The translations under genes were made by a program, and so were the position numbers. A DNA stretch of 64,000 nt, from contig CAZYPW010000001.1 in assembly GCA_964649615.1 (NCBI GenBank), positions 33,557 to 97,556 on the forward strand, in the 5' to 3' direction. Position 1 is the first letter of the stretch, and the number at the start of each line of letters is the position of its first letter. The notes under the pieces are model-generated. The model had not been told where the DNA came from. It did no database searches and saw nothing but the letters and a program-made list of their open reading frames with translations. Below, piece by piece: positions 1 through 64,000 of the stretch. Origin of the DNA: an uncultured Gammaproteobacteria bacterium (GTDB lineage Bacteria; Patescibacteriota; Microgenomatia; Daviesbacterales; UBA10151).

Positions 1-708
1 TAGGGAAAGTGGTTAAAGCCAGTTGTGTTTGTTTAGGTTTTTCCGGAACAATCACCTTGACAGAAGCTTTAGTTATCGCTGGGGGAGGAGCAATAGACGC
101 ATCTACTGTTTCCAGTTTTTGTTTGATGCCTGAGGCTTGAGTGACTAAACCCTGCAAATCAGATAAAGCCTTATTAACCTCTTGGCTATAATTAGGAGAC
201 AGGGTATGAGGGTTTTGAGCAGCTTGTTTGATTTGGGACAGTTGCCTTTCTGTCTGGATAATTCTCATCTGTAAATTCTGGGCTTGTTTGGCTAAATCAA
301 CAGTTTGTTTTAGTTCTTGATGGGAAGGCAGATCAGCAGGAGCAGCTGGCTGGATGGGTTTGGCAGTCTGCTGGATCGGTTGAGGAGCTGAAGGGCTGAC
401 ACTCGGAACCCTGGACATCCCCGACATGTACGTTAAATACCTGCTTTTAAAAAGTGGCTCATCTTGATAGGTTTTATCCCCTTTTTCCCAAATCCTCTTA
501 GTGGGAGAATAAACAGCCTTAAAAAAAGCAATCACCCATTGGTCTAGCGGACGGGCCTGAATAGGCAAAAAAGCAAAAGCTGCACCTAAAGATGCAGAAA
601 TTATTATTAAGGGCCAGCTGATTAAAGGATATCTGCTGGAAGCAAAGACAAAGAGCAGATAGGCAATGCTTGAGCCAGTAGCAAGATAAATAAACTGTTT
701 GAGGGTCA
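1..708 (-). CDS. 5'-partial at the window edge (N-terminus at 708): membrane protein with two N-terminal TM helices and a Q/A-rich coiled-coil tail. Possibly part of the pilus/T4SS-like locus.
   Basis: An open frame on the minus strand starts at ATG (706-708) and runs off the window start. It is missing from the ORF track because it has no stop inside the window. Its translation begins MTLKQFIYLATGSSIAYLLFVFASS..., with a second hydrophobic helix and then a coiled-coil region. Confidence 0.4.
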
Positions 709-861
709 TATCCCCTACCAGCTTAAATTGGAAGGTAGTTACATTTTGGGGCACAGGATGTTGTTCCATAGTATTTAATATATACATCGTGAAAAAAATG
801 ATGGCAAGCAGCACAAAACAGATCATTATAGGTCAAATATTTGCCACTTGAAAATTAAAGA

Positions 862-881
862 TTTTCAGGATATCCTGAAAA
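862..881. promoter_or_regulatory. Perfect 20-bp palindrome TTTTCAGGATATCCTGAAAA in the divergent intergenic region; candidate operator.
   Basis: Read directly from the sequence. It is its own reverse complement and lies between the minus-strand gene (start 708) and the plus-strand gene at 1075. Confidence 0.35.
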
Positions 882-1074
882 TGTGGTGTTCCATCCCACC
901 TAGCTTTTAGGCAAAGTGGGGAAGGAACAAGGGAACTTGGTGTAAATCCAAGACTGTGCCGCAACTGTAATCGAGAAGCTATAGCTCTGAGCGAGCAAAG
1001 CGAGTCGAAGAGTCAGGAGACCGACCACATTATAACCCTGAGCAAAGTCGAAGGGATCCCGTAGCAGGAAAAAT

Positions 1075-2538
1075 ATGCCAGAACAAGAAACGCTCAAACG
1101 TCCAGAAATTTCACCTCTTATTCAACCTCAAATTGACCCAGGAGGAAAACTGCAGCCTATTTCCTGGCTTAACGATACAAGAATTATACTTAGACCGGAT
1201 GACCGAATTTCCCACCTTGTAGAACCTCAAAGGACTCAAGAAATACCGGTTGCACCTGGATTAGGGAGAAACTCTATTCTTGAAAAAACAGACTGGAATT
1301 CTGAGTTAGAAATAACCACCCTTTTTAAAAACTACAACAGATATACGAAAGAAGGAAAAGCTCCGCAGGAGGCTCTGCAGTTTTCTTTGGAGGAAGTTGA
1401 AGCAAACATCAGAACCTTCACTTTGGAATTTATCCAGGCCAGGCTGGTGATTCCTTTTTTAGTCAGCCTAGATTCCTCATCTGAATATAGCATTCTGTCT
1501 AAATACGATAGCCGTCCTATTGTTTATAAAACCAGTGAACAAGAAAGATTAGGGGGGAATAAGGAAGCAATGATAAAAGTAGATGCTTTTATGAGAGATG
1601 CACCAGTTGGTTCAGTGGCTATTACAAATAGTTCTCCGGGGGAAACCGGCTGGTTTGATAGCCAGGGCAAAAAGATTATTTATGATGATAACCAGATGAC
1701 TTTTTACGTAAAAGATGAGAACAGTTTTTATGCTTTCACCATAGTTTCAGATTTAAATTATGACCAATCAAGAAGTTATTCCATTGGATTTGGTATTGAT
1801 GAAGTAAGGCTGAATGGTAGTACAGAGATGGAAAGAGTTTCTAACTTGGTGAGAAATCCAATTCTACTTTCCCGTCCCCAATCAGGGCAATCTCCAGTTG
1901 ATGATGCGATAAATAGAATCCTGGCCATCAGGGGAACAGGCATGATTAGAATCAAGAAAAAAGATGGTATACCTGAATATAAACCTGTTTCAGAGTTAGT
2001 GGAAGGTATTAAAAATAGAGAAAATATGCTTAATTTTTGTGAGGAAGCAGAGCAGGTAATCAGCCAGCTAAGAGTTTTTGTTTTTTCTCAAATAGATCAG
2101 TTAGGAGATTTTAGTATTCAAGAAACCATTTCTGAGGTGGTTGATAAAGCAATACTTGAAATTACGCGTATAAATCGTCCTAAAAGTTCCAAAACAGAGA
2201 TCAGAAAAGTTAGTCCCAGCAGCGCTGTTTATTTTAATAAACCCACTATAGCTTCATACACCCCAGATGTAGCAGAATGGATGCAAAGAGATTATAGAGG
2301 AGAAATTGCTTATTTAGAAAATCAAAAAGGATGTGCAGGAGGAAGTAGGATGGGGACATTTAGTATTGGTTCTTCTGCAGTAGTATCTTTTGGGGGAGTA
2401 TCTTCATCTGGAAGTAGGATTTTTAGCTTCGGATCTACCTCTTTGGAATCAAGTAAAAAAGGCAAAACCTGTGTTGGCTGTGGCGAGGTAAACTACTGTA
2501 CTAAAGATTGTTATAAATGCGGAGGGATGTTAATTTAA
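1075..2538 (+). CDS. Hypothetical protein with a Gly/Ser-rich, Cys-rich C-terminus (CVGCGEVNYCTKDCYKCGG).
   Basis: Long ORF from the track with no recognisable domain. The C-terminal CxxC...CxxC cluster is consistent with a Zn-ribbon-like tail. Confidence 0.5.
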   Translation: MPEQETLKRPEISPLIQPQIDPGGKLQPISWLNDTRIILRPDDRISHLVEPQRTQEIPVAPGLGRNSILEKTDWNSELEITTLFKNYNRYTKEGKAPQEALQFSLEEVEANIRTFTLEFIQARLVIPFLVSLDSSSEYSILSKYDSRPIVYKTSEQERLGGNKEAMIKVDAFMRDAPVGSVAITNSSPGETGWFDSQGKKIIYDDNQMTFYVKDENSFYAFTIVSDLNYDQSRSYSIGFGIDEVRLNGSTEMERVSNLVRNPILLSRPQSGQSPVDDAINRILAIRGTGMIRIKKKDGIPEYKPVSELVEGIKNRENMLNFCEEAEQVISQLRVFVFSQIDQLGDFSIQETISEVVDKAILEITRINRPKSSKTEIRKVSPSSAVYFNKPTIASYTPDVAEWMQRDYRGEIAYLENQKGCAGGSRMGTFSIGSSAVVSFGGVSSSGSRIFSFGSTSLESSKKGKTCVGCGEVNYCTKDCYKCGGMLI

Positions 2539-2653
2539 ACATTGACAAGGTTAGCTAAGTTAGACAATATAAAATCATGCAAACAGTTAGCCTTACTCAA
2601 ACAAAGATAAATTTTTACTAAGCAGGGAAAACCAGTGGTAAAGCTAGAAACTT

Positions 2654-3025
2654 ATGGCAGAAGTAACGAATTTGACAAATCGTAAGGTTTGTTATAATAT
2701 TAGAGATATGTTAAACACAAACATTGTTTCTATAGATGAACTTCGTTCTAACCTGGCTGATATTATCAACCGCGTAACATATGCTAATGATAAGGTAGTG
2801 GTTAAAAAGTACAACCGGGAAGCAGCTGTTCTTATCAGTTTGGATGAATACGAAAAGCTTTTGGATCCTAGGAAGAGGTTAAGCAAGACTGCATGGGAAA
2901 AAAGTTTCAAAAAACTTGATAAAATACGAGCTAGAATCCCTAAAATGGACCCAGTAGAATTAGATAAAATTATTGATGAGGAGGTGGAAGTGGTTAGGGC
3001 AGAGAAAAGGGCTAGAGGTGAATGA
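2654..3025 (+). CDS. Phd/YefM-family antitoxin.
   Basis: N-terminal IVSIDELRSNLADIINRV...VVVKKYNREAAVLISLDEYEKLL matches the Phd/YefM fold. It overlaps the downstream PIN gene by 4 nt (ATGA). Confidence 0.65.
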   Translation: MAEVTNLTNRKVCYNIRDMLNTNIVSIDELRSNLADIINRVTYANDKVVVKKYNREAAVLISLDEYEKLLDPRKRLSKTAWEKSFKKLDKIRARIPKMDPVELDKIIDEEVEVVRAEKRARGE

Positions 3026-3450
3026 TTCGAACAGTATTAGACACGAATACTTTAGTTAGCGCTGTTATCAACATTGGATCGTCTGTAGCTGCTGAGATTT
3101 ATCAAAATTGCAAAGATAATCACTTTGTACTGGTAATTTCTCCACAAATTTTGTCAGAGCTTGATGAAGTTTTGCATCGAGAAAAAGTGATAAAAGCCCA
3201 CAAAAGATCTGATAAAGAGTTACAGGAGATAATGAACGGATTATCCAGAGTCAGTTTATCTGTCACCGGTAATTTTAGAATAGAAGTAGTAAGAGATCCA
3301 TCAGATGATAAAATTCTTTCAGCAGCGCTTGAAGGGAAAGCTGATTATATTGTCAGTAGAGATAGAGATTTACTTGACCTTAATCAATACCAAGGGATTA
3401 AAATTATCACCCCCGAAGAATTTATGGGAATTCTTAGAGCAAATAAATAA
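3022..3450 (+). CDS. PIN-domain toxin (VapC-like).
   Basis: VLDTNTLVSAVIN...DDKILSAALEGKADYIVSRDRDLL carries PIN acidic-residue motifs. It is translationally coupled to the upstream antitoxin. Confidence 0.7.
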   Translation: MIRTVLDTNTLVSAVINIGSSVAAEIYQNCKDNHFVLVISPQILSELDEVLHREKVIKAHKRSDKELQEIMNGLSRVSLSVTGNFRIEVVRDPSDDKILSAALEGKADYIVSRDRDLLDLNQYQGIKIITPEEFMGILRANK

Positions 3451-3603
3451 TCCAAGCTCAATCCCGTCAGGATTATGTTAGTTTTTAATCAAGCTACTTT
3501 ATAACTTTTTTAGTAAGATAGACTCGTCAAGTAAGTTGACACAAAGTTTGGGAAATTCTATGCTGGATAAAGGCCATAGAATTTTTCCAAGAAAGGAAAA
3601 TAT

Positions 3604-6600
3604 ATGGCAGAAAGAATTATGGCAGATGCAGGGATACCAACAGAAGGAGCTTCACCAACAGAGCCAGCAACTGGTCCATCTCCAGAAGCAGGTGTTCAAC
3701 AGTCTGTCAAATCAGTTGGTTTTTTGGAAGAATACGACCCAAGTAAAAATTATACTTTTAGGCAAGAAGGCATTTACTCTGTTGCTGTTGATCCGCAAAC
3801 AGGTAAAGAAGTAGCCAGAGTACCAAGAATAGAAGGAGGAGCTTTACCTAATTGGCTTAAACCGTTCAGCCCTACTTTTAATAGTTTTTTTCAAGATTAC
3901 ACTAGAGTTTCAAAAGAATTTGCAGAAATAGAAGCTGTTCCTCGCCAGCATGTTCCGCGTCCCCACCGCTTTGAGTTTCATGCAATGTATGATCAACGGT
4001 TTAGGGAGTTTCATAGAGTTAAAACAGGCGTTGACCAATTTGTTGATAGTGCTTTGCAAAGAGGGCTTCTACATTTTGTTATTAATGATTTAAAAGCTTT
4101 GCATGTGCGTGCAACTCAACGTGTTAGCCGCTCAGAATTTGGATCTGAATCAGCTTCAGACTGGCAAGCTGAGCTGCGCAATTTTGCAGAAGGAGGCTAT
4201 AAGGAAACATTCTGGAATTATGGAGACGATGTTTTAAGAGCAGTATTTGGCAATATTCCCATAACAGTATTGCGTGAACAGTATGAAGGTGTAGGAGCTT
4301 TTGTAGCCTCCAAAATAGCAATTGCTTTAGAAAAAGACCTCAAAGGAATTGCTTTATCACCAGGCGAACTAGGCGATAGAATTTTTAGAGAGATAAAGGA
4401 AGATCGAAATCGGGCAGAAGAAAGAAGAAGAGAAAGAGCTACTGCTGATGAGATGTTGACATATAGTGATTGGAGAGAACGCTTTGATTTTAACTGGGCG
4501 CAAACCCCTGAAGAGCTGGAACTTTCCGTTTTTGCCTGGCTGGAGAAATTTGTGGCCCATTTGCCAGAAGCCACAATAGAAGAACTTAACAATGAATCAC
4601 TTACCTGGAAACGCAATGCTGTCAGTGCTCTGGAAAAAGCAGCTAACAGGTTGCGTATTTCAGAAAAAGACCCTTTTTATAAAGAACTAAAAGGTACAAT
4701 TGAGGGATATGTTGAGGTGCTCCGGGGAGTAAAGTTTTTGGAAACAGATGGTGGAGCCGAAGCCCACACGGTTGCCCTGGAAGAATTTGCCCATAATTTT
4801 AATGAAAAGCATGATGCTATTTATTTAGGCAATGCCAAATCTGCCATTATTCAAGCCTTTCTTGCCAAGCATAAGAATATTGCGATGGGAGATGATGGAA
4901 ATATTGAGAAGCCTCAATTCGGTGATATAGAAGATTTCAGGGGGAATATAGAAGAGCAGGCCAAAAGATATGCAGCAACCCATGAATTATATATCAGACC
5001 AGAAGATTTTGAGGAGAGAAGGATACAAAATAACGAGGGTTACGGGTGGGATGATGTAGTTGAGGAATTATTGCTTGTAGATAGTAGAGGTATGGCTCAA
5101 GCAGCTGTTTTAACAGATCCTATTGCTCAGGCAGAAGCTATAGTAAAAGTAGCTACCAGGACAGGTGTATTCAAAAACATAAAAGAAAGGTTAGACAAAG
5201 AAGAAGGATTTGACAGCTTGACTGTAGATCAAAGAAGGGATGTTATCAGAGACAGGATAAAAGCCAAGATTAGCCTGGCAGGTAATCAGCAGTTGCTCAG
5301 TGAAATTAATGCCATGAATCAAACAGAAGCTGACCAGGCATTATGGAAATACGTAAGAGATTTTAACCGAAAAATGGAAAGCCAGGGCCATAGGCTCTGG
5401 TTCCCCAGTAACTGGGATACAGTTAGATTAAGCATTAATAGGTCAACTAAGTTAGTAGACAGGGTTTTATCTGAAGAAGAACTGGAGGCCATGATAGAAG
5501 AAGTCAGCCCTTTTGTTATAGGTGGTAAACCAATTATGATTGATAAATTAACCCCTGAACAGATTGAGGCAGAAATAGCAAAAATAGCCGGGTTAAGTAC
5601 TACACAGAAGAGAGAACTACTGGAAGATGCTTTATTTGATAAACAACAAAGAGAAACTGAGGCAGAGAGGGCCTTTAATATCAATAGAGCTTATCAAAAA
5701 TTCTTAGGAGTGGATGCTAGGTGGGGCGGTATGGCTGTCAGAGTAGTTAATGATGATGGAGAGGTAGTACTAAGAAACGTCTGGGATATAGCACAAGAGA
5801 TATTGAAAGCCAAGATTGATGCAGAAGAGGCAGTTATCGAAGCCCAAGTGATTACCCACGAGGCAGCATTAAGAGCAAGAGGCGGATTAACAGCTGCTGA
5901 AATAGAGAAAGCAGTAACTGAAAGAAGAAGAATGTTAAGGCGGGATTCCACATTTGGCGCTACCTTAGCCTTAAGAGAAATAGGCATTGCTAACGATTTG
6001 CCAATCTGGAATTACTATTATTACAATGATCCTCAACGCATTCAAACTTTTGCCCCACTTGTAGGATATACCCATAATGATAAGACAGAAATAATAGAAC
6101 TTTTAGATAGGGGCAGAAGAGAAATGAGGGCGGTTTGGGATTATCTGGCAGATACTTATATGGATGGTAAAATCTTAATGGTAAAAGATGAACCAAATGT
6201 AACAGTAGATGCAAGCGGCCAGCCAGCAAATTTCCATCAAGAGAGAATGGATCGGGCAAGGGTCATTAATGAGGCTGGTGTATCAGTTTTAAGAGAAGTA
6301 TTTGAAGCCAGGTTTCAGCTTTCAACCAGTGGTGGAGTAGAAGTAGTTGACCTAATTTCCAGGGTAGGAGATTTAGGAATATATGATTTGCTTTGGGAAA
6401 TGGGGTGTAAGGATTTTAGGGAGTTTCAGGGATTTATTAAAAGAAGAGATGAAGTGGAGCTAAGAAAACAAAGTTTTTGGAATATCAGACAGTGGAGGGA
6501 CCCAATTACTTATGCAAAAAGGTTACGAGGGGCACATGCTGCCAGGCCATACCTGACAGGAGGAGATGTCAAAGGACAACGCAAACCTGGCTTGCTTCAG

Positions 6601-7377
6601 GAACCAATGATGGGTGCTTATAAATTTAGAGATGCGTTTGTTGATAGAAATAGCTGGGGAGGTAGTGGAAGCAGTGAAATAAAAAATAAAATAGATCAGA
6701 CTAACAGCGAGTTTAAGAAAGTACTCCAAGAGATTCTTGAGAATGATGGGAATTTTGCGAAATTAACTGTGCAAGAGCAAGATAAAGTGGTCGAAACAGG
6801 AGCTGGCATCTTAAGCACCCTGATAGAATATATGGAGGCTCTAAGGTATAAGATGAACAGAGCCGGGCTGGCTCCCAAAAATTGGAAATTGGACAATGAA
6901 TTAATATTTAGGCATTATGCCATAGAATTGTTAAAGAGGGCTCCATTACCAGGCAAAGCAGAAATCTTGGGAGGGGGTGAAAAGTTAGGAGATCAGGATT
7001 TAGGTTATGCTGTACAAGGCAGAAGTAAGTTGGCTATTAAGATATATGAAAATATTTTAAGAACCAGTTCTTACCATATTCTAGTGGGAAAAGACCGTCA
7101 AGTTTTTGATGATAAAGGTGTGGAGATTAAAGCAAGGATGGATACTGAACGAGCAAGGATACAGGCACAACCGTTAACTCCTGAACAACAGAACAGAGTT
7201 AATGCAAGAAGGACTTATCTAGCCTCTCTTAATACCACACCAGATATGCTAAATGAGGAGATTGCTAGATTAGAAAAACACTACAGGGAAGAAAGGCTCC
7301 ATAAAGAATTTGTGGGAGAGTGGCCAGCTAAATTAGCAGAAGCTGCCGAGCAATTACTACCGTTAAAACTTGGGTAA
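3604..7377 (+). CDS. Very large (1257 aa) soluble protein of unknown function; charged and coiled-coil rich.
   Basis: Uninterrupted ORF with no TM segments and no motif I recognise. It lies immediately upstream of the pilus/T4SS-like locus. Confidence 0.6.
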   Translation: MAERIMADAGIPTEGASPTEPATGPSPEAGVQQSVKSVGFLEEYDPSKNYTFRQEGIYSVAVDPQTGKEVARVPRIEGGALPNWLKPFSPTFNSFFQDYTRVSKEFAEIEAVPRQHVPRPHRFEFHAMYDQRFREFHRVKTGVDQFVDSALQRGLLHFVINDLKALHVRATQRVSRSEFGSESASDWQAELRNFAEGGYKETFWNYGDDVLRAVFGNIPITVLREQYEGVGAFVASKIAIALEKDLKGIALSPGELGDRIFREIKEDRNRAEERRRERATADEMLTYSDWRERFDFNWAQTPEELELSVFAWLEKFVAHLPEATIEELNNESLTWKRNAVSALEKAANRLRISEKDPFYKELKGTIEGYVEVLRGVKFLETDGGAEAHTVALEEFAHNFNEKHDAIYLGNAKSAIIQAFLAKHKNIAMGDDGNIEKPQFGDIEDFRGNIEEQAKRYAATHELYIRPEDFEERRIQNNEGYGWDDVVEELLLVDSRGMAQAAVLTDPIAQAEAIVKVATRTGVFKNIKERLDKEEGFDSLTVDQRRDVIRDRIKAKISLAGNQQLLSEINAMNQTEADQALWKYVRDFNRKMESQGHRLWFPSNWDTVRLSINRSTKLVDRVLSEEELEAMIEEVSPFVIGGKPIMIDKLTPEQIEAEIAKIAGLSTTQKRELLEDALFDKQQRETEAERAFNINRAYQKFLGVDARWGGMAVRVVNDDGEVVLRNVWDIAQEILKAKIDAEEAVIEAQVITHEAALRARGGLTAAEIEKAVTERRRMLRRDSTFGATLALREIGIANDLPIWNYYYYNDPQRIQTFAPLVGYTHNDKTEIIELLDRGRREMRAVWDYLADTYMDGKILMVKDEPNVTVDASGQPANFHQERMDRARVINEAGVSVLREVFEARFQLSTSGGVEVVDLISRVGDLGIYDLLWEMGCKDFREFQGFIKRRDEVELRKQSFWNIRQWRDPITYAKRLRGAHAARPYLTGGDVKGQRKPGLLQEPMMGAYKFRDAFVDRNSWGGSGSSEIKNKIDQTNSEFKKVLQEILENDGNFAKLTVQEQDKVVETGAGILSTLIEYMEALRYKMNRAGLAPKNWKLDNELIFRHYAIELLKRAPLPGKAEILGGGEKLGDQDLGYAVQGRSKLAIKIYENILRTSSYHILVGKDRQVFDDKGVEIKARMDTERARIQAQPLTPEQQNRVNARRTYLASLNTTPDMLNEEIARLEKHYREERLHKEFVGEWPAKLAEAAEQLLPLKLG

Positions 7378-7392
7378 TGTAAACTCTTTGTA

Positions 7393-9174
7393 TTAAGGCG
7401 ATTTTCTTTTCCACTTAAGAGGATTCCAGGGTGAAGCACTTCGATCTATGAATGTTCCTATACCGGGTTTCGTAGGACCATATTCGAATCCTCCAGTGCC
7501 AGGGTTAAGATAGTATCCCTTCTCTCCAAAAATATTCTGTTTAAACATTCCCCCTTGGCCACGAATAGCACCTGCTCCTTGTTCATAGTATCCTCTACCA
7601 CCCCTGATACCTCCTGATACTTCCTGTCCAATTAATTGTCCTGCCTGGCCCATTTTACCAATAGCGCTGACAATTATATCCGGAATTTTAGGCAATGCCA
7701 TTAAAGCTCCAAAAGCCAGTAAAATCTTAATAAATCCTAAATCTAAACCTCCAAACAAAGGGAAAGCAGTACCCTCTACAATATTAATTTTATCTGCGGC
7801 ATATACCGCTGGGACAAAGCTACTTTCTTCCATCTGGTTTGATTGAGTTACTTTAAGGGGGCCACCATAATCCTGACCCATTAAAAAGGCTACGAAATAA
7901 AATACAGCTAAAACAGCAGGAAATACTAAGATATTAGCAAGCAGCTTCAGCATCCAGCCGGTAGCAATGCTCTGCCTGCCTGGTAAAGCAGCTGCTAAAA
8001 AATGAAAAGGGGCACTAATTGTTAGGAAAATAATTGTTAAATAACTAGCGAGTAAACGCAAAAGCAGTTTTAACATCTGATATATTAGGGCAAAGGTGGC
8101 GATAAAACTTAACATCAATCCTACCCATGTGGTAGGAAAAGTAGCCACTGTTACCCCAGCAACTAGATTTATTAAAGGACTGGCAATCAGCCCATAAGGA
8201 GGAGGGATAGCTCCTGACAAGGGACTGATAAGTTGAGCACTAATAAAACCTGCCAGCAGCCTGATATAAAATTGAGTTTCACCGTTCATTTTCTCTAGGA
8301 TAGCGCCTAAGGCTTTAGAGGCATCATCCCAGGTAATGATATTTAGGAAGGGGCTAAAAATACTCAACATACTCTCAACAGAGATATGTTGTACTAGGTT
8401 TGTTCTTTGGGGATCATCTAGCTCATTTTGAGCAGCAGCAAAGAAATAACCCACAGCATTTGTGCCTATAAAAGCCGTATCTGAGATAGCTGCTGCCATA
8501 AAGTAACTGAATGTGATAAGGATCAGACCAAGTACTAATCCTGGTAATGCAGCCTGTGCTGTGATTACAGTTTGAGGATTAATTCTATTTCTAAACATTA
8601 CCATTAACCCAATAACTACAAAGATAATCACCATAATTAAGTAAGCTATATTTCTTGACACTTCCCAAAGTCTCAATACTGGATCTAAAACCCTAGCTGC
8701 TGATCCTACTACTTGAGCATTAACGGGTTTTACTATGCCAAATCCCTTTCCCACATAAGCTATATAATTGACTGTTCTAACAGGAGGATTGGTATACAAA
8801 GCAGTAATTAAGGAAGTTGTTGAACCTAATACCCCTCCTGATAAATCAACTTGGGATAAAACCGGTACCCCGGAAACATAAGTTAAACAAGGCTGGCCAA
8901 TTACAGATTGGCCAATCCCTAAACAAGAAAAAGTATGAAACATATTATGGATTAAAAGATCAGTGTAGATGGGAGAGGTGGGGGAGATGGTAGATGGTAG
9001 ATGGTAGTTGGTAGTTGGTAGTGGAGAAGCAGAAGGGGTAGATGTCTGAGCATGGATAGGAGTAGCATAAAGCGTAAAAGTTAAAAGGCAAAAGGTAAAA
9101 GTCAAAAATGCAAGTAAAAAGTAAAAAGTTTTTAGAAATTTTGAATTTTGAATTGTAATTTTGACATTTGACAT
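7393..9174 (-). CDS. Polytopic membrane protein; VirB6/TrbL/CedA-like candidate channel component.
   Basis: N-terminal signal peptide, then a ~130-aa exported segment, at least 6 TM helices, and a Gly-rich C-terminal tail. It sits directly adjacent to the tandem pilin-like genes. Confidence 0.4.
   Translation of the reverse strand: MSNVKITIQNSKFLKTFYFLLAFLTFTFCLLTFTLYATPIHAQTSTPSASPLPTTNYHLPSTISPTSPIYTDLLIHNMFHTFSCLGIGQSVIGQPCLTYVSGVPVLSQVDLSGGVLGSTTSLITALYTNPPVRTVNYIAYVGKGFGIVKPVNAQVVGSAARVLDPVLRLWEVSRNIAYLIMVIIFVVIGLMVMFRNRINPQTVITAQAALPGLVLGLILITFSYFMAAAISDTAFIGTNAVGYFFAAAQNELDDPQRTNLVQHISVESMLSIFSPFLNIITWDDASKALGAILEKMNGETQFYIRLLAGFISAQLISPLSGAIPPPYGLIASPLINLVAGVTVATFPTTWVGLMLSFIATFALIYQMLKLLLRLLASYLTIIFLTISAPFHFLAAALPGRQSIATGWMLKLLANILVFPAVLAVFYFVAFLMGQDYGGPLKVTQSNQMEESSFVPAVYAADKINIVEGTAFPLFGGLDLGFIKILLAFGALMALPKIPDIIVSAIGKMGQAGQLIGQEVSGGIRGGRGYYEQGAGAIRGQGGMFKQNIFGEKGYYLNPGTGGFEYGPTKPGIGTFIDRSASPWNPLKWKRKSP
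9089..9163. repeat. Left arm of a ~75-nt inverted repeat; encodes KITIQNSKFLKTFYFLLAFLTF in the 593-aa membrane protein.
   Basis: Its reverse complement is nearly identical to 13915-13990. Confidence 0.85.
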
Positions 9175-9229
9175 TTGAATTTTGACCTTTCTTCCTAAGA
9201 TTAAACCAAAACTTAAATACTTTCAAGTT

Positions 9230-9538
9230 TTAAGGTTTGCACCAATCAGTGCCACCAAAGTTACATAAAATTCCAATATTAAAAGAAGTTACCTCAACTC
9301 CTGTGGCTATTTGTATGAGCTGTAGTATCAGCCACCCTACTGCCATAAAAACTATGCCTAAGAGTGCCCAGGTAATGGTCATTTTGGCAGCTTCCAAGTT
9401 TTTAGGGTCTCCACCTGACCTTAAATATTTATATCCTGCAAAAGTAATCATCACAAACATAGTAATAATCCCCAAGCCTACAATTGAGGAAATGATGCTA
9501 TTTAAAATATCTTGTATTTGTTGTAATCCAGCAGGCAT
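9230..9538 (-). CDS. VirB2/TrbC-like (T4SS-type) pilin paralog.
   Basis: Small two-TM protein with the conserved loop AGYKYLRSGGDPKNLEAAKMTITWALLG, which is shared with its neighbours. Confidence 0.5.
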   Translation of the reverse strand: MPAGLQQIQDILNSIISSIVGLGIITMFVMITFAGYKYLRSGGDPKNLEAAKMTITWALLGIVFMAVGWLILQLIQIATGVEVTSFNIGILCNFGGTDWCKP

Positions 9539-9589
9539 ATATCTAAAGTAACACTATATCAAATACGATGGTATATATAAATTAATTAA

Positions 9590-9964
9590 TTACGGAGCGG
9601 TAGGTATGGTAATCTTTGTTAGGCCACCGCTAAATCCTAAGAATTCAGCTGCCACATTTGCCAAAGCAAAAGCCACTGCCAAAACTGCCAGCCCAATTAG
9701 GGCATTAACTATTTTACTTCTGGCTTTGCCAACAGCTTCTTTATCTCCGCCAGAAGTAATCCAATCAAATGCTCCCCATACCAGATAGATTAATACTAAA
9801 AGTAAGGCCACAGCAAAAGCCAGTTGTATAACATTACCTATAAATACCCCTATATCTTTATAGCCTTGGGTAGGGGCTTGAATATTAAGATCAAAAACAG
9901 CATAAGCACTGGCTGCTGCAATAAAATAAGTTACAGCAGAAGAAACAATGGCTAATTTTTTCAT
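9590..9964 (-). CDS. VirB2/TrbC-like pilin paralog.
   Basis: Signal peptide, then TM, then the motif LVWGAFDWITSGGDKEAVGKARSKIVNALIGL, then a second TM. Confidence 0.55.
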   Translation of the reverse strand: MKKLAIVSSAVTYFIAAASAYAVFDLNIQAPTQGYKDIGVFIGNVIQLAFAVALLLVLIYLVWGAFDWITSGGDKEAVGKARSKIVNALIGLAVLAVAFALANVAAEFLGFSGGLTKITIPTAP

Positions 9965-10017
9965 TACTTATTTAAGTATATCTCTATTAAAAATATCTTG
10001 TCAAGTCCCGGTTAATT

Positions 10018-10455
10018 CTATCTGCAATCTGCTGCTTCTTCACCAGGGAAACAAATTCGTTTACAACTTTTAGAAGATGAATCATATGAGTATCCAGGTG
10101 AACAAGAGTTTGTGGAGAAGAAGCTAAAGCCTGTAAATTTCCCAAAAACTGCAATTATGGCAAAAGCTGCTGCAAATAAAAGTATGCCGATCATGGCATG
10201 GATGATCTTTTGTTGGGCTTGTTGGACTTTTTCCTTTTGCCCTTCAGAAGTAATCCAATCAAATGCTCCCCAAAGGATCATAAAAAGAAAAAATACTGCT
10301 GCTACAGCATAGATCAGCCCTATCAAATTACTGAAAAATTTGCTTATTCCTGTTGCCCCACTTAGATTTCCTTGTGTGAAAGGATCTAATTCTGGTGGCG
10401 GTTTTATGGCACCAAATATATCTTTAAAATCTGCAGCCAGTTTCATATTAGCCAA
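10018..10455 (-). CDS. VirB2/TrbC-like pilin paralog with a Cys-rich C-terminal tail.
   Basis: Carries the motif ILWGAFDWITSEGQKEKVQQAQQKIIHAMIGIL. The C-terminus is ...CSPGYSYDSSSKSCKRICFPGEEAADCR. Confidence 0.55.
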   Translation of the reverse strand: MANMKLAADFKDIFGAIKPPPELDPFTQGNLSGATGISKFFSNLIGLIYAVAAVFFLFMILWGAFDWITSEGQKEKVQQAQQKIIHAMIGILLFAAAFAIIAVFGKFTGFSFFSTNSCSPGYSYDSSSKSCKRICFPGEEAADCR

Positions 10456-10843
10456 TTAATCTTAACCCAGTTATACCAAACAATCTAGCAAGTAAAAATT
10501 GTAAAATCAAAAATGAGAGCATTAACAATATAAAGCCAATTAAAGAATGGATAATCATTTGTTTGGCGCTTTCAATATCTTCTTTATTTGCCCCAGCCTT
10601 CATGTATTTAAAAGCTGCTATTAGAAAATAAATCACCACCAATACTGTAGCTATTGAGAAGATAGCAGGAACCAGCCTTGTTGTCCCCTCGCCTAAAGTG
10701 GTAATATCCCTAAAACCAAAATCTTTACCCAAATCTATTGGATCTGGAGCTTGTGCAGAAGCATAAGGAGTGTAAAGTGTAAAAGTTAAAGTGTAAAGTG
10801 CTATTATAGTTTTTACTTTTAAGTTTTTACTTTTAAGTTTCAT
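10448..10843 (-). CDS. VirB2/TrbC-like pilin paralog.
   Basis: Signal peptide followed by ...LIAAFKYMKAGANKEDIESAKQMIIHSLIGF, with the same two-TM architecture. Confidence 0.5.
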   Translation of the reverse strand: MKLKSKNLKVKTIIALYTLTFTLYTPYASAQAPDPIDLGKDFGFRDITTLGEGTTRLVPAIFSIATVLVVIYFLIAAFKYMKAGANKEDIESAKQMIIHSLIGFILLMLSFLILQFLLARLFGITGLRLIG

Positions 10844-11179
10844 TTAAAATGGTGTTTGCCCCCCTGTTTTGACAAAAATCTCTGTGGCAAACCTGGTGAT
10901 AAAATAAGCCAAAAAGATCACCATTAAGCCTACCAAAGCCCAGGTAATTCTGGACCTGGCTTTGGCTAAATCTTCTTTTTTGCCTCCTGCTAAGATATAT
11001 TGGTATGCTCCCCAGACCAGGTAGAAAAAAGTTAGAAAAAGCATGATATAAATGGTGATATTAACTAAAACAGATACAAAACTGCTAAGATTGATAAATT
11101 CTGGTTTTAAACCAGAAGGAGTAGGGATAGGCTGGGTTTGTCCTGGTAAGGTTAGTGCTAATAAAGATTTAAGATTCAT
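10844..11179 (-). CDS. VirB2/TrbC-like pilin paralog.
   Basis: Carries ...YLVWGAYQYILAGGKKEDLAKARSRITWALVGL. Confidence 0.5.
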   Translation of the reverse strand: MNLKSLLALTLPGQTQPIPTPSGLKPEFINLSSFVSVLVNITIYIMLFLTFFYLVWGAYQYILAGGKKEDLAKARSRITWALVGLMVIFLAYFITRFATEIFVKTGGQTPF

Positions 11180-11234
11180 GATTCAATTATAGCTTAAAGC
11201 TTAGAACGTAAAGTGTAAAGTTACAGTTTAAAAC

Positions 11235-11603
11235 TTAAAGTTTCCTTTTCCCTTTTAAAGTAAGTAAGCTTGCTCCTAAAATATTTGCAAGTTCTTTCGT
11301 TTCTGTTAGTAAAATATTAACTTCGTTTTTATCAGTATTGGTTCCATCTCGTAATATTCCAAGCCAGTACTTAGTTTCATTAGCACTCTTAAGGGCAATA
11401 GCATAAAAATTAATGAAATCTTTCTTGCTTGATGCAGCTTGTGCCTCAATAATATTGGCTCCTATAGAGGTAGCAGCTCTTAATAGCTGATCAGATATTA
11501 CCCAGAAAATTCTTTCATTAGGTAACTTAGTCACAAATTGCACTATCCTAATGGAAAAAGTATATGCCCGGTACTTTAGTTGTTCCTTGTTATTGTTATT
11601 CAC
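11235..11603 (-). CDS. Four-helix-bundle protein (23S rRNA intervening-sequence protein family).
   Basis: YRAYTFSIRIVQFVTKLP...ISDQLLRAATSIGANIIEAQAASSKKDFINFYAIALKSANETKYWL is the characteristic sequence of this family. Confidence 0.7.
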   Translation of the reverse strand: MNNNNKEQLKYRAYTFSIRIVQFVTKLPNERIFWVISDQLLRAATSIGANIIEAQAASSKKDFINFYAIALKSANETKYWLGILRDGTNTDKNEVNILLTETKELANILGASLLTLKGKRKL

Positions 11604-11666
11604 AGATTTAACTTTTTAGTTGTAGTTTTGCGCTTTAAGTTTTACGTTTTACACTTAAATCCCTAT

Positions 11667-12815
11667 TTATTTACAGCTATCAAATCCTGGTATGCACAGT
11701 ATATCAACCCCAATAATTTTTAAAAGTAAGGTAGCAAAGATTACAAACAAAAGCCCAATGATAGCTGAGGTAAACCTATCCCTGCCACCCTCCAATCTCT
11801 CTGGGTTACCAGCAGATGAGATCATCTGAAATGCACCTACAAGCATCAGTAAAAAGGCAAATCCACCAGAGATAGCTACCAGAAATGTTAAAAGATCTTT
11901 GATAAAACTAATCGGGTTGGTGTGGATACAACCAATAGCTGTGGCAATTGCTGGATCTTCATCAGTTCCACACGGTTTTGCTCCTGCTAGGGTACATTTA
12001 CTGGGGTCGGTACAGTGAGGGGTTATAGGTGCGCCAGGAACCACAGGAGCAATAGAGGCAGAAGGGTTTGGTGTAGACGGAGTTGTGGCTGTGGCACTAA
12101 TTTGGATTGGCCAAAAACACTGATGAAGCGGAGCAAGCTTATAAATTCGCAGATTATATTTATACCCAATCTCTCTTGATAAAGTTAAGTTTGTAAAAGC
12201 ACCCTGACCTGTGCTGCCGGTCTCAGTAGAAGCCAAATCAGGATCTCTTCGGCTACTTACATTAAAATCTTGAATTTTATATTCAGTGTTAGCCAATCCT
12301 AAGAATTTGATATCAAACGGAGTATTTGGTTGAATTGTACTTGGGGGTGGAGGAGATAAACCTATTGTACATCCTCCGGTAGCCCCTATCTGGTAGGAAA
12401 TTTGCGAGCAGAAATCTTGATAGTCACCACTTGCATTAGGTTGCCAATACAATTCTCCTGTGAATTTTCCAGCTTCAATAAGAGAGTTTGTTCTAAAACC
12501 CAATTCACTCCCCCTAATAGTTAAAGAAAATTTATTACCTGAAACAGTTACAGATTGTGTATCATAATCTCCAAGATGAGCGTACCACGCACTGAAGTGT
12601 AAACTAACTGATTTACCATTTAAGAGTGCTAACGTAGCTGGATCATTGATTGTAAAATTAAAAGTTAAATCAGTTGTACCTTCTGGAAAATATTTAGGAT
12701 CATAAGTAATGTTAACAGTGGGTGCAGCGCAACTATCTGAAGCTTGCACAACTGGTATGAATGTGTTGAAGAGAGTCAAAAGACCAATAATTCCAAAGAT
12801 AAAAAGTCTGGACAT
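11667..12815 (-). CDS. Secreted 382-aa protein with a large N-terminal extracellular domain and a C-terminal pilin-like two-TM domain; candidate tip or adhesin pilin.
   Basis: Signal peptide. The C-terminal 70 aa (LLMLVGAFQMISSAGNPERLEGGRDRFTSAIIGLLFV) is homologous to the small pilin paralogs. Confidence 0.5.
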   Translation of the reverse strand: MSRLFIFGIIGLLTLFNTFIPVVQASDSCAAPTVNITYDPKYFPEGTTDLTFNFTINDPATLALLNGKSVSLHFSAWYAHLGDYDTQSVTVSGNKFSLTIRGSELGFRTNSLIEAGKFTGELYWQPNASGDYQDFCSQISYQIGATGGCTIGLSPPPPSTIQPNTPFDIKFLGLANTEYKIQDFNVSSRRDPDLASTETGSTGQGAFTNLTLSREIGYKYNLRIYKLAPLHQCFWPIQISATATTPSTPNPSASIAPVVPGAPITPHCTDPSKCTLAGAKPCGTDEDPAIATAIGCIHTNPISFIKDLLTFLVAISGGFAFLLMLVGAFQMISSAGNPERLEGGRDRFTSAIIGLLFVIFATLLLKIIGVDILCIPGFDSCK

Positions 12816-12848
12816 TATCCAAAGCTTAGCATAAGTAGGGCTAAAATG
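12810..12848. repeat. 39-nt direct repeat, copy 1 (GGACATTATCCAAAGCTTAGCATAAGTAGGGCTAAAATG). It overlaps the start codon and 5' region of the 382-aa pilin-domain gene.
   Basis: Matches 13858-13896 with 38 of 39 nt identical. Confidence 0.8.
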
Positions 12849-12897
12849 ATATCCTTCGGCAGGCTCAGGACAGGCAATTTTGAGCTAGGTTTTGGGA

Positions 12898-13587
12898 TTA
12901 GGATTTAGTTTTATGGTTAGGCTTGATTTTTAATAACAGATTGCGCGAAAGATTCTGATAAAATTGTATGAAAGCTTTTTTATCAAAAGCAGCTTTCATT
13001 TTTGGCAGGGTTTGCATTTTATCTGCATCTGCAATTACATTTGCGAAATAAAATTCCGATAAACCAGTATCTTTTTGCTTTGCCAATTGAAAGATTTTAT
13101 TAAATGATAATTCTGTTTGTATACAAATCATATAAAGATCAATATAATCCTTAGGCTCCAGCCGTCCGAAGACTGCAAGTACCTTATTTGTCGCAATATT
13201 AATAAGTGAATCAATCCTGATGCTGTCAATGGTTTGTATCTTGCCAAAATGTTTAGGTTGTTCTTGAACAATGTCGATTTTTTGCATCCAGCCCTCTTTT
13301 TTATTCTCCAGAAAGATCTCATTATATGTTTGAGAACGGATATGAATTGTTAGTTTAGAATTTGTTTGGCTGGCAATTTCCTGCATAGTAGTACGGAGAG
13401 TAAGGGTATCAAACGGCTCCAGGCTAAAAAAATCTAAATCCTGGCTTTCACGGTGAGCGAGATAAAAAGCCGAAAGAGCAGTACCACCTGTCAGGAAAAA
13501 AGGTCTGGCAAATGGTGAGGAAAAGAATTTTAACAAAAGCGTTGTTTGATGTGGGTATAGGATCTGGTTGTTTTGTAACCTATACAT
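12898..13587 (-). CDS. AbiEii-type nucleotidyltransferase toxin (DUF1814).
   Basis: Motif FFLTGGTALSAFYLAHRESQDLDFF. The start is assigned to the MYRLQ ATG at 13587 so that it does not overlap the upstream small gene. Confidence 0.65.
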   Translation of the reverse strand: MYRLQNNQILYPHQTTLLLKFFSSPFARPFFLTGGTALSAFYLAHRESQDLDFFSLEPFDTLTLRTTMQEIASQTNSKLTIHIRSQTYNEIFLENKKEGWMQKIDIVQEQPKHFGKIQTIDSIRIDSLINIATNKVLAVFGRLEPKDYIDLYMICIQTELSFNKIFQLAKQKDTGLSEFYFANVIADADKMQTLPKMKAAFDKKAFIQFYQNLSRNLLLKIKPNHKTKS

Positions 13588-13870
13588 GGTAGCCCCAAAC
13601 ATTAAGCGCCCGTTGCCATGCCCGTTTAATATTGATTGGTAAACGTAATTTTGGGAAGATTTTAACAATATCATTTACTGTAAGATATCTCCATATATCT
13701 TTAAATTGCGCATGGGTTAATATCCGTGCTACCAGCCAGGATTTTTCCGTAGTATTCTTGCTATGTAAAATATTTCGTACTTGTTTTTTATTAAGATCAT
13801 AATCCCAAAGAAAATATAGTTTATTCATGGTTAAATAATACCACAATTTGTCATTTTGGACATTATCCAA
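13580..13870 (-). CDS. Small protein encoded immediately upstream of AbiEii; candidate cognate antitoxin or partner.
   Basis: Operon-like tandem arrangement: its stop is 5 nt upstream of the AbiEii start. No domain recognised. Confidence 0.35.
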   Translation of the reverse strand: MDNVQNDKLWYYLTMNKLYFLWDYDLNKKQVRNILHSKNTTEKSWLVARILTHAQFKDIWRYLTVNDIVKIFPKLRLPINIKRAWQRALNVWGYHV

Positions 13871-13896
13871 AGCTTAGCATGAGTAGGGCTAAAATG
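13858..13896. repeat. 39-nt direct repeat, copy 2.
   Basis: See copy 1. It lies in the divergent region between the 96-aa gene and the SpoIID-like gene. Confidence 0.8.
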
Positions 13897-13903
13897 GTAC
13901 AAT

Positions 13904-15658
13904 TTGGAGACCATGTTTCACTGCAAAATTACAATTCAAAATTCAAAATTTCTAAAAACTTTTTACTTTTTACTTGCATTTTTGACTTTTATTTTTTGCC
14001 TTTTAACTTTGCCTGTCTATGCTGATGAGCTTGAAGATATTAAAAACCAAATTAATGAGCTAAATCATGCCAGGGAATTATCTGTTTCTGCCACCAAGCC
14101 CTTGGAAGGGCAACTGGAGGGCTTACAAAGGCAGCTAGCCCAAATTCAAGCCAGTTTAGACCATATAGCTTTAACTATTGCCCAAAAGCAAAAAGAGCTG
14201 GATTTAAGGGAAGATAAACTAGCCCTGCAGCAAGCCCTTTTAGAAAAAAGAGTTAAAGCCTACTATATCCGCTCATATCTCTCAGATCCACTGGTGGTGA
14301 TTTTATCCTCATTCCAATCAGGAGATTTATTTAGGGAATTGTCTTACCGCCAGACTGTGGCCAGGGAAGATAAACAAGTCATCTCCTCCATTACCAGCCA
14401 GGTGGTGGATTTATTAAATCAAAAAGAAAAATTAGAACAAGATAAAGCTAAACTGGCTTCTTTGCAAGCAGAGGTAGACAAAAATGCGAAGTTTTTGGGA
14501 GGGGAGGTTAAAAAGGCCAAGACTTATCAGGAAGAGCTTTCCTCTAAAATTGCCCAACTTTCTGCCCGCCAGCAACAAATTATCTCTCAAAGGCAAGCCT
14601 CCTTAAACTTGCCTACCTCTTTGGGAGCAGGACCACTCTTTTGTACTGATGATAGAAAGCTGGACCCGGGATTTTCTCCAGCTTTTGCTTTTTTTACTTT
14701 TGGCATTCCTCATCGGGTGGGGATGAATCAATATGGAGCTTTGGGTAGGTCTCAAGCAGGCCAATCTGCAGAGCAGATTTTGCAGGCCTATTTCCAAGAC
14801 TTTTCCTTTGAGCAAAGGCCAAATATCAATATTTCTGTCCAAGGTTTTGGTTCTATGCCTTTGGAAACTTATTTATTAGGCATTTATGAGATGCCAGATT
14901 CCTGGCCAATAGAGGCTTTAAAAGCTCAAGCTATTGCTGCCCGCTCCTATGCCCTTTCCTACACTAACAATGGTTCTAAAGAAATTTGTACTACTCAAGC
15001 CTGCCAGGTTTATAAAGGAGGCAATAAGGGAGGGAATTGGGAAAATGCAGTCAAACAAACTGAGGGTAAAACCATGGTTTCAGGAGGTTCTGCTGTTTCT
15101 GCCTGGTATTCTTCAACTGATGGAGGATATACCTATTCATCTTCAGACGTGGGTTGGAGTTCCCGCTCTTTTACTAAAAGGGTCAGAGATACCAGTGGAG
15201 ATATATCCTCATTTGAGGATCTTTTTAGCAAAAGTTATGATAAAGATTCACCTTGTTTTTATGCAGCCCAAGGTTTTAGGCCTCAATATGCCAAGAGTGC
15301 TTGGTTGAAGAGTGAAGAAGTTTCAGATATTGCTAATGTAATCATGCTTTCCAAAAGAGATAGTTCTGTTTCATCCCATATCTATCAAACAGATAAACCA
15401 AATCCAGAGGGGACTGAGACTTGGAATGAAGATAAAGCCAAACAAGAATTAAGGAATAAAGGGGGTTCACCATTTAACAGTGTTTCAGCAGTTTCTGTGG
15501 GGGTAGATTTTTCCTCAGGACAGGTAACTTCTGTAACTGTGTCTGGAGATAGAGGGCCAGAGACCTTTAACGCTACAGAATTTAGAAACTTTTTTAACCT
15601 TAGGGCTCCAGCTAATATTCAAATTGTAGGACCGTTGTTTAATATAGAAAAAAAATAA
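13904..15658 (+). CDS. Secreted coiled-coil protein with a C-terminal SpoIID/LytB domain (a peptidoglycan lytic-transglycosylase-type hydrolase).
   Basis: Signal peptide, then ~200 aa of heptad-rich sequence. The C-terminal domain reads IEALKAQAIAARSYALSY...CTTQACQVYKGG...AWYSSTDGGYT (SpoIID/LytB signature). Confidence 0.7.
   Translation: METMFHCKITIQNSKFLKTFYFLLAFLTFIFCLLTLPVYADELEDIKNQINELNHARELSVSATKPLEGQLEGLQRQLAQIQASLDHIALTIAQKQKELDLREDKLALQQALLEKRVKAYYIRSYLSDPLVVILSSFQSGDLFRELSYRQTVAREDKQVISSITSQVVDLLNQKEKLEQDKAKLASLQAEVDKNAKFLGGEVKKAKTYQEELSSKIAQLSARQQQIISQRQASLNLPTSLGAGPLFCTDDRKLDPGFSPAFAFFTFGIPHRVGMNQYGALGRSQAGQSAEQILQAYFQDFSFEQRPNINISVQGFGSMPLETYLLGIYEMPDSWPIEALKAQAIAARSYALSYTNNGSKEICTTQACQVYKGGNKGGNWENAVKQTEGKTMVSGGSAVSAWYSSTDGGYTYSSSDVGWSSRSFTKRVRDTSGDISSFEDLFSKSYDKDSPCFYAAQGFRPQYAKSAWLKSEEVSDIANVIMLSKRDSSVSSHIYQTDKPNPEGTETWNEDKAKQELRNKGGSPFNSVSAVSVGVDFSSGQVTSVTVSGDRGPETFNATEFRNFFNLRAPANIQIVGPLFNIEKK
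13915..13990. repeat. Right arm of the inverted repeat; encodes the same signal-peptide residues in the SpoIID-like protein.
   Basis: See the left arm. Confidence 0.85.
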
Positions 15659-15694
15659 AGTTAAAAGTCAAAAGTTAAAACTCAAAAGTGTGGT

Positions 15695-15722
15695 AGTTCT
15701 GCCCTGCAGAACTTTTTAATTT
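15695..15722 (+). terminator. Rho-independent terminator (AGTTCTGC-CCT-GCAGAACT stem followed by TTTTTAATTTT).
   Basis: Perfect 8-bp stem followed by a T-tract, directly after the stop at 15658. Confidence 0.6.
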
Positions 15723-15748
15723 TAAATTGTAATTTTGAGTTTTGCATT

Positions 15749-16339
15749 TTGAGTTTTGAAATCAAAAAGAGTATACTCCTTTTTGCCATGTTTCCTTCTT
15801 ATGTAGAAAATCCAGAGAATTGCTCATTTGAAGGCCAGGATCCCCAAGAAAAAATACTGCTTCTTTTAAGGGCTCATCCAATAACTAATTTAAGCTGGAT
15901 TATTCCCGCGATATTACTCTTTTTCCTGCCTTTTGTGATAGGTTTAGCTTTGAGCTTTTTTTCTATTCCCCCAAATATTATTCCAGAGCCTTTTGGGCTG
16001 GTTTTTTTGCTATTTAATTTTTTACTAATCATGTCCATTGTTTTTGAAGGTTTTTTATATTGGTATTTTAATGTGTATATAGTAACTAATAAAAATATTA
16101 TTGATATAGATTTTCACTCCATTCTTTACAAAAACATTGATGTTGCCCCTCTGCGCAACATAGAAGATACCCAATCCTCTATGATAGGGATACTGCATTC
16201 TATTTTTCACTATGGCCATGTTTATATCCAAACTGCAGGAGCAGCCAGAAATATAGATTTAGTTGATGTGCCCAGACCCCATCATGTGGCTGATTTTATC
16301 TTGGATGAATCACATAAAATTTATGGAAATATCCAGTAG
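15749..16339 (+). CDS. Membrane-anchored bacterial PH-domain protein (bPH_2/DUF304-like).
   Basis: Two TM helices, then a segment matching the YdbS/YdbT-type PH domain pattern (...YIVTNKNIIDIDFHSILYKNID...IQTAGAARNIDLVDV). Confidence 0.5.
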   Translation: MSFEIKKSILLFAMFPSYVENPENCSFEGQDPQEKILLLLRAHPITNLSWIIPAILLFFLPFVIGLALSFFSIPPNIIPEPFGLVFLLFNFLLIMSIVFEGFLYWYFNVYIVTNKNIIDIDFHSILYKNIDVAPLRNIEDTQSSMIGILHSIFHYGHVYIQTAGAARNIDLVDVPRPHHVADFILDESHKIYGNIQ

Positions 16340-16358
16340 TTTTAATTTTTTAAATTCG

Positions 16359-16559
16359 ATGGCCTTTTTAATTGTTTTAAAGGCGTCAACTTTGCTTATT
16401 CTTGTGATATATATTATATTTGCCCTAATGATTGTCAGGCAGGTTAGTTTAATGAGCCAAACTTTAATTACCCCAGTTTCCAAAGTTGTGAAGTTAGTAG
16501 CCATATTCCATGCCTTTTTTGCAGTAAGCTTACTAGGTTTGGCATGGGCCATATTATAA
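16359..16559 (+). CDS. Small two-TM membrane protein (hypothetical).
   Basis: MAFLIVLKASTLLILVIYIIFALMIV...VAIFHAFFAVSLLGLAWAIL. I chose the in-frame ATG at 16359 over the longer track ORF. Confidence 0.3.
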   Translation: MAFLIVLKASTLLILVIYIIFALMIVRQVSLMSQTLITPVSKVVKLVAIFHAFFAVSLLGLAWAIL

Positions 16560-16630
16560 AGAGTTAAGAGTTATTAGTTCGGAGTTCGTAGAAAAATATC
16601 TACCTACTACGAATTAAAACGAAGCGTATT

Positions 16631-18496
16631 ATGCAATTAAAAGTAGCTCAGGTGGTAGGTTTAAATACAGATCAAAAAGCTGCCCAAGTTTTATCTATTA
16701 TTTCAGATAAGGATAATGCTTTCTTTGCCCTCTTAACCTTAGAGTGTGATGATGCTTTTACCAGGGGCAGGCAGACTTTATCTGAGCTTTCTGATTTATA
16801 TTTTGAGGGTAATTCTTCCCAAAAATTATCTGAAGTGCTAAAGGCCTTGCAGGAGAAGTTAAAAGATGTTTCAAACTTTGATTTTATATTAGCTTCTTTA
16901 TCAGGAAAAGTGCTTTACCTTTTGGGCAAAGGCAATGTAGAGGTTTATTTAAAAAGGGATGGGAAAACCTCACAGCTTTTATCAGTAGGTCCCCCCACAG
17001 ATTTGATTTCCGGTTTACTGCAGCCAGAGGACAGGGTTTTATTTGCCACTAAAAATTTAACTGCCTTTTTAGCAGATGATTTGTTATCTGCTTTAGTTCT
17101 GCCACTGGAAAGCTTTGAGGAAGAGATTTCTAATAGAATTTTGGGTGGAAGTTTTGAAGAGAATGGATTATCTGGTTTATTAATTGAAGTTAAGCAAGAT
17201 CAGGATAAAGTTAATATCCCCCAGCTCTCTGAAGAGGCTTCAGAGGCTCAAATTACTTCAGAAAGTGCCAGTAATTTACCTAAAAAAGTTAATTTGGAAA
17301 AGATTGTTCAAAATTCTAAGGGTGGGATCATCTGGGCAGTTGTTCATATTAAAAAATTTATCCCTAAAACCAATAAAGGCAGATTAATCTTAGCAGTTAT
17401 ACTAATAATAATTATTTTTGCAGGGGCCTTTTTACAATTTCAATCAAGCCAGAATAAACAAAAAGAGGAGCAGTTTAACCAGTTGTTGCAGTCAGCTAAA
17501 TCCGATTTTGAGGCAGCTAAAGGTTTGGCTTCCCTAAACCCTTCCGAGGCCAAAACAAAGCTAGATTCTGCCAAAGATAATATTAATAAAGCCTTATCTA
17601 TAAAGCCCAAAGATAGCCAAGCTTTAGAATTTAAAAATCAATTGGAGGGAGAGTCCTCCTCAATACTGCAGCAATTTACAGCCACTGGCTTTCCCTTATT
17701 CTTGGATTTAGATTTGATTAAGAAAGGCTTTAGCGCCCAAAGCATGAGTTTATCTGGAAAACAGTTATTGCTGTTAGATGCCAGCAGTAAAACTTTAGTT
17801 GCCCTAGATTTAGATAAAAAAAGCAACCAGGTTTTAGCAGGGGAAAGCCAACTGGGCCAGGCCGAAATTGCATCTTTGAATGGAAGCTTAGGTTTTGTTT
17901 ATTCTGAGGATAAGGGCATTGTCAGAATTGATTTAACCAATCAAAAAGAAGCCACTGTGGCCAAAGCAGATGAAGAGTGGGGGAAAATTGTGGATATTTC
18001 AGGTTTTGCCAGCAATGTTTATTTGCTGGATACTCTCAAAGGACAGATTTGGAAATATTTGCCTGTCCGCAATGCTTCGCAAAGCGATGCAGGCGGGTCA
18101 ACTCAGGATGGGTATTCTGATAAAAGAGAGTATTTAACTGCTCCATTTGATTTAGCAAATTCCATCAGAATGCAGATTGAATCCTCTATTTATGTCTTAC
18201 AAAGAGATGGAGCAATGTTAAGGTTTACCAGGGGGGCAAAGGACCATTTTTCCTATGGAGGTTTAGACAAAGGAGTTTTAAACCCTAAGAGTTTTTTTGT
18301 CTCCTCTGATACAGATAATTTGTATCTGCTAGATTCTGGAAATTCCAGGCTTTTAATTTTAACCAAAACTGGAGAGTATAAAGGCCAAATTAACGGGGAT
18401 AAGTTTGCTCAAGTTTCAGATTTAGTGGTAGATGAAAAAGAAAAAAAAGTCTATCTTTTGGAAGGATCAAAGATTTATACTGTGGATCTAAGGTGA
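16631..18496 (+). CDS. Single-pass membrane protein with an N-terminal cytoplasmic domain, one TM, and a C-terminal extracellular beta-propeller-like repeat domain.
   Basis: TM helix around aa 240-262. The C-terminus has repeated YLLDSGNSRLLIL, VYLLDTLKGQIWKY and VYLLEGSKIYTV motifs typical of NHL/YVTN-type blades. Confidence 0.45.
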   Translation: MQLKVAQVVGLNTDQKAAQVLSIISDKDNAFFALLTLECDDAFTRGRQTLSELSDLYFEGNSSQKLSEVLKALQEKLKDVSNFDFILASLSGKVLYLLGKGNVEVYLKRDGKTSQLLSVGPPTDLISGLLQPEDRVLFATKNLTAFLADDLLSALVLPLESFEEEISNRILGGSFEENGLSGLLIEVKQDQDKVNIPQLSEEASEAQITSESASNLPKKVNLEKIVQNSKGGIIWAVVHIKKFIPKTNKGRLILAVILIIIIFAGAFLQFQSSQNKQKEEQFNQLLQSAKSDFEAAKGLASLNPSEAKTKLDSAKDNINKALSIKPKDSQALEFKNQLEGESSSILQQFTATGFPLFLDLDLIKKGFSAQSMSLSGKQLLLLDASSKTLVALDLDKKSNQVLAGESQLGQAEIASLNGSLGFVYSEDKGIVRIDLTNQKEATVAKADEEWGKIVDISGFASNVYLLDTLKGQIWKYLPVRNASQSDAGGSTQDGYSDKREYLTAPFDLANSIRMQIESSIYVLQRDGAMLRFTRGAKDHFSYGGLDKGVLNPKSFFVSSDTDNLYLLDSGNSRLLILTKTGEYKGQINGDKFAQVSDLVVDEKEKKVYLLEGSKIYTVDLR

Positions 18497-18933
18497 AAAT
18501 AGTCAACAAAAAGGCCCTACATAATTATCACATTTTAGAATCTTTGGAGGCAGGCATAGTGCTTTCTGGTTCAGAAGTCAAATCCATTAGGGCAGGCAGG
18601 ATAGATTTATCCCAGGCCCATGCCAGAATTTTAAATGGGGAAGCATTTTTACTGAATGCCAATATTGCCAGGTTTGCCCAAAGCAGTGAGCAAACCTATG
18701 ACGGCACAAAATCCAGAAAATTATTAATTCACAGAAGTCAGATTGACCAATTAGTAGGTAAAACCTCCGGTAAGAATGCTACCTTAATACCAATTTCTAT
18801 TTATGAAAAAAATAATAAGTTTAAAGTACAAATTGGCCTAGCTAAGCCTAAAAAAGAGTTTGATAAGCGCAGAGTAGTAAAGGAACGTGATCATAATCGT
18901 AGAATACAGCAAGAGCTTAGAGGAAAAGAATGA
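18493..18933 (+). CDS. smpB: SsrA-binding protein SmpB.
   Basis: HNYHILESLEAGIVLSGSEVKSIRAG...LLIHRSQIDQL...KERDHNRR is a canonical SmpB sequence. Confidence 0.95.
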   Translation: MKIVNKKALHNYHILESLEAGIVLSGSEVKSIRAGRIDLSQAHARILNGEAFLLNANIARFAQSSEQTYDGTKSRKLLIHRSQIDQLVGKTSGKNATLIPISIYEKNNKFKVQIGLAKPKKEFDKRRVVKERDHNRRIQQELRGKE

Positions 18934-18937
18934 ATAT

Positions 18938-18969
18938 TTGCTTTTAGGCTCAGAATATGGTAATATAAT
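18938..18969 (+). promoter_or_regulatory. Sigma70-like promoter for ssrA: TTGCTT, 17-nt spacer, TAATAT(AAT).
   Basis: Read from the sequence. The -10 element ends about 8 nt before the tmRNA 5' GGGG. Confidence 0.4.
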
Positions 18970-18974
18970 GCAAT

Positions 18975-19382
18975 GGGGATGTATAGTCTCGACAGGTTAG
19001 CACTTTAAAAACTGCAAGTCGTTAAGGCAAAATTAAACGTTAAATATTTTTGCAAAACACAAACGGCAAGAATATTGCTCGTTCCCTCGCAGGTCAAGTG
19101 CAGGGCCTAATGGCTTTGCGCGGCCAAGGCAGCTTTGCTGCTTTAGCAGCCTAACAGGGTACTTTAGAATATATTCTCTTTCTGGCGGGATACTAAGGTA
19201 AGTACAAAGCCAGGATGCTGTTAATACAATTTTGATCGATCAGTATTAACAAAAGAAAGTTTGGTCATTCAGTAGTTTTCCTGCTAATTGGTTACAACTG
19301 CTGAATAAAAATTAATTAGCTAAACTTGTAGAAGTTTTTAAATTAATAGCTTGCACTCGGCTCACAGCCGACATCTCCACCA
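18975..19382 (+). ncRNA. ssrA: tmRNA (SsrA).
   Basis: 5' GGGGATG pairs with 3' CATCTCC-ACCA to give a 7-bp acceptor stem with the G3:U70 wobble. A TCGAC box follows. An internal ORF ends ...FAALAA-TAA. It lies directly downstream of smpB and is followed by a terminator. Confidence 0.8.
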
Positions 19383-19383
19383 T

Positions 19384-19410
19384 AAAAAGCCCACTGAAGT
19401 GGGCTTTTTG
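19384..19410 (+). terminator. Rho-independent terminator (AAAAAGCCCAC-TGAAG-TGGGCTTTTT).
   Basis: Perfect hairpin plus a T-tract. Confidence 0.7.
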
Positions 19411-19411
19411 C

Positions 19412-20146
19412 GTGATTAGTTGCTTTACTATAAACTATGAACTACCAATTATGAACTATCTTCTGGATATTTTATTTCCTAAAAAATGCGTGGGGTGTAA
19501 GAGAACTGGAAGCTATTTTTGCCAGAGTTGCATCAGGAATATTAAACAAGGTGATTTAGTTTGCCCAAGATGTGAGAAATTGTCAGTAGGAGGACAGACT
19601 CATCCGATTTGTAGAAGAAGATATGGTTTAGATGGGCTGTGGAGTTTAGGGATTTACCAGGATTCCTTAAGAGAGGCAATTAAAACCTTAAAGTATAAAG
19701 GAGTAAGAGAATTAGCAGAAAATTTAGTAAATATTACTTTGGAATATTGGGTAAAATATCAACCATTTATCTTAGACCAGATCAAAAAAGATAGAGGAGA
19801 AGGGTGGGTAGTAACTGCAGTTCCTTTGCATTGGTATAGGCAAAATGATAGAGGTTTTAACCAATCTTCTTTAATTTCTCAGATGTTTGCCCAAAAATTA
19901 GGATTAAATTATGCTAAGGCCTTAAAAAGGATTCGTTTTACTAAGTCCCAGGTAAAACTTAAAGGTAAACAAAGAAAAGATAATATTTCCGGTGCGTTTG
20001 CATTATCTACAAACTACCCACTACAAACTACCAACTGCTTACTTATTGATGATGTTTGGACCACAGGTTCTACTATCAAAGAGTGTTGTTATATTTTAAA
20101 AAGAAACGGAGCCAAAAAGGTCTGGGGAATAACTTTGGCTAGATAA
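19412..20146 (+). CDS. comFC: ComF-family competence protein (double zinc ribbon plus phosphoribosyltransferase domain). The true start is probably the MNYLL... ATG at 19451.
   Basis: CVGCKRTGSYFCQSC...CPRCEKL zinc ribbons, and a C-terminal LLIDDVWTTGSTI PRTase motif. Confidence 0.8.
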   Translation: MISCFTINYELPIMNYLLDILFPKKCVGCKRTGSYFCQSCIRNIKQGDLVCPRCEKLSVGGQTHPICRRRYGLDGLWSLGIYQDSLREAIKTLKYKGVRELAENLVNITLEYWVKYQPFILDQIKKDRGEGWVVTAVPLHWYRQNDRGFNQSSLISQMFAQKLGLNYAKALKRIRFTKSQVKLKGKQRKDNISGAFALSTNYPLQTTNCLLIDDVWTTGSTIKECCYILKRNGAKKVWGITLAR

Positions 20147-20180
20147 CCAATATTCATTCTGGTAAAATTAAGCTCAACGA

Positions 20181-20267
20181 GGTGGGTTGTCCGAGTGGTT
20201 TAAGGAGACGGTTCGCTAAACCGTTGGCAGAAATGTCACACAGGTTCGAATCCTGTACCCACCGCCA
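20181..20267 (+). tRNA. tRNA-Ser (anticodon GCU); class II with a long variable arm; CCA encoded.
   Basis: Manual fold: acceptor GGTGGGT/ACCCACC, anticodon loop TCGCTAA (position 33 is C rather than the usual U), T-arm ACAGG-TTCGAAT-CCTGT. Confidence 0.7.
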
Positions 20268-20268
20268 A

Positions 20269-20356
20269 GGAGGGGTCGCCTAGCGGTTTTATGGCGGAAG
20301 TCTTGAAAACTTCTAGGAGCTGACGCTCCTCGTGGGTTCGAATCCCACCCCCTCCG
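20269..20356 (+). tRNA. tRNA-Ser (anticodon UGA).
   Basis: Acceptor GGAGGGG/CCCCTCC, anticodon stem GAAGT/ACTTC with loop CTTGAAA, long variable arm, T-loop TTCGAAT. Confidence 0.75.
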
Positions 20357-20395
20357 CACTTTACATAAGCAGTTTAAAAGCTTAAACTAAAAAGT

Positions 20396-20989
20396 ATGCC
20401 AGAAGCAAAAGCTAAAGGGAAAAAACAACAGGCTAAAAATATTAAAAGGGCTGTAATTGATCCTCATGCTTTCATCCCTAAAACATCAGAGACAGGGGAA
20501 GTTAAAACCTTGCTTGAATGGGAAGCAGTCTCCCGCCCTTTTAGGAAAAAAGACAGGTCTTACTATACTACCTCTGCAGTCATAGTAATTTTACTTTGTT
20601 TAATTCTGCTTTTAGCCAGTGAATTTTTGCTGATTGCAGTAGTTTTAGCCCTCACTTTTGTAGCTTATGTACTGGCTTTTGTTCCACCGCATCCAATCAA
20701 ATATAGAATCTCAACCCAAGGCATTACTATTGGTGAGGATTTTTATTTCTGGCATTTTTTAGATGCTTTTTGGTTTAAAGAAAAAGAAAAACATAAAATC
20801 TTGATTATTCAAACCAGCATTAGATTTCCAGGGCAATTAATGCTGGTCTTAGGAGACCAAAATGAGGAAAAAGTTAAAAAAATTGTGGCTAGATTCTTGC
20901 CCTATATTGAGGTGCCTTATAAATCCTGGATGGAAAAATGGTCAGAAGGACTGCAAAAACATTTCCCCCTGGAAAACGTGCATCGGTAG
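20396..20989 (+). CDS. Hypothetical membrane protein (two TM helices, basic N-terminus).
   Basis: ORF with hydrophobic segments AVIVILLCLILLLASEFLLIAVVLALTFVAYVLAFV. Confidence 0.45.
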   Translation: MPEAKAKGKKQQAKNIKRAVIDPHAFIPKTSETGEVKTLLEWEAVSRPFRKKDRSYYTTSAVIVILLCLILLLASEFLLIAVVLALTFVAYVLAFVPPHPIKYRISTQGITIGEDFYFWHFLDAFWFKEKEKHKILIIQTSIRFPGQLMLVLGDQNEEKVKKIVARFLPYIEVPYKSWMEKWSEGLQKHFPLENVHR

Positions 20990-21055
20990 ATAGACACCTC
21001 GAAGGAGTCAAAGCCCACCTTCGAGGTGAGAAAAAAATGTTAAAATACCCATGTT

Positions 21056-21131
21056 GTCCCTGTAGTTCAATGGATAGAATGCATGGTTGCGGTCCATGTG
21101 GTTGTGGGTTCGACTCCCGCCAGGGACGCCA
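21056..21131 (+). tRNA. tRNA with anticodon GCG (Arg by the standard code); CCA encoded.
   Basis: Acceptor GTCCCTG/CAGGGAC, anticodon stem CATGG/CCATG with loop TTGCGGT, T-arm GTGGG-TTCGACT-CCCGC. A GCG anticodon for Arg is uncommon in bacteria. Confidence 0.6.
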
Positions 21132-21218
21132 GGTGGGATGCGAGAGCGGCTTATTCGGATGGTCTCGAAAACCAATCGAGGCGAAAGTCTCACGCAGGTT
21201 CGAATCCTGCTCCCACCG
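21132..21218 (+). tRNA. tRNA-Ser (anticodon CGA), class II. It starts immediately after the CCA of the preceding tRNA.
   Basis: Acceptor GGTGGGA/TCCCACC, T-arm GCAGG-TTCGAAT-CCTGC, anticodon loop CTCGAAA on an imperfect stem (A27/A43 mismatch). Confidence 0.55.
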
Positions 21219-21267
21219 CAGATTTAACTCTTGACAACCTGTAAGGATTCTGTAATAATTATTACAT

Positions 21268-21549
21268 ATGGCACAACTAATTTCTAGTGAAGATTTTACT
21301 AGCATTCAAAAAGCCCAGGCAGGTTTAACTAAAGTTTTCAAAAAAGCAGAAAAAGATAATAAATTTGTCAGGGTTATGCGTAATAATGAGCCGGTAGGAT
21401 TTTTAGTTCCTGTCAATGTTTGGGAGACTCTAATAGAGGATTTAGAGGCTATGTCCTCTGAAAATTATTTAAAAAGGATTGCCAAATCAAGAGCAGATAG
21501 AGTCCGCTATTCTTCAGCCCAAGTTAAAAAAATACTTGGAATAGACTAA
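21268..21549 (+). CDS. Phd/YefM-RelB-type antitoxin.
   Basis: ...KFVRVMRNNEPVGFLVPVNVWETLIEDLEAM... Confidence 0.55.
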   Translation: MAQLISSEDFTSIQKAQAGLTKVFKKAEKDNKFVRVMRNNEPVGFLVPVNVWETLIEDLEAMSSENYLKRIAKSRADRVRYSSAQVKKILGID

Positions 21550-21648
21550 ATGTTTGATTATCAATTTACCAAAACTTCTCTTAAAAGATTTAAAAAGTTA
21601 TCAAAAGACATACAAAATGTTAACAATAGAAAGGATATTTATAGGTGA
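21550..21648 (+). pseudogene. Truncated RelE/ParE-family toxin remnant (32 codons: MFDYQFTKTSLKRFKKLSKDIQNVNNRKDIYR).
   Basis: It begins like a RelE/ParE toxin (FTKTSLKRFKKL) directly after the antitoxin stop, then terminates early. Confidence 0.35.
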
Positions 21649-22043
21649 AACGTGAATTTTCTGCTGGAGGGATTGTATTTAATAAGGGAAAAGTGCTTTT
21701 AACCAAGCACTCACAAAACAAACACTGGAGTTTTCCCAAGGGTTTAACTGACGGGCAAACATTAGAGGAAGCTGCTTTAAGAGAAGTTAAGGAAGAAGGA
21801 GGGGTGGAGGCAGAAATAGTGGGTAAAGTAGGTTATAACAAGTATGTCTACATCTTAAATGGAGAAAAAGTATTTAAAGTAGTAACTTATTTTTTAATGA
21901 AATATCTATCCGGTGATCCCAAGGATCATGATTGGGAGGTTGAAGAATCTGGATGGTTTACTCCGGAGGATGCCTTAAAACAACTTACATTTTCCCAAGA
22001 CAAACAATTACTCAAAAAAGCTTTGGAAATATATGGCAAGTAA
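21645..22043 (+). CDS. NUDIX hydrolase.
   Basis: Nudix box GLTDGQTLEEAALREVKEEGGV. Confidence 0.85.
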   Translation: MKREFSAGGIVFNKGKVLLTKHSQNKHWSFPKGLTDGQTLEEAALREVKEEGGVEAEIVGKVGYNKYVYILNGEKVFKVVTYFLMKYLSGDPKDHDWEVEESGWFTPEDALKQLTFSQDKQLLKKALEIYGK

Positions 22044-22659
22044 TTTATTTGTCTCCAGAGGTGGAGAAAAACTTCAAAAAGCGATTGACGATTTCCGATT
22101 AACGATAAACGATAAAACGATTTTGGATGTTGGTTCCTCAACAGGCGGATTTGTAGATTGTTTGTTGCAAAATGGAGCTAAAAAAGTTTATGCAGTTGAT
22201 ACTGCATATGGAGAGCTGGCTTGGAAATTAAGAAATGATCCAAGAGTTGTGGTAATGGAGAGAACCAATATTCTTCATTTGGAAAGCCTTCCTGAAGCTA
22301 AAAACACCTCCGAGGTGGGCTCTGACTCCTCGGAGGTGAAGAAAGTGGATCTAATAACTATAGATGCTGGTTGGACCAAGTTGGAGTTGATCTTACCTAT
22401 TGTTAAAAAGTTTTTAAAACCGGATGGTTTTATCATTGCTTTATTAAAACCCCATTATGAAGCAGATAAAAAGCTTTTAGTCAAAGGAGTTTTGCCTGTA
22501 GAAAAAGCTGAAATAATAAAAAATAAAGTGGTTAAAACGATTAACGATTTACTCGCTTCGCAGCGAGGCGAGCGATTAACGATAAACGATGTAATTGACT
22601 CACCAATTTTGGGTGGAGCAGGTAACAAAGAATACCTACTGTTTATAAGCAGAGCTTGA
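22033..22659 (+). CDS. tlyA: TlyA-family RNA 2'-O-methyltransferase (FtsJ-like, without the S4 domain). It carries two short in-frame repeat insertions.
   Basis: VSRGGEKLQKAIDDF...LDVGSSTGGFVDCLLQNGAKKVYAVDTAYGELAWKLRNDPRVVVMERTN. Confidence 0.8.
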   Translation: MASNLFVSRGGEKLQKAIDDFRLTINDKTILDVGSSTGGFVDCLLQNGAKKVYAVDTAYGELAWKLRNDPRVVVMERTNILHLESLPEAKNTSEVGSDSSEVKKVDLITIDAGWTKLELILPIVKKFLKPDGFIIALLKPHYEADKKLLVKGVLPVEKAEIIKNKVVKTINDLLASQRGERLTINDVIDSPILGGAGNKEYLLFISRA

Positions 22660-22683
22660 AAACTTCATTTAAAAGCGATGCTT

Positions 22684-22935
22684 TCAAACTTGTTTATTAA
22701 ACTTTGATTTAAAAAAATGTTGGAAATCCTTCAAAATCCCATCCAGTTGTTTAGTCCTCCAAAGATAGAAGATAGATATCAACCCAAAAAAATTAACTAC
22801 AAATATGGCCACAAACCAAAGTTTATCGCCCGCTTTGGCAGCTTTCCAAAGGCCAATCAATTTCCAAAAAACCTCCCAGACAATTAGTAAAATCAGGCCA
22901 CTTCCTGCAAAGTTCTCCAAGTTCCAGTTAAACAT
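22684..22935 (-). CDS. Small two-TM membrane protein (hypothetical).
   Basis: ORF with two hydrophobic helices. Confidence 0.4.
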   Translation of the reverse strand: MFNWNLENFAGSGLILLIVWEVFWKLIGLWKAAKAGDKLWFVAIFVVNFFGLISIFYLWRTKQLDGILKDFQHFFKSKFNKQV

Positions 22936-23029
22936 AGATTTATTATACTTTAAACTTGAGCGGTCTCTTTATGAAAAAATTCATAGTGTCCTTACCCCAC
23001 CCGCCCGTGCGCTGTTTATAGGTTATTTA

Positions 23030-24796
23030 TTATTTTCCAGAGCTCGTTTGTGGAGTAGCTTGGGGAGTATTTTGTTGAGGTTTTTCAGGAATAAAAAAGC
23101 CCATCTTTCGTTTTTCCTCTCTAATAACGCCTAACTTTTTCGCAGTTGCCAACATTTCCTCAGTACTTACGGGTGCCCACTCTAAACCTTCCAATTCGGC
23201 CATAGTTTTTTCTTCGAGGGTTAAATTGACAAGATTAGCAAGGTCAGCCCCACTCATTCCTTCTGTTGCTTGACCAATTTGTGCAAAATCAATTCCTTCC
23301 GAGAACAGCTCACCAGATGCGGTAGCTGCTTTCTTCGCTTTCTCCATGTGAACTTTGAGGATAGCCTGCCTGCCTTCAGTATTAGGTAATCCCACTTGAA
23401 TTAGTTTATCAATTCTTCCAGGTCGTTTAAGTGCAGGATCAATATCTTGTGGTCTATTGGTTGCAGCGATTATAGTGACATTGGGATTTGCTCTCATGCC
23501 ATCCATATTTTGCAGAAGGGTAGCAACGACTTTTCGTGTTGTTTCGTGAGCATCTTCACGAGATGGAGCAAGGGAATCCAATTCATCAAAAAATAAAACT
23601 ACCCTACCCCCTTTTTTAACTGCATCATTGGCTAAGTCGAATACTTTTTGCATCAATCTTTCTGATTCACCATACCATTTTGTTCCAATGTCCGCAGCCG
23701 ATATTTCCAAAAATGCTGCATTGGCTTCTGCTGCCACAGCTTTCGCAATTAAAGTTTTTCCGGTTCCAGGTGGACCGTAAAACAAAATACCCTTTGGCCT
23801 TTTAACACCCCTCTTTTCAAACATTTCCGGGTGGTTGATTGCTAAAACCAGCCTTTTTGCTTCAGCAACTGCTGCATCTTGTCCGGCAATTTCATCAAAC
23901 GATGATGATTCTCGAACCACTTGGGCTTCAACTAAATGTATCGGGCTCTCTGTTTCCGTGCTTGCTACTTGCGTAAGAGCATCCTGATTAAGAATAGGTG
24001 GTCTGAATGTTATAGTTCTATCTTTTGGAGGCTCAACACCTGCTTCGTCATAAATGATTCCAGTAACTTCTTCATAAACTCTTGCATACTGCCGAAGATA
24101 GGAGATGAATTCTTGCTCTTTATCATAAGCAGCAGATGCACCTGTTTCATCACCGAGAGCTAACCTTCGAGGAGCAGCACGTAATGAAATTAGCTCTTCT
24201 GTTAAACCTCTTTCTAATTTAGGTAAGTCATACTTTTCCGCATAACCTGGTTCTGCGGGGTTTCTTTGACGATCTGCTTCCATTTGTTTTCGAATATGTG
24301 CCTCTTCTGCTTCACGACTGCCAAAACTCAAACCTAGCTCATATTGTTGCCCTTCACGAGAGAAAACCAATGAATGAATTGGTACACCTGAAATTGAGGG
24401 TTTTTGCTCCTGTCGAGTTGTGAACCCCTTCATTTCAAGCATTTTTTGAAGTGTCGTAATTCTCTCTGGCCCGTAGTATCCATAATCTGGTCTTTGACCA
24501 ACATCTGCCGCAAAGTGATACCAACTCTCAAAACTGTACTCATTTCCCTCTTGAGCACCCCAACTCCATAAGTCTGAATTGGTCGTTTCAATCAAAGTGT
24601 CCCCGATGTTATTATTATGAAGCTGCGCAAGATTTCTTGACCCTTTGCCTAGATAAACAGCCAACTTATGAATAATATCTGGTTGATAAACCTCAACTTT
24701 TATTCCTTTTGGCCTGCCTTCTGGACTTGGTGGAGTAAATTCTGGTGGTTTAACACCATCTGGCACTGCACCTGGTATCGGTTCTCCTGGATTCAT
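23030..24796 (-). CDS. AAA+ ATPase (classical AAA, CDC48/FtsH-like) with a ~300-aa N-terminal domain of unknown function. Its GC content is higher than its surroundings.
   Basis: Walker A GPPGTGKT, Walker B VLFFDELD, second region of homology TIIAATNRPQDIDPALKRPGRID. Confidence 0.8.
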   Translation of the reverse strand: MNPGEPIPGAVPDGVKPPEFTPPSPEGRPKGIKVEVYQPDIIHKLAVYLGKGSRNLAQLHNNNIGDTLIETTNSDLWSWGAQEGNEYSFESWYHFAADVGQRPDYGYYGPERITTLQKMLEMKGFTTRQEQKPSISGVPIHSLVFSREGQQYELGLSFGSREAEEAHIRKQMEADRQRNPAEPGYAEKYDLPKLERGLTEELISLRAAPRRLALGDETGASAAYDKEQEFISYLRQYARVYEEVTGIIYDEAGVEPPKDRTITFRPPILNQDALTQVASTETESPIHLVEAQVVRESSSFDEIAGQDAAVAEAKRLVLAINHPEMFEKRGVKRPKGILFYGPPGTGKTLIAKAVAAEANAAFLEISAADIGTKWYGESERLMQKVFDLANDAVKKGGRVVLFFDELDSLAPSREDAHETTRKVVATLLQNMDGMRANPNVTIIAATNRPQDIDPALKRPGRIDKLIQVGLPNTEGRQAILKVHMEKAKKAATASGELFSEGIDFAQIGQATEGMSGADLANLVNLTLEEKTMAELEGLEWAPVSTEEMLATAKKLGVIREEKRKMGFFIPEKPQQNTPQATPQTSSGK

Positions 24797-24892
24797 ACAT
24801 CTATAATCTCAAATTTTCTCACAAGATTCAATGACGTTTCTAAACCTTCAAATTTCCAGTCCCACATAAATTTATTATACATGAAATTTAAG

Positions 24893-24977
24893 CGGAGAGG
24901 GAGGGATTTGAACCCTCGATACCTTGCGGTATACGCGCTTTCCAAGCGCGCGCACTAGGCCACTATGCGACCTCTCC
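24893..24977 (-). tRNA. tRNA-Ser (anticodon GGA).
   Basis: Minus-strand fold: acceptor GGAGAGG/CCTCTCC, anticodon stem CGCGC/GCGCG with loop TTGGAAA, long variable arm, T-loop TTCAAAT. Confidence 0.7.
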
Positions 24978-25117
24978 AGTAATGTGTATTTTAACTTGTA
25001 ACTTGTAACTTGTCATCAATTATTCTCCGTTGATTTCGGGTCAGTTTTGGAATATAATTTGCCCAACAATCTCTAATGGTCTTCCTGATGGGTACGATTG
25101 GATGAATTGTTGAACAA

Positions 25118-26893
25118 ATGGATGAGAAAGAGCTAATTAAAGAAAAGTTAAATATTGTAGATTTGATCCAGGAATATCTTCCTTTAAAAAAGTCTGGTAT
25201 AAATTTTAAAGCCCCATGCCCTTTTCATAATGAGAAAACCCCCTCCTTTGTAGTTTCACCTGAAAGACAAATCTTTAAGTGTTTTGGTTGCTTAAAAGGC
25301 GGAGATATTTTTACCTTTTTGATGGAAAAAGAGGGAATGGAATTTAAAGAGGCTTTAGAAACTTTAGCCAAAAGAGCAGGAGTTCCTCTAAAACAAACAG
25401 CAGATAAAAAAGATGCTAGAGAAAAGCTTTATGAAGTTAACTTAAAAGCCCAAGAATTTTTCCACCATATTTTAACCAAGCACCCCTTAGGCAAAGAAGC
25501 CTTAGCTTATTTAAAAAGTAGAGGCCTTAAAGATTCATCCATTTTAGAATTTGGTTTAGGTTATGCTCCTAATTCTTGGGAATCTTTAGCTAAATTTTTG
25601 CTCAAGCGGGGATTTAATAATCAGGAAATTATAGCCTCAGGCCTGGGAGTCCCTTCTAAAAGAGGTTGTTATGATCGATTTAGAGGTAGAATTACCTTTC
25701 CTTTAATTGATGGCAAAGACAACCTTAGAGGTTTTTCAGGTAGGGTTTTGATAGCTTCTGAACCAAAATATATCAATACTCCCCAAACTGCCCTGTTTGA
25801 TAAAGGTAATTTTTTGTATGGATTAAATTTAGCTAAAGCTGAGGTTAGGAACAAAAAAGAAGCAATTTTAGTAGAAGGAGAAATGGATGTTATTTTATCC
25901 CATCAAGCTGGTTTTAAAAATGTAGTGGCTACCAAAGGCACAGCTTTAACTGAAGGCCAAATTGAACTTATTAAAAAATATACTGATAATTTATCTTTGT
26001 GTTTTGATATGGATTTAGCAGGGGATAGTGCTTCAAGAAGAGGCATTGAAATGGCAGATAAGCTTGGATTAAACATTAAGGTAATCCAAATTGAGGGAGG
26101 AAAAGATGCAGCAGAGGCTGTTTTAGATGATCCAAAATTGTGGCAAAAAGCAATTGAGGAGGCAGTCCCAATTTATGATTACTATATAGCCTCCATTGCT
26201 AAAAGATATGATTTAAAAAAGCCTGTAGATTTAAAACAAATAGGCATAGAGTTAATTCCTGTTTGGGCCAAAATCACTGATGATTTAGTTAGAGAACATT
26301 ATATCCAAAGGCTAGCCTCATATCTTAAAACAGATGAGGCAATTTTAAGGTCTGCTGTTAATAAAGCCAGATCAGCAGGGAAAAAAAGTTATAGTGAAGT
26401 ATTCAAAGCAGATAAAAAAGAAGATGATATAGTTTCTTCAAGGTCAAGGCGCGAGCTTTTGGAAGAATACTTAATTGTTTTATTTCTACACCCGCCAGCG
26501 GATTTAACTTTTGCCAGGTTTCCCATTGAAACTTTATTTTTAGAAGAAAGGTGGAGACAAATTTATGTTCTTCTGGTATTATACCTTGATTCAATTTCCT
26601 TTAAGGGAAAAGCTTTTTCTATCAATGAGTTTGTCCAAGGATTGCCAAAAGAAGTTTTAGAAGAGATAGACAGGCTATATTTAGTGCAGTTAGATGAAAA
26701 ACTGCTCCAGGATAAAACCTGGAATAAAGAAGTTGATGGGGTGGTTTCAGAACTGAAGAAAGCTTTAATTAAAGCCTCCTTGCAAAGGCTATCTTTAGAA
26801 ATCAGGCAAGCCCAGGAATTTGGTAAGATAGAATTGCTAGAAACTTTAAGTAAGAGATTTCGGGATTTATCAGTAAAATTAAAAAATCTATAG
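25118..26893 (+). CDS. dnaG: DNA primase DnaG.
   Basis: CHC2 zinc finger CPFHNEKTPSF...CFGC, TOPRIM EGEMDV...DMDLAGD. Confidence 0.9.
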   Translation: MDEKELIKEKLNIVDLIQEYLPLKKSGINFKAPCPFHNEKTPSFVVSPERQIFKCFGCLKGGDIFTFLMEKEGMEFKEALETLAKRAGVPLKQTADKKDAREKLYEVNLKAQEFFHHILTKHPLGKEALAYLKSRGLKDSSILEFGLGYAPNSWESLAKFLLKRGFNNQEIIASGLGVPSKRGCYDRFRGRITFPLIDGKDNLRGFSGRVLIASEPKYINTPQTALFDKGNFLYGLNLAKAEVRNKKEAILVEGEMDVILSHQAGFKNVVATKGTALTEGQIELIKKYTDNLSLCFDMDLAGDSASRRGIEMADKLGLNIKVIQIEGGKDAAEAVLDDPKLWQKAIEEAVPIYDYYIASIAKRYDLKKPVDLKQIGIELIPVWAKITDDLVREHYIQRLASYLKTDEAILRSAVNKARSAGKKSYSEVFKADKKEDDIVSSRSRRELLEEYLIVLFLHPPADLTFARFPIETLFLEERWRQIYVLLVLYLDSISFKGKAFSINEFVQGLPKEVLEEIDRLYLVQLDEKLLQDKTWNKEVDGVVSELKKALIKASLQRLSLEIRQAQEFGKIELLETLSKRFRDLSVKLKNL

Positions 26894-26896
26894 ACT

Positions 26897-27985
26897 ATGG
26901 CTAGAAAAAAAGAAGTACAATTAGATGCTAAAAAACTGATTAAGCTTGGTAAAGATCGGGGTTTTGTGACCCAAGAAGAAATTTTGCAAGTATACCCTAA
27001 ACCTGAAGAAGATATTGAGGGTTTAGATGAGTTGTATATAAAACTAATCGGTGAAGGGATTGATGTTTTTGAAACAACAGCTGAAGAGCTTGAATCAGAA
27101 ACCAAAAGCGCTACAGAATTGGAAAAAGAGTTAGAGCTTCTATCAACCCTTGAGGAAGGTTCTGTTACAGATCCTGTCAGGCAATATTTGCGGGATATTG
27201 GTAAAATTTCCCTTTTAACTGCCCAAGATGAGATAGATTTGGCCAAAAGAGCAGAAAAAGGTGAAAAAAGAGCCCGGGATAAAATCATTTCTGCTAATTT
27301 AAGGTTGGTGGTCTCCATTGCCAAAAAGTATGTAGGCAGGGGTATGAGTTTATTGGATCTAATAGAGGAAGGAAATATTGGTTTGATGAGAGCTGTTGAT
27401 AAATATGATTGGAGAAGAGGTTATAAGTTTTCAACTTATGCCACTTGGTGGATTAGGCAAGCTATTACTCGGGCTATTGCAGACCAGGCCAGAACTATCA
27501 GGATTCCAGTCCATATGGTAGAAACTATTAATAGGTTTAATAGAACTCAAAGAAAGTTAATGCAAGAGCTGGGCAGAGAACCTACCCCTGAGGAAGTAGC
27601 AAAAGCCTTAGGTATTGATGAAACCAAGGCCCGGGAAATAATTAAAGTATCACAAGAACCCACCTCTTTGGAAACTCCAGTTGGTGATGAGGAAGATTCT
27701 CATTTGGGAGATTTTATTGCAGACCAGGGTTTGCAGCCGGATGAACAAGCCACACGTGAGCTTTTAAAAATTCACTTAGATGAAGTGTTGGATTCACTTT
27801 CACCCAGAGAAAAAAGGGTGCTGCAATTAAGATTTGGGTTAGAAGATGGCAAACAGCGAACTTTAGAAGAGGTAGGCAAAGAATTTGGGGTAACCAGAGA
27901 AAGAATTAGGCAAATTGAAGCTAAAGCAATTAGGAAACTTAAACACCCAACCAGAGCCAAAAAATTAAGGGATTATTTAGAGTAA
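26897..27985 (+). CDS. rpoD: RNA polymerase sigma factor RpoD (sigma-70).
   Basis: Regions 2-4: [41 protein letters not shown]...[24 protein letters not shown]. Confidence 0.95.
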
Positions 27986-28027
27986 TCTTAGACTCTCTAC
28001 TTAAAGTATCAATTTGAATCTATCTTC

Positions 28028-28354
28028 CTAATCTAAAACTACTTCTTTCTCCCCTTTTATATATTGACGAATTAGTAAACTAATCAAGGTTTGGTAAGGG
28101 ACATTGTTTCTGTATGCTTTTGCTTTTAGTCTTATTAAATCTTTCTTTTTAACCCTTAGGGTGATGCTCCGGCTTTCTTCAAGCTCAGGATAATTCTTTA
28201 CAGCTTCATCAAGCATCTTATTAATTTCTCCAGCATTTTTTGCAGGAACATATTCATCTCTCTCAAGAGCTTCTTCAATCTCCTGCTCGTACTTATCTAA
28301 TACGAGATTTTTAAATGGGTCAAATTTTTTAGTTTTGTTCATATTTGTTTTCAT
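28028..28354 (-). CDS. BrnA-type (CopG-like) antitoxin.
   Basis: ITLRVKKKDLIRLKAKAYRNNVPYQTLISLLIRQY. Confidence 0.6.
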   Translation of the reverse strand: MKTNMNKTKKFDPFKNLVLDKYEQEIEEALERDEYVPAKNAGEINKMLDEAVKNYPELEESRSITLRVKKKDLIRLKAKAYRNNVPYQTLISLLIRQYIKGEKEVVLD

Positions 28355-28623
28355 AAATACTTTCTTGTTAATTTTCTACTCGGATAAACTGTTTTCAAAA
28401 AAACTCTTTTTCTTTTTTTATCTATAATGTACGGTGCAACAAAAGCATATCCTCCGATATTTACAACTAAAAGTCTTTGGCCCCTGCGCCCTTTGCTTTT
28501 ATTTTCAAGATCAGTAAGTTTTTTTCCTTTTTTATAAGCCTGGATTACGTCTTGAAAGCTAACACTTCTGGTTTCTTTAAGAATTAAATCTTTTTCTTTA
28601 GAGAAATCAAATTTATGCTTCAC
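28351..28623 (-). CDS. BrnT-type (DUF497) ribonuclease toxin.
   Basis: FDFSKEKDLILKETRSVSFQDV...RLLVVNIGGYAFVAPYIIDKKRKRVFLKTVYPSRK. It overlaps BrnA by 4 nt. Confidence 0.6.
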   Translation of the reverse strand: MKHKFDFSKEKDLILKETRSVSFQDVIQAYKKGKKLTDLENKSKGRRGQRLLVVNIGGYAFVAPYIIDKKRKRVFLKTVYPSRKLTRKYL

Positions 28624-28662
28624 CTATATATTATACTCTTTGTACATACTTTGTCAATACAT

Positions 28663-28740
28663 AAAATGAAGCTAAGTTCGAATAAGCAAATCTTGCGATC
28701 CTTCGGATCTAAAGAACTATCTGGCTCCCCTGAGTTGGAG
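28663..28740. repeat. attL-like direct repeat: a partial copy of the tRNA-Asn 3' end (GGGGAGCCA) plus ~45 nt of its downstream flank, with a 27-nt hairpin insertion.
   Basis: AAAATGAAGCTAAGTTCGAATAAG...AACTATCTGGCTCCC matches 39003-39042. Confidence 0.7.
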
Positions 28741-28834
28741 CGCTTAGGACTAGCACTATTAGAATCAGAGGATGAATTCGAGCCTATCTTTATTTAATGT
28801 ATATTAACCTGGCTAGTACTTTTTATTTATAGGC

Positions 28835-30319
28835 ATGTTATTGTATTATTTGACAAACATGACAACCCAACTCCCTTTAATAGGCCAAAATTATGAGTCT
28901 GAAAATATTGAGAACAAAACTGTCGCTGAAGGTGAGGTACCACAGGATTTATGGGAACCAATATCTGCATTCAGTAATGCTGATGGTGGCCACATACGGC
29001 TAGGGGTTGATGGTAGTGGAAATAGGATTGGCGTTCCTCAGGAAAAAATCGAAAAACTACAAACGGATGTTATTACCTTATGTAGTTCAGGATTTAATCA
29101 TAGATTATACCCGGATTTAACTGTAGATCAGGATAATGTAATAAATGTGTACATTCCTCCCGCACCTGCTTCACTAAGACCAATATATTCAACTAGTCGA
29201 GGCGTTCCAAGAGGTGGTCGGGTTCGTGTTGGCCCTTCAAATGTTCAACTGGATGATGAATGGTTACGTCGTTTTGCTATTCAGGCTAGTGGTGGAGCAG
29301 AGTTACTAGTGTTCCCTGGAGACTATGAACAACATTTGGACACAAGTGCAATAAACAGATATTTAGAAGCTGTGAGAAAAAAGCGAGGGAACGTATATGT
29401 AAACTTATCTATTCAGGAAATTCTTTTAAAACTTAGGGCTATTACACCCGAAGGCATGGTTACTTTATTTGGCTTACTAGCTTTTAGCACACCGACCGCC
29501 TTACAAGAATTAACAGCCCCAACTGTCAATGTTGCAGTTACACAATATGCGGGCACAAATAAAGTAAATCCTAATGATATTGCGGAGGTTAGCTTAGATG
29601 ATAAAGAGTTTTCTGGAAATGTAGTTTCTCAATTTGAGAACGCTTTAAAATTTATATCATCTAAATTACCTACAAGAAGCAGGATAGATCCAGAAGGAAA
29701 AAGACAAGATTACCTTGCTATTCCCACATTAGCTCTTCGTGAAACTCTAGCTAATGCTCTTGTTCACAGAGATTATACTTCTACTGGAGGCAGGGTTCAG
29801 ATCGATTTATATACAGATCGTATTGAGTTTGCTAATCCGGGGAGAAGCTTAATACCCCTTGAGTTACTTGAGACGGCACATCCCCAGACACGTAATCCCC
29901 TCCTTATGAGCTATCTAAGAGATTTAGATATCACTGAACACAGAGGAAGAGGCATTAGAACCATTAAAACCTCGCTTAAATCAGCAGGGCTTGCAGAGCC
30001 AACATTTATCCATAAGCATGATTGGTTTGTGGCAACAATTTTCAGCTCCGCTTTCATTAAAGACGCTGATCAAATATGGTTACAACAATTCCAAGATCAG
30101 AAGTTAAGCGAACATCAATTAAATGCCCTCGTTCATGTTAAACATAACCCAAGTGGAATCAGCAATTCTGAATACAGAAACCTAAACAATATGACAAACG
30201 TCAGAGACGACATCAGGGCTAAAAAGGAATTAGCTAAGTTAACAAAACTTGGGTTATTCAACAAGGTAGGAGAAAATCGTTATCGTCGATACATACTAAA
30301 CCCAGAATTAACAGAATAA
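28835..30319 (+). CDS. Schlafen/AlbA_2 domain plus HATPase_c_4 (RecG-C-terminal-like) putative DNA-binding regulator.
   Basis: N-terminal WEPISAFSNADGGHIRLGV (AlbA_2). C-terminal ETLANALVHRDYTSTGGRVQIDLYTDRIEFANPG (HATPase_c_4-like). Confidence 0.55.
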   Translation: MLLYYLTNMTTQLPLIGQNYESENIENKTVAEGEVPQDLWEPISAFSNADGGHIRLGVDGSGNRIGVPQEKIEKLQTDVITLCSSGFNHRLYPDLTVDQDNVINVYIPPAPASLRPIYSTSRGVPRGGRVRVGPSNVQLDDEWLRRFAIQASGGAELLVFPGDYEQHLDTSAINRYLEAVRKKRGNVYVNLSIQEILLKLRAITPEGMVTLFGLLAFSTPTALQELTAPTVNVAVTQYAGTNKVNPNDIAEVSLDDKEFSGNVVSQFENALKFISSKLPTRSRIDPEGKRQDYLAIPTLALRETLANALVHRDYTSTGGRVQIDLYTDRIEFANPGRSLIPLELLETAHPQTRNPLLMSYLRDLDITEHRGRGIRTIKTSLKSAGLAEPTFIHKHDWFVATIFSSAFIKDADQIWLQQFQDQKLSEHQLNALVHVKHNPSGISNSEYRNLNNMTNVRDDIRAKKELAKLTKLGLFNKVGENRYRRYILNPELTE

Positions 30320-30425
30320 TTCTATCGACCTTTCTATCGACCCCCTCCTTATATGTGAAGAGCCGCCAAATGCGCTACAACGCCTTTTAGCCTTCTATCG
30401 ACCTTTCTATCGACTTTCTATCGAC
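30320..30425. repeat. Five copies of the 10-mer TTCTATCGAC in direct orientation (iteron-like).
   Basis: Copies at 30320, 30332, 30393, 30405 and 30416. Confidence 0.8.
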
Positions 30426-30555
30426 CATATTAACGAAGTTTAAGTGGTTACGGTTCATTACTCATTGCACACCCCAGAGTGTGGTAGGTAGACACCCTCT
30501 TTACAGCAAAAAGTGTTGTAAAAGTTTAATTTTAAGAGTAATATGATAAAAATCA

Positions 30556-30810
30556 ATGAAAAAATTACTTATTAACTTACTTCTTGGAATCTTTGTTTTC
30601 TCTATCCTTACCCCAATCAGCGTGGAGGCTGCTTCCAGAGTTAAAGGTTATACCAAGAAAAACGGCGCTTATGTTGCGCCCCACTACAGAAGCTCCCCTA
30701 ATAAATCAAAATTTGATAACTTCAGTACCAAAGGTAACTATAATCCATATACTGGTAAAAAGGGTACAGTAAATCCTTATAAATTCACACCCAAAAAATA
30801 CAAACGGTAG
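30556..30810 (+). CDS. Small secreted protein (signal peptide; Lys/Tyr/Pro-rich).
   Basis: MKKLLINLLLGIFVFSILTPISVEAAS signal peptide. Confidence 0.4.
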   Translation: MKKLLINLLLGIFVFSILTPISVEAASRVKGYTKKNGAYVAPHYRSSPNKSKFDNFSTKGNYNPYTGKKGTVNPYKFTPKKYKR

Positions 30811-30884
30811 TTGCTCCCCCGCGTGGATAATACACCCTCTGCTTCGCAGAGCCGAACAGCTAGCTTCTTACGAAGCGGCGCAGA

Positions 30885-32456
30885 TCAAACCACAGTTGAG
30901 GAAAAATTTTGACTTTTTGACGCAAGATCAAACGTCAAAATTTGCTCCCTTTGTAGGGAATTACCCGAATGAATAACAGGCTCATTTTTGGAAGGTTTCT
31001 TCAATATATCTTTCACTTCTGGTGATAGAATGGCATTTACAATCTTGCCTTTTTTAACTAAGAATCTTTCCCAGAATAAACCAAGGTAAAATCTTTTAAG
31101 CACTGGTTCTGCGTCCTCATAAGCCTGTCCTATATCTTGAGCTAGAGCTAATAGGCGTTGCACCACCTTTAATGACCTTTCATGGTTAGCTGTAACTTGA
31201 TTGAGTTGGTTTTTAATGCCTTTCAGATCAGCTTCATAACGAGGGTATATTCTTTGAAAACCTTCTGCGCTTAGAGTTTTGTGAATTAACCAGTTGTCCT
31301 CTGCTTCCCTCATAGCTGCCTCAATCTTTGACTGGCGGTTAATAAGAGTTTGAGATTCATTATCACTATTTTGTCTAAAATCTTCCAGGATATGCTTAGC
31401 TCTTTCTACCAGATCCTTAGCATAAGACTCACTAATTTGGATAGCATGAAACCAATCCTGTACTTCCTTCTCAAGGTCAGCTACTGTAACATAACTGCCC
31501 TTGCTACAGGTCTTACAATAATAATGTTCAAATATAAGACCATTCTTTTTAACATGCTTATCAGCCCAAAGCCTCCTATTACAAATAGCACAAAAGACAA
31601 AACCTCTTAAAAGGTAATTATGAACCCTTTGTCTGGAAGCATTTTGATTATGGGCAGTCATTACCTCTTGGCATAAATTAAAGGTTGCTTCATCTATTAG
31701 TGGGACATGCTCACCTCTATAAATTACCCCCTTCCAAGGCACTTTTCCAATATAAAGTGGGTCTCTAAGACAATACGCTAAAAGGCTGACTCCAACCTGA
31801 CCTCCTGTAGTTGATCTTAGCCCTAGTTCATAAAGGTGGTTTGACAATGCTTGTACAGAAAAGTTGCCAGTAGAATAGAGTTTGAAGGCTTGAGTCAAAT
31901 AAGTTCCTTTATCTGGGTCTACGCCAATAATCCTTTGGTCAAACTTGCTGATAGGTTTTTCGTTGAATACATTGATATAACCAATTTTGGGTTTACCAGG
32001 ATAGTAACCAGCCTTAGCTTTTTCCTCCATCACCTTTGATACTTTTCTGCCTGTAATTTGAGATTGGAAAGCATTAACGCCTGCAAGAATCGTATCAATC
32101 AAATTACCTTCTGCACTATCATCAATCATCAATTGGTTTATTGAGATAAGTTGAGTATTAGCCTTTTTCAAAAGAGCCTTAATAGTAAGATGATCTAGGG
32201 TATCACGGGCTAATCTATCCGTATCTAAAACCAAAATATAGTCTACATCGCCATCCTGAACCCTCCCTAGCATGTCTTTTAGACCAGCTCTGTTCATATT
32301 AGTGGCTGACTTACCTTCATCTTTATAAACCCCTATGATGGTCGTATCGTTATCTTCCGCCCATCTTCTGCATCTGTTTATTTGGGTATCAATAGAAAGA
32401 CCCTCTTCGGCCTGCTCATCAGTGGATACTCGTGAGTAAATTAAGGCTTTTTTCAT
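30885..32456 (-). CDS. Large serine recombinase (resolvase catalytic domain, recombinase domain, zinc ribbon).
   Basis: ALIYSRVSTDEQ...YILVLDTDRLARD catalytic domain. C-terminal CAICNRRLW...HYYCKTC. Confidence 0.85.
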   Translation of the reverse strand: MKKALIYSRVSTDEQAEEGLSIDTQINRCRRWAEDNDTTIIGVYKDEGKSATNMNRAGLKDMLGRVQDGDVDYILVLDTDRLARDTLDHLTIKALLKKANTQLISINQLMIDDSAEGNLIDTILAGVNAFQSQITGRKVSKVMEEKAKAGYYPGKPKIGYINVFNEKPISKFDQRIIGVDPDKGTYLTQAFKLYSTGNFSVQALSNHLYELGLRSTTGGQVGVSLLAYCLRDPLYIGKVPWKGVIYRGEHVPLIDEATFNLCQEVMTAHNQNASRQRVHNYLLRGFVFCAICNRRLWADKHVKKNGLIFEHYYCKTCSKGSYVTVADLEKEVQDWFHAIQISESYAKDLVERAKHILEDFRQNSDNESQTLINRQSKIEAAMREAEDNWLIHKTLSAEGFQRIYPRYEADLKGIKNQLNQVTANHERSLKVVQRLLALAQDIGQAYEDAEPVLKRFYLGLFWERFLVKKGKIVNAILSPEVKDILKKPSKNEPVIHSGNSLQREQILTFDLASKSQNFSSTVV

Positions 32457-32632
32457 ATCCCACCTTTCTTTATAAGATCAAGTAGCTGGTTCTCCTCGTA
32501 TCTGCGGTGCTTTCCGCTGCCGATTCTTATTGCTTTCAATCTACCACTTTTGTCCCAACGCCTAAGGGTTAGAGGTGTTACTCCAAGTAGTTGAGCTGCC
32601 TGTTTAATGTTTAAAAGTTTATAATCAGTCAT
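32453..32632 (-). CDS. Small MerR/excisionase-type HTH protein (59 aa), translationally coupled to the recombinase (ATGA overlap). Not in the ORF track.
   Basis: MTDYKLLNIKQAAQLLGVTPLTLRRWDKSGRLKAIRIGSGKHRRY. Confidence 0.55.
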   Translation of the reverse strand: MTDYKLLNIKQAAQLLGVTPLTLRRWDKSGRLKAIRIGSGKHRRYEENQLLDLIKKGGI

Positions 32633-32891
32633 CTTAATCTACCTTAATCAATATTTATCATTGGTGTCAAGATACCAAAGTATCTAACATCAGAGTATTT
32701 AATGTGTTCAAAATGTGTAGTTTGATTCGTCTCATATTTATTCTTATATATTGTCATTTAAATCTTTAACACCAAGGGCGGATGGCGGTAATAATTTACT
32801 TTGTACAAGTAAGATAGTTGCTAATCTTTTAGCAAAAAGGTCTTTCCTACCATGGTCTGGTGTTTTACCAGAAGTTGCAGCAGGAATCCTC

Positions 32892-34085
32892 TTACTTTTC
32901 ATCTTCGGCAACCCCTTCCGCTTTGTCCTCTACTTCCTGATCTATAAGTATATAGAGCTTTTTATTGCCTTGAACTACATAATCTATCTTCCTTAATTCT
33001 AGAAGCTCTCTTGCGGCGTTTTTGACTGTCGTAGACCCATACTTACCAGTTGGTGTTAATTTTTGGATTATTTCTGTTTGGCTCTGAATACCTGATTCTA
33101 AAAGAGATAAGATATCCTCTTTAGCCTGATCAACTTTTTCTACCTCAGACTCAAGGAAATCTAAAAACTTGAAGCCTGTATCGCCATCTGTAAAAGTGGG
33201 AAATTTAACCAAAAAGGATTCTATCGGCTTATCTGATCTTAAAGCGGCCTGGGTGATTTTGAGTGTTAGATCATCTTTTCTTTCAACGATTAAAAGGCAA
33301 TCTAGCATGGCCAAGATGTCACTTGAGCCTCTTAACTTATCTCCAGCTTCCCTCTTAAAAAATCCTTCCTTTCCATGGTGATGAATGAATATTATGCTGA
33401 CACCCAACTCAAGCAATATCTTAAATCTATATTGAACTTCGGCAATTACCTGTGAGCTATTCTCTTCCCCCTTAAAAATGCGTCTAAAACTGTCAACGAT
33501 GATTACCTTTATATTTTTATCTTGAATAATTTTGATAACTTCATTCATAAATCTATCTGTGTCTAGAAATAATTTGGTATCCGTACAGAAATAAATGGGT
33601 AATGTTTGATTATCAGTAAGTAGTTTAATCCTCTCTTGAATCAGTTTTTGAGGGTCTTCTTTACTGATAAACAAAACTGCGCTTTGTTGAGTTTCAAATT
33701 CATCCAAAAACTTTGCTCCTAATGCTAAACAGATCGCCAAATAGAGTGCCCAGAAACTCTTACCAACTTTTGGTTTTCCAGATATACAGGTAATTCCGTT
33801 GTCTGGTACTAAACGATCAACGATCCATTTATTGGGAGGGAAATCTTTTTGCCTAAGTTCCTCTAGAGAAACTACATCCAGGGTGGGAGTATTATTGGTC
33901 AATGGGTCATTACTATATATACTCTGACTTGTTGACTGGGACGGATCAGCTTCAACAGGTAGCTGGGCAGAACCATTTGTTGAATTAGATGTAGGTTGGT
34001 CTTCTTTCTCCTGCTCTGATAAATAGTGACTTAGTTCGTCAATTTCTTTATTACTAAGTTGTTCCTCATCCATATCAGCCTCCAT
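32892..34085 (-). CDS. AAA_25/RecA-like (RepA/DnaB-like) replication ATPase with an acidic N-terminal region.
   Basis: ISGKPKVGKSFWALYLAICLALG...VIIVDSF...SIIFIHHHGKEG. Confidence 0.6.
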   Translation of the reverse strand: MEADMDEEQLSNKEIDELSHYLSEQEKEDQPTSNSTNGSAQLPVEADPSQSTSQSIYSNDPLTNNTPTLDVVSLEELRQKDFPPNKWIVDRLVPDNGITCISGKPKVGKSFWALYLAICLALGAKFLDEFETQQSAVLFISKEDPQKLIQERIKLLTDNQTLPIYFCTDTKLFLDTDRFMNEVIKIIQDKNIKVIIVDSFRRIFKGEENSSQVIAEVQYRFKILLELGVSIIFIHHHGKEGFFKREAGDKLRGSSDILAMLDCLLIVERKDDLTLKITQAALRSDKPIESFLVKFPTFTDGDTGFKFLDFLESEVEKVDQAKEDILSLLESGIQSQTEIIQKLTPTGKYGSTTVKNAARELLELRKIDYVVQGNKKLYILIDQEVEDKAEGVAEDEK

Positions 34086-34317
34086 ATATCCTGCTTTTTA
34101 GAAATCTTTGAGCTTCCCAAAATGAATTAGGTTCAACCTTTAAAGTCCGTTGCCAAAACAGCTCTATAATTTGTTGGAGTTCTTTTGTTTGAGGGAATAT
34201 AAAAATGGATTTACCCTCTGGAGTTTTCTCAATAGAATCAAGTGAAATACCTAAACTAATTAAAGTAGCTGCGACAGGTAACGAAACAGTTTCATAGTAA
34301 GTCTCATTTTTATTCAT
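34075..34317 (-). CDS. Hypothetical small protein.
   Basis: ORF only; overlaps the RepA-like gene start by 11 nt. Confidence 0.3.
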   Translation of the reverse strand: MNKNETYYETVSLPVAATLISLGISLDSIEKTPEGKSIFIFPQTKELQQIIELFWQRTLKVEPNSFWEAQRFLKSRIYGG

Positions 34318-34419
34318 GATCTAATTTTCGATCTTTTAGAGGGGGATGAATATGGAATAATTTTAGATTTTGAGGCTAATTTATAAGCAAAAAGGGGATA
34401 TTAGGGGAAAAGATAATTC

Positions 34420-35253
34420 CTATGTCCTAGTGACTTCACAATCTAACATATAACCACTAGGGGTAGTAGTTATGCTCTCACTCCCAAGTTTACGCTTTAT
34501 TGCCTTAATTGCATCCTTAACTCTATCTTTGGGTGATGAGCTGTCAGCATGTTGTCTTAATGTTTTAAGACAAGCAACAAGCTCTCCTGAAAGATATGGG
34601 GTTTTAGGATTAGCAGCTAGGTGCGTTATTAAATTATATTCAGTTGTATCTCTACGAAATTGGGCTGTTGTCTCTTTGCCCTCCTTTGAAGTAAATCTAA
34701 ACTCCCCTGTACGCAAGTTTATTGTCAATTTGGGAAAATTATTAGATGATGCTTCATTAAACTTTTTAGCTTGTACCCCAGTCTCCTTTATAAATTTTTG
34801 ATCTTCATTCTTAATGGTTAGTCTATAATCTTCACATGCTTCCAAGGCTTTTTTTAAAATGATTACCTCTTGACTTGATAAAGAAACCTTTGGTTCTCCA
34901 TTTTTGATATAAATTTCTTCTACTTGTGAGGCAAATTTCACCACCCTAGGTCTAATATCTTGTTCCCAAACATCACCACTTTCCTCACTAATTGAGCCTT
35001 CTAGGTTCTCTACAGGTCTTAAGTAATCATTAACAAGTTTTATTAATTCAGAATCTTTTGAGAACTCATTCTTTATATACCCTAGTAAGTCCTCTATTAA
35101 AATACATAGGTGTAAATAGCTTTTGTTCAGTATGGGTGAAGCTACAACAATAAACTCTCCTGATTCAAATTGGGTTTTTAGAAGGTAGATCAGTATCTGA
35201 TAGTATTCTTTGAGCCGATATAGAGCATCATCTTTATTCATTTTTATTTTCAT
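34420..35253 (-). CDS. Protein with a C-terminal OmpR/PhoB-type winged-helix DNA-binding domain (no receiver domain).
   Basis: C-terminal ...TEYNLITHLAANPKTPYLSGELV...RVKDAIKAIKRKLG...TTTPSGYMLD. Confidence 0.45.
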   Translation of the reverse strand: MKIKMNKDDALYRLKEYYQILIYLLKTQFESGEFIVVASPILNKSYLHLCILIEDLLGYIKNEFSKDSELIKLVNDYLRPVENLEGSISEESGDVWEQDIRPRVVKFASQVEEIYIKNGEPKVSLSSQEVIILKKALEACEDYRLTIKNEDQKFIKETGVQAKKFNEASSNNFPKLTINLRTGEFRFTSKEGKETTAQFRRDTTEYNLITHLAANPKTPYLSGELVACLKTLRQHADSSSPKDRVKDAIKAIKRKLGSESITTTPSGYMLDCEVTRT

Positions 35254-35529
35254 TCTTATATTTAGGCCTAATTCTACAATAGAATAAAAAATTAGGTTGT
35301 GTAAGCAGAAGTTCTACTATTTTGGCTTATAAATAAGAAAAAAAATAACATTTATATAATAGTTTAGCTATAAATATATGTTTTATTGATACTAAAAATA
35401 TGTACACTTAACATCTTTGATAAGCTCAAAGATATACTTACTTTGTAAACTATTTATGAAAATTCTCACAGTGTAGCAAAGAGTGTTATGGCAACTATTT
35501 CAAGGGTGAATTTCCATCTGTACCACCCC

Positions 35530-35994
35530 CTAAAAGGCGAATCCCAATTGTTCTGATGCCCAAAGAAACCCTAAAATTCCGCCAAAAATTAAAAAGGATA
35601 AAGCCATCTTATCATTACTTCGCAAACCTTCTTTCCCAAAAAATAGTTCCACCACAAATACGGGAACAAGCATTGTAACAACTCCAAACCAAAAAAATAC
35701 AAAAGACAAGACAAAAGCAGCAATATTTCCTATCGGAAAGGTGCTATTAATCAAAGACCTCTCTTCTCGAAAAATGTACCAATTTATTATTATTCCACCC
35801 ACTAAGGCCATAATTAAAGATGCTTTAAAAAGTATTTTTGTAGAATTAAGTTGTTGCTCCTTAATTTTAACTTCTGTCGCTTCACCCACATTATGAGTAT
35901 GCTTAGTAAAATTATCAGTTGTAATTATCCTATTTGCTTTATATCTAAAAGAAGGATTAATGATTCGTTTATTCATATAGATATGTCGTAGCAA
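35530..35994 (-). CDS. Hypothetical membrane protein (3-4 TM helices).
   Basis: Hydrophobic ORF. Confidence 0.4.
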   Translation of the reverse strand: MLRHIYMNKRIINPSFRYKANRIITTDNFTKHTHNVGEATEVKIKEQQLNSTKILFKASLIMALVGGIIINWYIFREERSLINSTFPIGNIAAFVLSFVFFWFGVVTMLVPVFVVELFFGKEGLRSNDKMALSFLIFGGILGFLWASEQLGFAF

Positions 35995-36114
35995 CTACCT
36001 GCCAGTTTATTCTCTGCTAGATTATCTTGATAATATACTCTAAGTCATTCAAAAAGCAAGATATATCTAGTAAAGATTTCTCTAGCAATCTACTAAGTTA
36101 GTAGGTGGATTGCT

Positions 36115-36327
36115 ATGAACTATAATTTTCTTTATAAAAATCTTGCTGGAAATATAGAAAAACTAAGAAAAGAGAAGGGAATGACGCAAGAGAAATTGGC
36201 GGAAAAGGCTGGATTGCATAGAGCCTACTTTTGGGATATTGAAAATGGCAGGAATATATCAATCAAAACTGCTTATAAAATCGCCCATGCTCTCGGAGTA
36301 AAGCTATCAGAGCTGTTTAATTTTTAA
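36115..36327 (+). CDS. XRE-family HTH transcriptional regulator.
   Basis: LRKEKGMTQEKLAEKAGLHRAYFWDIENGRNISIKTAYKIAHALGVKLSELF. Confidence 0.8.
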   Translation: MNYNFLYKNLAGNIEKLRKEKGMTQEKLAEKAGLHRAYFWDIENGRNISIKTAYKIAHALGVKLSELFNF

Positions 36328-36379
36328 CCTTCACCCCCTGCTGGATCGGTAATTTTCTCTCTGTTATACTCGCAGTAAT

Positions 36380-37501
36380 ATGATTAGGAATTTTAAACCT
36401 AATAAAAATCCTCCTCTTTCTGGATTGGATCGTATTAGGGCATATAACCAAAATCAAAAAATTTGGGAATATCTCAAGCGGTATCAAAGTAATAGTTTTG
36501 TTCAGAAAAAGTTGAGGAGAGAGATAACTAGAAATAGAGGACAAATAAATTTAAAAGCAGCCCAAATATCCTCTTTAATGGTTCAGAGCGAAAAATACTA
36601 TGAAGCAGCTGTTAATGCACCTTTAGAAATTAAGCCCCTTATTCTGTATTACGGAATGGTGGGATTGTCCAAATCTCTTATTCTTTCTGGAGATAATACC
36701 TACACTCTATCAGCACTAGCACCTGATAATAGAGATCATTCAACTCATGGATTAAAGTTTGGTACTCAAAACCCCAATGATATATCTATTAGAGATGGAA
36801 AAAGAATATCAAATGAGTTTTGTTATGCAGCAACTTCACCAACAAGAATCGGATTATACAATTTATTAAGAGCTTGTTACTCAAATACTCCTATACCAAA
36901 TGATACTCGTGTTGCTATACAGGACTTACTTTCCCTCGTACCTGAAATTTATAAAGAATATCGTGCTTACTTTAAGCAAAAACCTCGCTCTTGGGGAGCT
37001 GATGCTCATTTTGGGGTAAATAATATTAACGATACAATACAGTTGATAGTATTTGAGGATTGGTACTACCATACTCAACAAATTAACAGAAGAGAAAGAT
37101 ACCCAAATAGTATTCTAAGAAATTTCCCAGAGCTTAGTACGCTTTATACAAGAGAACCAAACTCAGATGATAAGTTCAGACTTAATAATAATGCGGTAAG
37201 CATTGATGACTATATTTATGTTAGTCAGCTTATGACTTTAGAATCTTTTGCACTTAAAAGATTAAATGGTTTTAGTGTGTCAGACATAGATATACACTTT
37301 ATTTTAATGTATATCCTAAGTAATTTAGTACGTTATAGACAAGACAAGTGGTCAAGGCTTATCAGAAGATTAGATAATGATGAAATGTTTTTAATTGAAA
37401 GTTTTATTGAAATATCTTCCGTTAAATTTCCTTATGTAATTTTAAGAGAACTAGATAATATTGATTATGTTTTTACAGGACAGGTTGCTACCTGGAGCTG
37501 A
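36380..37501 (+). CDS. YaaC-like protein (function unknown).
   Basis: The region YYEAAVNAPLEIKPLILYYGMVGLSKSLIL resembles the conserved core of B. subtilis YaaC as I recall it. Confidence 0.5.
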   Translation: MIRNFKPNKNPPLSGLDRIRAYNQNQKIWEYLKRYQSNSFVQKKLRREITRNRGQINLKAAQISSLMVQSEKYYEAAVNAPLEIKPLILYYGMVGLSKSLILSGDNTYTLSALAPDNRDHSTHGLKFGTQNPNDISIRDGKRISNEFCYAATSPTRIGLYNLLRACYSNTPIPNDTRVAIQDLLSLVPEIYKEYRAYFKQKPRSWGADAHFGVNNINDTIQLIVFEDWYYHTQQINRRERYPNSILRNFPELSTLYTREPNSDDKFRLNNNAVSIDDYIYVSQLMTLESFALKRLNGFSVSDIDIHFILMYILSNLVRYRQDKWSRLIRRLDNDEMFLIESFIEISSVKFPYVILRELDNIDYVFTGQVATWS

Positions 37502-37505
37502 TCCG

Positions 37506-38174
37506 ATGAAGGATGAAAATATACTTAGAATTAAATTTAATGGTAGAAGTTTAATTAAGCTGATAAGGTCAGCCAAAGGAAGGGACTTTTTATTATCCAC
37601 ACCTACTATCAAAAATAAGGGGTATTTTGTGAGTAACCATTTTACATTACATACACCAAATAGTAGATTAACCTGGAAAATTACTAAAGTTAAGGAAGGC
37701 GATCAAGACGCTTTAAAATCAATGCTTTATTTAGTAAAAGATCACCCAGTTTATAAAAAGAAGGTAACATACCACGCAGATGGAGTAACTCCAAAAGACT
37801 TAGATATGTATGAGGGAAAAATATTGGACTTGAGTAATCCATCAGAATTTCAATTTGGAACAACTGTAGCTTTAAATATGGAGAATACTTCAATTGATGA
37901 ATACTTTGATCCAGCAAAGACGAAGGATAGAGAGTTTAAGTGGCTCAAAGACATTGTCATACCAAAAGTTTTCAAAGACAAAGTCACAATCAGATGGTTC
38001 ATATCTAAAAACTTTCAAGGGAGGATCACAGAGTTTGTAAAGGGGTATAAAGAACCAATAGATGATTATTTTTTGATTCGGGAACTAAACAGCACAGGGG
38101 AAGAATATACCTTCTTATTTATCATTATCTATGGTTTTCCTGAATTAAAGGATAAGGATAAAAAAACCTATTAG
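37506..38174 (+). CDS. Hypothetical protein, operonic with the YaaC-like gene (4-nt gap).
   Basis: ORF only. The start is assigned to the ATG at 37506 rather than the overlapping upstream start. Confidence 0.4.
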   Translation: MKDENILRIKFNGRSLIKLIRSAKGRDFLLSTPTIKNKGYFVSNHFTLHTPNSRLTWKITKVKEGDQDALKSMLYLVKDHPVYKKKVTYHADGVTPKDLDMYEGKILDLSNPSEFQFGTTVALNMENTSIDEYFDPAKTKDREFKWLKDIVIPKVFKDKVTIRWFISKNFQGRITEFVKGYKEPIDDYFLIRELNSTGEEYTFLFIIIYGFPELKDKDKKTY

Positions 38175-38195
38175 AAAACTTTAACTTGTAAATCT

Positions 38196-38897
38196 TTAGA
38201 CTTTTGTTTTTAGAGAGTTATTGCCTCTGTTATACTTACCCCTCAATACTTGAGCTTTCTCTGGCAAGATATAAGCATTTCGGAGGGTAGTTTCAATAAT
38301 ATCCAGTCCAGTGTTCAGCTCTTCTTCAAGCGGTTCTTGTAATTCATGAGCAGAAGCATTTCCCATATATCTATTAAGATGGAGTAACTCTGCTTCTTGA
38401 TCAGTCATCAAACCCATCTTGGCTAATCCGTCAATTTTTTTCTCAAGGTCACCAGTAATTATACCTTTATCTTTACATATTGCTTCGATAACGGCTCGCA
38501 TACCAATACTTGTAAGTATTGGTAATTTTTTATTAAAGGCCGTGACACACTCTTTGTATATTCTTGCAACAATTTTAGGTATATAGTGATGATCTTCTAT
38601 TGGGGTTTTTGTTTCGTGAGGGGATGGATAAATTGTTGTAACTACATCAAACTCTCCAGTTTGAGGATTATAATCTTCACTAAATACGTATTCTTCTAAA
38701 AGGCAAACCGCCTCACAGCCTTGACATTGGAGCGTATAGAAGGTAGAGACTGTCCACATCCCATCCTCGTTGTCCCAACTATCCTTTTTTTGAACTTTAA
38801 ATAAAATTTTGTGATTGGTGGCTTGCTTGCATATCCTGCAAAAAATCTTTCTCGTTTCTTCTATATTCTTTTTTCGAGTTTTGCTTAGTGGACTCAT
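38196..38897 (-). CDS. DUF4145-domain protein with an N-terminal CxxC...CxxC zinc ribbon.
   Basis: N-terminal CRICKQ...CQGCEA. C-terminal helical domain ending ...NRYMGNASAHEL (DUF4145-like). Confidence 0.5.
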   Translation of the reverse strand: MSPLSKTRKKNIEETRKIFCRICKQATNHKILFKVQKKDSWDNEDGMWTVSTFYTLQCQGCEAVCLLEEYVFSEDYNPQTGEFDVVTTIYPSPHETKTPIEDHHYIPKIVARIYKECVTAFNKKLPILTSIGMRAVIEAICKDKGIITGDLEKKIDGLAKMGLMTDQEAELLHLNRYMGNASAHELQEPLEEELNTGLDIIETTLRNAYILPEKAQVLRGKYNRGNNSLKTKV

Positions 38898-39002
38898 TCA
38901 GCAGATGTTACCACATTTTTAGATTCTAACTTCTTACAAACCCAGCAGGGTCTAAGGTAGAAAGTTTATTATAAAGACTTACTACAACTTGTTCATTTAT
39001 CA

Positions 39003-39042
39003 AAAATGAAGCTAAGTTCGAGTAAGAACTATCTGGCTCCCC
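39003..39042. repeat. attR-like direct repeat overlapping the 3' end of tRNA-Asn.
   Basis: See 28663-28740. Confidence 0.7.
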
Positions 39043-39304
39043 CGCGTGGATTCGAACCACGAACCTTGATCTTACAAGTGCTCCTAATTTACATCAGGAC
39101 TTGGACTATCTCATAACCTTAGCTTTCTTTAGGTTCCGGGCGTATAGTCTCTGAACCTTCCCCGATTTCATCGGGGCTTGGCTGCGGATTATCCTTCGAT
39201 TACACTCAGGACTTCCCGACAATTAACCCAGTTTTTCAACTCCGATTTCTCGGAGAAGCTGCAATATTTTACAGGATCCCGCTCTACCATTGAGCTACAG
39301 GGGA
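39034..39304 (-). tRNA. tRNA-Asn (GUU) interrupted by a 196-nt group I intron in the anticodon loop. Exon 1 is 39271-39304 and exon 2 (with CCA) is 39034-39074.
   Basis: Joined exons: TCCCCTGTAGCTCAATGGTAGAGCGGGATCCTGT|TAAGATCAAGGTTCGTGGTTCGAATCCACGCGGGGGAGCCA. This closely resembles E. coli tRNA-Asn, with anticodon loop CTGTTAA. Confidence 0.75.
39075..39270 (-). other. Group I intron (196 nt, no ORF).
   Basis: The 5' exon ends in U and pairs with the internal guide GCAG, giving a U-G wobble at the splice site. A P2 hairpin CTCCGA-GAAA-TCGGAG is present. Conserved R element GTTCAGAGACTATA and S element GAGATAGTCC form P7. The intron ends in G. Confidence 0.75.
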
Positions 39305-39557
39305 ATATATTAAATTTTTAATGAACCTTTTCCCATGTAGCAACAACCCGCTCTTCCTGGGTGAACTTGAAATTATATTTCTGCTTCGCAGATAAAATGT
39401 TGTTCACCCGCTTAAATGTCATTTAGACATTTAAGCCCATTTCGCTACAGGGGATTGTTAATGTACCTTTGGAATTTTACCATTTTAAAGACTCTAAATC
39501 TATATTTCTGAACCTATATATTCAAACCTGGGTTTTTTAATTCCCAGAACTTCCACT

Positions 39558-40829
39558 TCAGGCTATATTATATAATTTATTCAGGAAATAAATCATTGGT
39601 AATAGTGAGACAAAAAATAAAGCAAAACTTACTAGGATTAATTTCTTTCTAATTAATCCCATTTTAGGCATTAATTCAGAAGTTGTTTTTGAGATAATTT
39701 TAGCTAACCACCACAAATTAAAACTCCACAACATCACATTAGCTAAAAAGTAAAGATAAATATGTTTTGTTTGATAGGGAGGGGTACTATAAAGCTTACC
39801 CAATAAAATATCTGGGGCAAAAAATAAATAAAAGCTAATCAAAACTATTGCTCCTAAAATAGCATAAATAAAAATTCTTTTGTCCCTTTCTAAAATAGCT
39901 AAGGGAATTATCCAAACTAAATACTGGGAAGCAATACCAAAATAAGCAGTTAAAAATAAAAGATAAATAATCAGGCAAGCTTTAGCTAAATGTTTCCAGC
40001 CTGCTAAAAGCATTATCAAAGCAGTAGCTGAGTAGAGAAAAATAAATTTGCTGGCAGATAAAAAATCAGCAGCTAAAGGTAGGGTAGTTTGAGCATTATG
40101 TTGATACCAAAGCCCCCTTAAAATAGCTGCATAAGAAATATCTCCTATGCCAGAATAAGTTAAGGTACGGGTTAAAATCTGCACAGGGTTTTGCACTATA
40201 AAAGGAATAAAGCTGATCATTAATGGAGATAAAATTAATCCTAGATAAGTAATTTTTTGTTTAAAAGTGCTATTTTTGTACAGTATAAAAAGAGGAATCA
40301 GCATAGCTGGATTGGGTTTAATGGCCAAAGCTATTCCTAAACTTAAAGCACTGAAATAAGTATGGGTTTTTTTGGAGCTAAAAGTTATAAGATAAATTGC
40401 TAAAACTGTGAGCATAGAGGTGATGGAGTCAAGCTGGCCATGGGCAGAAGAAATTAAGATAGAGATAGGATTTAAAAGATAAAAAACACTCCATAAAGCA
40501 GCCTGAGGGGGTTTAACTTTAATTTTAACTAAAAACTTATAAATCAGGAAGCTGCAGATAAAATCTGCTAAATTAGGCCATAGTTTAAAAACTGCCACAA
40601 AAGACATCTGCCAGACTGCAGAGATCTTCATGGATAGGCCTTCCAAAAAAATGGCTAAAGGAGGATAATTATTAAAATCCAAAACTAAATAGGGATTTCT
40701 GCCTTCTAAAAAAGCTGCTCCCATGTTATACATTAGATAAATATCTGCAGTATGCACACTTTGGGAGATAAAAAAGACTCTAATAATTAAGGATGTTAAG
40801 ATACCAAAAATAAAAATAATTTTTACCAT
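39558..40829 (-). CDS. Polytopic membrane protein (>10 TM helices); possibly a GT-C/DUF2029-type glycosyltransferase.
   Basis: Hydrophobicity pattern only. Confidence 0.35.
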   Translation of the reverse strand: MVKIIFIFGILTSLIIRVFFISQSVHTADIYLMYNMGAAFLEGRNPYLVLDFNNYPPLAIFLEGLSMKISAVWQMSFVAVFKLWPNLADFICSFLIYKFLVKIKVKPPQAALWSVFYLLNPISILISSAHGQLDSITSMLTVLAIYLITFSSKKTHTYFSALSLGIALAIKPNPAMLIPLFILYKNSTFKQKITYLGLILSPLMISFIPFIVQNPVQILTRTLTYSGIGDISYAAILRGLWYQHNAQTTLPLAADFLSASKFIFLYSATALIMLLAGWKHLAKACLIIYLLFLTAYFGIASQYLVWIIPLAILERDKRIFIYAILGAIVLISFYLFFAPDILLGKLYSTPPYQTKHIYLYFLANVMLWSFNLWWLAKIISKTTSELMPKMGLIRKKLILVSFALFFVSLLPMIYFLNKLYNIA

Positions 40830-40830
40830 A

Positions 40831-41316
40831 CTAAATTAAGCTTTTTGTTGTATCTACAGTTTGTTGAATTTTTTCCCAATTAGGAGAATTAGCAGGATAA
40901 ATATCACGCAGCCTTTCTAACATTTTAAGATAATTTTTGATTTTTAATTTATCATTTGCATCTGGTGGATAATTTAATTTAGTTTTACCTACAAAAGTAT
41001 TGTAACGGTCAGCAGCATAAGGGATAAACCCTTCTTTTTTAAAATTGATAATAAAAGTAAGCTCTTTAAGCCTTTTTTCCAGCAGTTGGTAGGCGTATTC
41101 TTTTTTCAGATTATTTGGTATAAAAGTTAGCTTAATTTGCTCATAACCTCTTTTTAAAGGATAGATTAAAAGATTAGGGTTAATTTGTTCGTAACTTATA
41201 AATCCAAAGGATTTAAGTTCATCCTCAGTTAAAAAAGTTTTTTCTTTAGCAAAAGCAGTAGAGGAAAGGAAAAATAGTAAGCAAATTAATAAACTTAAAA
41301 TTTTATATTTGGTCAT
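40831..41316 (-). CDS. Secreted hypothetical protein (signal peptide).
   Basis: MTKYKILSLLICLLFFLSSTAFA signal peptide. Confidence 0.4.
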   Translation of the reverse strand: MTKYKILSLLICLLFFLSSTAFAKEKTFLTEDELKSFGFISYEQINPNLLIYPLKRGYEQIKLTFIPNNLKKEYAYQLLEKRLKELTFIINFKKEGFIPYAADRYNTFVGKTKLNYPPDANDKLKIKNYLKMLERLRDIYPANSPNWEKIQQTVDTTKSLI

Positions 41317-41337
41317 TTTATATATAATAGCCTGTAT

Positions 41338-41808
41338 ATGAAATCTATTCTAGAGATTAGCCAGTTATCCTGGCTTTCTCAAAAACTAAAAAGGGAACAT
41401 AAAAAGATAGTATTGGTAGGCGGCTGTTTTGATGTGATACATCCTGGCCATATTATCTTTTTAGAAAAAGCTAAAAGAGCGGGAGACATTTTAATTGTTC
41501 TTTTAGAAAGTGACCAAAAAATCAAGCTGTTAAAAGGTATTAATAGGCCTTTTTTTACTCAACTAGATAGGGTAGAAGTGTTATCTTCCATTAAATTTGT
41601 TGATTTTGTGGTGCTTTTGCCTTTTATAAGCAAAGACAAAGAGTATGATCAATTAATTTTAAAGATTAAACCAGACATCATAGCTGCTACCAAAAATTCC
41701 TCAGGAAACAAACATCCAATAAGAGCAGCCAAACTGGTGGGAGCACAACTAAAATATGTTACTAAAATAGTAGGAAACTATTCCACCAGTAGAATTCTGA
41801 ATAAATAA
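41338..41808 (+). CDS. HIGH-motif cytidylyl/adenylyltransferase-family protein (RfaE-domain-II/TagD-like).
   Basis: VLVGGCFDVIHPGHIIFLEKAK. Confidence 0.6.
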   Translation: MKSILEISQLSWLSQKLKREHKKIVLVGGCFDVIHPGHIIFLEKAKRAGDILIVLLESDQKIKLLKGINRPFFTQLDRVEVLSSIKFVDFVVLLPFISKDKEYDQLILKIKPDIIAATKNSSGNKHPIRAAKLVGAQLKYVTKIVGNYSTSRILNK

Positions 41809-41826
41809 TTTGTAATATAATAGTTT

Positions 41827-42495
41827 GTGAGAACTTCTTTATTCGCCCTTTTTTTAATAACTCTCTTGGGATTTGTGGCCTTTTCCTATACTGTGGCCAA
41901 AGAAAGCTGGCAAAGAATAGATTTTGATACCACTGTCAAAATACAAGACCGTATCCCTAAGCAGTTTGATGATAAATTTTCTTATTTTTCACTTTTGGGT
42001 AGTGCAGAAGCAACTGTGGGTTTTTGTTTAATTATGGCACTGCTGGCTTTAATCAGGCTTAAATTATTTTCTCTTTTAGGATGGTTAATGATAATTCCAG
42101 CTTCAGCAGTTGAGGTTTTTGGAAAATTAGTGCTTTATCATCCAGGCCCGCCTAGGTTTTTCCAGCGGACTACTTTAGCCACCCACCTGCCCTCATTTTA
42201 TGTCCATACTGAATTTTCTTACCCTTCAGGGCATATGACCAGGACTATTTTTATCATCACCACTTTAATTTGCCTTACTTTTACTTCAAAAATTAACTCT
42301 TTAGTTAAATACTTTTTAATATTCAGCCTACTAGGTTTGGGATTTTTAATGGCTTTAACCCGAGTTTCTTTAGGGGAACATTGGTTGTCAGATGTTTTAG
42401 GAGGCAGTTTACTGGGAGTCTCTATGGGGTTTTTGGCAGCCATGTTGCTTTTATCGCGAAGAGAGAAACTTGCTTCATTGCCTAAGAGGGTGTAA
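41827..42495 (+). CDS. PAP2-family membrane phosphatase.
   Basis: YPSGHMTRT and SLGEHWLSDVLGG motifs. Confidence 0.7.
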   Translation: MRTSLFALFLITLLGFVAFSYTVAKESWQRIDFDTTVKIQDRIPKQFDDKFSYFSLLGSAEATVGFCLIMALLALIRLKLFSLLGWLMIIPASAVEVFGKLVLYHPGPPRFFQRTTLATHLPSFYVHTEFSYPSGHMTRTIFIITTLICLTFTSKINSLVKYFLIFSLLGLGFLMALTRVSLGEHWLSDVLGGSLLGVSMGFLAAMLLLSRREKLASLPKRV

Positions 42496-42519
42496 GATTA
42501 CTCCAAGCTGCCTAGGGAG

Positions 42520-42768
42520 GTGATGTTTTTGAATAGAAACGTAACGATTGTAGTAATCATCCTAGTGCTGGTAGTAATTGCGGGATATCTGGTATGGCTT
42601 AGAAGTAAATATCAGCCAACTGTTTCACCAAAAGTTCAGACTGAGGAGAATATGGTGGAGGAAACACCTGCTGCTACTTCATCAGCTCAAAGCGCTACTT
42701 CATCTGCTCAAGAGGCAACTGGATCAGTGAAGGAGAAAAGTTCCACCCCCAGTTCTACTAATAATTAG
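42520..42768 (+). CDS. Small membrane protein with a Ser/Thr-rich tail.
   Basis: ORF with one TM. Confidence 0.3.
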   Translation: MMFLNRNVTIVVIILVLVVIAGYLVWLRSKYQPTVSPKVQTEENMVEETPAATSSAQSATSSAQEATGSVKEKSSTPSSTNN

Positions 42769-42792
42769 TATCAGGTATAATACTTATTACTC

Positions 42793-43731
42793 ATGGATAA
42801 TTCTCAGGTAGAGAAACTCATTATCATAGGTTCTGGTCCTGCTGGCTTAACAGCCAGCATTTATGCTGCTAGGGGAGCTTTAAGCCCTCTGGTAATAGCA
42901 GGTAGGGAAGCAGGAGGGCAGTTGATGCTGACCACAGATGTGGATGATTACCCTGGATTTGAAGAAGGCATCCAGGGACCAGATTTAATGGCTAAATTTA
43001 GAAAACAAGCAAAGAGATTTGAGACTAGATTTATTAATGAGGATGTTTTATCAGTTGATTTAAAATCCAAGCCGTTTGTAATTAAAACTGAAACCTACAA
43101 CCTACAAACTATAACCTTAATTATTGCCACTGGCGCATCTGCTATGTGGTTGGGGTTAGAATCTGAAACTAGATTAAGAGGCAAAGGAGTCTCTTCTTGT
43201 GCAGTATGTGATGGATTTTTCTTTAAGGGTAAAAATGTGATGGTGGTTGGAGGGGGGGATACGGCCATGAGAGAGGCACAGTATCTGTCTAAAATCTGTA
43301 AAACAGTCACTGTAGTACACAGAAGAGATACATTGAGGGCCCAACCTGTGCTTGTTGAGTTAGTCAAATCAAAACCTAATGTAAAATTTATCTGGAATAC
43401 CACAGTAGAAGAGTTTATAGGACGAGACAAAGTGGAGAAAGTGAGGTTAAAAAATACTCAGGATCAAACTACCTCTGAAGTGGTCATAGATGGGGTGTTT
43501 GTCGCAATTGGACATAAACCAAATACTGATTTTTTAAAAGGACAAGTTGACTTGGATAAAAAAGGGTATGTAGTAGTTCATGATGAAACGCTAACTTCTG
43601 TGGAAGGAGTATTTGTGGCAGGAGATGTGGCAGATTATACTTACAGGCAGGCTGTTACAGCAGCCGGAGCAGGCTGCAAAGCAGCGCTGGATGTAGAGGA
43701 ATACCTGGAAAATTTAAAAATTGGTGCTTAA
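42793..43731 (+). CDS. trxB: Thioredoxin-disulfide reductase.
   Basis: GSGPAGLTASIYAARG, redox-active CAVCDG, and a second nucleotide-binding site VVGGGDTAMREAQYL. Confidence 0.9.
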   Translation: MDNSQVEKLIIIGSGPAGLTASIYAARGALSPLVIAGREAGGQLMLTTDVDDYPGFEEGIQGPDLMAKFRKQAKRFETRFINEDVLSVDLKSKPFVIKTETYNLQTITLIIATGASAMWLGLESETRLRGKGVSSCAVCDGFFFKGKNVMVVGGGDTAMREAQYLSKICKTVTVVHRRDTLRAQPVLVELVKSKPNVKFIWNTTVEEFIGRDKVEKVRLKNTQDQTTSEVVIDGVFVAIGHKPNTDFLKGQVDLDKKGYVVVHDETLTSVEGVFVAGDVADYTYRQAVTAAGAGCKAALDVEEYLENLKIGA

Positions 43732-44147
43732 GGTAAAGTAGAGATACCAACTTTTTTAAAATCTGAATCTAAAGAGATTACTGACTCAATATCGAATTTT
43801 CTAACTAAAGCAATAGTTGTAGCATCAGTTAAAGATAATCTATGTTCTGAGTATTTTTGAACCAGTTCAAAGGCCTCTGATTGAATTTCTTCATCAACCC
43901 AAAGCTGGGTAATTCCACCTAAATAAAGGTTTTCAGAGAAGTTTTTAATAAACTTAGCGACAACCTTTGGATTCGTTCTTTGAATAAGTCGAGTAACGGT
44001 TTCATCGATTATATCGTTTGAGGTAAAAATGCTTGTATGTGTTTTAACGAATCCTTTCAGAAGATTCTTAATCCTAATATGGCCTGATTCATCCGATAGA
44101 TAATAAGCAATCCATCCTGAAGTATCGATGAAAATTTTTCTATACAT
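43728..44147 (-). CDS. PIN-domain toxin (VapC-like).
   Basis: IFIDTSGWIAYY...TSNDIIDET...SLTDATTIALV...ISLDSDF. Confidence 0.7.
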   Translation of the reverse strand: MYRKIFIDTSGWIAYYLSDESGHIRIKNLLKGFVKTHTSIFTSNDIIDETVTRLIQRTNPKVVAKFIKNFSENLYLGGITQLWVDEEIQSEAFELVQKYSEHRLSLTDATTIALVRKFDIESVISLDSDFKKVGISTLP

Positions 44148-44151
44148 TACA

Positions 44152-44406
44152 TTAATCTATTAAGTAGATTTCATCAATATTTTTTGAGATATTTTTTGAG
44201 CCGCCCTTGGCCATACCAGCCATTTTTAAAAGAGGATTATTTTTGATCCTTCTTTTTTCTGCGGCTGCAATTAATTTTTCATATTCACGAGCCATTTTAT
44301 CAATAATGTCTCTGATGATTTGAGAACGTGATAGATCGGTCAGCTTAGATAATCGATCCAAAGTATTTACAGAATTAGGATTTAAATATATTTGATATCT
44401 ATTCAT
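44152..44406 (-). CDS. Ribbon-helix-helix (CopG/VapB-like) antitoxin. The start is taken at the internal Met.
   Basis: MNRYQIYLNPNSVNTLDRLSKLTDLSRSQIIRDIIDKMA. It ends 5 nt before the PIN gene start. Confidence 0.55.
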   Translation of the reverse strand: MNRYQIYLNPNSVNTLDRLSKLTDLSRSQIIRDIIDKMAREYEKLIAAAEKRRIKNNPLLKMAGMAKGGSKNISKNIDEIYLID

Positions 44407-44545
44407 ATATACACCGTAACATATATGGTGTATATAGTCAAATATATTGAAATTAGGTACAAACTTTGATGCCCGTCTCGCCAAAGGCGGACGAGGCGAG
44501 CAGAAGAGTACTTGGAAAATTTAAAATAAGTGTTAATATATATAA

Positions 44546-44974
44546 ATGAAGCTTCTAAATTATTTAATAAAACTTCTTCCGACTAAACCTATTTATGCCC
44601 ATTGTGATATCCCCTGCGGCATTTATGATCCGCATAATGCTCAACTGGCCTCACAAACTGTTTTAAAGATGGTCCAAAAAATAAATGAACTTCCTAAAGA
44701 AAACCCAACTATTGTAGATAGAAATAACTTCGTCAGAATGGTAAAGGTGAAGGAGGAGCATGCAGAACTTTGTAAGAAAGAAGTATTGATTTTATGGACA
44801 GATTATTTTAAAGAAGAACACTTAGAAAAATTTCCAAATCTTCATGATCTGGTTTGGAAAACCACCAAACTTTGTTCAGATAACAAAAGAGCTGTAGATG
44901 AGGTTAAAGCTCAAGAATTAATAGAATCTGTGGATAAGGTTGCAGATATATTTGCTCAAACAAAAAAAGCGTGA
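44546..44974 (+). CDS. sodN: Nickel superoxide dismutase (NiSOD) precursor.
   Basis: Ni-hook HCDIPCGIYDPHNAQ follows a short leader (cleavage after ...IYA). The rest of the protein is similar to Streptomyces SodN. Confidence 0.85.
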   Translation: MKLLNYLIKLLPTKPIYAHCDIPCGIYDPHNAQLASQTVLKMVQKINELPKENPTIVDRNNFVRMVKVKEEHAELCKKEVLILWTDYFKEEHLEKFPNLHDLVWKTTKLCSDNKRAVDEVKAQELIESVDKVADIFAQTKKA

Positions 44975-45255
44975 GCTTCCCTCTTAAAAGATTTACAGTT
45001 TCTGGAAATTCCATGCTGCCAACTCTCAAACCAGGCCAGGATGTTTTGGTTTGGTGTTGGTTTAATAAATATAAAGTGGGGGATATTGTAGCTTTCAAAA
45101 AAAACGGCAAAGAAATGATTAAACGTATTCATTTATATCACGGCCGTAGCATAAGTGTATTAGGGGATAATGAAAAAGAGAGCACTGATAGTAGAAATTT
45201 TGGGTCAATAGAGAAATCTCAAATAATTGGTAAAGTGGTTTGGTTTCAAAGGTAG
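44971..45255 (+). CDS. sodX: S26-family signal-peptidase-like NiSOD maturation protease (SodX).
   Basis: SGNSMLPTLKPGQDVLV...GDIVAF. It overlaps sodN by 4 nt. Confidence 0.8.
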   Translation: MSFPLKRFTVSGNSMLPTLKPGQDVLVWCWFNKYKVGDIVAFKKNGKEMIKRIHLYHGRSISVLGDNEKESTDSRNFGSIEKSQIIGKVVWFQR

Positions 45256-45929
45256 CCATCAAAGCGATCATATCTGATATTTATTTCTTCTATTCCTGAT
45301 TCAATTAACATTAAAGCCACAGCATTTACAAAACTATGTGATCCAGCCAGATAATAAATAGTATTAGGTATTAAGTATTTAGTATTAAGGGAATTTAAGC
45401 GGCCGTTTTGGCTGGAATTGTAATAGATAATAGTTAAGTTTGGTAGATTACTTTTCCATCCCTCTAGCTCTTCTTTAAAAAGAAAGTTATTATCTGAATT
45501 AGAATAAATTAGAGTTATGGAAGTTTGTAACTCATTATCAGCTACATACTTAATAATTGATCTGAAAGGAGTAATGCCCACTCCTCCTGCTATAAATACT
45601 GCATTCTCTGTTTCATCTAAAATAAATGTTCCAGCAGGATGCGAAGATTCTATTTTATCTCCTACCTGTAATTTTTCTACAAATTTTTTAAAAGGGCTGA
45701 TTCCTTTTTTGGGAGTAACCATCAAAAAATCCTCAGTTGGGGAGGAAGAGATAGTGAAAGCTCTGGTATCTCCACTAGGATCTTTTACTGGCAGTTTTAT
45801 ATCTAAATATTGCCCAGCATAAAAATGGAAACCCTGCCTGCCGGCAGGCAGATCTTGAGGTCTTTCCAAAATTAAACAAAGATACTTATCAAAGTATTTT
45901 TTAATATCTTTAATTTTTAAGAGCATCAT
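45246..45929 (-). CDS. FNR-family FAD/NAD(P)-binding oxidoreductase.
   Basis: RAFTISSSP (RxYS-type FAD motif) and AGGVGITPFRS. Confidence 0.7.
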   Translation of the reverse strand: MMLLKIKDIKKYFDKYLCLILERPQDLPAGRQGFHFYAGQYLDIKLPVKDPSGDTRAFTISSSPTEDFLMVTPKKGISPFKKFVEKLQVGDKIESSHPAGTFILDETENAVFIAGGVGITPFRSIIKYVADNELQTSITLIYSNSDNNFLFKEELEGWKSNLPNLTIIYYNSSQNGRLNSLNTKYLIPNTIYYLAGSHSFVNAVALMLIESGIEEINIRYDRFDGYL

Positions 45930-45990
45930 GCTTGGAGTATATTACCAATCCACTTCTCAGGACAAGTCTGTGTGTGAGATAATACTTAAT

Positions 45991-46302
45991 ATGAGTGGCC
46001 CTGTCCCAAAAGAAATTGGTATTGTTACTGAGGTTGATCAACAAGAAGAAGATGTTCATCGAAAGCTTGAAGAACCTTTAGGTCAGTTAGGCCATAAGAA
46101 TGTTTCTACTAAACCAGTCGGCCAGGGACTAATCAGAATAGAAGGCTTAAAAGATGTAGCAAGCTATGCAGGTACTAGTTGGGAGGAAGCCACAGAAGGA
46201 TCAAATATGTCAACAGGTGATAGAGCAACAGATAACAGTAATCCAATTAGTTTAGCACAAGAAAGATTTAAAAGAATGAGACCTAAAAAGGAAGCAGCTT
46301 AG
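45991..46302 (+). CDS. Hypothetical hydrophilic protein; it ends 3 nt before the ATPase gene.
   Basis: ORF only. The start is taken at the internal Met to avoid overlap with the divergent gene. Confidence 0.3.
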   Translation: MSGPVPKEIGIVTEVDQQEEDVHRKLEEPLGQLGHKNVSTKPVGQGLIRIEGLKDVASYAGTSWEEATEGSNMSTGDRATDNSNPISLAQERFKRMRPKKEAA

Positions 46303-46305
46303 TTT

Positions 46306-48651
46306 ATGGAAGTAACTTTACAAACCAGTAGCCCAAATTATTTAAGTTTAATTGTAGCAGTGATAGGAGCTCTAGCGCTATTGATGGTTTTAGTGGGATT
46401 TTGGTTTTATGTTAAAAAATATGTGATTGGTTGGATTAAATATAGGGACAGGGAAAAATCCTCCTTACAGTTTGTAGTTTTACAAATTAAAGTACCCAGG
46501 GGCAATGAAGTAAAAATTGATGCTGCAGAACAGCTTTTTGGCACCTTTGCTTCTTTAAGAAAGTCTGGAGGGATGTTTTCTTCTTTGCAAGCCCAGCCTC
46601 ATTTATCTTTTGAAATAGTTGCTACCCATGAATCAATTAAATTTTTTGTCTCCTGCCATAAATCTCATAGGGATTTGTTAGAAAAACAAATCCATGGAGC
46701 ATATCCTGATGCAGAGATCAAAGAAGTGCCTGAGTACAATATATTTTCAGAAACTGGCAAGACTGCTTATGCTCAACTTAAGCTCAAAAATGCAGACTAT
46801 TTTCCTATTAAAACCTTTAGGGATTTGCCAACAGACCCTTTGTCTTCTTTAACCTCTGGCTTAGCTAAGATGCAGCTGGGAGAAGGGGCAGCAGTCCAGT
46901 TGATTATTTCTCCAGCTGGCAATAGTTGGAAAGATAAAGGCAAAGCTTTTGCTAAAAAGGAAAAAGAACCAGGTACAGAAAAAAGCCCTAAAGCCCCTCC
47001 TGATGCCAAACAGCTGGAAGCAGTGGAAGGAAAGATTACCAGGGCTGGTTTTAATACTGTTGTCAGGATTGTCACTTCCTCAACATCTGAGGAATCTGCT
47101 AAAGCCCATTTAACTAATATTAAGTCTGCTTTTGAGCAGTTCTCTGGCCCATATAATGGTTTCTCAGGAGCCAAGGTTTATTCTGAGAAAGGTTTTTTGA
47201 CTGATTTTATTTACAGGTATTTGCCTAAGTTTTCTCCCACCCCAGTTTTAACAGCAGATGAGCTGTCATCTATTTTTCATTTTCCTAATAAATCTATAGA
47301 AACTCCTTATATCAACTGGCTTTCTTCTAAAAGGGCCCCAGCACCAGAAAAAGTGCCTACAGAAGGGTTGTATTTGGGAAGGTCTATCTTTAGGGGAGTG
47401 GAGAGGCCAGTCTTTCTGTCTGAGGATGATAGGAGAAGGCATATGTATGTAATTGGAAGGACTGGAACTGGCAAGACTGAATTTTTGAAAACCATGATGT
47501 TGCAAGATATTGTAGCGGGAAAGGGTTTATGTTTTATTGATCCTCATGGTGATGCAGCAGAAGAGCTGTTGCAATTAATACCACCTTCCCGGGCAGAAGA
47601 TGTGATTTATTTTGATCCCTCAGATATGGAAAGGCCTTTTGGTTTAAACATGCTGGAGGCTTATACTGAGGAACAAAAACACTTTGTGGTAGCCTCCATT
47701 ATTGGTTTGATGTATAAATTGTTTGATCCTAATAAAACTGGAATTATTGGGCCCAGGTTTGAGCATGGAGTTAGAAATGCTATGTTAACTGCCATGAGCA
47801 AGCCTGGTACCACTTTTGTGGAAGTGGTTAGAATCATGACAGATGCTGCCTTTGTGCAAGAGTTATTGCCCTTAGTCCAAGATCCTGTGGTTAGAAGGTA
47901 CTGGACAGACCAGATTGCCCAAACGTCAGACTTTCATAAATCAGAAGTGTTGGATTATACAGTTTCCAAGTTTGGCAGGTTTGTGACTAATAAAATGATG
48001 AGAAATATTATTGGCCAATCCCAATCCTCTTTTGATCTAAGAAAAGTGATGGATGAGGGAAAAATATTAATCATTAATTTATCTAAAGGTAAGATTGGTG
48101 AGGAAAATTCTAACTTTTTAGGATTAATACTGGTGCCAAAGATTTTGGCTGCTGCTATGAGCAGGTCTAATATCCCGGAGGACCAAAGGAAAGATTTTTA
48201 TTTGTATGTTGATGAGTTTCAAAATTTTGCCACAGATACTTTTGCCGATATCTTATCTGAAGCCCGAAAATACAAACTTAATTTGATTGTTGCCAATCAA
48301 TTTATTGGCCAAATTGGGGAGGATTTAAAAAATGCTGTTTTTGGAAATGTTGGTACATTAGTAGGATTTAGGGTTGGGGTAACTGATGCTAATTATTTGC
48401 AGCATGAATTTTCACCTATTTTTTCAGAAGCAGATTTAGTGAATGTAGAATCTCCTCATGCTTATATTAAAACTATAGTTAAAGGTGAACCTGTGCCCCC
48501 ATTTTCGCTAGATACCACCAAAGATATGGTCAAATGGAGATCGATGTTAAATCCTCAAGTGGGCCAGGCTATCAGAGAATTATCCAGATTAAAATTTGGC
48601 AGGGATGTGGCTCAAGTTGAAGCAGCAGTGGCTTCCAGAGCCAAGCTGTAA
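46306..48651 (+). CDS. T4SS-type P-loop ATPase of the VirB4/VirD4/HerA (FtsK-HerA) clade, with an N-terminal TM anchor.
   Basis: N-terminal TM LSLIVAVIGALALLMVLVGFWFYV. Walker A VIGRTGTGKTEF, then CFIDPHGD, Walker B LYVDEFQNF, and ARKYKLNLIVANQFIGQI. Confidence 0.6.
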   Translation: MEVTLQTSSPNYLSLIVAVIGALALLMVLVGFWFYVKKYVIGWIKYRDREKSSLQFVVLQIKVPRGNEVKIDAAEQLFGTFASLRKSGGMFSSLQAQPHLSFEIVATHESIKFFVSCHKSHRDLLEKQIHGAYPDAEIKEVPEYNIFSETGKTAYAQLKLKNADYFPIKTFRDLPTDPLSSLTSGLAKMQLGEGAAVQLIISPAGNSWKDKGKAFAKKEKEPGTEKSPKAPPDAKQLEAVEGKITRAGFNTVVRIVTSSTSEESAKAHLTNIKSAFEQFSGPYNGFSGAKVYSEKGFLTDFIYRYLPKFSPTPVLTADELSSIFHFPNKSIETPYINWLSSKRAPAPEKVPTEGLYLGRSIFRGVERPVFLSEDDRRRHMYVIGRTGTGKTEFLKTMMLQDIVAGKGLCFIDPHGDAAEELLQLIPPSRAEDVIYFDPSDMERPFGLNMLEAYTEEQKHFVVASIIGLMYKLFDPNKTGIIGPRFEHGVRNAMLTAMSKPGTTFVEVVRIMTDAAFVQELLPLVQDPVVRRYWTDQIAQTSDFHKSEVLDYTVSKFGRFVTNKMMRNIIGQSQSSFDLRKVMDEGKILIINLSKGKIGEENSNFLGLILVPKILAAAMSRSNIPEDQRKDFYLYVDEFQNFATDTFADILSEARKYKLNLIVANQFIGQIGEDLKNAVFGNVGTLVGFRVGVTDANYLQHEFSPIFSEADLVNVESPHAYIKTIVKGEPVPPFSLDTTKDMVKWRSMLNPQVGQAIRELSRLKFGRDVAQVEAAVASRAKL

Positions 48652-48658
48652 TCCTTTT

Positions 48659-48976
48659 ATGTCATTCCGAGTGAAACGAGGAATCTCTAGATTAAGAAGC
48701 TACTTTGTATATATCTTAGCCAGTAAAACAGGCACATTGTATATTGGTGTAACTAATAATTTAGAAAAAAGAGTTTATGAACACAAAAATAAATTAATTC
48801 CAGGATTTACAGCAAAGTATAATATTGATCGTTTAATGTATTATCAGGAATTTAATGATATAGAAGAGGCAATAGAGATGGAAAAGAAAATAAAGGGTTG
48901 GAGTAGAGAAAAGAAGATAAATCTTATTAAGACTATAAATCCTCACACTAAAGATTTAGCTGATAATTTAACCTAA
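48659..48976 (+). CDS. GIY-YIG nuclease-family protein (UPF0213-like), copy 1.
   Basis: YFVYILASKTGTLYIGVTNNLEKRVYEHKN...GWSREKK. Confidence 0.7.
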   Translation: MSFRVKRGISRLRSYFVYILASKTGTLYIGVTNNLEKRVYEHKNKLIPGFTAKYNIDRLMYYQEFNDIEEAIEMEKKIKGWSREKKINLIKTINPHTKDLADNLT

Positions 48977-49006
48977 AGATGTTTCGCTAATCGCTCAACA
49001 TGACAA

Positions 49007-49090
49007 ACTACTTTTTGTCATTCTGAGGGCAAAGCCCGAAGAATCTCAAGATTAATCTAGAGATTCTTCACTTCGTTCAGGATGACATTG
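49007..49090. repeat. Long imperfect palindrome (~80 nt): GTCATTCTGAGGGCAAAGCCCGAAGAATCTCAAGATTAATCTAGAGATTCTTCACTTCGTTCAGGATGAC. One arm resembles the 5' leader of the adjacent GIY-YIG gene.
   Basis: Read from the sequence. Confidence 0.7.
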
Positions 49091-49118
49091 ATAGATAAGC
49101 TTTGGTATAATTCCTACC

Positions 49119-49189
49119 AGGCCCGTCGTATAATGGTAATACCTGATTCTTATACAATCAAGACGAGGGTTCAATTCCTTCCGGGCCTA
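49119..49189 (+). tRNA. tRNA-Ile (anticodon UAU).
   Basis: Acceptor AGGCCCG/CGGGCCT, D-arm GTAT-AATGGTA-ATAC, anticodon stem TGATT/AATCA with loop CTTATAC, T-loop TTCAATT. Confidence 0.65.
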
Positions 49190-49208
49190 CATAATTCTGG
49201 TCCGCCCA

Positions 49209-49574
49209 CTAGATTGCAAGAAATTCTCTCAGTTCCCCAGATCTGGAGGGGTGTCTTAATCTTCTTAATTCTCTGGCAATGATTAGTCTAGGTCCTCCTA
49301 TTGAAGTGTAACCACATCTATCGCCAATTTCTCTTAAGGTATGCATTGTCCCATCTTCCTTTCCAAAACGTAATCCAACAAGAACCTGTCTTCTTGGGAT
49401 AAGTCCTCGTAACATTTGATCTGTAACACGTATTAGTGTTGTACTTCTTTGCGTATCTTCAAGAAAGTCTTCAGGCTTAATAATAAGGCGTGCTATGCCG
49501 CTGTAATGTCCTCGCCATGTCCAACCACCGTGCAAAAAACGGGCAATCTGCTCATTATATTGGCCACCCCCCAT
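49209..49574 (-). CDS. Sigma-70 region-4-like HTH domain protein.
   Basis: C-terminal LVGLRFGKEDGTMHTLREIGDRCGYTSIGGPRLIIARELRRLRHP resembles sigma region 4. Confidence 0.4.
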   Translation of the reverse strand: MGGGQYNEQIARFLHGGWTWRGHYSGIARLIIKPEDFLEDTQRSTTLIRVTDQMLRGLIPRRQVLVGLRFGKEDGTMHTLREIGDRCGYTSIGGPRLIIARELRRLRHPSRSGELREFLAI

Positions 49575-49641
49575 AACTTCATTAGCCAGTATGATTGATG
49601 CTTCAAGCGGACTTACTTTTAATCTTTCAGCCATATTAGTA

Positions 49642-50505
49642 TTAAAGCTCTTCCAGTTTAACTTTTCCTTCAGAAGGTTGGTTTTGGACAAATTGGAGAT
49701 AGCGTTCTGTGGTGGATAATCTTTTATGTCCGGCCAGCTTGGAGACCATGGTCATAGGGACTCCTGATTGCAATTGATGTGCTACCCAGGTATGCCTTAA
49801 ATCATTTACTTTGGCTTCTTTAATGCCTGCTAACCTAAAGTATCTATCAATAGCTGTCCTAATATTTCTTATTAAAAGCGGCCTGCCTGTTTTAGTGATA
49901 AATAAAGAATGGGATGGGCTTTTTGGCCTGATCCCCAAATACTTAGCTATTGCATCTGCAGCTGGTTTATTTAAAGGAATATCCCTTTCTCTGGTGTCTT
50001 CAAATGGGGGAACATGAAGTGAACCCATCTCTAAATTAACATCCTCAACTCTAAGTCTTGCCAACTCACCAATCCTAATTCCTGTTTGAAGTAAAAGCTC
50101 AATTACTGCAATCATCCTTAAATCTGCTTTAGCTGCATCTCTTAAGGCCCTATATTCCAGTTTAGTTAAGATCCTAGGAGGCTTATTTTCAAATTTAGGA
50201 TGGGAAAGTTTACTGGCAGGATCATCTGAGATTAAACTAGATGCTTTTAAGAATTTAAAGAAAGTTTTAGTAGAGTTAGTTTTTCTGGAAATAGATTTTG
50301 GGGTATAATTTTGTTTGGCTAATCCATCCATGAAAGCCTGCAGATCTTCTGTTTGGGTCTCTTTAGGATCTGTTTTTGATAAGCCTTCCAGGTAAAATAC
50401 CAGTTGATCAATATCTTTGCTATAAGCTAAGATAGTAGCAGAGGCTCGAGATCTGCCTTTTAAATGTCCTATAAATTGTTGATGGGCATCACGTAAAGTA
50501 ACCAT
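49642..50505 (-). CDS. Tyrosine site-specific recombinase (XerC/XerD-like).
   Basis: C-terminal RHTWVAHQLQSGVPMTMVSKLAGHKRLSTTERYLQ with the catalytic R...H..R...Y residues. Confidence 0.85.
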   Translation of the reverse strand: MVTLRDAHQQFIGHLKGRSRASATILAYSKDIDQLVFYLEGLSKTDPKETQTEDLQAFMDGLAKQNYTPKSISRKTNSTKTFFKFLKASSLISDDPASKLSHPKFENKPPRILTKLEYRALRDAAKADLRMIAVIELLLQTGIRIGELARLRVEDVNLEMGSLHVPPFEDTRERDIPLNKPAADAIAKYLGIRPKSPSHSLFITKTGRPLLIRNIRTAIDRYFRLAGIKEAKVNDLRHTWVAHQLQSGVPMTMVSKLAGHKRLSTTERYLQFVQNQPSEGKVKLEEL

Positions 50506-50557
50506 TATGCTATATTTTAATCTTAAAAAGCCCCTTTGTCAATAGTTATAGGATAAT

Positions 50558-50911
50558 ATGATTAAGAAAGCTACCATACTAATATTTATTTTAATAATTT
50601 TGAGCCTATCTTATAATCTTTTTAGGCAATTATCCCTAACAGTTGGCTCCTCAGATAAACTTAACCAAATTTTAGAAGATGTACAAGATTTAGAAATTAA
50701 AAACAAAACTTTAAAGCACAAATTAGAACAGATTAAATCTGCTGAGTTTATTGAAGAACAAGCCAGAAATAAGTTAGGTTTAGGCAAACAAGGAGAAACA
50801 GTAATAATTATTTCTGAAGATAAGATTAACCAAATTTTAGGGGCCAGCCAATCTGCTCAGGGAAAAAGGCTGCCTAATTGGCAAGGCTGGTGGAAGCTAT
50901 TTTTTAACTAA
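50558..50911 (+). CDS. ftsB: FtsB/DivIC-type septum-formation initiator.
   Basis: N-terminal TM, coiled coil, LEQIKSAEFIEEQARNKLGLGKQGETVI. Confidence 0.6.
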   Translation: MIKKATILIFILIILSLSYNLFRQLSLTVGSSDKLNQILEDVQDLEIKNKTLKHKLEQIKSAEFIEEQARNKLGLGKQGETVIIISEDKINQILGASQSAQGKRLPNWQGWWKLFFN

Positions 50912-50920
50912 ACTTCCTTT

Positions 50921-51562
50921 TTAGGGGGCGATTCTGTTAAGAATCCTGCCAAGTAATGATTGTTCAGTCTTTATGACCTGCCCATTTTCAGCTGAAACAA
51001 AAGCTTTGACTTTGGATTTTAGGGGAATAAATCCTAAAAACTTATATTCTCTGACTCCATCTATTTCATAGGCTAACAGGCCGTCTTTTTCCACCAGTGT
51101 AACCAATTTTGCAGTACTGGCCAACTCCCCTTCAGCTGGAGCTGATGTGACAAAACTCATCACTTTTGATGCCAGCATATTTTTAATGGCTGCATCAGGT
51201 AAAACTGTGACTATTTTCTCTTCGCTGGGAGTGGTAACCAAAAGAGTGTTAGTAGCCTTATCTATCTTCAGAGGAAAAGCGGATATAGCGCCTTCTGTAT
51301 TACTAATAACGCCCATTTTGCCTCCATCTGTGGCAATCTTGGGATTGCCTTTGGAAGCATCCATCCCCAAAACATTATTTGTTCCATCAAAATGATTTCT
51401 GGAGATTGGTATATTGGCAGTAATTAAAAGTCCCCCGATTAGTACTGTTACCAAAAGCAGCAAATTTTTGGGCATCAACTTGATAATATGGGAAAGGACC
51501 CCTTTTGTCAAATGTATATGTTTCATACCATAAGGTACAAGATCATGCACCATTCGGTGCAT
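50921..51562 (-). CDS. Hypothetical secreted or membrane-anchored protein.
   Basis: ORF with an N-terminal hydrophobic segment. Confidence 0.4.
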   Translation of the reverse strand: MHRMVHDLVPYGMKHIHLTKGVLSHIIKLMPKNLLLLVTVLIGGLLITANIPISRNHFDGTNNVLGMDASKGNPKIATDGGKMGVISNTEGAISAFPLKIDKATNTLLVTTPSEEKIVTVLPDAAIKNMLASKVMSFVTSAPAEGELASTAKLVTLVEKDGLLAYEIDGVREYKFLGFIPLKSKVKAFVSAENGQVIKTEQSLLGRILNRIAP

Positions 51563-51590
51563 GGTTGCGGAGGTAATAGGCTGTTAGAAC

Positions 51591-51863
51591 TTACCTTTTT
51601 CTGTAAACTTCATCGTGTGTACCTATATCAAAGAAGTAGGCCTCATCACCGCTTTGTAGATAGGTCATTCTGGCACCCTTGGTAATAGAAATGCTCCATA
51701 TATTTTCAAGCTCTCCAGATAATTTATGCACACGTAGTGATTTGTGTCTAGGGTTTAAAGCAAAAAGGGTTAATTGTTTCTTAATTCTATTAGAAAACTT
51801 GGGGTCTTTTTTGTTGATTTCTTCCAGTTCTCTTCGCAGCTTGTCATCAAGTCTAATCTGCAT
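51591..51863 (-). CDS. RelE/ParE-superfamily toxin.
   Basis: ...IKKQLTLFALNPRHKSLRVHKLSGELENIWSISI...FDIGTHDEVY. Confidence 0.6.
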   Translation of the reverse strand: MQIRLDDKLRRELEEINKKDPKFSNRIKKQLTLFALNPRHKSLRVHKLSGELENIWSISITKGARMTYLQSGDEAYFFDIGTHDEVYRKR

Positions 51864-52117
51864 TATAGATTTTTGAAAAATTTATCAACATCTTTTACTA
51901 AAATTGCTTTATCTTTATTTTTTAAAGCCTCTTTAGCCTTTCTAATTGTTCTATCTGATGCCTCAAAAGTAGGGTATTCCATATCAGCTACATCTTTGAG
52001 TATTAAGTGTTTAATATACCCTGCCAAAGGCATGCCAAACTTACTGGCCTTACTTTCCAGGAAATCTTTTAGAGCCAAAGGTAAATTTAGTTTCACTTGT
52101 GTCTGTGGAGTGATCAT
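51863..52117 (-). CDS. Cognate antitoxin (RelB/DinJ-like).
   Basis: A small gene that overlaps the toxin start by 1 nt. Confidence 0.5.
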   Translation of the reverse strand: MITPQTQVKLNLPLALKDFLESKASKFGMPLAGYIKHLILKDVADMEYPTFEASDRTIRKAKEALKNKDKAILVKDVDKFFKNL

Positions 52118-52280
52118 GAGGCTATTATATCACCAATTTAAGGACTTTTCAAGGACTAAAATAAGTGATATGATTCAGCAATGAAAATACAATGTCCATC
52201 ATGTAAAAAATTTAAAGATTCTAACTATACCATCCAGGTGGTTAAAATTTGAGACTAAAGCCCTTCGATTACACTCAGGG

Positions 52281-52640
52281 TTATAATGTTTTAAGTTTTT
52301 CTAAGTCTCTTTTTATTAATGCTTCTTTCTTAGCTCTAGTCCAACCTTTAAGTTGTTTTTCTCTTTTCATAGCCTCAAGCAAGATAGGATAGTTTTCTGA
52401 ATAAATTAGTTTAAATTCTCCATTTTCTTTTGAAAATTTAGAAGCTCTTGTAGCTTTGTTTTTATGATCTGTTAATCTTTGTGCAAGATTATTTGTTTGG
52501 CCAATATATAAACTGTTGTTTAAAAATCGGAGTATGTAGACAGTATAGGGCATGGACGCTATATCCCTTCGACTCGATGACTCGCTCAGGCCTTCGGCTC
52601 TGAGGCTCAGGCTCGAAGAGGCGATTCGACTTCTGAACAT
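52281..52640 (-). CDS. GIY-YIG nuclease-family protein, copy 2. It has a repeat-derived N-terminal extension, and the core probably starts at the MPYTVYIL Met (~52520).
   Basis: MPYTVYILRFLNNSLYIGQTNNLAQRLTDHKN...GWTRAKK. Confidence 0.7.
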   Translation of the reverse strand: MFRSRIASSSLSLRAEGLSESSSRRDIASMPYTVYILRFLNNSLYIGQTNNLAQRLTDHKNKATRASKFSKENGEFKLIYSENYPILLEAMKREKQLKGWTRAKKEALIKRDLEKLKTL

Positions 52641-52711
52641 GAATCTTTTATGTTAAATTAAGTCGGTTATAACCGTGAGCGAGTCCGCCAAAGGCGGACG
52701 AGTCGAATCGG

Positions 52712-52783
52712 TTGCGGAGGTAGGAATCGAACCTACTGCCTGGAGATTATGAGCCTCCCGTGCAACCGTTACACTTCCCCGCT
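52712..52783 (-). tRNA. tRNA with anticodon CAU (Met). The A1/A72 mismatch at the end of the acceptor stem suggests the initiator tRNA.
   Basis: Minus-strand fold: anticodon stem GGAGG/TCTCC with loop CTCATAA, T-arm GTAGG-TTCGATT-CCTAC. Confidence 0.55.
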
Positions 52784-52810
52784 TGCATATTGTAACATAG
52801 AATATAAATT

Positions 52811-53056
52811 ATGTGGTTTGTTTATATACTCCAATGTGTTGATGGAAGCCTTTACACAGGATCAACTAATAATCTTAAAAAAAGATTTTTGGATCATCAA
52901 AATGGCAAAGGGGGGAGATATACCAGATCCCATAAAGTAGTTAAAATAGTATATTCAGAAGAGCTTAATACAAAATCAAAAGCCCTAAAAAGAGAAAGGC
53001 AAATCAAAAGCTATGATAAAAAGAAAAAAATTAAACTCTGGCTTGACCCAACTTAA
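52811..53056 (+). CDS. GIY-YIG nuclease-family protein, copy 3.
   Basis: MWFVYILQCVDGSLYTGSTNNLKKRFLDHQNG... Confidence 0.7.
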   Translation: MWFVYILQCVDGSLYTGSTNNLKKRFLDHQNGKGGRYTRSHKVVKIVYSEELNTKSKALKRERQIKSYDKKKKIKLWLDPT

Positions 53057-53077
53057 CTGCTGAGCTACTGTTAAATT

Positions 53078-54448
53078 ATGAGTGAGAAAATATTTAAAAG
53101 GGTAGTGGAAGCGCCTGCTGTAGTTTTGGGCCAAAGTTTAGATACCTCCAAAAAGCTTGCCAGATTTATCTATAGGCACAAAGATATTAAAAAAGCCAGG
53201 GAATACTGGCATACTTTAGGACCTGGTTTAACCACAGGTGCTGCTGATGATGACCCATCAGGCATTGCTACTTATTCTCAAGCAGGAGCAGGATATGGAT
53301 TTAACTTTTTGTGGACTGCTGGTCTTAGCTTTCCTTTAATGGCTGTGGTACAAGAAATGTGTGCCAGAATTGGTTTAGTGACAGGCAGGGGATTGGCTGG
53401 AAATATCAGAATATTTTTCCCAAAGTGGGTACTTTTGACCTGTACCTTTTTACTTTTTGCAGCTAATTCTTTAAACATTGGAGCTGACCTGGGAGCCATG
53501 GCTCAAGCAGTCCAACTTTTGTATCCTGAGGTTAATTTTGAGTTTTTGGTGTTAGCCTTTGCTATTTTTTCTTTATCTTTGCAAATATTTACTACCTATG
53601 ATAAATATGCCAAATATTTAAAGTGGTTAGCACTAGTGCTTTTGGCCTATGTTTTTTCAGCCCTTTCTGCCAATTTAGATTGGGAGCAGATTGCTATTAA
53701 TGCAGTTTTACCCAGTATTAGTTTTGATAGAGATCAAATATTTATTATCACAGCTATTTTAGGTACCACTATCTCACCTTATTTATTTTTCTGGCAAACC
53801 TCACAAGAGATTGAGGAGCAGATTTTAGGAGGCAGAACTACTTTAAAATTAAGGCAGGTAGAAACAACCAATAAGGAGATTAAAGATATGAGGTTAGATG
53901 TCTGGTCAGGGATGTTTTTATCTAATTTAGTCATGTTTTTTATTATTGCAGCTTGTGGAGCCATTCTTTTCCCTGCTGGGATTACTAATATCAGCTCAGC
54001 AGCAGAGGCTGCAGAAGCCCTGCGGCCGATTGCCGGAGATGGCACATACCTGCTTTTTGCCTTAGGCATTATTGGCACAGGCCTTTTGGCAATTCCAGTT
54101 CTGGCAGGATCTGCTTCCTATGCTATTTCTGAGAGTTTTGGCTGGAAATTCGGGCTTTATAGAAGGCTTAAGGAAGCAAATGCCTTTTATGGAGTGATAA
54201 TTCTTTCAACCTTAATTGGTTTGGTGATTAATTTTATGGGTTTTGATCCTATTAAAATCTTAATCTATACAGCGGTGGCTAATGGTTTGATTGCGCCTGT
54301 TATTTTAGCCACTATTGTTTTACTCAGCAGTAATAAACGGGTGATGGGAGAGAGGATTAATAGTCCGTTAACCGCTGCTTTAGGCTGGTTTATTACCTTA
54401 GTGATGATTGTTGCAGGTGTGGCTACTATATATTCCTTCTTTGTTTAA
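53078..54448 (+). CDS. mntH: NRAMP-family divalent metal (Mn/Fe) transporter.
   Basis: GPGLTTGAADDDPSGIATYSQAGA consensus motif and ~11 TM helices. Confidence 0.85.
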   Translation: MSEKIFKRVVEAPAVVLGQSLDTSKKLARFIYRHKDIKKAREYWHTLGPGLTTGAADDDPSGIATYSQAGAGYGFNFLWTAGLSFPLMAVVQEMCARIGLVTGRGLAGNIRIFFPKWVLLTCTFLLFAANSLNIGADLGAMAQAVQLLYPEVNFEFLVLAFAIFSLSLQIFTTYDKYAKYLKWLALVLLAYVFSALSANLDWEQIAINAVLPSISFDRDQIFIITAILGTTISPYLFFWQTSQEIEEQILGGRTTLKLRQVETTNKEIKDMRLDVWSGMFLSNLVMFFIIAACGAILFPAGITNISSAAEAAEALRPIAGDGTYLLFALGIIGTGLLAIPVLAGSASYAISESFGWKFGLYRRLKEANAFYGVIILSTLIGLVINFMGFDPIKILIYTAVANGLIAPVILATIVLLSSNKRVMGERINSPLTAALGWFITLVMIVAGVATIYSFFV

Positions 54449-54477
54449 ATCTATCTTTTTTGATAAAATCTAGCAAC

Positions 54478-54553
54478 GGCAGCGTAGCTCAGCGGTAGTA
54501 GCAATCGTTTCATAAGCGATAGGTCGTTGGTTCGAATCCAACCGCTGCCACCA
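54478..54553 (+). tRNA. tRNA with anticodon CAU (elongator Met or Ile-lysidine); CCA encoded.
   Basis: Acceptor GGCAGCG/CGCTGCC, anticodon stem ATCGT/GCGAT with loop TTCATAA, T-arm GTTGG-TTCGAAT-CCAAC. Confidence 0.7.
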
Positions 54554-54572
54554 GGAATGGTATAGTTAAATT

Positions 54573-55886
54573 ATGAAAATAATTGTTTTAGCAGGTGGGG
54601 AAGGTAAAAGGATGTGGCCTATCCAAACAGACAAATGTCTGATCCCTTTTTTGGGTCAACCCCTTTTGTCCCATAACTTAAAAAAAATCAAAGATGTAGT
54701 AGATGGGGAATTTGTCATAATTTCTTCGCCTTCCAGTAAGGATGGGATAGGAAAAGTAGCTTCAGAGTTGAAATTACATTACAAAATAGCTGTTCAAAAT
54801 GAACCTAAAGGTATGGCTGATGCCCTACTCTCTGCAAAAGAATATCTGGAAGGAGAAGTTTTAGTGGTTAATGCTGAAGATATTTTGGACCCTGGGGCAT
54901 TTGAGATTAATAGGGAAGTAGATGTGAGCCTTGTTGGATTAAAAGTAGACAAATATTTTCCAGGAGGATATTTAAGGGTAGAAGGGGAAAGCCCTTCGAC
55001 TTCGCTCAGGGTTGGTAAGGTACAGGGAATAGTAGAAAAGCCAGGAGAGGGAAATGAACCATCAGATATGGTGAAGTTGGTAGTAGATTATTTTAAAGAC
55101 GGGAAAAAGTTAGTGGAATATTTAGAAAATGCTAAATCAGAGGTAGATGATGTTTATGAAAAGGCTTTAGATCAGATGATTTCTGATGGACTAGAAGTAA
55201 AGTTTAAAGAATATAGTGGAGTATGGATTCCATTAAAATATCCATGGCAGATTTTAGATATGCTGGCTTACTTTTTGGACAATATTGAACAACAGATTTC
55301 CCCGGGTGCAAATGTGTCTGAAAAGGCCATTATTGATGGAAAAGTAGTGATTGAAGAGGGAGTCAGAGTGTTTGAAGGAGCTGTAATTAAAGGTCCCTGC
55401 TATATAGGTAAAAATGTCATTGTGGGAAATAATTCCATGATCCGGGAATCTGAGCTGGAAGAGGGTTGCGTGACAGGCTTTAATTCTGATATTACCAGAA
55501 GTTACATTGGAGCAAATTCCTGGTTTCATACCAATTATATTGGGGATTCTGTGATAGAGGGAGATTTTGGGATGGGTAGTGGAGCAGTTTTGGCAAATTT
55601 AAGGCTGGATGATCATACAATCAGAGTACATGTGAATGGAGAATTAATTGATTCAGGAAGGCACAAGCTAGGGCTGATTGTGGGGAAGGGCTCAAGAGTG
55701 GGAGTGAATGCTTCAACCATGCCAGGGGTTAAGGTTGGTTCAAATTCATTTGTAGGGCCTGGAGTGACTTTATATGATGATGTAGAGGATAATAAGAAGG
55801 TTTTGGTAAAACAGGAGTTGGAAGTAACTGAACATACTCCAGCATTAACCAGCTATGATCAGTTTAGAGATAAGTTAGAGAAATAG
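54573..55886 (+). CDS. Sugar-phosphate nucleotidyltransferase with a C-terminal left-handed beta-helix (hexapeptide-repeat) domain.
   Basis: N-terminal IIVLAGGEGKRMWP, C-terminal hexapeptide repeats. Confidence 0.75.
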   Translation: MKIIVLAGGEGKRMWPIQTDKCLIPFLGQPLLSHNLKKIKDVVDGEFVIISSPSSKDGIGKVASELKLHYKIAVQNEPKGMADALLSAKEYLEGEVLVVNAEDILDPGAFEINREVDVSLVGLKVDKYFPGGYLRVEGESPSTSLRVGKVQGIVEKPGEGNEPSDMVKLVVDYFKDGKKLVEYLENAKSEVDDVYEKALDQMISDGLEVKFKEYSGVWIPLKYPWQILDMLAYFLDNIEQQISPGANVSEKAIIDGKVVIEEGVRVFEGAVIKGPCYIGKNVIVGNNSMIRESELEEGCVTGFNSDITRSYIGANSWFHTNYIGDSVIEGDFGMGSGAVLANLRLDDHTIRVHVNGELIDSGRHKLGLIVGKGSRVGVNASTMPGVKVGSNSFVGPGVTLYDDVEDNKKVLVKQELEVTEHTPALTSYDQFRDKLEK

Positions 55887-55908
55887 AGATATTTAACAAT
55901 CGAAAATT

Positions 55909-56169
55909 ATGTTTAAAAAATATAAAGTTTTACTGATAATTCTTATTCTTTTTATACCAACCATTATTAGTCTTCTTCCTTCAATGCAATCAAGAGGAAT
56001 AGATGCATGCTTTTGGATAGTAGGAGAACCTGTCAAACAACAGCAGTGTCAATTCTGGGAAGAAATTAAAACAAACGTTTATATTTTTAGTCATTTTACT
56101 CTTATCATAGGATTAATCCTTAGTATTTTTCAATTTTTTAAATTCCTCAAGGAAAAACTATTCAGTTGA
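55909..56169 (+). CDS. Small two-TM membrane protein (hypothetical).
   Basis: ORF only. Confidence 0.3.
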   Translation: MFKKYKVLLIILILFIPTIISLLPSMQSRGIDACFWIVGEPVKQQQCQFWEEIKTNVYIFSHFTLIIGLILSIFQFFKFLKEKLFS

Positions 56170-56334
56170 GAATTAATCATTTACCTTGTTAACTGCAAAA
56201 TATATAAAAGTTATATACTATGTATATAGGAAAGACGGATCGTCAGAGATTACTTTTTCTGGCATTTACGATTAGGGAGAATAAAATTCGTGTAGTTTCA
56301 GCCAGAAATCAGAATAGAAAAGAAAGGAGGAAAT

Positions 56335-56616
56335 ATGAAGAAACTAAAACCAATACCTAAATTTGCTACGGAGGATGAAGAAGATAAATTTTGGTCTACC
56401 CATGATTCAACTGAATATGTTGATTGGAATAGGGCAGTAGTTAATCCAAGCTTTCCAAACTTAAAGCTTTCTACAAAAACTATTACTATCAGAGTGTCTG
56501 AATCTTTACTGAATTCGCTCAAGATGTTAGCCAATAAAAAGGATGTGCCTTACCAGTCACTTCTGAAAATATTTTTGGATGAAAAAATACGTGAAGAGAT
56601 AAAAATAACAAATTAA
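56335..56616 (+). CDS. Orphan BrnA/CopG-like antitoxin.
   Basis: ITIRVSESLLNSLKMLANKKDVPYQSLLKIFLDEKI. Confidence 0.5.
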   Translation: MKKLKPIPKFATEDEEDKFWSTHDSTEYVDWNRAVVNPSFPNLKLSTKTITIRVSESLLNSLKMLANKKDVPYQSLLKIFLDEKIREEIKITN

Positions 56617-56619
56617 GGT

Positions 56620-56789
56620 TTTCTATTGTTAGAGCAAGAATTGGGTCTAATTCATTAGTTGGTCCTGGAGTTGTTTTATATGGAGATATAAAAGAAAATA
56701 AAAAAGTTTTGGTTAAACAGGAACTGGAGATAACTGAACATGCACCAGCTTTAACAAGTTATGATCAATTTAGAAAAAAGATTCAATAA
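56620..56789 (+). pseudogene. 3' fragment of a paralog of the 54573-55886 nucleotidyltransferase.
   Basis: ...IGSNSLVGPGVVLYGDIKENKKVLVKQELEITEHAPALTSYDQFRKKIQ* aligns with the last ~50 aa of the upstream gene. Confidence 0.6.
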
Positions 56790-56792
56790 TAA

Positions 56793-59549
56793 TTACTGTT
56801 GAATTTTTCTGCAAGCATCCATGATGCAGAAGTTACTAACAAGTGTCAGGCCAAAATCTTGAGCAAATTCTTCTGCTTTTTGGCTACTGACACCATCCTG
56901 CAGCCATACTGATTTGATCCCCCCTCGTTCAATTACTTCCTGCATGTGGGGAATAACCTCATTCGGCCGCCTAAAAATATCCACGATATCAATTTTTACT
57001 TTTTTAGGAATAGACATTAAATTTGGATAGGATTTTTCTCCCAAAGTTTGAGAAATATTTGGATTAACTGGAATAATTTTAAAACCACGTGATTTTAGAT
57101 ACTGGGCTACTCTGTAACTTGTTCGTTGTGGTTTATCTGATAATCCGACTATCGCAATAGTTCTGGATTTCTTCAAAAGATCAATTTTTTCTACCTCTTC
57201 TGTGTCAAGATTGGGAAGCAAAGATGCTTGCCACTGCCAACTCTCAATATCTTCCGGATCCTTACCCTGCATTTTTACAAATGCTTGATGTTCTGTTAAG
57301 GCCCTAGTGTATTTATTAGTAAATTTCTGATACACTCCTTCTTCGATTACCCCTAACTCATATGCCTTTTGTAAAACCTCTAAAGCCAAATGAAATCTGC
57401 TAGCACTGTTTCTTGCTAACATATCAAAAGGAGTGGTAGTGCCTCCTCTTTCCTGATATCCATGAACAGAAAAACGGTGAGGATTTTTAAGGTCAAATAA
57501 AATAGCTTTCATCACTTCCGGATAACCATGAAAATTAACTATCACCGGTTTATCGGTTGTAAAATACTGATCTGAATTAGGAATGGTTGGATGGTAAGCA
57601 CTCTTACAAGTACATTTGGCAGTCAGTCTTAAAATATTGACAAACCTCAATTTAAGGTAGGGAATATCTTTTTTTAAGATATCGATTGCTGCCAAACACT
57701 CTTTAGACACATAATCTCCAATACCCACCAGCACTACATCCGGATCAGGATCTGATGCAAAATCCCAAGTCAGTAAACCATCTTTTATAGACTTTTGAGC
57801 TTGAGCCAGACTTAGCCAGCGCAGTTCAGGAGTTTTTCCAGAAACTATGGTATTTATGGCATTTTGAGAATTCATAACCTCATCTAAAGTAATCAGCATA
57901 CTGTTTTCATCAACCGGAAAGTAAACTTTGACAAAATCATGATTTTTCTCAAGTAACCCGCTAATAAAACTGGGATTTTGATGAGAATAACCATTATGCT
58001 CCTGTCTCCAGGCAGAGGAGGAGAGAATATAATTCATGGAGGAAATATTTTCCCGCCAATTAGTTTCTCTGGTTGCTTTTAAAAATTTGACATATTGGTG
58101 AGCCATACTGGAAACAATCTGGGCAAAGGCTTCGTAGGTTGCAAAAACCCCATGTCTGCCGGTTAAAATATAGCCTTGAGAAAGACCATGTAGGTTATGT
58201 TCTGATAACATCTCCATCACTCTGCCATCCCTTGACAGGTGATTATCATCACTTTGGTGTGGCCAGACAAAAGCACGGGATGTTTCCTCAAAGACCTCAT
58301 CCAACCTATTGGAATAAGTTTCATCAGGGGACATCAATCTAAAGTTTCGTTGCCTTTTATTAAGTTCAAAAACTTTTTTAAAGTAAGTTCCGGCCATCCT
58401 CATACTATTTGATAGATGTTTACCAGGTACATCTACATCTTTGGCAAGTTGAGAAATTTTTGGTAACTTTAATTTTTTGTAAGTTCTGCCAAAAACGCTG
58501 TCGCAATCACCAACCTTTAACCCTTTATCCGGCAACAAGGATAAAATATCCTTTGAAAAACCTTTTTTCTCATTAAAAAGCTCATCAAATTTATAAGATT
58601 TAAGCCATTTTTCTAAAGCCGAAAGCTCCAAAGCATCATTTTTGGCATTAGGAGCAACCACCTGATGAGCGGCAGTTGTGCCCTCAATTTTTATGCCTCT
58701 TAATTTTTTTATACCGGTCCAGCCTTTGGGAGTTTTTAAGATAATCATAGGATAAATTGGACTAAATACTTCACCTTTTTTGGCCTTAAGTTTTATATCC
58801 TTGATTTTTTTATATGATTTTTCCAAAGCGGAGAGCATCTTTTGATAAATTTTTCTACCGCTAACAATAAACGGTAGGTACCCATAGCCTTTAAATAAAT
58901 TATTAAGTTCACCATCACTCATTCTGGCAAAAACAGTAGGCCCGGAGATTTTATAACCATTTAAGTGTAAAATCGGTAAAACAATACCATTTGTAGCAGG
59001 ATCTAAAAGTTTATTTAAATGCCATGCAGCAGAAAGCGGTCCTGTTTCCGCTTCTCCGTCTCCAATCAAACAAACTGCTAAAAGATTAGTGTTATCCATT
59101 ACTGCCCCAAAAGAGGTGGAGAGAGAATATCCTAATTCTCCGCCTTCCAAAATTAAGCCCGGAGCTTCCGGACAGGAATGAGATGAAAAACCATATGGCC
59201 AGGAAAAACTTTTGGAAAGGAAAGTAATACCTTTTTCATCAAGGGATGCCTTGGGATAATATTTACCCAAAGTTCCTTCAATAAATAGATTTGCCTGTAA
59301 AGCCGCAAATCCGTGACCGGGACCCAGTAGAAAAATTGTTTCCTGTTTATATTTTTTAACCAGGTAATTAGTGAAAGCATAGACAAAGTTTATCCCCGGA
59401 CAAGTACCCCAATGGCCAAAAAGTTTTGGTTTAATATCATGAGTACCCAAAGGTTTTTTTAGTAAAAAATTGTCCTGCAGATAAATTTGGGTGACTGATA
59501 AATAATTGGCAGCCCGTACAAATTTTTTAATATTTTCTAGTGGGGTCAT
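56793..59549 (-). CDS. xfp: Phosphoketolase (Xfp) fused to a C-terminal CoA-binding (YccU-like) domain.
   Basis: N-terminal ...YLSVTQIYLQDNFLL...GHWGTCPGINFVY... The C-terminal ~130 aa match a CoA_binding_2 domain. Confidence 0.85.
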   Translation of the reverse strand: MTPLENIKKFVRAANYLSVTQIYLQDNFLLKKPLGTHDIKPKLFGHWGTCPGINFVYAFTNYLVKKYKQETIFLLGPGHGFAALQANLFIEGTLGKYYPKASLDEKGITFLSKSFSWPYGFSSHSCPEAPGLILEGGELGYSLSTSFGAVMDNTNLLAVCLIGDGEAETGPLSAAWHLNKLLDPATNGIVLPILHLNGYKISGPTVFARMSDGELNNLFKGYGYLPFIVSGRKIYQKMLSALEKSYKKIKDIKLKAKKGEVFSPIYPMIILKTPKGWTGIKKLRGIKIEGTTAAHQVVAPNAKNDALELSALEKWLKSYKFDELFNEKKGFSKDILSLLPDKGLKVGDCDSVFGRTYKKLKLPKISQLAKDVDVPGKHLSNSMRMAGTYFKKVFELNKRQRNFRLMSPDETYSNRLDEVFEETSRAFVWPHQSDDNHLSRDGRVMEMLSEHNLHGLSQGYILTGRHGVFATYEAFAQIVSSMAHQYVKFLKATRETNWRENISSMNYILSSSAWRQEHNGYSHQNPSFISGLLEKNHDFVKVYFPVDENSMLITLDEVMNSQNAINTIVSGKTPELRWLSLAQAQKSIKDGLLTWDFASDPDPDVVLVGIGDYVSKECLAAIDILKKDIPYLKLRFVNILRLTAKCTCKSAYHPTIPNSDQYFTTDKPVIVNFHGYPEVMKAILFDLKNPHRFSVHGYQERGGTTTPFDMLARNSASRFHLALEVLQKAYELGVIEEGVYQKFTNKYTRALTEHQAFVKMQGKDPEDIESWQWQASLLPNLDTEEVEKIDLLKKSRTIAIVGLSDKPQRTSYRVAQYLKSRGFKIIPVNPNISQTLGEKSYPNLMSIPKKVKIDIVDIFRRPNEVIPHMQEVIERGGIKSVWLQDGVSSQKAEEFAQDFGLTLVSNFCIMDACRKIQQ

Positions 59550-59552
59550 TTT

Positions 59553-61346
59553 TTAGTAATCCTCCAAAGTTGAGGTATCACCCAGTTCCAGTCCCATCTC
59601 TTTGGCTCGTAGCAGCCTTCTCATTATTTTACCGGAGCGGGTTTTAGGTAGTTTATCAACAAATTCAATCTCTCTTGGATAAGCATGTCCTGCCAGATTC
59701 TCTTTAACAAAAGCAGCTATATTTTCCTTAAGTTTATCTGATGGTTGAGCATCCATCTTTAAAACAATAAAGGCCTTAATAATCTCTCCTCTTAAGGGAT
59801 CCGGTTTGCCGATCACTCCTGCCTCAACTACCTCTGGGTGTTCCACCAAAGCACTCTCCACCTCAAATGGTCCCACTCTCTCACTTGAAGTATTAATCAC
59901 ATCATCCGCTCTCCCCACAAACCAAAAGTAGCCGTCGTTATCCTTAATAGCTCTGTCTCCTGACAGATACCAACCATTTGAGAAATATGAATCAAATTTC
60001 TCCTTTTTTTTCCAAATAGTTTTCATCAGAGAATAAACAGTATTTGGTTTTAAAGCCAGATTTCCTTCTCTTCCCGCAGGCAATTCCTTTCCCTTCTCAT
60101 CAATAACAGCGGCTTTAATTCCCGGAAAAGGTTTACCCATAGAACCAACTTTAATATCCAAAATAGGATAATTAACTATAGCCATGCTACCCGTTTCTGT
60201 TTGCCACCAGGTGTCGTGAAAGGGAAGCCCAATTTTTTTATAAGCCCACCAGATTGCTTCAGGATTTAAAGGTTCTCCCACACTGGTAATATGACGAAGA
60301 GAAGAAAGGTCAAAGTCTTCGGGTTGAACTTTACTACCCATAAGCATTCTTATGGCAGTTGGAGCGGTATACCAGACAGTAACTTTATTTTCCTCAATAA
60401 CTTTATACCAATTCTCTGCTGAAAATTTACCTTCAAAAATAACTTGTGTACCACCTACGCCCCAAATTCCCAAAATACCGTAAACAACTCCGGTTACCCA
60501 GCCACAATCTGCTGTACACCAGTAAATATCATCACCTTGTACATCAAGGACCCATTTAGTAGTAAGAATTGCAGAGAGTACATCGCTATGGGCGTGAACT
60601 ACCCCTTTTGGTTTACCAGTAGTACCGGAGGTATATAACATATAAGAAAAATCATCTTTTTTCATATGGGCAATTTCAAATTTTTCTGAAGCTTTTCTCA
60701 TCTGATTAGTGAAAGAAACGATATTTTTACCTCTAGGCAGTTTTTTAGCGGTTTGTTCTACAATAATTACTTTCTCTAAATGTGGTAAATCTTTCCAAAT
60801 AGCTTTAATTCTTGGATAAAGGTCGGAATTGGTGATTAAAATTTTTGCCTGGCTGTCTGATAATCTGTCCATAAGAGCCAGTTCCTGGAAAGCTGAAAAA
60901 AGTGCGCCCACTATGGCTCCAATCTTTAGAATTCCCAAAAAAGCAACATAACGCTCCGGGATAGTAGGCAGGAAAATAAAAACCCGATCACCTTTTTTAA
61001 CTTTTAAGTTTTTTAAGACATTAGCAAATTTATTTGACTGCCTTGCCAAAGTGGCAAAAGTATATTTTTGGTGAGCGCCACTAACAGAATGGAAGATTAA
61101 AGCAACCTTATCTTTTTGGGGGGTTTCCAGATGCTGGTCAACTGCTATATAGGCTGTATTAAGGCTTCCATCCTTAAAAAATTTAAGGTATTCTTTTTCC
61201 GCTTTTTTCCAAGAAAATTCTTTATAAGTTTTATTGTAGTTTTTAAGATTTGGAGCTTTTTTAAAATTTGCTGAAGTTTTTTTAATAATCTTGAGTTGAA
61301 CACTCATAATTTTAAAGATTCTAGCATAGGATTGGAAATCGGTCAA
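59553..61346 (-). CDS. acs: AMP-forming acetyl/acyl-CoA synthetase.
   Basis: AMP-binding motif YTSGTTGKPKGVVH and a C-terminal Acs-like domain. Confidence 0.8.
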   Translation of the reverse strand: MTDFQSYARIFKIMSVQLKIIKKTSANFKKAPNLKNYNKTYKEFSWKKAEKEYLKFFKDGSLNTAYIAVDQHLETPQKDKVALIFHSVSGAHQKYTFATLARQSNKFANVLKNLKVKKGDRVFIFLPTIPERYVAFLGILKIGAIVGALFSAFQELALMDRLSDSQAKILITNSDLYPRIKAIWKDLPHLEKVIIVEQTAKKLPRGKNIVSFTNQMRKASEKFEIAHMKKDDFSYMLYTSGTTGKPKGVVHAHSDVLSAILTTKWVLDVQGDDIYWCTADCGWVTGVVYGILGIWGVGGTQVIFEGKFSAENWYKVIEENKVTVWYTAPTAIRMLMGSKVQPEDFDLSSLRHITSVGEPLNPEAIWWAYKKIGLPFHDTWWQTETGSMAIVNYPILDIKVGSMGKPFPGIKAAVIDEKGKELPAGREGNLALKPNTVYSLMKTIWKKKEKFDSYFSNGWYLSGDRAIKDNDGYFWFVGRADDVINTSSERVGPFEVESALVEHPEVVEAGVIGKPDPLRGEIIKAFIVLKMDAQPSDKLKENIAAFVKENLAGHAYPREIEFVDKLPKTRSGKIMRRLLRAKEMGLELGDTSTLEDY

Positions 61347-61374
61347 TTTTGTATGTGTTATACTTTTTCAATCA

Positions 61375-62627
61375 TGTTGCTTTATGAGTTTGAAGGCAAG
61401 CAGTTGTTTAAAAATGTAGGTATCAGTGTGCCAGTTGGTCAGTTAATCAGCAGTTCAGAGGATCAGCAAATCAATATTTCAGCACCCCTTGTATTAAAAG
61501 CACAAACCTTATCTGGTAAAAGAGCAGAAGGAGGGGGGATTGTCAAAATTGACAATGGACAATTGACAATGGACAATTTGAAAAAATTGTTTGGGAAAAC
61601 AGTAAATGGAGAAAAAGTAGAGAGAGTGTTGGTAGAGGAGATGGTGAATATAGAGAGGGAATATTATCTTTCTTTTTCTTATTCTACAGAAACCAGGGGG
61701 ACGGTTTTGACATTTGGTGAAGGAGGAACCGGGGCTGAAGGGAAAGGGGCTAGAACATATCCAATAGATTTAACAGAAGAAGATTCCCTAGGTGCCTGCC
61801 TAATCCACCTCCCAGGTGTACTAAAAGATGCTGCTAAAAAGCTTTGGGAGGTGTTTATAAAATATGATTGTGAACTGGCAGAAATTAATCCATTAGTAGT
61901 GATAAAGGGATACCCTTCGACTCGCTCCGTGGTTCTACAAGCTCACCACTCCGCTCGCTCAGGGCAAAGCAAGAATCCGCTGCGGATTCTTGCTTTGGAC
62001 GCCAAAATAATTTTGGATGATGACGCCACTTTTAGAAGAGAAATAAAATTCCCGGAAAGAAATCTTTTTGGCAGGCCTTCAACTGAAAGAGAAATTGAAG
62101 CAAGAAAAATAGATGAAGGGGATCATCGGGGTACTGCCGGATCTGTGTACTGGGATTTAGATGGGGATATTGCTGTGATTGCTGCAGGAGGAGGGGGGAG
62201 TGTGGTTAATATGGATGCTTTACTTGCTTTTGGGGGTAAACCTGCCAACTACACTGAACACTCCGGAAATCCTCCCAGAGAAAAATTAAAAAAACTAACC
62301 AAAATTGTTTTGAGTAAACCTAATTTAAAAGGTTGTTGGTTTGTGGGAGGTACTGCTAATTTTACAGATATTTATGAAACTTTAATGGGTTTTGTAGAAG
62401 GCTTAAGGGAAGTAGATCCAAAACCAGCATATCCAATAGTTATCCGCCGTGGTGGACCAAGGGATAAAGAGGCTTTTGAAGCATTAAAAGAAATAGGCAA
62501 AAAAGAAGGTTTTGATTTTCATATTTTTGGCCGGGAAACACCAATGACTTCTACAGCTAAGATTATGGTGGATCTGGCATACGGGAATATCAAAACTCAA
62601 ATGTCAAATGTTAAATCTACAACTTAA
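61375..62627 (+). CDS. ADP-forming acyl-CoA synthetase beta-like subunit (SucC-like ATP-grasp). It carries an in-frame GC-rich repeat insertion.
   Basis: ATP-grasp N-terminus. C-terminal AAGGGGSVVNMDALLAFGGKPANYTE. Confidence 0.7.
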
Positions 62628-62702
62628 ATCTCAAATCTTTTTAAGTTTTTAGATTTGAACTGTAGTTTTGAGTTTTGCGATTTGCGTTTTGAGATAAACA
62701 TT

Positions 62703-63635
62703 ATGGCTATTTTAGTTACTGAAAAAACTCGAGTCTTAATACAAGGCATTACTGGTAAAGAAGGTTCAAAAGTGGCTTTGCAGATGAGAAATTATGGTAC
62801 TAAAGTAGTAGCCGGAGTGACTCCCGGAAAAGGCGGGCAGGAAGTACATGGGATTCCTGTTTATAATTCTGTTAAGGAAGCATTAGAGAATCACCCAGGA
62901 ATAAATACCTCTTTAATTTCTGTGCCTAATTTTGCTGCTTTTGGGGCAATGAGAGAAGCTATTGAGGCAAAGATTTCCCTAATTAATGTTTTTACAGAAC
63001 ATGTCCCAATTGCTGATACTGCTAAAGCAATAGGGTTAGCCAGAAACACCTCGGAGGTGGAAGGAAAGATAAGAATTGTGGGACCATCTTCTATGGGAAT
63101 TATATCTCCAGGAATTGGTAAGGTGGGACAAATTGGAGGGGAAGACCCAAGAGGGGTTTTTAGAAAAGGTAGCGTGGGGGTTATTTCCAAATCAGGAGGG
63201 ATGGCCTCAGAGGTTTCCTGGATTTTGACTCAAGCTGGAATGGGGCAGAGTACTGTGATAGGGATCGGAGGAGATGTCCTGGAGGGATCTAGTTTTGCAG
63301 ATTTACTTTTGGAATTTGAAAAAGATCCTCAAACAGAAAGTGTGGTAATTTTTGGAGAAATTGGCGGAACTTATGAGGAAGATGCTGCAGAATTTATAAA
63401 AAGTGGAAATCCTTCGACTCACTCCGCTCGCTCAGGACCAAGGTTTACCAAACCAGTTGTAGCATTTGTGTCTGGTTTATTTGCAGAGACTTTGCCATCT
63501 GGAACCAAATTAGGTCATGCAGGAGCCATAGTATATGGAAATAAAGGAAGTTATAAATCAAAAATAAAGAGCTTAGAGGCAGCCGGTGTCAAAATAGCCA
63601 AAACCCCAGATGAAATTCCAGAGCTGTTAAAGTAG
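62703..63635 (+). CDS. Succinyl/acyl-CoA synthetase alpha-like subunit (SucD-like). It carries two in-frame GC-rich repeat insertions.
   Basis: VLIQGITGKEGS...GPSSMGIISPG...SKSGGMASEV...GIGGD...HAGAIV. Confidence 0.8.
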   Translation: MAILVTEKTRVLIQGITGKEGSKVALQMRNYGTKVVAGVTPGKGGQEVHGIPVYNSVKEALENHPGINTSLISVPNFAAFGAMREAIEAKISLINVFTEHVPIADTAKAIGLARNTSEVEGKIRIVGPSSMGIISPGIGKVGQIGGEDPRGVFRKGSVGVISKSGGMASEVSWILTQAGMGQSTVIGIGGDVLEGSSFADLLLEFEKDPQTESVVIFGEIGGTYEEDAAEFIKSGNPSTHSARSGPRFTKPVVAFVSGLFAETLPSGTKLGHAGAIVYGNKGSYKSKIKSLEAAGVKIAKTPDEIPELLK

Positions 63636-63655
63636 CATGGTATAATATATTTGTT

Positions 63656-63904
63656 ATGAAAGCACCCCAAGATCCTAAAAAATTAGAACAACTTTATGAG
63701 AAACTATATAAAAGATATGGTAAACGTTTGGAGAGAGATCACAAAGGGGAATATTTAGCCATTTCTCAAAAAGGTCAAACAATTTTGGGGCAAAATCTTT
63801 ACGAAGTTGCTAAAAAGGCTTCAGACGCCTTTGGTTCAGGCAATTTTGTTTATAGAATAGGGGAAAAAGCTGTTGGTAGATGGTTGAAAATATGGACATT
63901 GTGA
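63656..63904 (+). CDS. Hypothetical small protein, coupled (4-nt overlap) to the downstream aspartic-protease-like ORF.
   Basis: ORF only. Confidence 0.3.
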   Translation: MKAPQDPKKLEQLYEKLYKRYGKRLERDHKGEYLAISQKGQTILGQNLYEVAKKASDAFGSGNFVYRIGEKAVGRWLKIWTL

Positions 63905-64000
63905 GCTCCCGTTTTCCTTATCTTAGAATCACTTTAATGGTTTTGAGTAGAACTTTGAAGATAGAGGCTTTAATTGATACAGGGTTTGACGGAGATGTTG
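63901..64000 (+). CDS. 3'-partial ORF with a retropepsin-like aspartic protease motif (LIDTGFDGD).
   Basis: VSSRFPYLRITLMVLSRTLKIEALIDTGFDGDV; it runs off the window end. Confidence 0.35.
   Translation, partial: MSSRFPYLRITLMVLSRTLKIEALIDTGFDGDV

Follow-up and report, generated by a model that had tools for sequence, protein, structure and literature searches.

What does an inverted repeat that encodes the same leader peptide in two unrelated genes do on either side of a pilin array? We addressed this question for a genome of an uncultured member of the Daviesbacteria, in a 64-kb stretch of DNA that was analysed as a whole and is called the window below. A preliminary description of this locus had read the repeat as a shufflon or phase-variation architecture or, alternatively, as the scar of a recent duplication. 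A switch at this position would be the first invertible element to be reported from a pilus locus of the CPR/Patescibacteria; the evidence presented here points elsewhere.

Sequence comparison located the arms of the inverted repeat at positions 9064-9163 and 13924-14023 (100 nt, 93% identity), separated by a spacer of 4760 nt. The arms share an 87-nt core (9077-9163 and 13924-14010) with 97.7% identity (85/87 nt; blastn E = 4e-41 within the window). Both mismatches of the core affect the same codon (ACC vs ATT, encoding Thr vs Ile) and all synonymous sites are identical. The borders of the 87-nt tract are abrupt at either end, and the flanks beyond it are unalignable. The left arm (copy A, minus strand) encodes leader residues 5-37 of a 593-aa polytopic membrane protein and the right arm (copy B, plus strand) encodes leader residues 5-37 of a SpoIID/LytB-like protein; the common leader peptide, KITIQNSKFLKTFYFLLAFLTF(T/I)FCLLT, is in frame in both genes. 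The near-identity of the two N-termini in inverted orientation was therefore confirmed, and the repeat is real but longer than the ~75 nt at ~95% identity reported initially. Analysis with TRF identified two heptamer arrays in each arm: (TAAAAGT)8.1 at 9075-9130 and (AATTTTG)7.1 at 9137-9185 on the left, (CAAAATT)4 at 13924-13950 and (AACTTTT)7.9 at 13957-14010 on the right. No further full copy of the repeat was found in the 64-kb window, which contains only one diverged collinear copy (copy C, 15649-15765, minus strand; nhmmer 89.8 bits). This non-coding leader module lies directly 3' of the SpoIID-like gene and consists of a central G+C-rich stem followed by a T-run (fold z = -4.1); it is predicted to act as a terminator-like hairpin at this position. 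The remaining inverted pairs within 8500-14500 were 20-41 nt long with 70-85% identity and look like low-complexity heptamer matches.

The left gene (7393-9174, minus strand), conserved across Daviesbacteria, lies downstream of the pilin array as the last gene. It had been labelled VirB6-like, a label that found no support at the sequence level: the 593-aa protein had no Pfam, NCBIfam or PDB-sequence match. Foldseek searches with its AlphaFold2 model (mean pLDDT 67) returned R388 TrwI/VirB6 chains as the top PDB matches, all of them non-significant (E 0.5-0.9, probability <=0.30, TM-score <=0.28), and the predicted fold does no more than hint at a VirB6 identity. The right gene (13913-15658, plus strand) diverges from the pilin array. 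Its product begins with a Sec-type leader, has a coiled-coil N-terminal part and is 100% identical to the 581-aa record P0121. Its SpoIID label was upheld, with domain scores above curated cut-offs for both PF08486 (72.6 bits, cut-off 23; 4e-20) and TIGR02669 (138 bits, cut-off 83.3; 5e-40). Both start codons lie between the arms, as described previously: ATG 9174 is the start of the left gene and ATG 13913 that of the right gene. The TTG at 13904, to which the right gene had been assigned, is probably not the start, since P0121 begins at ATG 13913. The Shine-Dalgarno-like sequence and the first four codons lie outside the identical tract in both cases and are proper to each gene. A scan for promoter consensus sequences gave 21 sites against 20.6 expected from shuffles and did not confirm the promoters that had been placed between the arms. 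By inspection, both leaders have the organisation of Sec-type signal peptides, with K..K..K followed by ~22 hydrophobic residues and the cleavage regions IHA↓Q and VYA↓D; these sites line up with AxA↓QT and xxA↓DEIEDL in the orthologues. In the nearest available relative, the VirB6-like protein is 62% identical and the SpoIID-like protein 84% identical.

The presence of a pilin array between the arms was verified. The spacer contains six VirB2-like pilin genes (PF18895, T4SS_pilin) on the minus strand between 9230 and 12815, at 9230-9538, 9590-9964, 10018-10455, 10448-10843, 10844-11179 and 11667-12815. The array is interrupted by a gene encoding a 23S_rRNA_IVP four-helix bundle (11235-11603). 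Between the array and the SpoIID-like gene lies a minus-strand cassette (12898-13870) made of an AbiEii toxin gene (12898-13674) and an overlapping upstream small ORF (to 13870), which is inserted into the ancestral divergent intergenic region between the pilin and SpoIID genes. A direct repeat, D3, is also found in this segment (66 nt at 82%, with a 43-nt core at 95%). Copy 1 (12786-12851) corresponds to the ancestral divergent intergenic region and the first 10 codons of the 382-aa pilin gene; copy 2 (13834-13899), directly upstream of the SpoIID-like gene, carries a decayed copy of the pilin start.

Both arms are built from two heptanucleotide arrays, (CAAAATT)n then (ACTTTTN)n, in agreement with the TRF analysis. 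The A-rich array encodes the Lys/Asn/Gln-rich n-region of the leader and the T-rich array encodes its Phe/Leu/Thr-rich hydrophobic core. In at least 8 genomes, an nhmmer profile made of five copies matched pilin, VirB6-like and SpoIID-like ORFs precisely at their 5' ends; the matches were in sense orientation, 0-20 nt from the ORF start, and a few intergenic copies were found besides. Judging from these matches, the bipartite heptamer sequence represents a leader-module family predicted to give Sec-type signal peptides to several proteins of the T4SS-like pilin clusters of Daviesbacteria. Leader sharing between two genes recurs in four other loci, in a shorter or weaker form and with different partner genes. 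The leaders of the VirB6-like and pilin genes form a direct repeat in L004 (38 nt at 97%), whilst SpoIID and pilin leaders form inverted repeats in L019 (41 nt at 98%), L015 (76 nt at 80%) and L053 (81 nt at 89%).

Comparison with related Daviesbacteria indicated that the organisation of the locus is constant. In 34/34 related loci containing both genes, the SpoIID and VirB6-like genes occupy opposite strands, as they do in the window, and all pilin matches are co-directional with the VirB6-like gene. The orientation is the same even in loci that have their own inverted leader repeats of 41-81 nt, and the comparison of orthologous loci proposed in the preliminary description thus yielded a single orientation. 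Nucleotide similarity between the VirB6-like and SpoIID-like leaders was found in 0 of the ~30 related loci holding both genes. The pairing of these two leaders is specific to this genome. The 5' flanks match the orthologues of their own genes (the MSNVK start matches P0002; the upstream sequence and ATGTTTC start match L051) and are therefore native. The searched collections contained a single assembly of the source organism, represented in the protein collection by one 151-kb MAG contig that carries P0001 and P0121; the contig collections lacked it.

We propose that the arms are probably two resident copies of one leader-module family, homogenised in this genome by non-reciprocal ectopic gene conversion or template switching. 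The VirB6-like and SpoIID-like copies of the module would already have been similar to each other in this genome, and a recent non-reciprocal event would have brought them to near-identity over 87 nt. An 87-nt core with two differences confined to one codon, identical synonymous sites and sharp borders points to a recent event rather than to peptide conservation. Such near-identity with abrupt borders, in otherwise unrelated sequences, is expected of gene conversion, and two further features fit it: orthologues elsewhere (~30 loci) lack the VirB6-like/SpoIID leader identity, and in relatives the two leaders are members of one module family, a prior homology able to prime the exchange. The proposed scar of a recent duplication comes close to this, a recent event of non-reciprocal copying or homogenisation being the form that we favour. 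The repeat would be inverted and bracket the pilin array because the two genes always flank the array divergently, as a by-product of this constant gene order and not as a switch; homologous recombination could still, on rare occasions, invert the segment through these arms. Since neither protein has lost its own start codon, ribosome-binding site or cleavage region, the exchange was probably close to neutral. The absence of the A-rich half from the SpoIID leader of L051 suggests a VirB6 origin for this half, which would favour the VirB6-like gene as donor. The T-rich half of both arms is ~92% identical (hand count) to the SpoIID copy of L051, as close as to anything.

Recombination between the arms would indeed have the consequence foreseen initially, inverting the 4.76-kb pilin segment and giving each of the two genes the upstream region, ribosome-binding site and first four codons of the other. 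It is nevertheless highly improbable that the locus is a programmed site-specific inversion switch (shufflon, inverton or expression-site type) altering which flanking gene couples to the pilin operon. An inverted repeat that lies in the 5' coding regions of divergently transcribed surface or envelope genes does resemble Ureaplasma mba/UU172 and Mycoplasma pulmonis vsa (PMC3047005), and the window encodes both an Xer-like tyrosine recombinase and a large serine recombinase. These were identified by Pfam and NCBIfam scans of window ORFs of at least 100 aa not overlapping a longer ORF. The Ccr/XisF-like large serine recombinase (30885-32456) is 17 kb from the arms, near AAA_25 and Schlafen/AlbA_2 genes, and the Xer-like enzyme (49642-50505), the nearest tyrosine recombinase, is 36 kb away; they look like an integrative-element recombinase and a housekeeping Xer. 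The same scans detected no invertase next to the arms, and no small serine invertase or Fim-type recombinase within 17 kb. Further points against the shufflon or phase-variation architecture are a single long repeat pair in place of short core sites, the native flanks, and a pairing absent in all relatives, whose orientation never varies. Neither gene lacks a start, a ribosome-binding site or a leader of its own; both are complete, and a flip would therefore switch neither of them on or off. Individual models of this type also fit poorly. An R64-type shufflon needs several segments with 19-bp sfx repeats and an adjacent Rci-type recombinase, and the arms found here are in the N-terminal leaders of two non-pilin genes instead of C-terminal adhesin segments. 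Arms of 87-100 nt that are 4.76 kb apart, with no dedicated invertase within 17 kb, do not fit a fim/hin-type inverton, and an mba/vsa-type expression site is incompatible with two genes that each have a start codon, a Shine-Dalgarno-like sequence and a complete leader. Bacterial inverted repeats of about 87-100 nt are able to recombine homologously. An unprogrammed flip-flop, in which occasional RecA-dependent inversion of the 4.76-kb segment through the arms produces a minority isomer in the population, would place the SpoIID-like gene at the end of the pilin operon and bring the SpoIID upstream region in front of the VirB6-like gene, and heteroduplex repair would explain the homogenisation. 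The length, identity, inverted arrangement and proximity of the arms are all compatible with this scenario, and a crossover within them would leave both reading frames intact. We consider it unlikely, given the one orientation in all 34 related loci, including those with inverted leader repeats of their own, and a contig that runs straight through both arms in the conserved orientation and retains the native 5' flanks. Very unlikely is the bolder version in which heptamer leader modules are active recombination or regulatory cassettes, a low-frequency homologous flip of the 4.8-kb pilin segment toggling the operon-tail gene and keeping the leaders identical. If true, the tail of the pilin operon would alternate between a VirB6-like channel protein and a SpoIID-like cell-wall enzyme.

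The leader could also be maintained by function, the module being a specialised pilus-cluster signal for targeting, processing or mRNA-level control whose identity is selected, with conversion only as the means. Three unrelated protein families of the cluster use the module in many genomes, and in other genomes SpoIID and a pilin share a different heptamer leader motif, (ATACCCT)n, encoding IPYTLYP. The VirB6-like leader DNA, which aligns with the L004 and L053 orthologues, is 78.6% identical to that of L004 compared with 61% for the mature part. The SpoIID leader, collinear with that of L052, is 87% identical to the L051 orthologue compared with 70% for the mature part (p = 3e-4). On these alignments both copies are old residents of their genes, in keeping with homogenisation of two pre-existing modules. 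The two comparisons also hint at a constraint or function beyond plain neutral conversion. However, many orthologues carry ordinary, unrelated signal peptides, indicating that the module is dispensable, and RNA structure was not supported (fold z-scores of -1.6 and +1.2 for the arms; RNAalifold, 0 pairs in 15 copies). Selection on the peptide would not by itself yield identical synonymous sites, and we regard this explanation as rather unlikely. An assembly artefact, either a chimeric join or a collapsed repeat, has to be considered for a sequence known from a single metagenome-assembled contig but is scarcely credible: neither ORF is disrupted or out of frame, the differences between the copies are at defined positions, all four flanks are orthologous to relatives in the expected order, and the repeat lies inside the contig and is not as long as typical read pairs.

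The firmer findings are more modest. Signal peptides of this T4SS-like cluster can be encoded by heptanucleotide arrays, which together make up a DNA module that is readily recognised. This module is common to unrelated proteins (pilins, the polytopic VirB6-like protein and the SpoIID/LytB enzyme) and appears to be occasionally homogenised between neighbouring genes. This accounts for a class of conspicuous inverted and direct repeats in these genomes and calls for caution when invertons are predicted from such repeats. The comparison also showed that the 593-aa membrane protein and the SpoIID-like protein consistently accompany the pilin array.

Arrays of 2-11 VirB2-like PF18895 genes have been described in Patescibacteria and are especially abundant in Microgenomatia, where VirB6 homologues are scarce (PMC12102498). 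The bracketed segment is one such array. A term search of PMC12102498 returned no 'signal peptide', 'SpoIID' or 'inversion', and that study appears to give no account of shared leaders, of the flanking SpoIID-like gene or of the 593-aa polytopic protein. In the Mollicute expression sites, Ureaplasma mba/UU376 and UU172/UU171 and Mycoplasma pulmonis vsa, Xer-like recombinases act on site-specific repeats of ~12-36 nt, one partner is silent without a 5' cassette and both orientations have been demonstrated (PMC3047005). As in those systems, the repeats described here are inverted and lie within or beside the 5' coding region (signal peptide, anchor) of opposed surface-protein genes; unlike them, they are long, join complete genes with no recombinase nearby and keep a fixed orientation in 34 relatives. 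In the R64 shufflon, several invertible segments are bounded by 19-bp sfx sites, an rci gene lies alongside, and inversion exchanges the C-terminal ends of one adhesin gene. Our locus is likewise pilus-associated, with inverted repeats near pilin-type genes, but multiple segments, sfx sites, an adjacent rci and C-terminal adhesin swapping are all absent. The Campylobacter fetus sap inversion is RecA-dependent and involves opposed sapA paralogues sharing ~600 bp and a single promoter, leading to antigenic switching. Conserved 5' coding regions as inverted repeats, a segment of several kb with transcription start(s) and homologous, not site-specific, recombination are points in common, whereas the repeat described here is 87-100 nt long and belongs to unrelated genes, each with its own upstream region. 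Dispersed inverted repeats of bacterial genomes can undergo non-allelic (ectopic) gene conversion, as in the concerted evolution of tufA and tufB. Although the window has unrelated proteins sharing only an 87-nt heptamer-array leader segment, and not a whole paralogous gene, the likeness extends to the sharp-edged near-identity that includes synonymous sites, the inverted loci, the unchanged gene order and inversion as a rarer, though possible, outcome.

A repeat search of positions 8500-14500 returned a single outstanding inverted pair, 9064-9163 and 13924-14023, consisting of 100 nt that are 93% complementary and separated by 4760 nt. The left arm forms the 5' end of the VirB6-like ORF (7393-9174, minus strand) and the right arm the 5' end of the SpoIID-like ORF (13904/13913-15658, plus strand); the public record places the SpoIID-like start at the ATG at 13913 (P0121, 581 aa, 100% identity). 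Alignment of the gene-sense strands revealed a core of 87 nt (9077-9163 and 13924-14010) with two differences, both within one codon (ACC vs ATT), beyond which the sequence could not be aligned on either side. Blastn within the window recovered the core at 97.7% identity over 87 nt (E = 4e-41) and detected no further full copy in the 64 kb, the remaining hits being a pair of short collinear stretches at 15657-15737. The repeat is genuine and well past chance expectation, confirming the near-identical inverted repeat of the preliminary description at slightly more than the ~75 nt given there. Both genes read it in the same frame, as MSNV-KITIQNSKFLKTFYFLLAFLTFTFCLLT-FTLYATPIHA/QTS in the VirB6-like protein and MFHC-KITIQNSKFLKTFYFLLAFLTFIFCLLT-LPVYA/DEL in the SpoIID-like protein, and each gene has its own Shine-Dalgarno-like sequence and its own first four codons within the bracketed segment. 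Sequence composition does not change abruptly at the arms. Neither flanking gene had an exact protein match, no exact 35-mer match turned up in genome_contigs or metagenome_contigs, and querying a database with only the 43-aa leader gave no candidates.

The genes identified between the arms are all on the minus strand: six T4SS_pilin genes (PF18895), a 23S_rRNA_IVP gene (11235-11603) and a gene for an AbiEii toxin. Homologues assigned the window to Candidatus Daviesbacteria (Microgenomates, CPR), the nearest other VirB6-like protein being 62-64% identical and the nearest other SpoIID-like protein 84%. Pfam and NCBIfam upheld the SpoIID/LytB-domain identity of the right-hand gene, and searches of Pfam, NCBIfam and PDB sequences with the left-hand 593-aa protein found no match. 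An AlphaFold2 model of the latter, built from 41 homologues (mean pLDDT 67), was submitted to Foldseek, where R388 TrwI/VirB6 chains ranked top at non-significant E values of 0.5-0.9; the context makes the name VirB6-like plausible, if unproven. Similar VirB2-like pilin arrays are already known from Patescibacteria, and VirB6 homologues have been noted as scarce in Microgenomatia (PMC12102498). The 593-aa protein may be the 'missing' VirB6 of Microgenomatia, and the SpoIID-like enzyme may be a cell-wall-remodelling partner of the pilin system, analogous to VirB1. Related Daviesbacteria loci (designated L001 to L053) were collected with a VirB6-like protein profile (46 loci), and several more by exact look-up; in all 34 distinct loci with both flanking genes, the pilin array is flanked by the SpoIID/LytB and 593-aa proteins. 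The IVP gene (four-helix-bundle, bAvd-like) sits inside the pilin array, between oppositely oriented heptanucleotide arrays at 11187-11240 and 11614-11652. L001, L004 and L052 likewise have an IVP gene within the array, adjoining its first and largest pilin gene, and tblastn matches to IVP occur within the array in L009, L011 and L017.

The AbiEii cassette (12852-13833) is flanked by a 66-nt direct repeat at 12786-12851 and 13834-13899 (82% identity; core of 43 nt at 95%). The repeated sequence is the ancestral intergenic region separating the divergent first pilin gene and SpoIID; it includes the pilin start codon and has conserved counterparts in L001 and L007. Insertion of the toxin cassette was therefore accompanied by duplication of the promoter region. 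At this spot, relatives have small cassettes of other kinds (DUF433, HicAB, ParE/PIN). The left edge of the insertion is a G+C-rich stretch (12852-12897, TCCTTCGGCAGGCTCAGGACAGGC...) whose GCWCAGGACARGC motif occurs once in L022 and once in L028; the stretch may represent a small element dispersed in the Daviesbacteria genomes concerned.

Tandem Repeats Finder (TRF) resolved each arm into a (CAAAATT)n and then an (ACTTTTN)n heptanucleotide array. In the window, tandem repeats most often had period 7 (27 of 66 TRF rows), with period 14 accounting for 10 rows. Heptanucleotide arrays are found within and between genes, for example at 8985-9021, 10769-10840, 11187-11240, 11614-11652 and 20007-20036; in the VirB6-like protein, the LPTTNYHLPSTISP stretch is specified by (ACCATCT)5.3 at 8985-9021. 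Alignment placed both arms, the 5' ends of the VirB6-like gene and of a pilin gene in L004, and the non-coding segment 15649-15765 in one collinear family of ~110-140 nt. An nhmmer profile built from these five copies was searched against the window and related loci (~0.9 Mb), and most matches coincided exactly with the 5' ends of ORFs and lay in sense orientation. These ORFs were VirB6-like genes (window, L004, L019, L013, L032, L009), pilin genes (L004, L035, L012 twice, L018, L011, L038) and the SpoIID gene of the window; a few more matches were intergenic (window 15649-15765 and 62582-62695; L014, L024, L029, L011, L027). Translated, the module gives long Sec leaders of typical form, such as MQIQNSKFKTFNFLIALLTFNFLLLTLPSPVYA, and module-type leaders are also present in some SpoIID orthologues (P0204/L051, P0167/L052, P0177/L053 and P0127).

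The two non-coding elements of the window (15649-15765 and 62582-62695) are likewise bipartite, an A-rich heptamer array preceding a T-rich one, and 15649-15765 has a central G+C stem and T-run directly after the SpoIID stop codon. Among the copies tested, 15649-15765 alone folded significantly (z = -4.1); as it is collinear with the leader module, one DNA family occurs both as terminator-like hairpin and as signal-peptide coding sequence. Hairpin formation by the arms themselves, with A-rich pairing to T-rich sequence as an attenuator or terminator, was rejected (MFE z = -1.6 and +1.2), and RNAalifold found 0 pairs over 15 family members. Slipped-strand phase variation was also considered: because the arm arrays are imperfect (64-81% matches by TRF) and the motif encoded by (ACCATCT)5 at 8985-9021 was judged by inspection to be conserved in orthologues, hypermutable frameshifting is not indicated.

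Shared leaders recur with other partners. A VirB6-like gene shares 38 nt at 97% with a pilin gene in direct orientation in L004, and SpoIID shares inverted stretches with a pilin gene in L019 (41 nt at 98%), L015 (76 nt at 80%) and L053 (81 nt at 89%). A second heptamer-encoded motif, (ATACCCT)n, translated as IPYTLYP, is common to SpoIID (L008, L013, L015, L019, L021, L022, L040) and pilin 5' ends (L013, L015, L019) in several Daviesbacteria, and sometimes to the VirB6-like N-terminal region (L012, L021); different heptamer families thus serve the same protein set across genomes. The pilin cluster thus shows sporadic leader sharing as a general property. The orientation of the shared leaders just follows gene orientation, and no inversion accompanied it in any sampled genome.

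The preliminary description had proposed a shufflon or phase-variation architecture, or else a duplication scar, and its geometry was correct: recombination between the arms would invert the pilin array. A scan of window ORFs (at least 100 aa, not overlapping a longer ORF) with Pfam and NCBIfam, which answered its suggestion to look for an invertase, identified two recombinases, neither close to the arms. These are a Ccr/XisF-like large serine recombinase (30885-32456) and a Xer-like tyrosine recombinase (49642-50505). The former is probably part of an integrated element, since AAA_25 and Schlafen/AlbA_2 genes lie nearby; the region ~28000-36000 (28835-30319, 30885-32456, 32892-34085), with the serine recombinase, an AAA_25 RepA/DnaB-like ATPase, Schlafen/AlbA_2 and a CopG-like gene, is probably an integrated mobile element. 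Comparison of orthologous loci, also suggested there, placed SpoIID on the strand opposite the VirB6-like gene in 34/34 loci and all pilin matches on the VirB6-like strand, just as in the window; inverted gene order was seen in 0/34. The VirB6-like start MSNVK matches its orthologue P0002, the SpoIID upstream sequence and ATGTTTC start match L051, and L001 and L007 both have a match to the divergent intergenic motif. The 5' flanks thus match their own orthologues, and nothing suggests that the segment has been inverted an odd number of times. As both flanking genes are complete, a flip would swap upstream regions only, with no on/off switching. A scan for promoter consensus sites found 21 against 20.6 expected from shuffles. 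With distant recombinases, uniform orientation, native 5' flanks and intact genes, a programmed inversion switch is very unlikely, and rare homologous flipping between the near-identical arms is possible, at rather low probability.

The best-supported explanation, and a fairly probable one, is that a cluster-specific leader module, encoded by heptamers, was homogenised between two of its copies. In DNA, the VirB6-like leader and its L004 orthologue are 78.6% identical (mature part 61%), and the SpoIID leader and that of L051 87% (mature part 70%; p = 3e-4). The SpoIID leader is collinear with that of L052, and the L051 leader lacks only the 36-nt A-rich half. Both arms are old residents, and the two copies were therefore already similar. 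The VirB6-like/SpoIID pairing is absent from ~30 other genomes; this, together with 97.7% identity including all synonymous sites, indicates recent non-reciprocal homogenisation. As to the donor, the A-rich half seems to come from VirB6, and the T-rich half of both arms is equally close to the L051 SpoIID copy (~92%, hand count). A scheme with the VirB6-like gene as plain donor and SpoIID as naive recipient is weakened, as SpoIID orthologues carry orthologous module-type leaders.

The nearest mechanistic analogue of the proposed inversion is found in Ureaplasma mba/UU172 and M. pulmonis vsa, where a cassette comprising the promoter and 5' signal-peptide sequence shifts from one opposed gene to the other (PMC3047005). 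Unlike those systems, the locus studied here has no silent partner, short recombination sites or recombinase near the arms, nor does it have the make-up of a shufflon. The arms instead have the hallmarks of an ectopic gene-conversion tract.

Follow-up and report, generated by a model that had tools for sequence, protein, structure and literature searches.

The gap between two divergent envelope genes of a Candidatus Daviesbacteria genome (Microgenomates, CPR), a pilin-domain gene and a SpoIID/LytB-domain gene, holds a small toxin–antitoxin (TA) cassette between two direct copies of a 39-nt element, T, which is the predicted core of a promoter serving both genes. Many relatives carry other TA cassettes in the same gap, and on balance we favour the explanation that the gap has long been a hotspot in which small TA cassettes build up around a duplicated shared promoter. 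CPR bacteria, or Patescibacteria, have tiny genomes with few recognisable mobile elements, and little is understood of the ways in which their defence genes are acquired and replaced; this locus provides a concrete, repeatable pattern, in which one predicted divergent promoter of roughly 50 nt between two conserved envelope genes serves as a landing site for many TA families. Our literature search, by title or abstract, returned no description of a TA hotspot in Patescibacteria. All positions below refer to the window, the whole 64-kb stretch of DNA that was analysed.

The pilin-domain gene (11667–12815, minus strand) encodes a 382-aa protein whose N-terminal part is variable and whose C-terminal part is a T4SS_pilin domain (PF18895, E=9.6e-8), and heads a cluster with five smaller pilin-like genes; matches of small paralogues to the same family (E=6e-9 and 2e-8) likewise place them among T4SS-type pilins. 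Further pilin-like paralogues are present in an independent Logan assembly (L001). The SpoIID/LytB-domain gene (13913–15658, plus strand) is divergent from the pilin-domain gene and conserved next to it. T copy 1 (12810–12848, minus strand) comprises the predicted promoter core and the start of the pilin-domain gene: an extended -10 box, TGCTAAGCT (12823–12831), is followed after 7 nt by the ATG (12813–12815) that opens the 382-aa ORF, so near to the box that the gene would be almost leaderless. T copy 2 (13858–13896, minus strand) carries the same core, with its extended -10 box at 13871–13879, and its ATG opens merely a 10-codon ORF. On the plus strand, the promoter scan placed the SpoIID promoter at 13874–13903, with a -35 box, TTAGCA (13874–13879), inside T copy 2, an 18-nt spacer and a TG-extended -10 box, TACAAT, 9 nt past which lies the SpoIID ATG. 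Within T, the pilin extended -10 box and the SpoIID -35 box overlap, and we infer that T is the core of a back-to-back pilin/SpoIID promoter, its activity, transcription starts and leaderless translation being predicted from consensus. Boxes of the form TGnTAnnnT lie 6–10 nt ahead of the ATG at many long-ORF starts in the window, and across species the box TGnTAAGCT has C or G at n, with TG and TAAnnT kept. A search of Rfam found no known RNA family in the region. The promoter scan and the reading of the start boxes support the claim of a first-pass annotation that the repeat duplicates a (predicted) promoter and a start codon. That annotation had also assigned the start codon and 5' region of the 382-aa gene to copy 1; the ATG is indeed there, on the minus strand, but the coding part amounts to just 6 bases and the remainder lies upstream.

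The repeat itself, T, reads GGACATTATCCAAAGCTTAGCAT(A/G)AGTAGGGCTAAAATG, with 38 of 39 bases identical between the two copies. It had been proposed at exactly these positions, and it holds up well: no match to the pair arose in 100 dinucleotide-preserving shuffles with up to 3 mismatches allowed, a scan of the 64-kb window returned these two occurrences only, and the independent Logan assembly has both T copies in the same layout together with the cassette. The exact stretches within the pair measure 23 and 15 nt, below usual assembly k-mers. With the motif found just twice in 64 kb, T as a genome-wide promoter consensus is ruled out. A 66-nt ungapped extension of T (82% identity) is probably not the duplicated sequence, as it overlaps a -10 box belonging to the cassette; L055, L060 and L056 conserve this box, and the distal 9/10 match of the extension falls on it.

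Between the T copies, the 1,009-nt insert contains two TA genes and nothing else, both on the minus strand. The first-pass annotation had listed only a DUF1814 toxin and a 96-aa partner here; the count of two genes is right, but the partner has 82 aa, the longer reading starting at a TTG within the repeat whereas homologues have 81–82 aa. The partner gene (13580–13828, start ATG 13828) lies upstream of the toxin gene (12898–13587), and its stop overlaps the toxin start as ATGTATAG at 13580–13587, a bicistronic order and overlap found in the examined loci where the toxin is present. Six nucleotides ahead of the partner ATG is the cassette's own extended -10 box, TGGTATTAT (13835–13843, minus strand), conserved in position in L055, L060, L056 and L074; because it has this box, the cassette is predicted not to depend on the duplicated promoter. 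A mini-ORF, MSKMTNCGII* (13831–13863, minus strand), begins at the duplicated ATG and ends 2 nt ahead of the partner ATG. At the other end, a 49-nt tail (12849–12897, minus strand) leads from the toxin stop codon to T copy 1, and no intrinsic terminator was detected in it. Homology of the cassette DNA across loci runs from the cassette promoter to the toxin stop codon. No terminal inverted repeats were found at the cassette ends, and no recombinase, transposase or integrase was found within ~12 kb (the ORFs scanned from 1075 to 24796 included no integrase). A transposon or insertion sequence is ruled out by the lack of a transposase and of terminal inverted repeats, and by a duplication length that is not fixed.

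Comparison with relatives identifies these two genes as an insert. The pairing of a minus-strand pilin gene with a plus-strand SpoIID gene is conserved in about 50 related loci, whose conserved neighbours are pilin-like genes, a 593-aa membrane protein, SpoIID, a bPH_2-domain gene and a 621-aa gene. Cassette-less relatives, a comparison that the first pass had proposed, have empty sites with one T (L010, L084, L094, L100 and L101; diverged in L013 and L052), and none of 52 related species representatives carries this AbiEii cassette; together with the conserved gene pair, this argues that the toxin and partner genes are the insert. Within this species no empty-site strain was found: exact-protein look-ups of the pilin gene gave only cassette-bearing contigs, and the exact empty-site allele of this strain had 0 matches in JGI metagenomes. 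Many relatives have 1–4 other TA cassettes in the gap, with 2–4 T copies. The other occupants are DUF433+DUF5615, PIN+MazE, HicB+HicA, BrnT+BrnA, PIN+VapB, PIN+Phd, YafQ and DUF4143 ATPases, so that the TA families at the site include HicAB, VapBC and BrnTA; the HicBA and RelE-like cassettes have diverged about in step with SpoIID. The gap thus combines conserved flanks, cargo that varies among relatives and empty sites, as a hotspot does. The proposal of a cassette inserted by duplication of a ~39-nt target or promoter therefore stands as regards an insert between conserved genes, but the event was no one-off, as many Daviesbacteria repeat it with other TA cassettes.

The T copies in these loci form arrays of uniform polarity. 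All 99 of 99 nhmmer matches to T lie on one strand, and 15 of 38 non-redundant loci have 2–3 strong copies, spaced 279–1397 nt apart; of the ATGs in an array, just the one nearest the pilin gene starts a long ORF. The duplication measures 39 nt here, 26–84 nt in other arrays and 63 nt in L060. Borders without T also exist, as in L078, where four cassettes are accompanied by two strong T copies and one weak one. In the window and in L016, L092, L012 and L103, the variable spacer of T is common to the copies within a genome and different between genomes, a pattern that suggests homogenisation of the T copies inside each genome. Similarity at variable positions is 0.53 within and 0.44 between genomes (p=0.05), an effect that is marginal overall, and L008, L071 and L072 have arrays with diverged T copies.

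Under the explanation we favour, any insert would cut one flanking gene from the shared promoter core, and the arrangements that persist would for that reason be those with a duplicated T. T copy 2 would keep the SpoIID -35 box and also read into the cassette, T copy 1 would keep the pilin -10 box, transcription start and ATG, and the cassette, comprising the 82-aa candidate antitoxin and the toxin, would bring a leaderless promoter of its own. The co-oriented T copies probably also act as homology for cassette gain, loss and exchange, since direct repeats that recombine are reduced to a single T, the state of an empty site. From what is known of its family, the toxin would halt translation by extending the acceptor ends of tRNAs with nucleotides; the 82-aa partner would neutralise the toxin through direct binding or induced auto-phosphorylation, by analogy with MenAT and AbiE, and the module might act in abortive infection or addiction. 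A bolder reading, which we put forward tentatively, is that T is the working part of an integrase-less CPR cassette platform and that the 82-aa protein founds a new antitoxin or adaptor family for DUF1814 toxins. TA and defence cassettes would then be captured, stacked, exchanged and deleted through recombination between co-oriented T copies, with each capture the cassette and its two essential neighbours would automatically be re-supplied with a leaderless promoter, and gene conversion would keep the T copies alike.

A recent one-off insertion of the 1,009-nt cassette into a single T, for instance through illegitimate recombination aided by homology or a single crossover that integrates a circularised fragment, would leave the 39-nt duplication as its direct footprint, and we consider this unlikely. 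It accommodates the near-identity of the two T copies, the absence of the cassette from species representatives and the range of duplication lengths, which fits recombination and not a fixed-stagger enzyme. It also gains from L060, where the same cassette family sits between 63-nt duplicates of the local RNase J 3' end, a sequence quite unlike T, and the second duplicate still has a stop codon and downstream hairpin of its own, as a remnant of the original sequence of the recipient should. This duplication suggests a general process of insertion with target duplication and not a special property of T; around the same cassette family, flanking direct repeats were found in L060 only, and none in L055, L056/58, L059, L063, L065 or L067. 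Against a one-off event stands the junction between T and the partner gene, which is common, with the mini-ORF, to the window, L103 and L074, although the cassette DNA is 87% identical in L103 and 67% in L074. The junction has the same sequence in L103 and the same spacing in L074, including the 13 nt that separate the cassette -10 box from TGGACAT; insertions that occurred separately would not coincide to the base. A junction shared by cassettes of 67–87% identity means that the insertion is old or that T and cassette move as a unit, and near-identical T copies need not indicate a recent target-site duplication. In L103, the same junction is kept while the toxin gene is reduced to a remnant. 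Likewise, L055, the nearest of the genomes that carry this cassette in this gap, has a cassette of 81% nucleotide identity, near the divergence of the flanking genes (69–76%). L055 lacks the upstream T, which counts against our model, and secondary loss must be assumed there.

We give slightly less credence to a dedicated site-specific system, in which a tyrosine recombinase of the host, Xer-type or integron-like and encoded away from the locus, would use T as its attachment site, and cassettes would be excised as circles with one T and re-inserted at T to yield integron-like arrays. Several features are of the kind such a system would produce: 2–4 co-oriented T copies about one cassette length apart separate unrelated cassettes, the AbiEii T/cassette junctions are conserved, and the HicA stop lies within a few nt of T in L005, L014, L090, L073 and L088. 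Moreover, the T blocks TTGGACATTA and AGCTTAGCACAA are strongly conserved, more than a -10 box needs, and many T copies conserve a palindrome, CCACAAyTA-N6-16-TArTTGTGG, with compensatory change. However, two overlapping promoters and a conserved MSK N-terminus explain the conservation of T, and no recombinase is encoded in the conserved neighbourhood or within 12 kb. The cassettes lie in either orientation with their own promoters, some neighbours (L078) have no T between them, the repeat length varies, and the same cassette elsewhere has a different local duplication (L060) or none. Finally, chance similarity or an assembly artefact, whether mis-joined strain variants or two instances of a common promoter consensus, can draw on the TGnTAnnnT boxes near many start codons of this organism, which lead one to expect some promoter likeness, but is already effectively refuted by the shuffles, the confinement of T to two sites in 64 kb, the independent assembly with both copies and cassette, and the same architecture in dozens of independent MAGs and metagenome contigs.

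The hotspot explanation sets the locus beside several known systems. With core-genome defence and TA hotspots it shares conserved flanks, content varying among related species and empty sites; here, however, the site is a divergent promoter of about 45–100 nt, is not associated with a tRNA or integrase, and has an occupancy that goes with promoter duplication. Integron arrays, including the TA cassettes of chromosomal superintegrons, are likewise found at a fixed chromosomal site with short unrelated cassettes, many of them TA, and a platform promoter, and in both cases a recurring co-oriented sequence separates the cassettes. The locus differs from integrons in that no IntI integrase stands beside the array, attC-type sites are absent, what recurs is a predicted promoter with an ATG, some borders have no T, and the cassettes, which bring promoters of their own, can lie on either strand. 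The small pdif modules of Acinetobacter plasmids, often TA pairs, lie between copies of a short conserved site and are shuffled among replicons although they bring no mobility genes; XerC/XerD bind these pdif sites, which are plasmid-borne and alternate in orientation, whereas T copies are direct, chromosomal and, by prediction, functionally a promoter. The pattern at this locus provides a testable model of cassette turnover without a dedicated recombinase, and its predicted leaderless promoters make up a natural set from a phylum that is uncultured.

As for the cassette genes, the toxin belongs to the AbiEii/DUF1814 nucleotidyltransferases, as the first pass had proposed and as the HMM search it had suggested bears out: the ORF matches Pfam PF08843 (E=7.4e-14, 52.7 bits against a cutoff of 22.5) and 18 PADLOC AbiEii models. 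It carries the hG[GS], DxD, h[DE]h and K..A...R..D..D motifs that define DUF1814, in the form GGTAL...ESQDLDF, KIDIV and NKVLAVFGRLEPKDYIDLY, with the catalytic motifs intact. The nearest solved relative is the DUF1814 protein JHP933 (4o8s, E=1.4e-3), the alignment spanning the GG...DLDF and K..A...R..D..DL motifs. The length originally given, 258 aa, is too long, since the ATG at 13587 overlaps the partner stop; this ATG is most likely the start, giving a toxin of 229 aa. MenT1 of Mycobacterium tuberculosis, in which the antitoxin MenA1 induces auto-phosphorylation (PMC11375011), has T39 and D41 at a spacing that recurs in the toxin here as a Ser and, two residues on, the first Asp of DLD (ESQDLD), a correspondence inferred from position only.

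The all-helical partner is a candidate antitoxin from an undescribed family. It has 74 close homologues, mostly of 81–82 aa, and the family comprises 485 clusters at 50% identity. The partner has no Pfam match, and its confident five-helix model has no PDB relative, with no sequence or fold likeness to any solved chain, including MenA1 (8AN5). The suggestion of an AbiEi-like fold failed: the partner matches no AbiEi Pfam family and no AbiEi structure, and lacks the N-terminal winged helix-turn-helix and C-terminal domain of AbiEi (COG5340). Compared with AbiE of Streptococcus agalactiae and Lactococcus (Dy et al. 2014, PMC3985639), the module has the same antitoxin-first overlapping bicistron and DUF1814 nucleotidyltransferase toxin, but a partner reduced to a single 82-aa helical domain without a winged-helix DNA-binding domain; in this it resembles MenAT1 (PMC11375011, PMC10435456), where a DUF1814 toxin is likewise paired with a short helical antitoxin without a DNA-binding domain. 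Autoregulation through DNA binding is unlikely for the short 82-aa form; homologues of ~140 aa have an extra N-terminal extension that looks ribbon-helix-helix-like by eye. The partner lies directly upstream of the AbiEii gene at all loci examined except L103, with its toxin remnant, and is fused to AbiEii in proteins P0108 and P0147. As an unannotated family, it would widen the antitoxin diversity of AbiEii/MenT-type toxins, which belong to a phage-defence family that is among the commonest. The partner domain also occurs as the C-terminal module of proteins of roughly 1,300 aa, one of which has a weak STAND-NTPase match.

The window carries a 39-nt direct repeat, GGACATTATCCAAAGCTTAGCAT(A/G)AGTAGGGCTAAAATG, at 12810–12848 and 13858–13896, its two copies differing at one position (38/39), just where the first-pass annotation had placed them. 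No matching pair arose in 100 dinucleotide-preserving shuffles with three mismatches permitted, no further copy of the motif occurs elsewhere in the 64-kb window, and an independent Logan assembly (L001, 4.8 kb) contains both copies around the same genes. Exact-match stretches within the pair measure only 23 and 15 nt, making a k-mer mis-join unlikely.

In minus-strand orientation, either copy of this repeat unit (T) reads CATTTTAGCCCTACT(T/C)ATGCTAAGCTTTGGATAATGTCC, which contains an extended −10 box (TG-C-TAAGCT) followed after 7 nt by an ATG. The same core on the plus strand, AGCTTAGCA, gives TTAGCA, which a promoter scan paired, across 18 nt, with a TG-extended TACAAT box (13895–13903) whose end lies 9 nt before the ATG of the SpoIID/LytB-domain gene (SpoIID) at 13913. 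The 39 nt span from the second codon of the pilin-domain gene to the TG of the SpoIID −10 box. Across species, the n of TGnTAAGCT can be C or G, with TG and TAAnnT preserved, as a promoter would predict, and T is the predicted shared core of a back-to-back pilin/SpoIID promoter. Scanning the locus detected no intrinsic terminator, and the locus matched no Rfam family. TGnTAnnnT boxes also stand 6–10 nt upstream of the ATG in many of the window's long ORFs (box positions include 9545–9553, 36362–36370, 38905–38913, 44531–44539, 45939–45947 and 54558–54566), a layout that looks typical of this organism and points to common use of extended −10 promoters giving near-leaderless transcripts.

All genes inside the repeat pair lie on the minus strand, as does the flanking 382-aa gene with a C-terminal T4SS_pilin domain (PF18895; 11667–12815), which stands at the head of a series of five small pilin-like genes and of which just the ATG (12813–12815) and three more bases fall within T copy 1. 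The insert comprises an extended −10 box, TGGTATTAT (13835–13843), 6 nt before the ATG of an 82-aa partner gene (13580–13828), a 229-aa AbiEii toxin gene (12898–13587) whose ATG at 13587 overlaps the partner stop as ATGTATAG, and a 49-nt tail (12849–12897). The first-pass annotation was thus right that only a toxin and a small partner lie between the copies, but its ORFs of 96 and 258 aa take each frame at its maximum length, against homologues of 81–82 aa and 225–230 aa; likewise, its cassette between duplicated promoter and start regions stands as to the core, but the cassette carries its own predicted promoter. T copy 2 opens a mini-ORF, MSKMTNCGII*, that stops 2 nt before the partner ATG. 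We found no terminal inverted repeats in the insert and no recombinase or transposase within ~12 kb of it. The closest additional element is a second toxin–antitoxin (TA) pair at 2654–3450, a Phd/YefM antitoxin with a PIN_3 toxin, and downstream of it lies a gene for a 1,257-aa protein without a Pfam domain.

Scanning species-representative genomes with the SpoIID protein yielded 52 Microgenomates loci, the nearest of which (69–81% SpoIID identity) belong to Candidatus Daviesbacteria. The pilin-domain gene (minus) adjoins SpoIID (plus) in nearly all 52, and the AbiEii cassette is present in none. Some species have empty sites, with one T between start codons less than 100 nt apart; these single-copy sites, which the first-pass annotation had proposed looking for, are seen in L010 (GGACATTACCTTCAGCTTAGCACAATTGGTGGGGAAATGGTACAATT...ATG), L084, L094, L100 and L101, and in more diverged form in L013 and L052. 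Most non-empty loci hold small cassettes in the gap: DUF433+DUF5615 (L003), PIN+MazE (L004), HicB+HicA (L005, L014, L090), BrnT+BrnA (L006, L012), PIN+VapB with a RelE-like pair (L008), PIN+Phd with a YafQ pair (L016), DUF4143 ATPases (L007, L009, L092), and up to four cassettes in L078. The window's arrangement is one case of a conserved, recurrent TA hotspot on a duplicated, predicted bidirectional promoter.

A T profile search returned 99 matches in 51 sequences, all on one strand relative to SpoIID, and 15 of 38 non-redundant loci contain two or three strong copies spaced 279–1397 nt apart. L005 has three copies and a partial one, L008 and L090 have three each, L086 has three strong ones alongside weaker core matches, L016 has two, each 59 nt long, and L012 has three of 84 nt, among which two are 99% identical. 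In every array with a pilin gene on the contig, the ATG of the pilin-proximal T opens a long ORF (~300–500 aa), the ATGs of the remaining copies opening mostly ORFs of 4–24 codons. Cassettes in arrays lie on either strand, and T is missing at some cassette borders, the four cassettes of L078 being accompanied by two strong copies and one weak. In the window, L016, L092, L012 and L103, even the unconstrained spacer matches between a genome's own T copies and differs between genomes, a near-identity that we attribute, from the sequences, to probable homogenisation or re-duplication; across all arrays, the within- versus between-genome similarity effect is only marginal. Many T copies elsewhere have two GCTTAsCAyAA cores around a palindrome, CCACAAyTA-N6-16-TArTTGTGG (L004:7080–7125, L016:6065–6100, L012:512–560, L008:2048–2090, L069:151–185), in whose arms a C:G pair is replaced by T:A without loss of complementarity (CAACTA/TAGTTG versus CAATTA/TAATTG). 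The window's T copies have no such palindrome. Where present, it might serve as an operator, as a hairpin that insulates, or as a structure for recombination.

The simplest reading of these loci is that the cassettes would be old residents, inherited and differentially lost; an alternative is that T and cassette travel as a unit. A further explanation is insertion with local duplication. The window's partner/AbiEii cassette family is also found elsewhere in CPR genomes, following RNase J in L056–58 and L060, a tyrosine-recombinase gene in L063 and a Peptidase_M23 gene in L066, amid type IV pilin-like genes in L065, and in various other settings (L059, L067, L104, L105). DNA homology among these loci runs from the cassette's own −10 box to the toxin stop codon, and the ends are not conserved. 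In L060, a 63-nt direct repeat of the RNase J 3′ end (2303–2365 and 3319–3381, 87% identity) flanks the cassette, the second copy keeping its own stop codon and downstream hairpin as if left over from the recipient's original gene end, so insertion duplicating local sequence has happened at least twice in this family, with different sequences. Such insertions fit homology-anchored or single-crossover integration, not a specific att site. At the pilin/SpoIID site, however, the T/cassette junction is shared by the window, L103 and L074, with 13 nt from the cassette's −10 box to TGGACAT in each, despite cassette DNA identities to the window of 87% (L103, which has the same mini-ORF) and 67% (L074). 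L055 also has the cassette at this site, at 81% identity versus 69–76% for the flanking genes and without the upstream T, and the divergence of HicBA and RelE-like cassettes roughly tracks that of SpoIID. A single recent target-site duplication does not agree with the recurrent hotspot and the junction kept in L103 and L074. Duplication and turnover might proceed by homologous recombination among the T copies, by insertion anchored at homologous sequence, or with the help of an unknown recombinase.

The toxin matches AbiEii/DUF1814 in Pfam (E=7.4e-14) and 18 PADLOC AbiEii models, bearing out its assignment as a DUF1814 nucleotidyltransferase. Among solved structures, the nearest in sequence is that of JHP933, a DUF1814 protein of H. 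pylori (4o8s, E=1.4e-3), in an alignment spanning the GG...DLDF and K..A...R..D..DL motifs. Four NTase motifs are common to MenT/AbiEii toxins, and the unrelated antitoxins MenA1 and AbiEi-like MenA3 neutralise them by inducing auto-phosphorylation of a Ser/Thr beside the catalytic Asp (T39/D41 in MenT1) (PMC11375011). ESQDLD of the window toxin has a Ser at the T39/D41 spacing, a likeness of position only.

The partner, for which the first-pass annotation had proposed checking for an AbiEi-like fold, is not AbiEi but a small protein of a new kind: it has no match in Pfam, NCBIfam or PADLOC, its confident structure model (pLDDT 94, built with 58 homologues) has five helices, and a PDB-sequence profile search found nothing. 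Its predicted link to the toxin is strong because a homologue lies directly upstream of the AbiEii gene in all but one locus examined, and because P0108 (339 aa) and P0147 (311 aa) in the representative library fuse the partner domain N-terminally to an AbiEii domain. The exception is L103, where the toxin gene is deleted; a partner homologue (979–1260, 88% identity) sits there in a three-cassette array (DUF433/DUF5615, T, partner, antitoxin/YafQ, T, pilin) with a 9-codon AbiEii remnant, making it an orphan antitoxin candidate. At the same hotspot, L073 (583–989) has an AbiEii-like gene (41% identity) on the opposite strand, preceded by a different, 69-aa partner, MYNWSVDENYLKKFPKQYRLWKLEQLL..., which may be a further antitoxin variant. 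At 50% identity (E<=1e-3), the partner family falls into 485 clusters. Members of ~140 aa have an N-terminal extension resembling, by eye, a ribbon-helix-helix, and proteins of ~1,200–1,330 aa (P0168, P0186, P0187, P0194 and others) hold the domain at their extreme C-terminus, with no Pfam domain save one weak nSTAND NTPase match.

Additionally, gene borders at the locus consist of degenerate 7-nt periodic low-complexity DNA (units such as TAAAAGT, AGTTTTA, CAAAATT and AAAGTCA; 9075–9185, 10769–10840, 11187–11240, 11614–11652, 13924–14010 and 15657–15760), part of which encodes near-identical N-termini, KITIQNSKFLKTFYFLLAFLTF, of a 593-aa protein and SpoIID, and which also forms inverted repeats bracketing the SpoIID gene (13924–14010 versus 15650–15737). 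Between pilin-like genes, at 11235–11603, sits an inserted gene for a 23S rRNA-intervening-sequence (four-helix-bundle) protein; in relatives (L004, L005, L009, L095), homologues occur or are missing at different places in this locus. Elsewhere, the window contains a group I catalytic intron (Rfam RF00028, 92 bits; 39082–39280, minus strand) with no long ORF there, a cobalamin riboswitch (867–1043) upstream of a gene for a 487-aa protein without a Pfam domain, and an SmpB gene followed directly by the tmRNA gene (18493–19382).

Follow-up and report, generated by a model that had tools for sequence, protein, structure and literature searches.

The window, the whole 64,000-nt stretch of DNA analysed, carries a tRNA-Asn(GUU) gene on the minus strand (39034-39304), invisible to ARAGORN at default settings and recovered with the intron option. 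The gene is interrupted between anticodon-loop positions 35 and 36 by a 196-nt group I intron (Rfam RF00028 match at 39082-39280, 92 bits); an intron at the identical tRNA position has already been described in Patescibacteria (PMC13011429). The host is a candidate-phyla-radiation (CPR) bacterium. Behind the tRNA 3' end follow, all read on the minus strand, E1 (39035-30944; 8,092 bp), an intact integrative element with a large serine recombinase (LSR); X (30813-30943), a putative remnant of 115 nt with a 16-nt tRNA-identical core; E2 (28724-30812), a recombinase-less segment of 2.1 kb; and a fossil P' arm (28663-28723) of an older E1-type element, E0.

E1, with ends placed by homology breakpoints and genes assigned by Pfam, is ordered as P' arm, cargo, backbone, P arm. 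Cargo: a DUF4145 gene (38196-38897), an ORF of 237 aa, a YaaC-like gene (36380-37501), an XRE gene (36115-36327), and ORFs of 154 aa and 277 aa. Backbone: a DUF5659 gene (34075-34317) and an AAA_25 gene (32892-34085), followed by the HTH_17 and LSR genes; the set XRE/DUF5659/AAA_25/HTH_17/LSR is found again in other loci. The AAA_25 ATPase and XRE regulator named in a sequence-only reading of this DNA were borne out by domain search, as was its large serine recombinase with a coupled Xis-like HTH gene. Other labels given there fared less well: the OmpR-type winged-helix protein (34420-35253) has zero Pfam matches even at E=10, BrnT has no family match, and the sole support for defence-like cargo is a set of weak PADLOC matches of a Schlafen-like protein. 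BrnA matches CopG_antitoxin below the cut-off only.

The LSR (30885-32456, minus strand; 523 aa) has the Pfam domains Resolvase, Recombinase, and Zn_ribbon_recom, with the catalytic-motif residues R9 and S11 (YSRVSTDEQ) conserved (alignment A1). Its best NCBIfam match is CcrB, at 133 bits against an equivalog cut-off of 900 bits; identity is ~27% to staphylococcal recombinases and <25% to any phage integrase in INPHARED. The preceding gene (32453-32632, minus strand; Pfam HTH_17, MerR), its stop overlapping the LSR start by 4 nt, encodes a HTH_17/MerR-type excisionase-family protein of 59 aa that scores 34.7 bits against TIGR01764 'excise' (cut-off 28.8). Homologues lie upstream of the LSR across loci (38 tblastn matches), and the protein is presumably the recombination directionality factor (RDF).

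X ends in a GAA-loop hairpin, GGTGTATT, and the 16-nt tRNA-identical core ATCCACGCGGGGGAGC (30828-30813). An 18-mer probe (the 16-nt core plus CA) matches there with one mismatch, against 0.00 matches expected by chance, and the arm has homologues in the far-end arm of L009 and the distal core of L073. E2 holds an 84-aa secreted-type ORF (30556-30810, plus strand) and a Schlafen-like gene (AlbA_2/HATPase_c_4 by Pfam; 28835-30319, plus strand), and terminates in a decayed core, TCCAACTCAGGGGAGC. Five exact TTCTATCGAC iterons (30320-30425, plus strand), as had been reported, directly adjoin the 3' end of the Schlafen-like gene; the window contains no further exact copy. They are not RepA iterons but a companion of the Schlafen-like gene, and the two are conserved together in L092 and L094, where the context differs, the iteron core CTATCGAC being kept in the alignment. 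The Schlafen module also recurs in L093. In L092 the Schlafen and iteron module sits between RpoD and an apparently unoccupied tRNA-Asn, so E2 could be old island or host DNA and not an element. No P' arm is recognisable in X, and neither arm type fits E2 well at its ends; both are therefore regarded as putative former elements, X perhaps as the remnant of a recombinase-less or canonical-type element.

The tRNA-Asn 3' end with ~45 nt of its flank had been described as duplicated 10.3 kb away. The repeat is real; its extent is ~10 nt of tRNA and ~35 nt of flank. It comprises two pairs of 24 nt, 28663-28686/39003-39026 (96%) and 28712-28735/39024-39047 (92%), and GGGAGCCAGATAGTTCTT has exactly two occurrences against 0.08 expected by chance. 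The right-hand copy is the tRNA-proximal P' arm of E1 (38958-39035, minus strand; CAGATAGTTCTTACTCGAACTTAGCTTCATTTTTG...), in which TTACTCGAAC begins 10 nt past the core; the spacing of TTACNCGRAC is identical in six other junctions. The left-hand copy is the fossil P' arm of E0 with a decayed core (28724-28740); aligned with the E1 arm (alignment A2), it carries an extra 28-nt insert, which contains a hairpin. L003 has an equivalent junction (tRNA-like core, CA, P' arm) at a distance of 2.8 kb behind its LSR. The left copy is very improbably a degraded second tRNA-Asn, or a segmental duplication unrelated to site-specific recombination: a stretch of ~16-18 nt on the left side of the repeat (TCCAACTCAGGGGAGCCA) looks like the tRNA 3' end, yet there is zero tRNA-like signal at 28.6-28.8 kb, permissive Rfam thresholds included, and the similarity is limited to core and element arm, as for a tandem-element junction and as also in L003. 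The ~45-nt repeat most probably represents the recombinase-binding arm P' of E1 and of its older decayed relative E0, each beside its core, and thus an arm brought by two successively integrated related elements and not the product of a single integration. On this reading it would be no argument against serine-recombinase chemistry, and neither the lost tyrosine-type mechanism nor the new att architecture proposed earlier is needed.

The ends of E1 were compared with about 90 related loci. On the tRNA side the junction reads GGGGGAGC followed by CA at the tRNA 3' end, the break lying between the two; the far junction falls immediately after AAAGGGAGC, within the 3' coding end of the LSR gene. 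The P arm with its core, AAAAATGAGCCTGTTATTCATTCGGGTAATTCCCTACAAAGGGAGC (30944-30990, minus strand; junction after 30944), lies inside that coding end, and the only sequence common to E1 and the target tRNA is GGGAGC. At the LSR end, homology runs unbroken to ...CCTACAAAGGGAGC and is gone at the next base in at least eight relatives (L003, L072, L073, L084, L086, L004, L007, L075; LSR 70-93% aa identity), in which the sequences past GGGAGC are mutually unrelated. A second subgroup (L008, L074, L081) has the same breakpoint pattern, with only AAG common before divergence. The final 18-19 LSR codons of the window (30943-30885) lie in DNA past the junction, and the C-terminal tails differ in every relative once GGGAGC is passed. 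Past the core, L072 has the P' arm belonging to a second, convergent LSR, at the 10-nt spacing found behind tRNA cores; in L003 the post-core DNA is homologous to that directly behind the tRNA-Asn core in L011, at an identical 30-nt spacing. These breakpoints point to the GGGAGC core as the recombination point.

On the tRNA side, homology begins at the core and takes in the E1 P' arm and ~50 nt further, both in L073, where the same intron-bearing tRNA-Asn precedes it, and in L004, where unrelated non-tRNA DNA does. L073 carries a minimal unit at tRNA-Asn (P' arm, HTH_17, LSR, and P arm in 2.4 kb), then 620 nt, then a 13-nt tRNA-identical core. Between the window and L073, the DNA of the HTH and LSR module is 83.9% identical, compared with 74.5% for the neighbouring DnaG-RpoD genes, which suggests horizontal transfer of the module after host divergence.

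The breakpoints give an E1 of 8.1 kb, the other 2.3 kb being older, and not the one 10.3-kb element of the sequence-only reading, which had overlooked two att-type sites (the 16-nt tRNA-identical copy at 30813-30828 and the junction at 30944 in the LSR). A single mobile unit that extends from one 45-nt repeat to the other, 10.3 kb in all, moved by a lost tyrosine integrase or by an LSR with long att identity, is improbable. In its favour, the interval lies between direct repeats that both begin with a tRNA-like GGGGAGCCA; set against this, domain searches found no tyrosine recombinase match among the ORFs of the interval, the left copy is split by the 28-nt insert within the conserved TTACTCGAAC motif, those two further att-type junctions lie inside, the repeat is an arm of an element, conserved across other hosts and, in L004, placed beside non-tRNA DNA, and 30944-28724, E2 included, has no counterpart among the LSR loci fetched through the recombinase, the Schlafen module being found in L092, L093, and L094. 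Less remote, though still unlikely, is that E1 and X form one element between 16-nt tRNA-identical direct repeats (39051-39036, 30828-30813), with GGGAGC the mere end of conserved LSR coding and the DNA up to the distal core variable cargo. Of the exact tRNA-derived repeats in the region this one of 16 nt is the best, comparable 17-18-nt repeats bound L009 and L006, the hairpin arm before the distal core has its homologue at the far end of L009, and L073 too has a distal core (13 nt) behind its LSR. However, the 115 nt that separate LSR and distal core in the window bear no relation to the 620 nt at that place in L073, despite LSRs that are 84% DNA-identical, and in L072 and L003 another element's proximal end starts after GGGAGC at tRNA-core spacing, which fits a junction and not cargo.

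Association with tRNA genes extends across the family. In 25 of 45 LSR loci a tRNA, without exception in convergent orientation, is found no more than ~200 nt from the LSR 3' end (12 Asn, 9 His, 2 Leu, 1 Lys, and 1 called Thr); in 12 Asn loci the LSR ORF runs on for 14-131 nt along the antisense strand of the tRNA. The elements in L006, L009, L024, and L029 are flanked by perfect direct repeats of 17-19 nt that derive from the tRNA. The tRNA-identical cores of the relatives measure 13-19 bp, and the premise that LSR elements have a 2-bp core only is too strict here. This LSR family habitually targets tRNA genes, which is unusual for the enzyme class: according to PMC7192596, no serine integrase had been reported to use a t(m)RNA gene, with 14 of 297 computational cases. 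No description of an LSR gene convergent into a tRNA 3' end was found in the searchable literature.

We consider it probable, at roughly three chances in four, that the 10.3-kb interval is a tandem array built at the tRNA-Asn 3' end by serine-recombinase site-specific integration, with E1 its newest member; that an integrative element with an LSR occupies this 3' end, and that the repeat is att-related, had been seen correctly. The tRNA-Asn is the integration target, its T-arm and acceptor 3' strand forming the B arm. Through the E1 LSR, attP, an imperfect inverted repeat with the 3' end of the LSR gene as left arm (P) and CAGATAGTTCTTACTCGAAC... as right arm (P'), would recombine with attB, the T-arm and acceptor 3' end of tRNA-Asn; the crossover, with its exact dinucleotide, would lie inside the common hexamer GGGAGC. 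In the reconstructed attP, CAAAAATGA and TTCGrGTAA are present in both arms in inverted orientation, the tRNA arm being by our count 5 bp closer to the core than the LSR-side arm; the global-alignment score of arm symmetry is not above shuffled controls, and the proposed symmetry is carried by these two short common blocks. The DNA right of the E1 junction is non-conserved among loci, with no clear second half-site, which makes for an unusual LSR attB; hybrid or pseudo sites may have served for some of the insertions.

The tRNA would be left intact by integration because E1 supplies the last CA of CCA (39035-39034). Integration would also fuse the LSR frame to downstream DNA, so that the C-terminal tail would differ between the integrated and the excised state. 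Excision would be carried out by the LSR, presumably aided by the coupled HTH protein. Each newcomer would insert at the tRNA and displace older units, here X, E2, and E0, distally. A BrnT-to-tRNA-Asn empty site was not found, RpoD adjoining tRNA-Asn in the relatives; nor was any empty site, circular junction, or population variant recovered, the same-species Logan contigs being identical fragments. This copy of E1 may be mobile at present.

Among known systems, SCCmec/Ccr of Staphylococcus likewise uses an LSR to integrate a non-phage element where a conserved housekeeping gene has its 3' end, the gene being kept active, with short direct repeats at each junction. Repeated insertion at one site gives SCC composite islands that include recombinase-less cassettes, and the array of the window resembles these in its successive insertions and recombinase-less units. 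The target differs (rlmH there, a tRNA gene here), as do the recombinases (a ccrA/ccrB pair, a single gene here), the host (here a CPR bacterium), and the place of the core, which in E1 is inside the recombinase gene itself. The LSRs of phages (A118/LI, TP901-1, Bxb1, phiC31) share with ours the Resolvase, Recombinase, Zn-ribbon architecture, short att sites of imperfect dyad symmetry, and an expected separate small directionality protein; the arm offset of ~5 bp (our count) presumably matches A118 att geometry. E1 differs from them in lacking phage structural genes, in its tRNA gene target, and in an excisionase-type HTH partner in place of the typical RDF of LSRs.

Tyrosine-integrase tRNA islands (P4-like, Islander-type) likewise integrate at a tRNA 3' end and restore the gene, and are similar in the displaced tRNA 3' fragment at the far end, in identity blocks (13-19 nt in the LSR relatives), and in tandem arrays at one tRNA; they differ in the enzyme, tyrosine versus serine, and E1 itself shares only 6 bp with the tRNA. 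In the mycobacteriophages BPs and Brujita, crossover takes place in the 3' end of a protein-coding gene and integration alters the C-terminus of the protein. Their integration-dependent immunity parallels E1 in an attP inside a gene and a C-terminus altered by integration; the gene there is a repressor and the integrase a tyrosine enzyme, whereas in E1 it is the recombinase gene itself, and a regulatory consequence of the altered LSR C-terminus would be conjecture.

The ~45-nt direct repeat that the sequence-only reading took for the ends of a single element, with one copy at tRNA-Asn and the other at 28740-28663, is real. It consists of two 24-nt blocks (96% and 92% identical) that keep their order and orientation between copies 10.3 kb apart, and an 18-mer across the tRNA end and its flank occurs exactly twice, against 0.08 expected. 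It is also att-related, the right copy being composed of the tRNA end and the tRNA-proximal arm (P' arm) of E1, the large serine recombinase (LSR) element beside it; what lies between the copies is an array, not one element.

No tRNA near 39 kb was called by ARAGORN at default settings. With introns allowed, tRNA-Asn(GUU) was found at 39034-39304 with a 196-nt intron, and Rfam places a group I intron (RF00028, 92 bits) at 39082-39280 on the minus strand. The splice point called by ARAGORN lies between U35 and U36, a U closing the 5' exon and a G closing the intron (cctgt/intron...g/taaga). For tRNA-Asn of Patescibacteria, an intron at position 35/36 has recently been reported with experimental validation (PMC13011429), and the intron in the window has the characters of these 35/36 group I introns, in agreement with that work. 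The mis-annotation problem noted there is shared by three related loci (L092, 14889-15157; L043, 11491-11798; L073, 7572-7847). A second copy of the first ~20 nt of tRNA-Asn (GCTACAGGGGA...) with its 5' flank is present at 39437-39482, separated from the true tRNA 5' end (39304) by a ~130-nt insert; the copied flank is the one conserved in L009 and L073.

The LSR has an N-terminal resolvase catalytic domain (PF00239, E=1e-30, residues 4-151), with R9, V10, S11, and T12 nearly invariant in 32 homologues, a Recombinase domain (PF07508, 32.7 bits, cut-off 21.1), and a zinc ribbon (PF13408, 22 bits, slightly below the 25.3 cut-off); the A118 integrase C-terminal domain aligns to residues 229-408. 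Both the catalytic part and the C-terminal Recombinase/zinc-ribbon part of a large serine recombinase are present. The LSR start is overlapped by the stop of a 59-aa HTH_17/excisionase-family gene, the product of which is a candidate recombination directionality factor. Most of the gene content was confirmed by Pfam and NCBIfam, namely these two genes, the AAA_25 ATPase, the DUF5659, XRE, YaaC-like, and DUF4145 proteins, and a Schlafen AlbA_2/HATPase_c_4 protein. Family support was lacking for BrnT, which has no match, and for the OmpR-type domain assigned to a 277-aa protein, which is unsupported by Pfam even at E=10; of the defence-like cargo, only the Schlafen-like protein was matched by PADLOC, and weakly. 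No Phage_integrase match was found among the ORFs of at least 70 aa scanned in 28.6-39.3 kb. Relatives of the LSR in phage and plasmid collections are all below 28% identity, and none was found in IMG/VR viral contigs.

LSR homologues are abundant in CPR/Patescibacteria; related loci were fetched from species-representative genomes (62) and metagenomes (18), and several by exact look-up. The subgroup of the window LSR comprises L003, L072, L073, L084, and L086 at 92-93% amino acid identity, and L004, L007, L008, L074, and L075 at 70-74%; its LSR gene ends in ...TTCGGGTAATTCCCTACAAAGGGAGC and is codirectional with the tRNA. At eight subgroup loci, DNA homology is unbroken up to GGGAGC and gone one base further on, from where the sequences are mutually unrelated, and a further set of three loci has the same break. 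Behind the L072 core stands CGAATACTTCTTACTCGGAC..., which is the 3' end of a second LSR in reverse complement, at the 10-nt spacing that also separates TTACNCGRAC from the tRNA core of the window, L073, L006, L009, and L011. The DNA behind the L003 core is homologous to that directly behind the tRNA-Asn core in L011, with an identical 30-nt offset. From these alignments, GGGAGC appears to be a site-specific junction rather than a gene end. On the other side, the window sequence right after the tRNA core (CAGATAGTTCTTACTCGAACTTAGCTTCATTTTTG..., to ~38958) is conserved in L073, where it follows an intron-bearing tRNA-Asn, and in L004, where it follows unrelated DNA; homology starts at the core in both. 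The homology breakpoints on the two sides therefore delimit E1 at 39035-30944 (8,092 bp). A minimal 2.4-kb equivalent at tRNA-Asn in L073 (7846-10250) consists of P' arm, HTH_17 gene, LSR gene, and P arm, the last being the element end inside the LSR gene 3' end. Between the window and L073, the HTH and LSR module is 83.9% identical in DNA and the adjacent dnaG-rpoD 74.5%, which argues for horizontal movement. An initial placement of the E1 end at a 16-nt distal core was demoted on the spacing evidence from L072, L003, and L011.

Joining the ends of E1 gives a candidate attP with the LSR coding end as left arm and the P' arm as right arm. CAAAAATGA and TTCGrGTAA occur in both arms, inverted relative to each other, and in seven junctions the P' arm is a constant 10 nt away from the core; by global alignment, arm symmetry does not score above shuffles. 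The crossover, bracketed no closer than the shared hexamer GGGAGC, would lie inside it, at the end of the acceptor stem. No conserved second (B') half-site was found on the host side. From the TTCG motif to the core end, the LSR-side P arm is 5 nt longer by our count than the tRNA (B) arm, a difference that we take to fit the attP/attB half-site offset of A118-type integrases. Insertion of E1 as a canonical element turned backwards via the palindromic GC dinucleotide was considered and rejected, as the LSR-side arm differs in length (15 nt vs. 10 nt from the TTCGGGTAA motif to GC, our count on the junction sequences). The sequence shared by E1 and the tRNA is 6 bp only, and E1 is therefore in no conflict with serine-recombinase chemistry; the lost tyrosine recombinase and the new att chemistry that had been offered for the long repeat are both unnecessary.

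Because the junction falls within a codon near the LSR C-terminus, the last 18-19 residues of the LSR in the window are encoded by X, a remnant behind E1 (integrated-state tail ...REQILTFDLASKSQNFSSTVV). C-terminal tails in relatives vary from 0 to ~30 residues. In the excised form, the LSR frame would continue into the P' arm; a regulatory role for this change of tail is a conjecture.

Between E1 and the left repeat copy stand X and then E2. X (115 nt) ends in a hairpin arm, homologous to the far-end arm of L009, and in a 16-nt tRNA-identical core at 30828-30813; E2 is a 2.1-kb segment without recombinase. We infer that both are former elements, and infer likewise the order of events. In three CPR genomes (window, 30320-30425; L092, 11456-11551; L094, 10275-10297), the TTCTATCGAC 'iterons' (core CTATCGAC, in pairs) adjoin the 3' end of the Schlafen AlbA_2/HATPase_c_4 gene and are better conserved than the non-coding DNA around them. 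Rather than accompanying the AAA_25 RepA-like gene, the repeats travel with the Schlafen-like gene, which is widespread in CPR at 60-84% amino acid identity, and a binding or operator array of the Schlafen-like protein is a possible role for them. Logan contigs of the same species that carry the Schlafen gene are identical to the window but fragmentary, with breaks in the repeat and at 30543, and no alternative junction was found among them. L090 and L091 (window 28692/28701-30543), independent Logan assemblies from two samples, both stop at 30543, just upstream of an 84-aa ORF, a hint that the population varies or the assembly graph branches at this point.

Alignment of the repeat copies places a 28-nt insert in the left one, which has three components: a decayed core TCCAACTCAGGGGAGC, the dinucleotide CA, and the same P' arm as at the right copy, split by the insert. 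The insert (28687-28714) contains a hairpin GATCCGAAGGATC, with CTT at both borders. An equivalent junction (tRNA-like core, CA, and P' arm) is found 2.8 kb behind the LSR in L003. Such a junction would arise when a core-bearing element integrates ahead of an older one, and the left copy is read as a fossil junction with E0, an older, decayed element of E1 type. An apparent 'long att repeat' need not be a new mechanism; it can come from an arm that stacked elements have in common.

In the wider family, 25 of the 45 loci examined have a tRNA gene no more than ~200 nt from the LSR 3' end and in every case on the opposite strand (12 Asn, 9 His, 2 Leu, 1 Lys, and 1 called Thr, which has an intron and is probably a mis-called Asn, cf. 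PMC13011429). In 12 Asn loci, the LSR ORF extends 14-131 nt into the antisense strand of the tRNA. Perfect tRNA-derived direct repeats bound the elements in L006 (18 nt), L009 (17 nt), and L024 and L029 (19 nt each), as assessed only where the far end fell within the fetched DNA. Convergent tRNAs, ORF overlap, and bounding repeats together point to a family that integrates at tRNA 3' ends, with a predicted crossover core overlapping the recombinase's own last codons. L072 (1-3300) carries two LSR genes (85% and 70% DNA identity to the window LSR) tail to tail, with a single core between them and 26 nt from one 3' end to the other; the alternatives are two elements stacked in opposite polarity and a single attP with a recombinase on each side. 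The core sites of the LSR elements are also occupied by a family of cassettes without recombinase (L011, ~10185 downward; L003, 8651-11443; L086, 386 onward), in which the proximal end ...GTATCRAAGGGTTTTA... is conserved and the distal end is formed by a hairpin and a tRNA-like core; these cassettes are candidate satellites relying on an LSR in trans. No description of tRNA-targeting serine integrases of CPR bacteria was found in the searchable literature, and in a 2020 survey (PMC7192596) tRNA use by serine integrases was called previously unreported and in need of proof. The noteworthy part is the systematic use of tRNA genes by this recombinase family.

Neither an empty attB nor an excised attP or circle was recovered by exact-protein look-ups, which returned identical fragments or non-syntenic relatives, and no record for BrnT and RpoD. 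The 423-aa gene adjoining the tRNA and its 60-68% homologues led to short or non-syntenic contigs in glycosyltransferase clusters, without tRNA or empty site, and no circular contigs (terminal overlaps) were present among the fetched loci. An apparently unoccupied tRNA-Asn flank (GGGGGAGC/AATTAG), with a Schlafen and iteron module nearby, is found in L092, from a distant host. L073, L009, and many other loci have tRNA-Asn immediately behind rpoD and codirectional with it; relative to these, the block of tRNA and array in the window (~27986-39557) is inverted and 11 kb from rpoD, and the tRNA-Asn block of L092 is oriented as in the window. A search of the borders of this block gave no inverted repeats. 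DNA identity of rpoD between the window and L009 is 77.6%, which suggests a CPR host near Daviesbacteria. Also in the window are a tRNA-Ile with anticodon TAT (49119-49190), an unusual isoacceptor in bacteria, a tmRNA (18975-19382), and a cobalamin riboswitch (867-1043).

A bolder reading of these observations is tentative (probability about 0.3). It holds that a widespread CPR/Patescibacteria LSR lineage may be specialised on tRNA 3' ends (Asn, His, Lys, and Leu). Its core would lie within the recombinase's own last codons, and integration and excision would therefore swap the tail, a possible sensor of the integration state that could bias directionality or stability. Recombinase-less satellite cassettes would exploit the same cores, giving SCC-like arrays at the tRNA, and two gene orders would coexist, one convergent with the tRNA, in which the LSR lies on the P' arm, and one codirectional with it, found in the window, in which the LSR lies on the P arm.

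Serine integrases are prized tools for genome engineering, and in the textbook view tRNA genes belong to tyrosine integrases. The window and ~60 relatives provide clean, comparable junctions of a serine-integrase family targeting tRNA-Asn, -His, -Lys, and -Leu in ultra-small CPR genomes, with att sites that are directly testable. They also offer a natural case of a recombinase C-terminus dependent on the integration state, and explain the recurrent variable island beside rpoD and tRNA-Asn in CPR genomes.

The array is like tRNA islands of the tyrosine-integrase type in that the 3' segment of the tRNA is restored and the far end is marked by a displaced copy (16 nt at 30813-30828 in the window; 17-19 nt in relatives), but those islands carry a Phage_integrase gene at one end and none of the ORFs scanned in the interval matches one. 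There is also a resemblance to composite islands of SCC type, and among curated families the LSR scores best against CcrB, at 133 bits, far under the 900 cut-off; SCC, however, uses CcrA/CcrB or CcrC equivalogs and the 3' end of rlmH, whereas the target in the window is tRNA-Asn.
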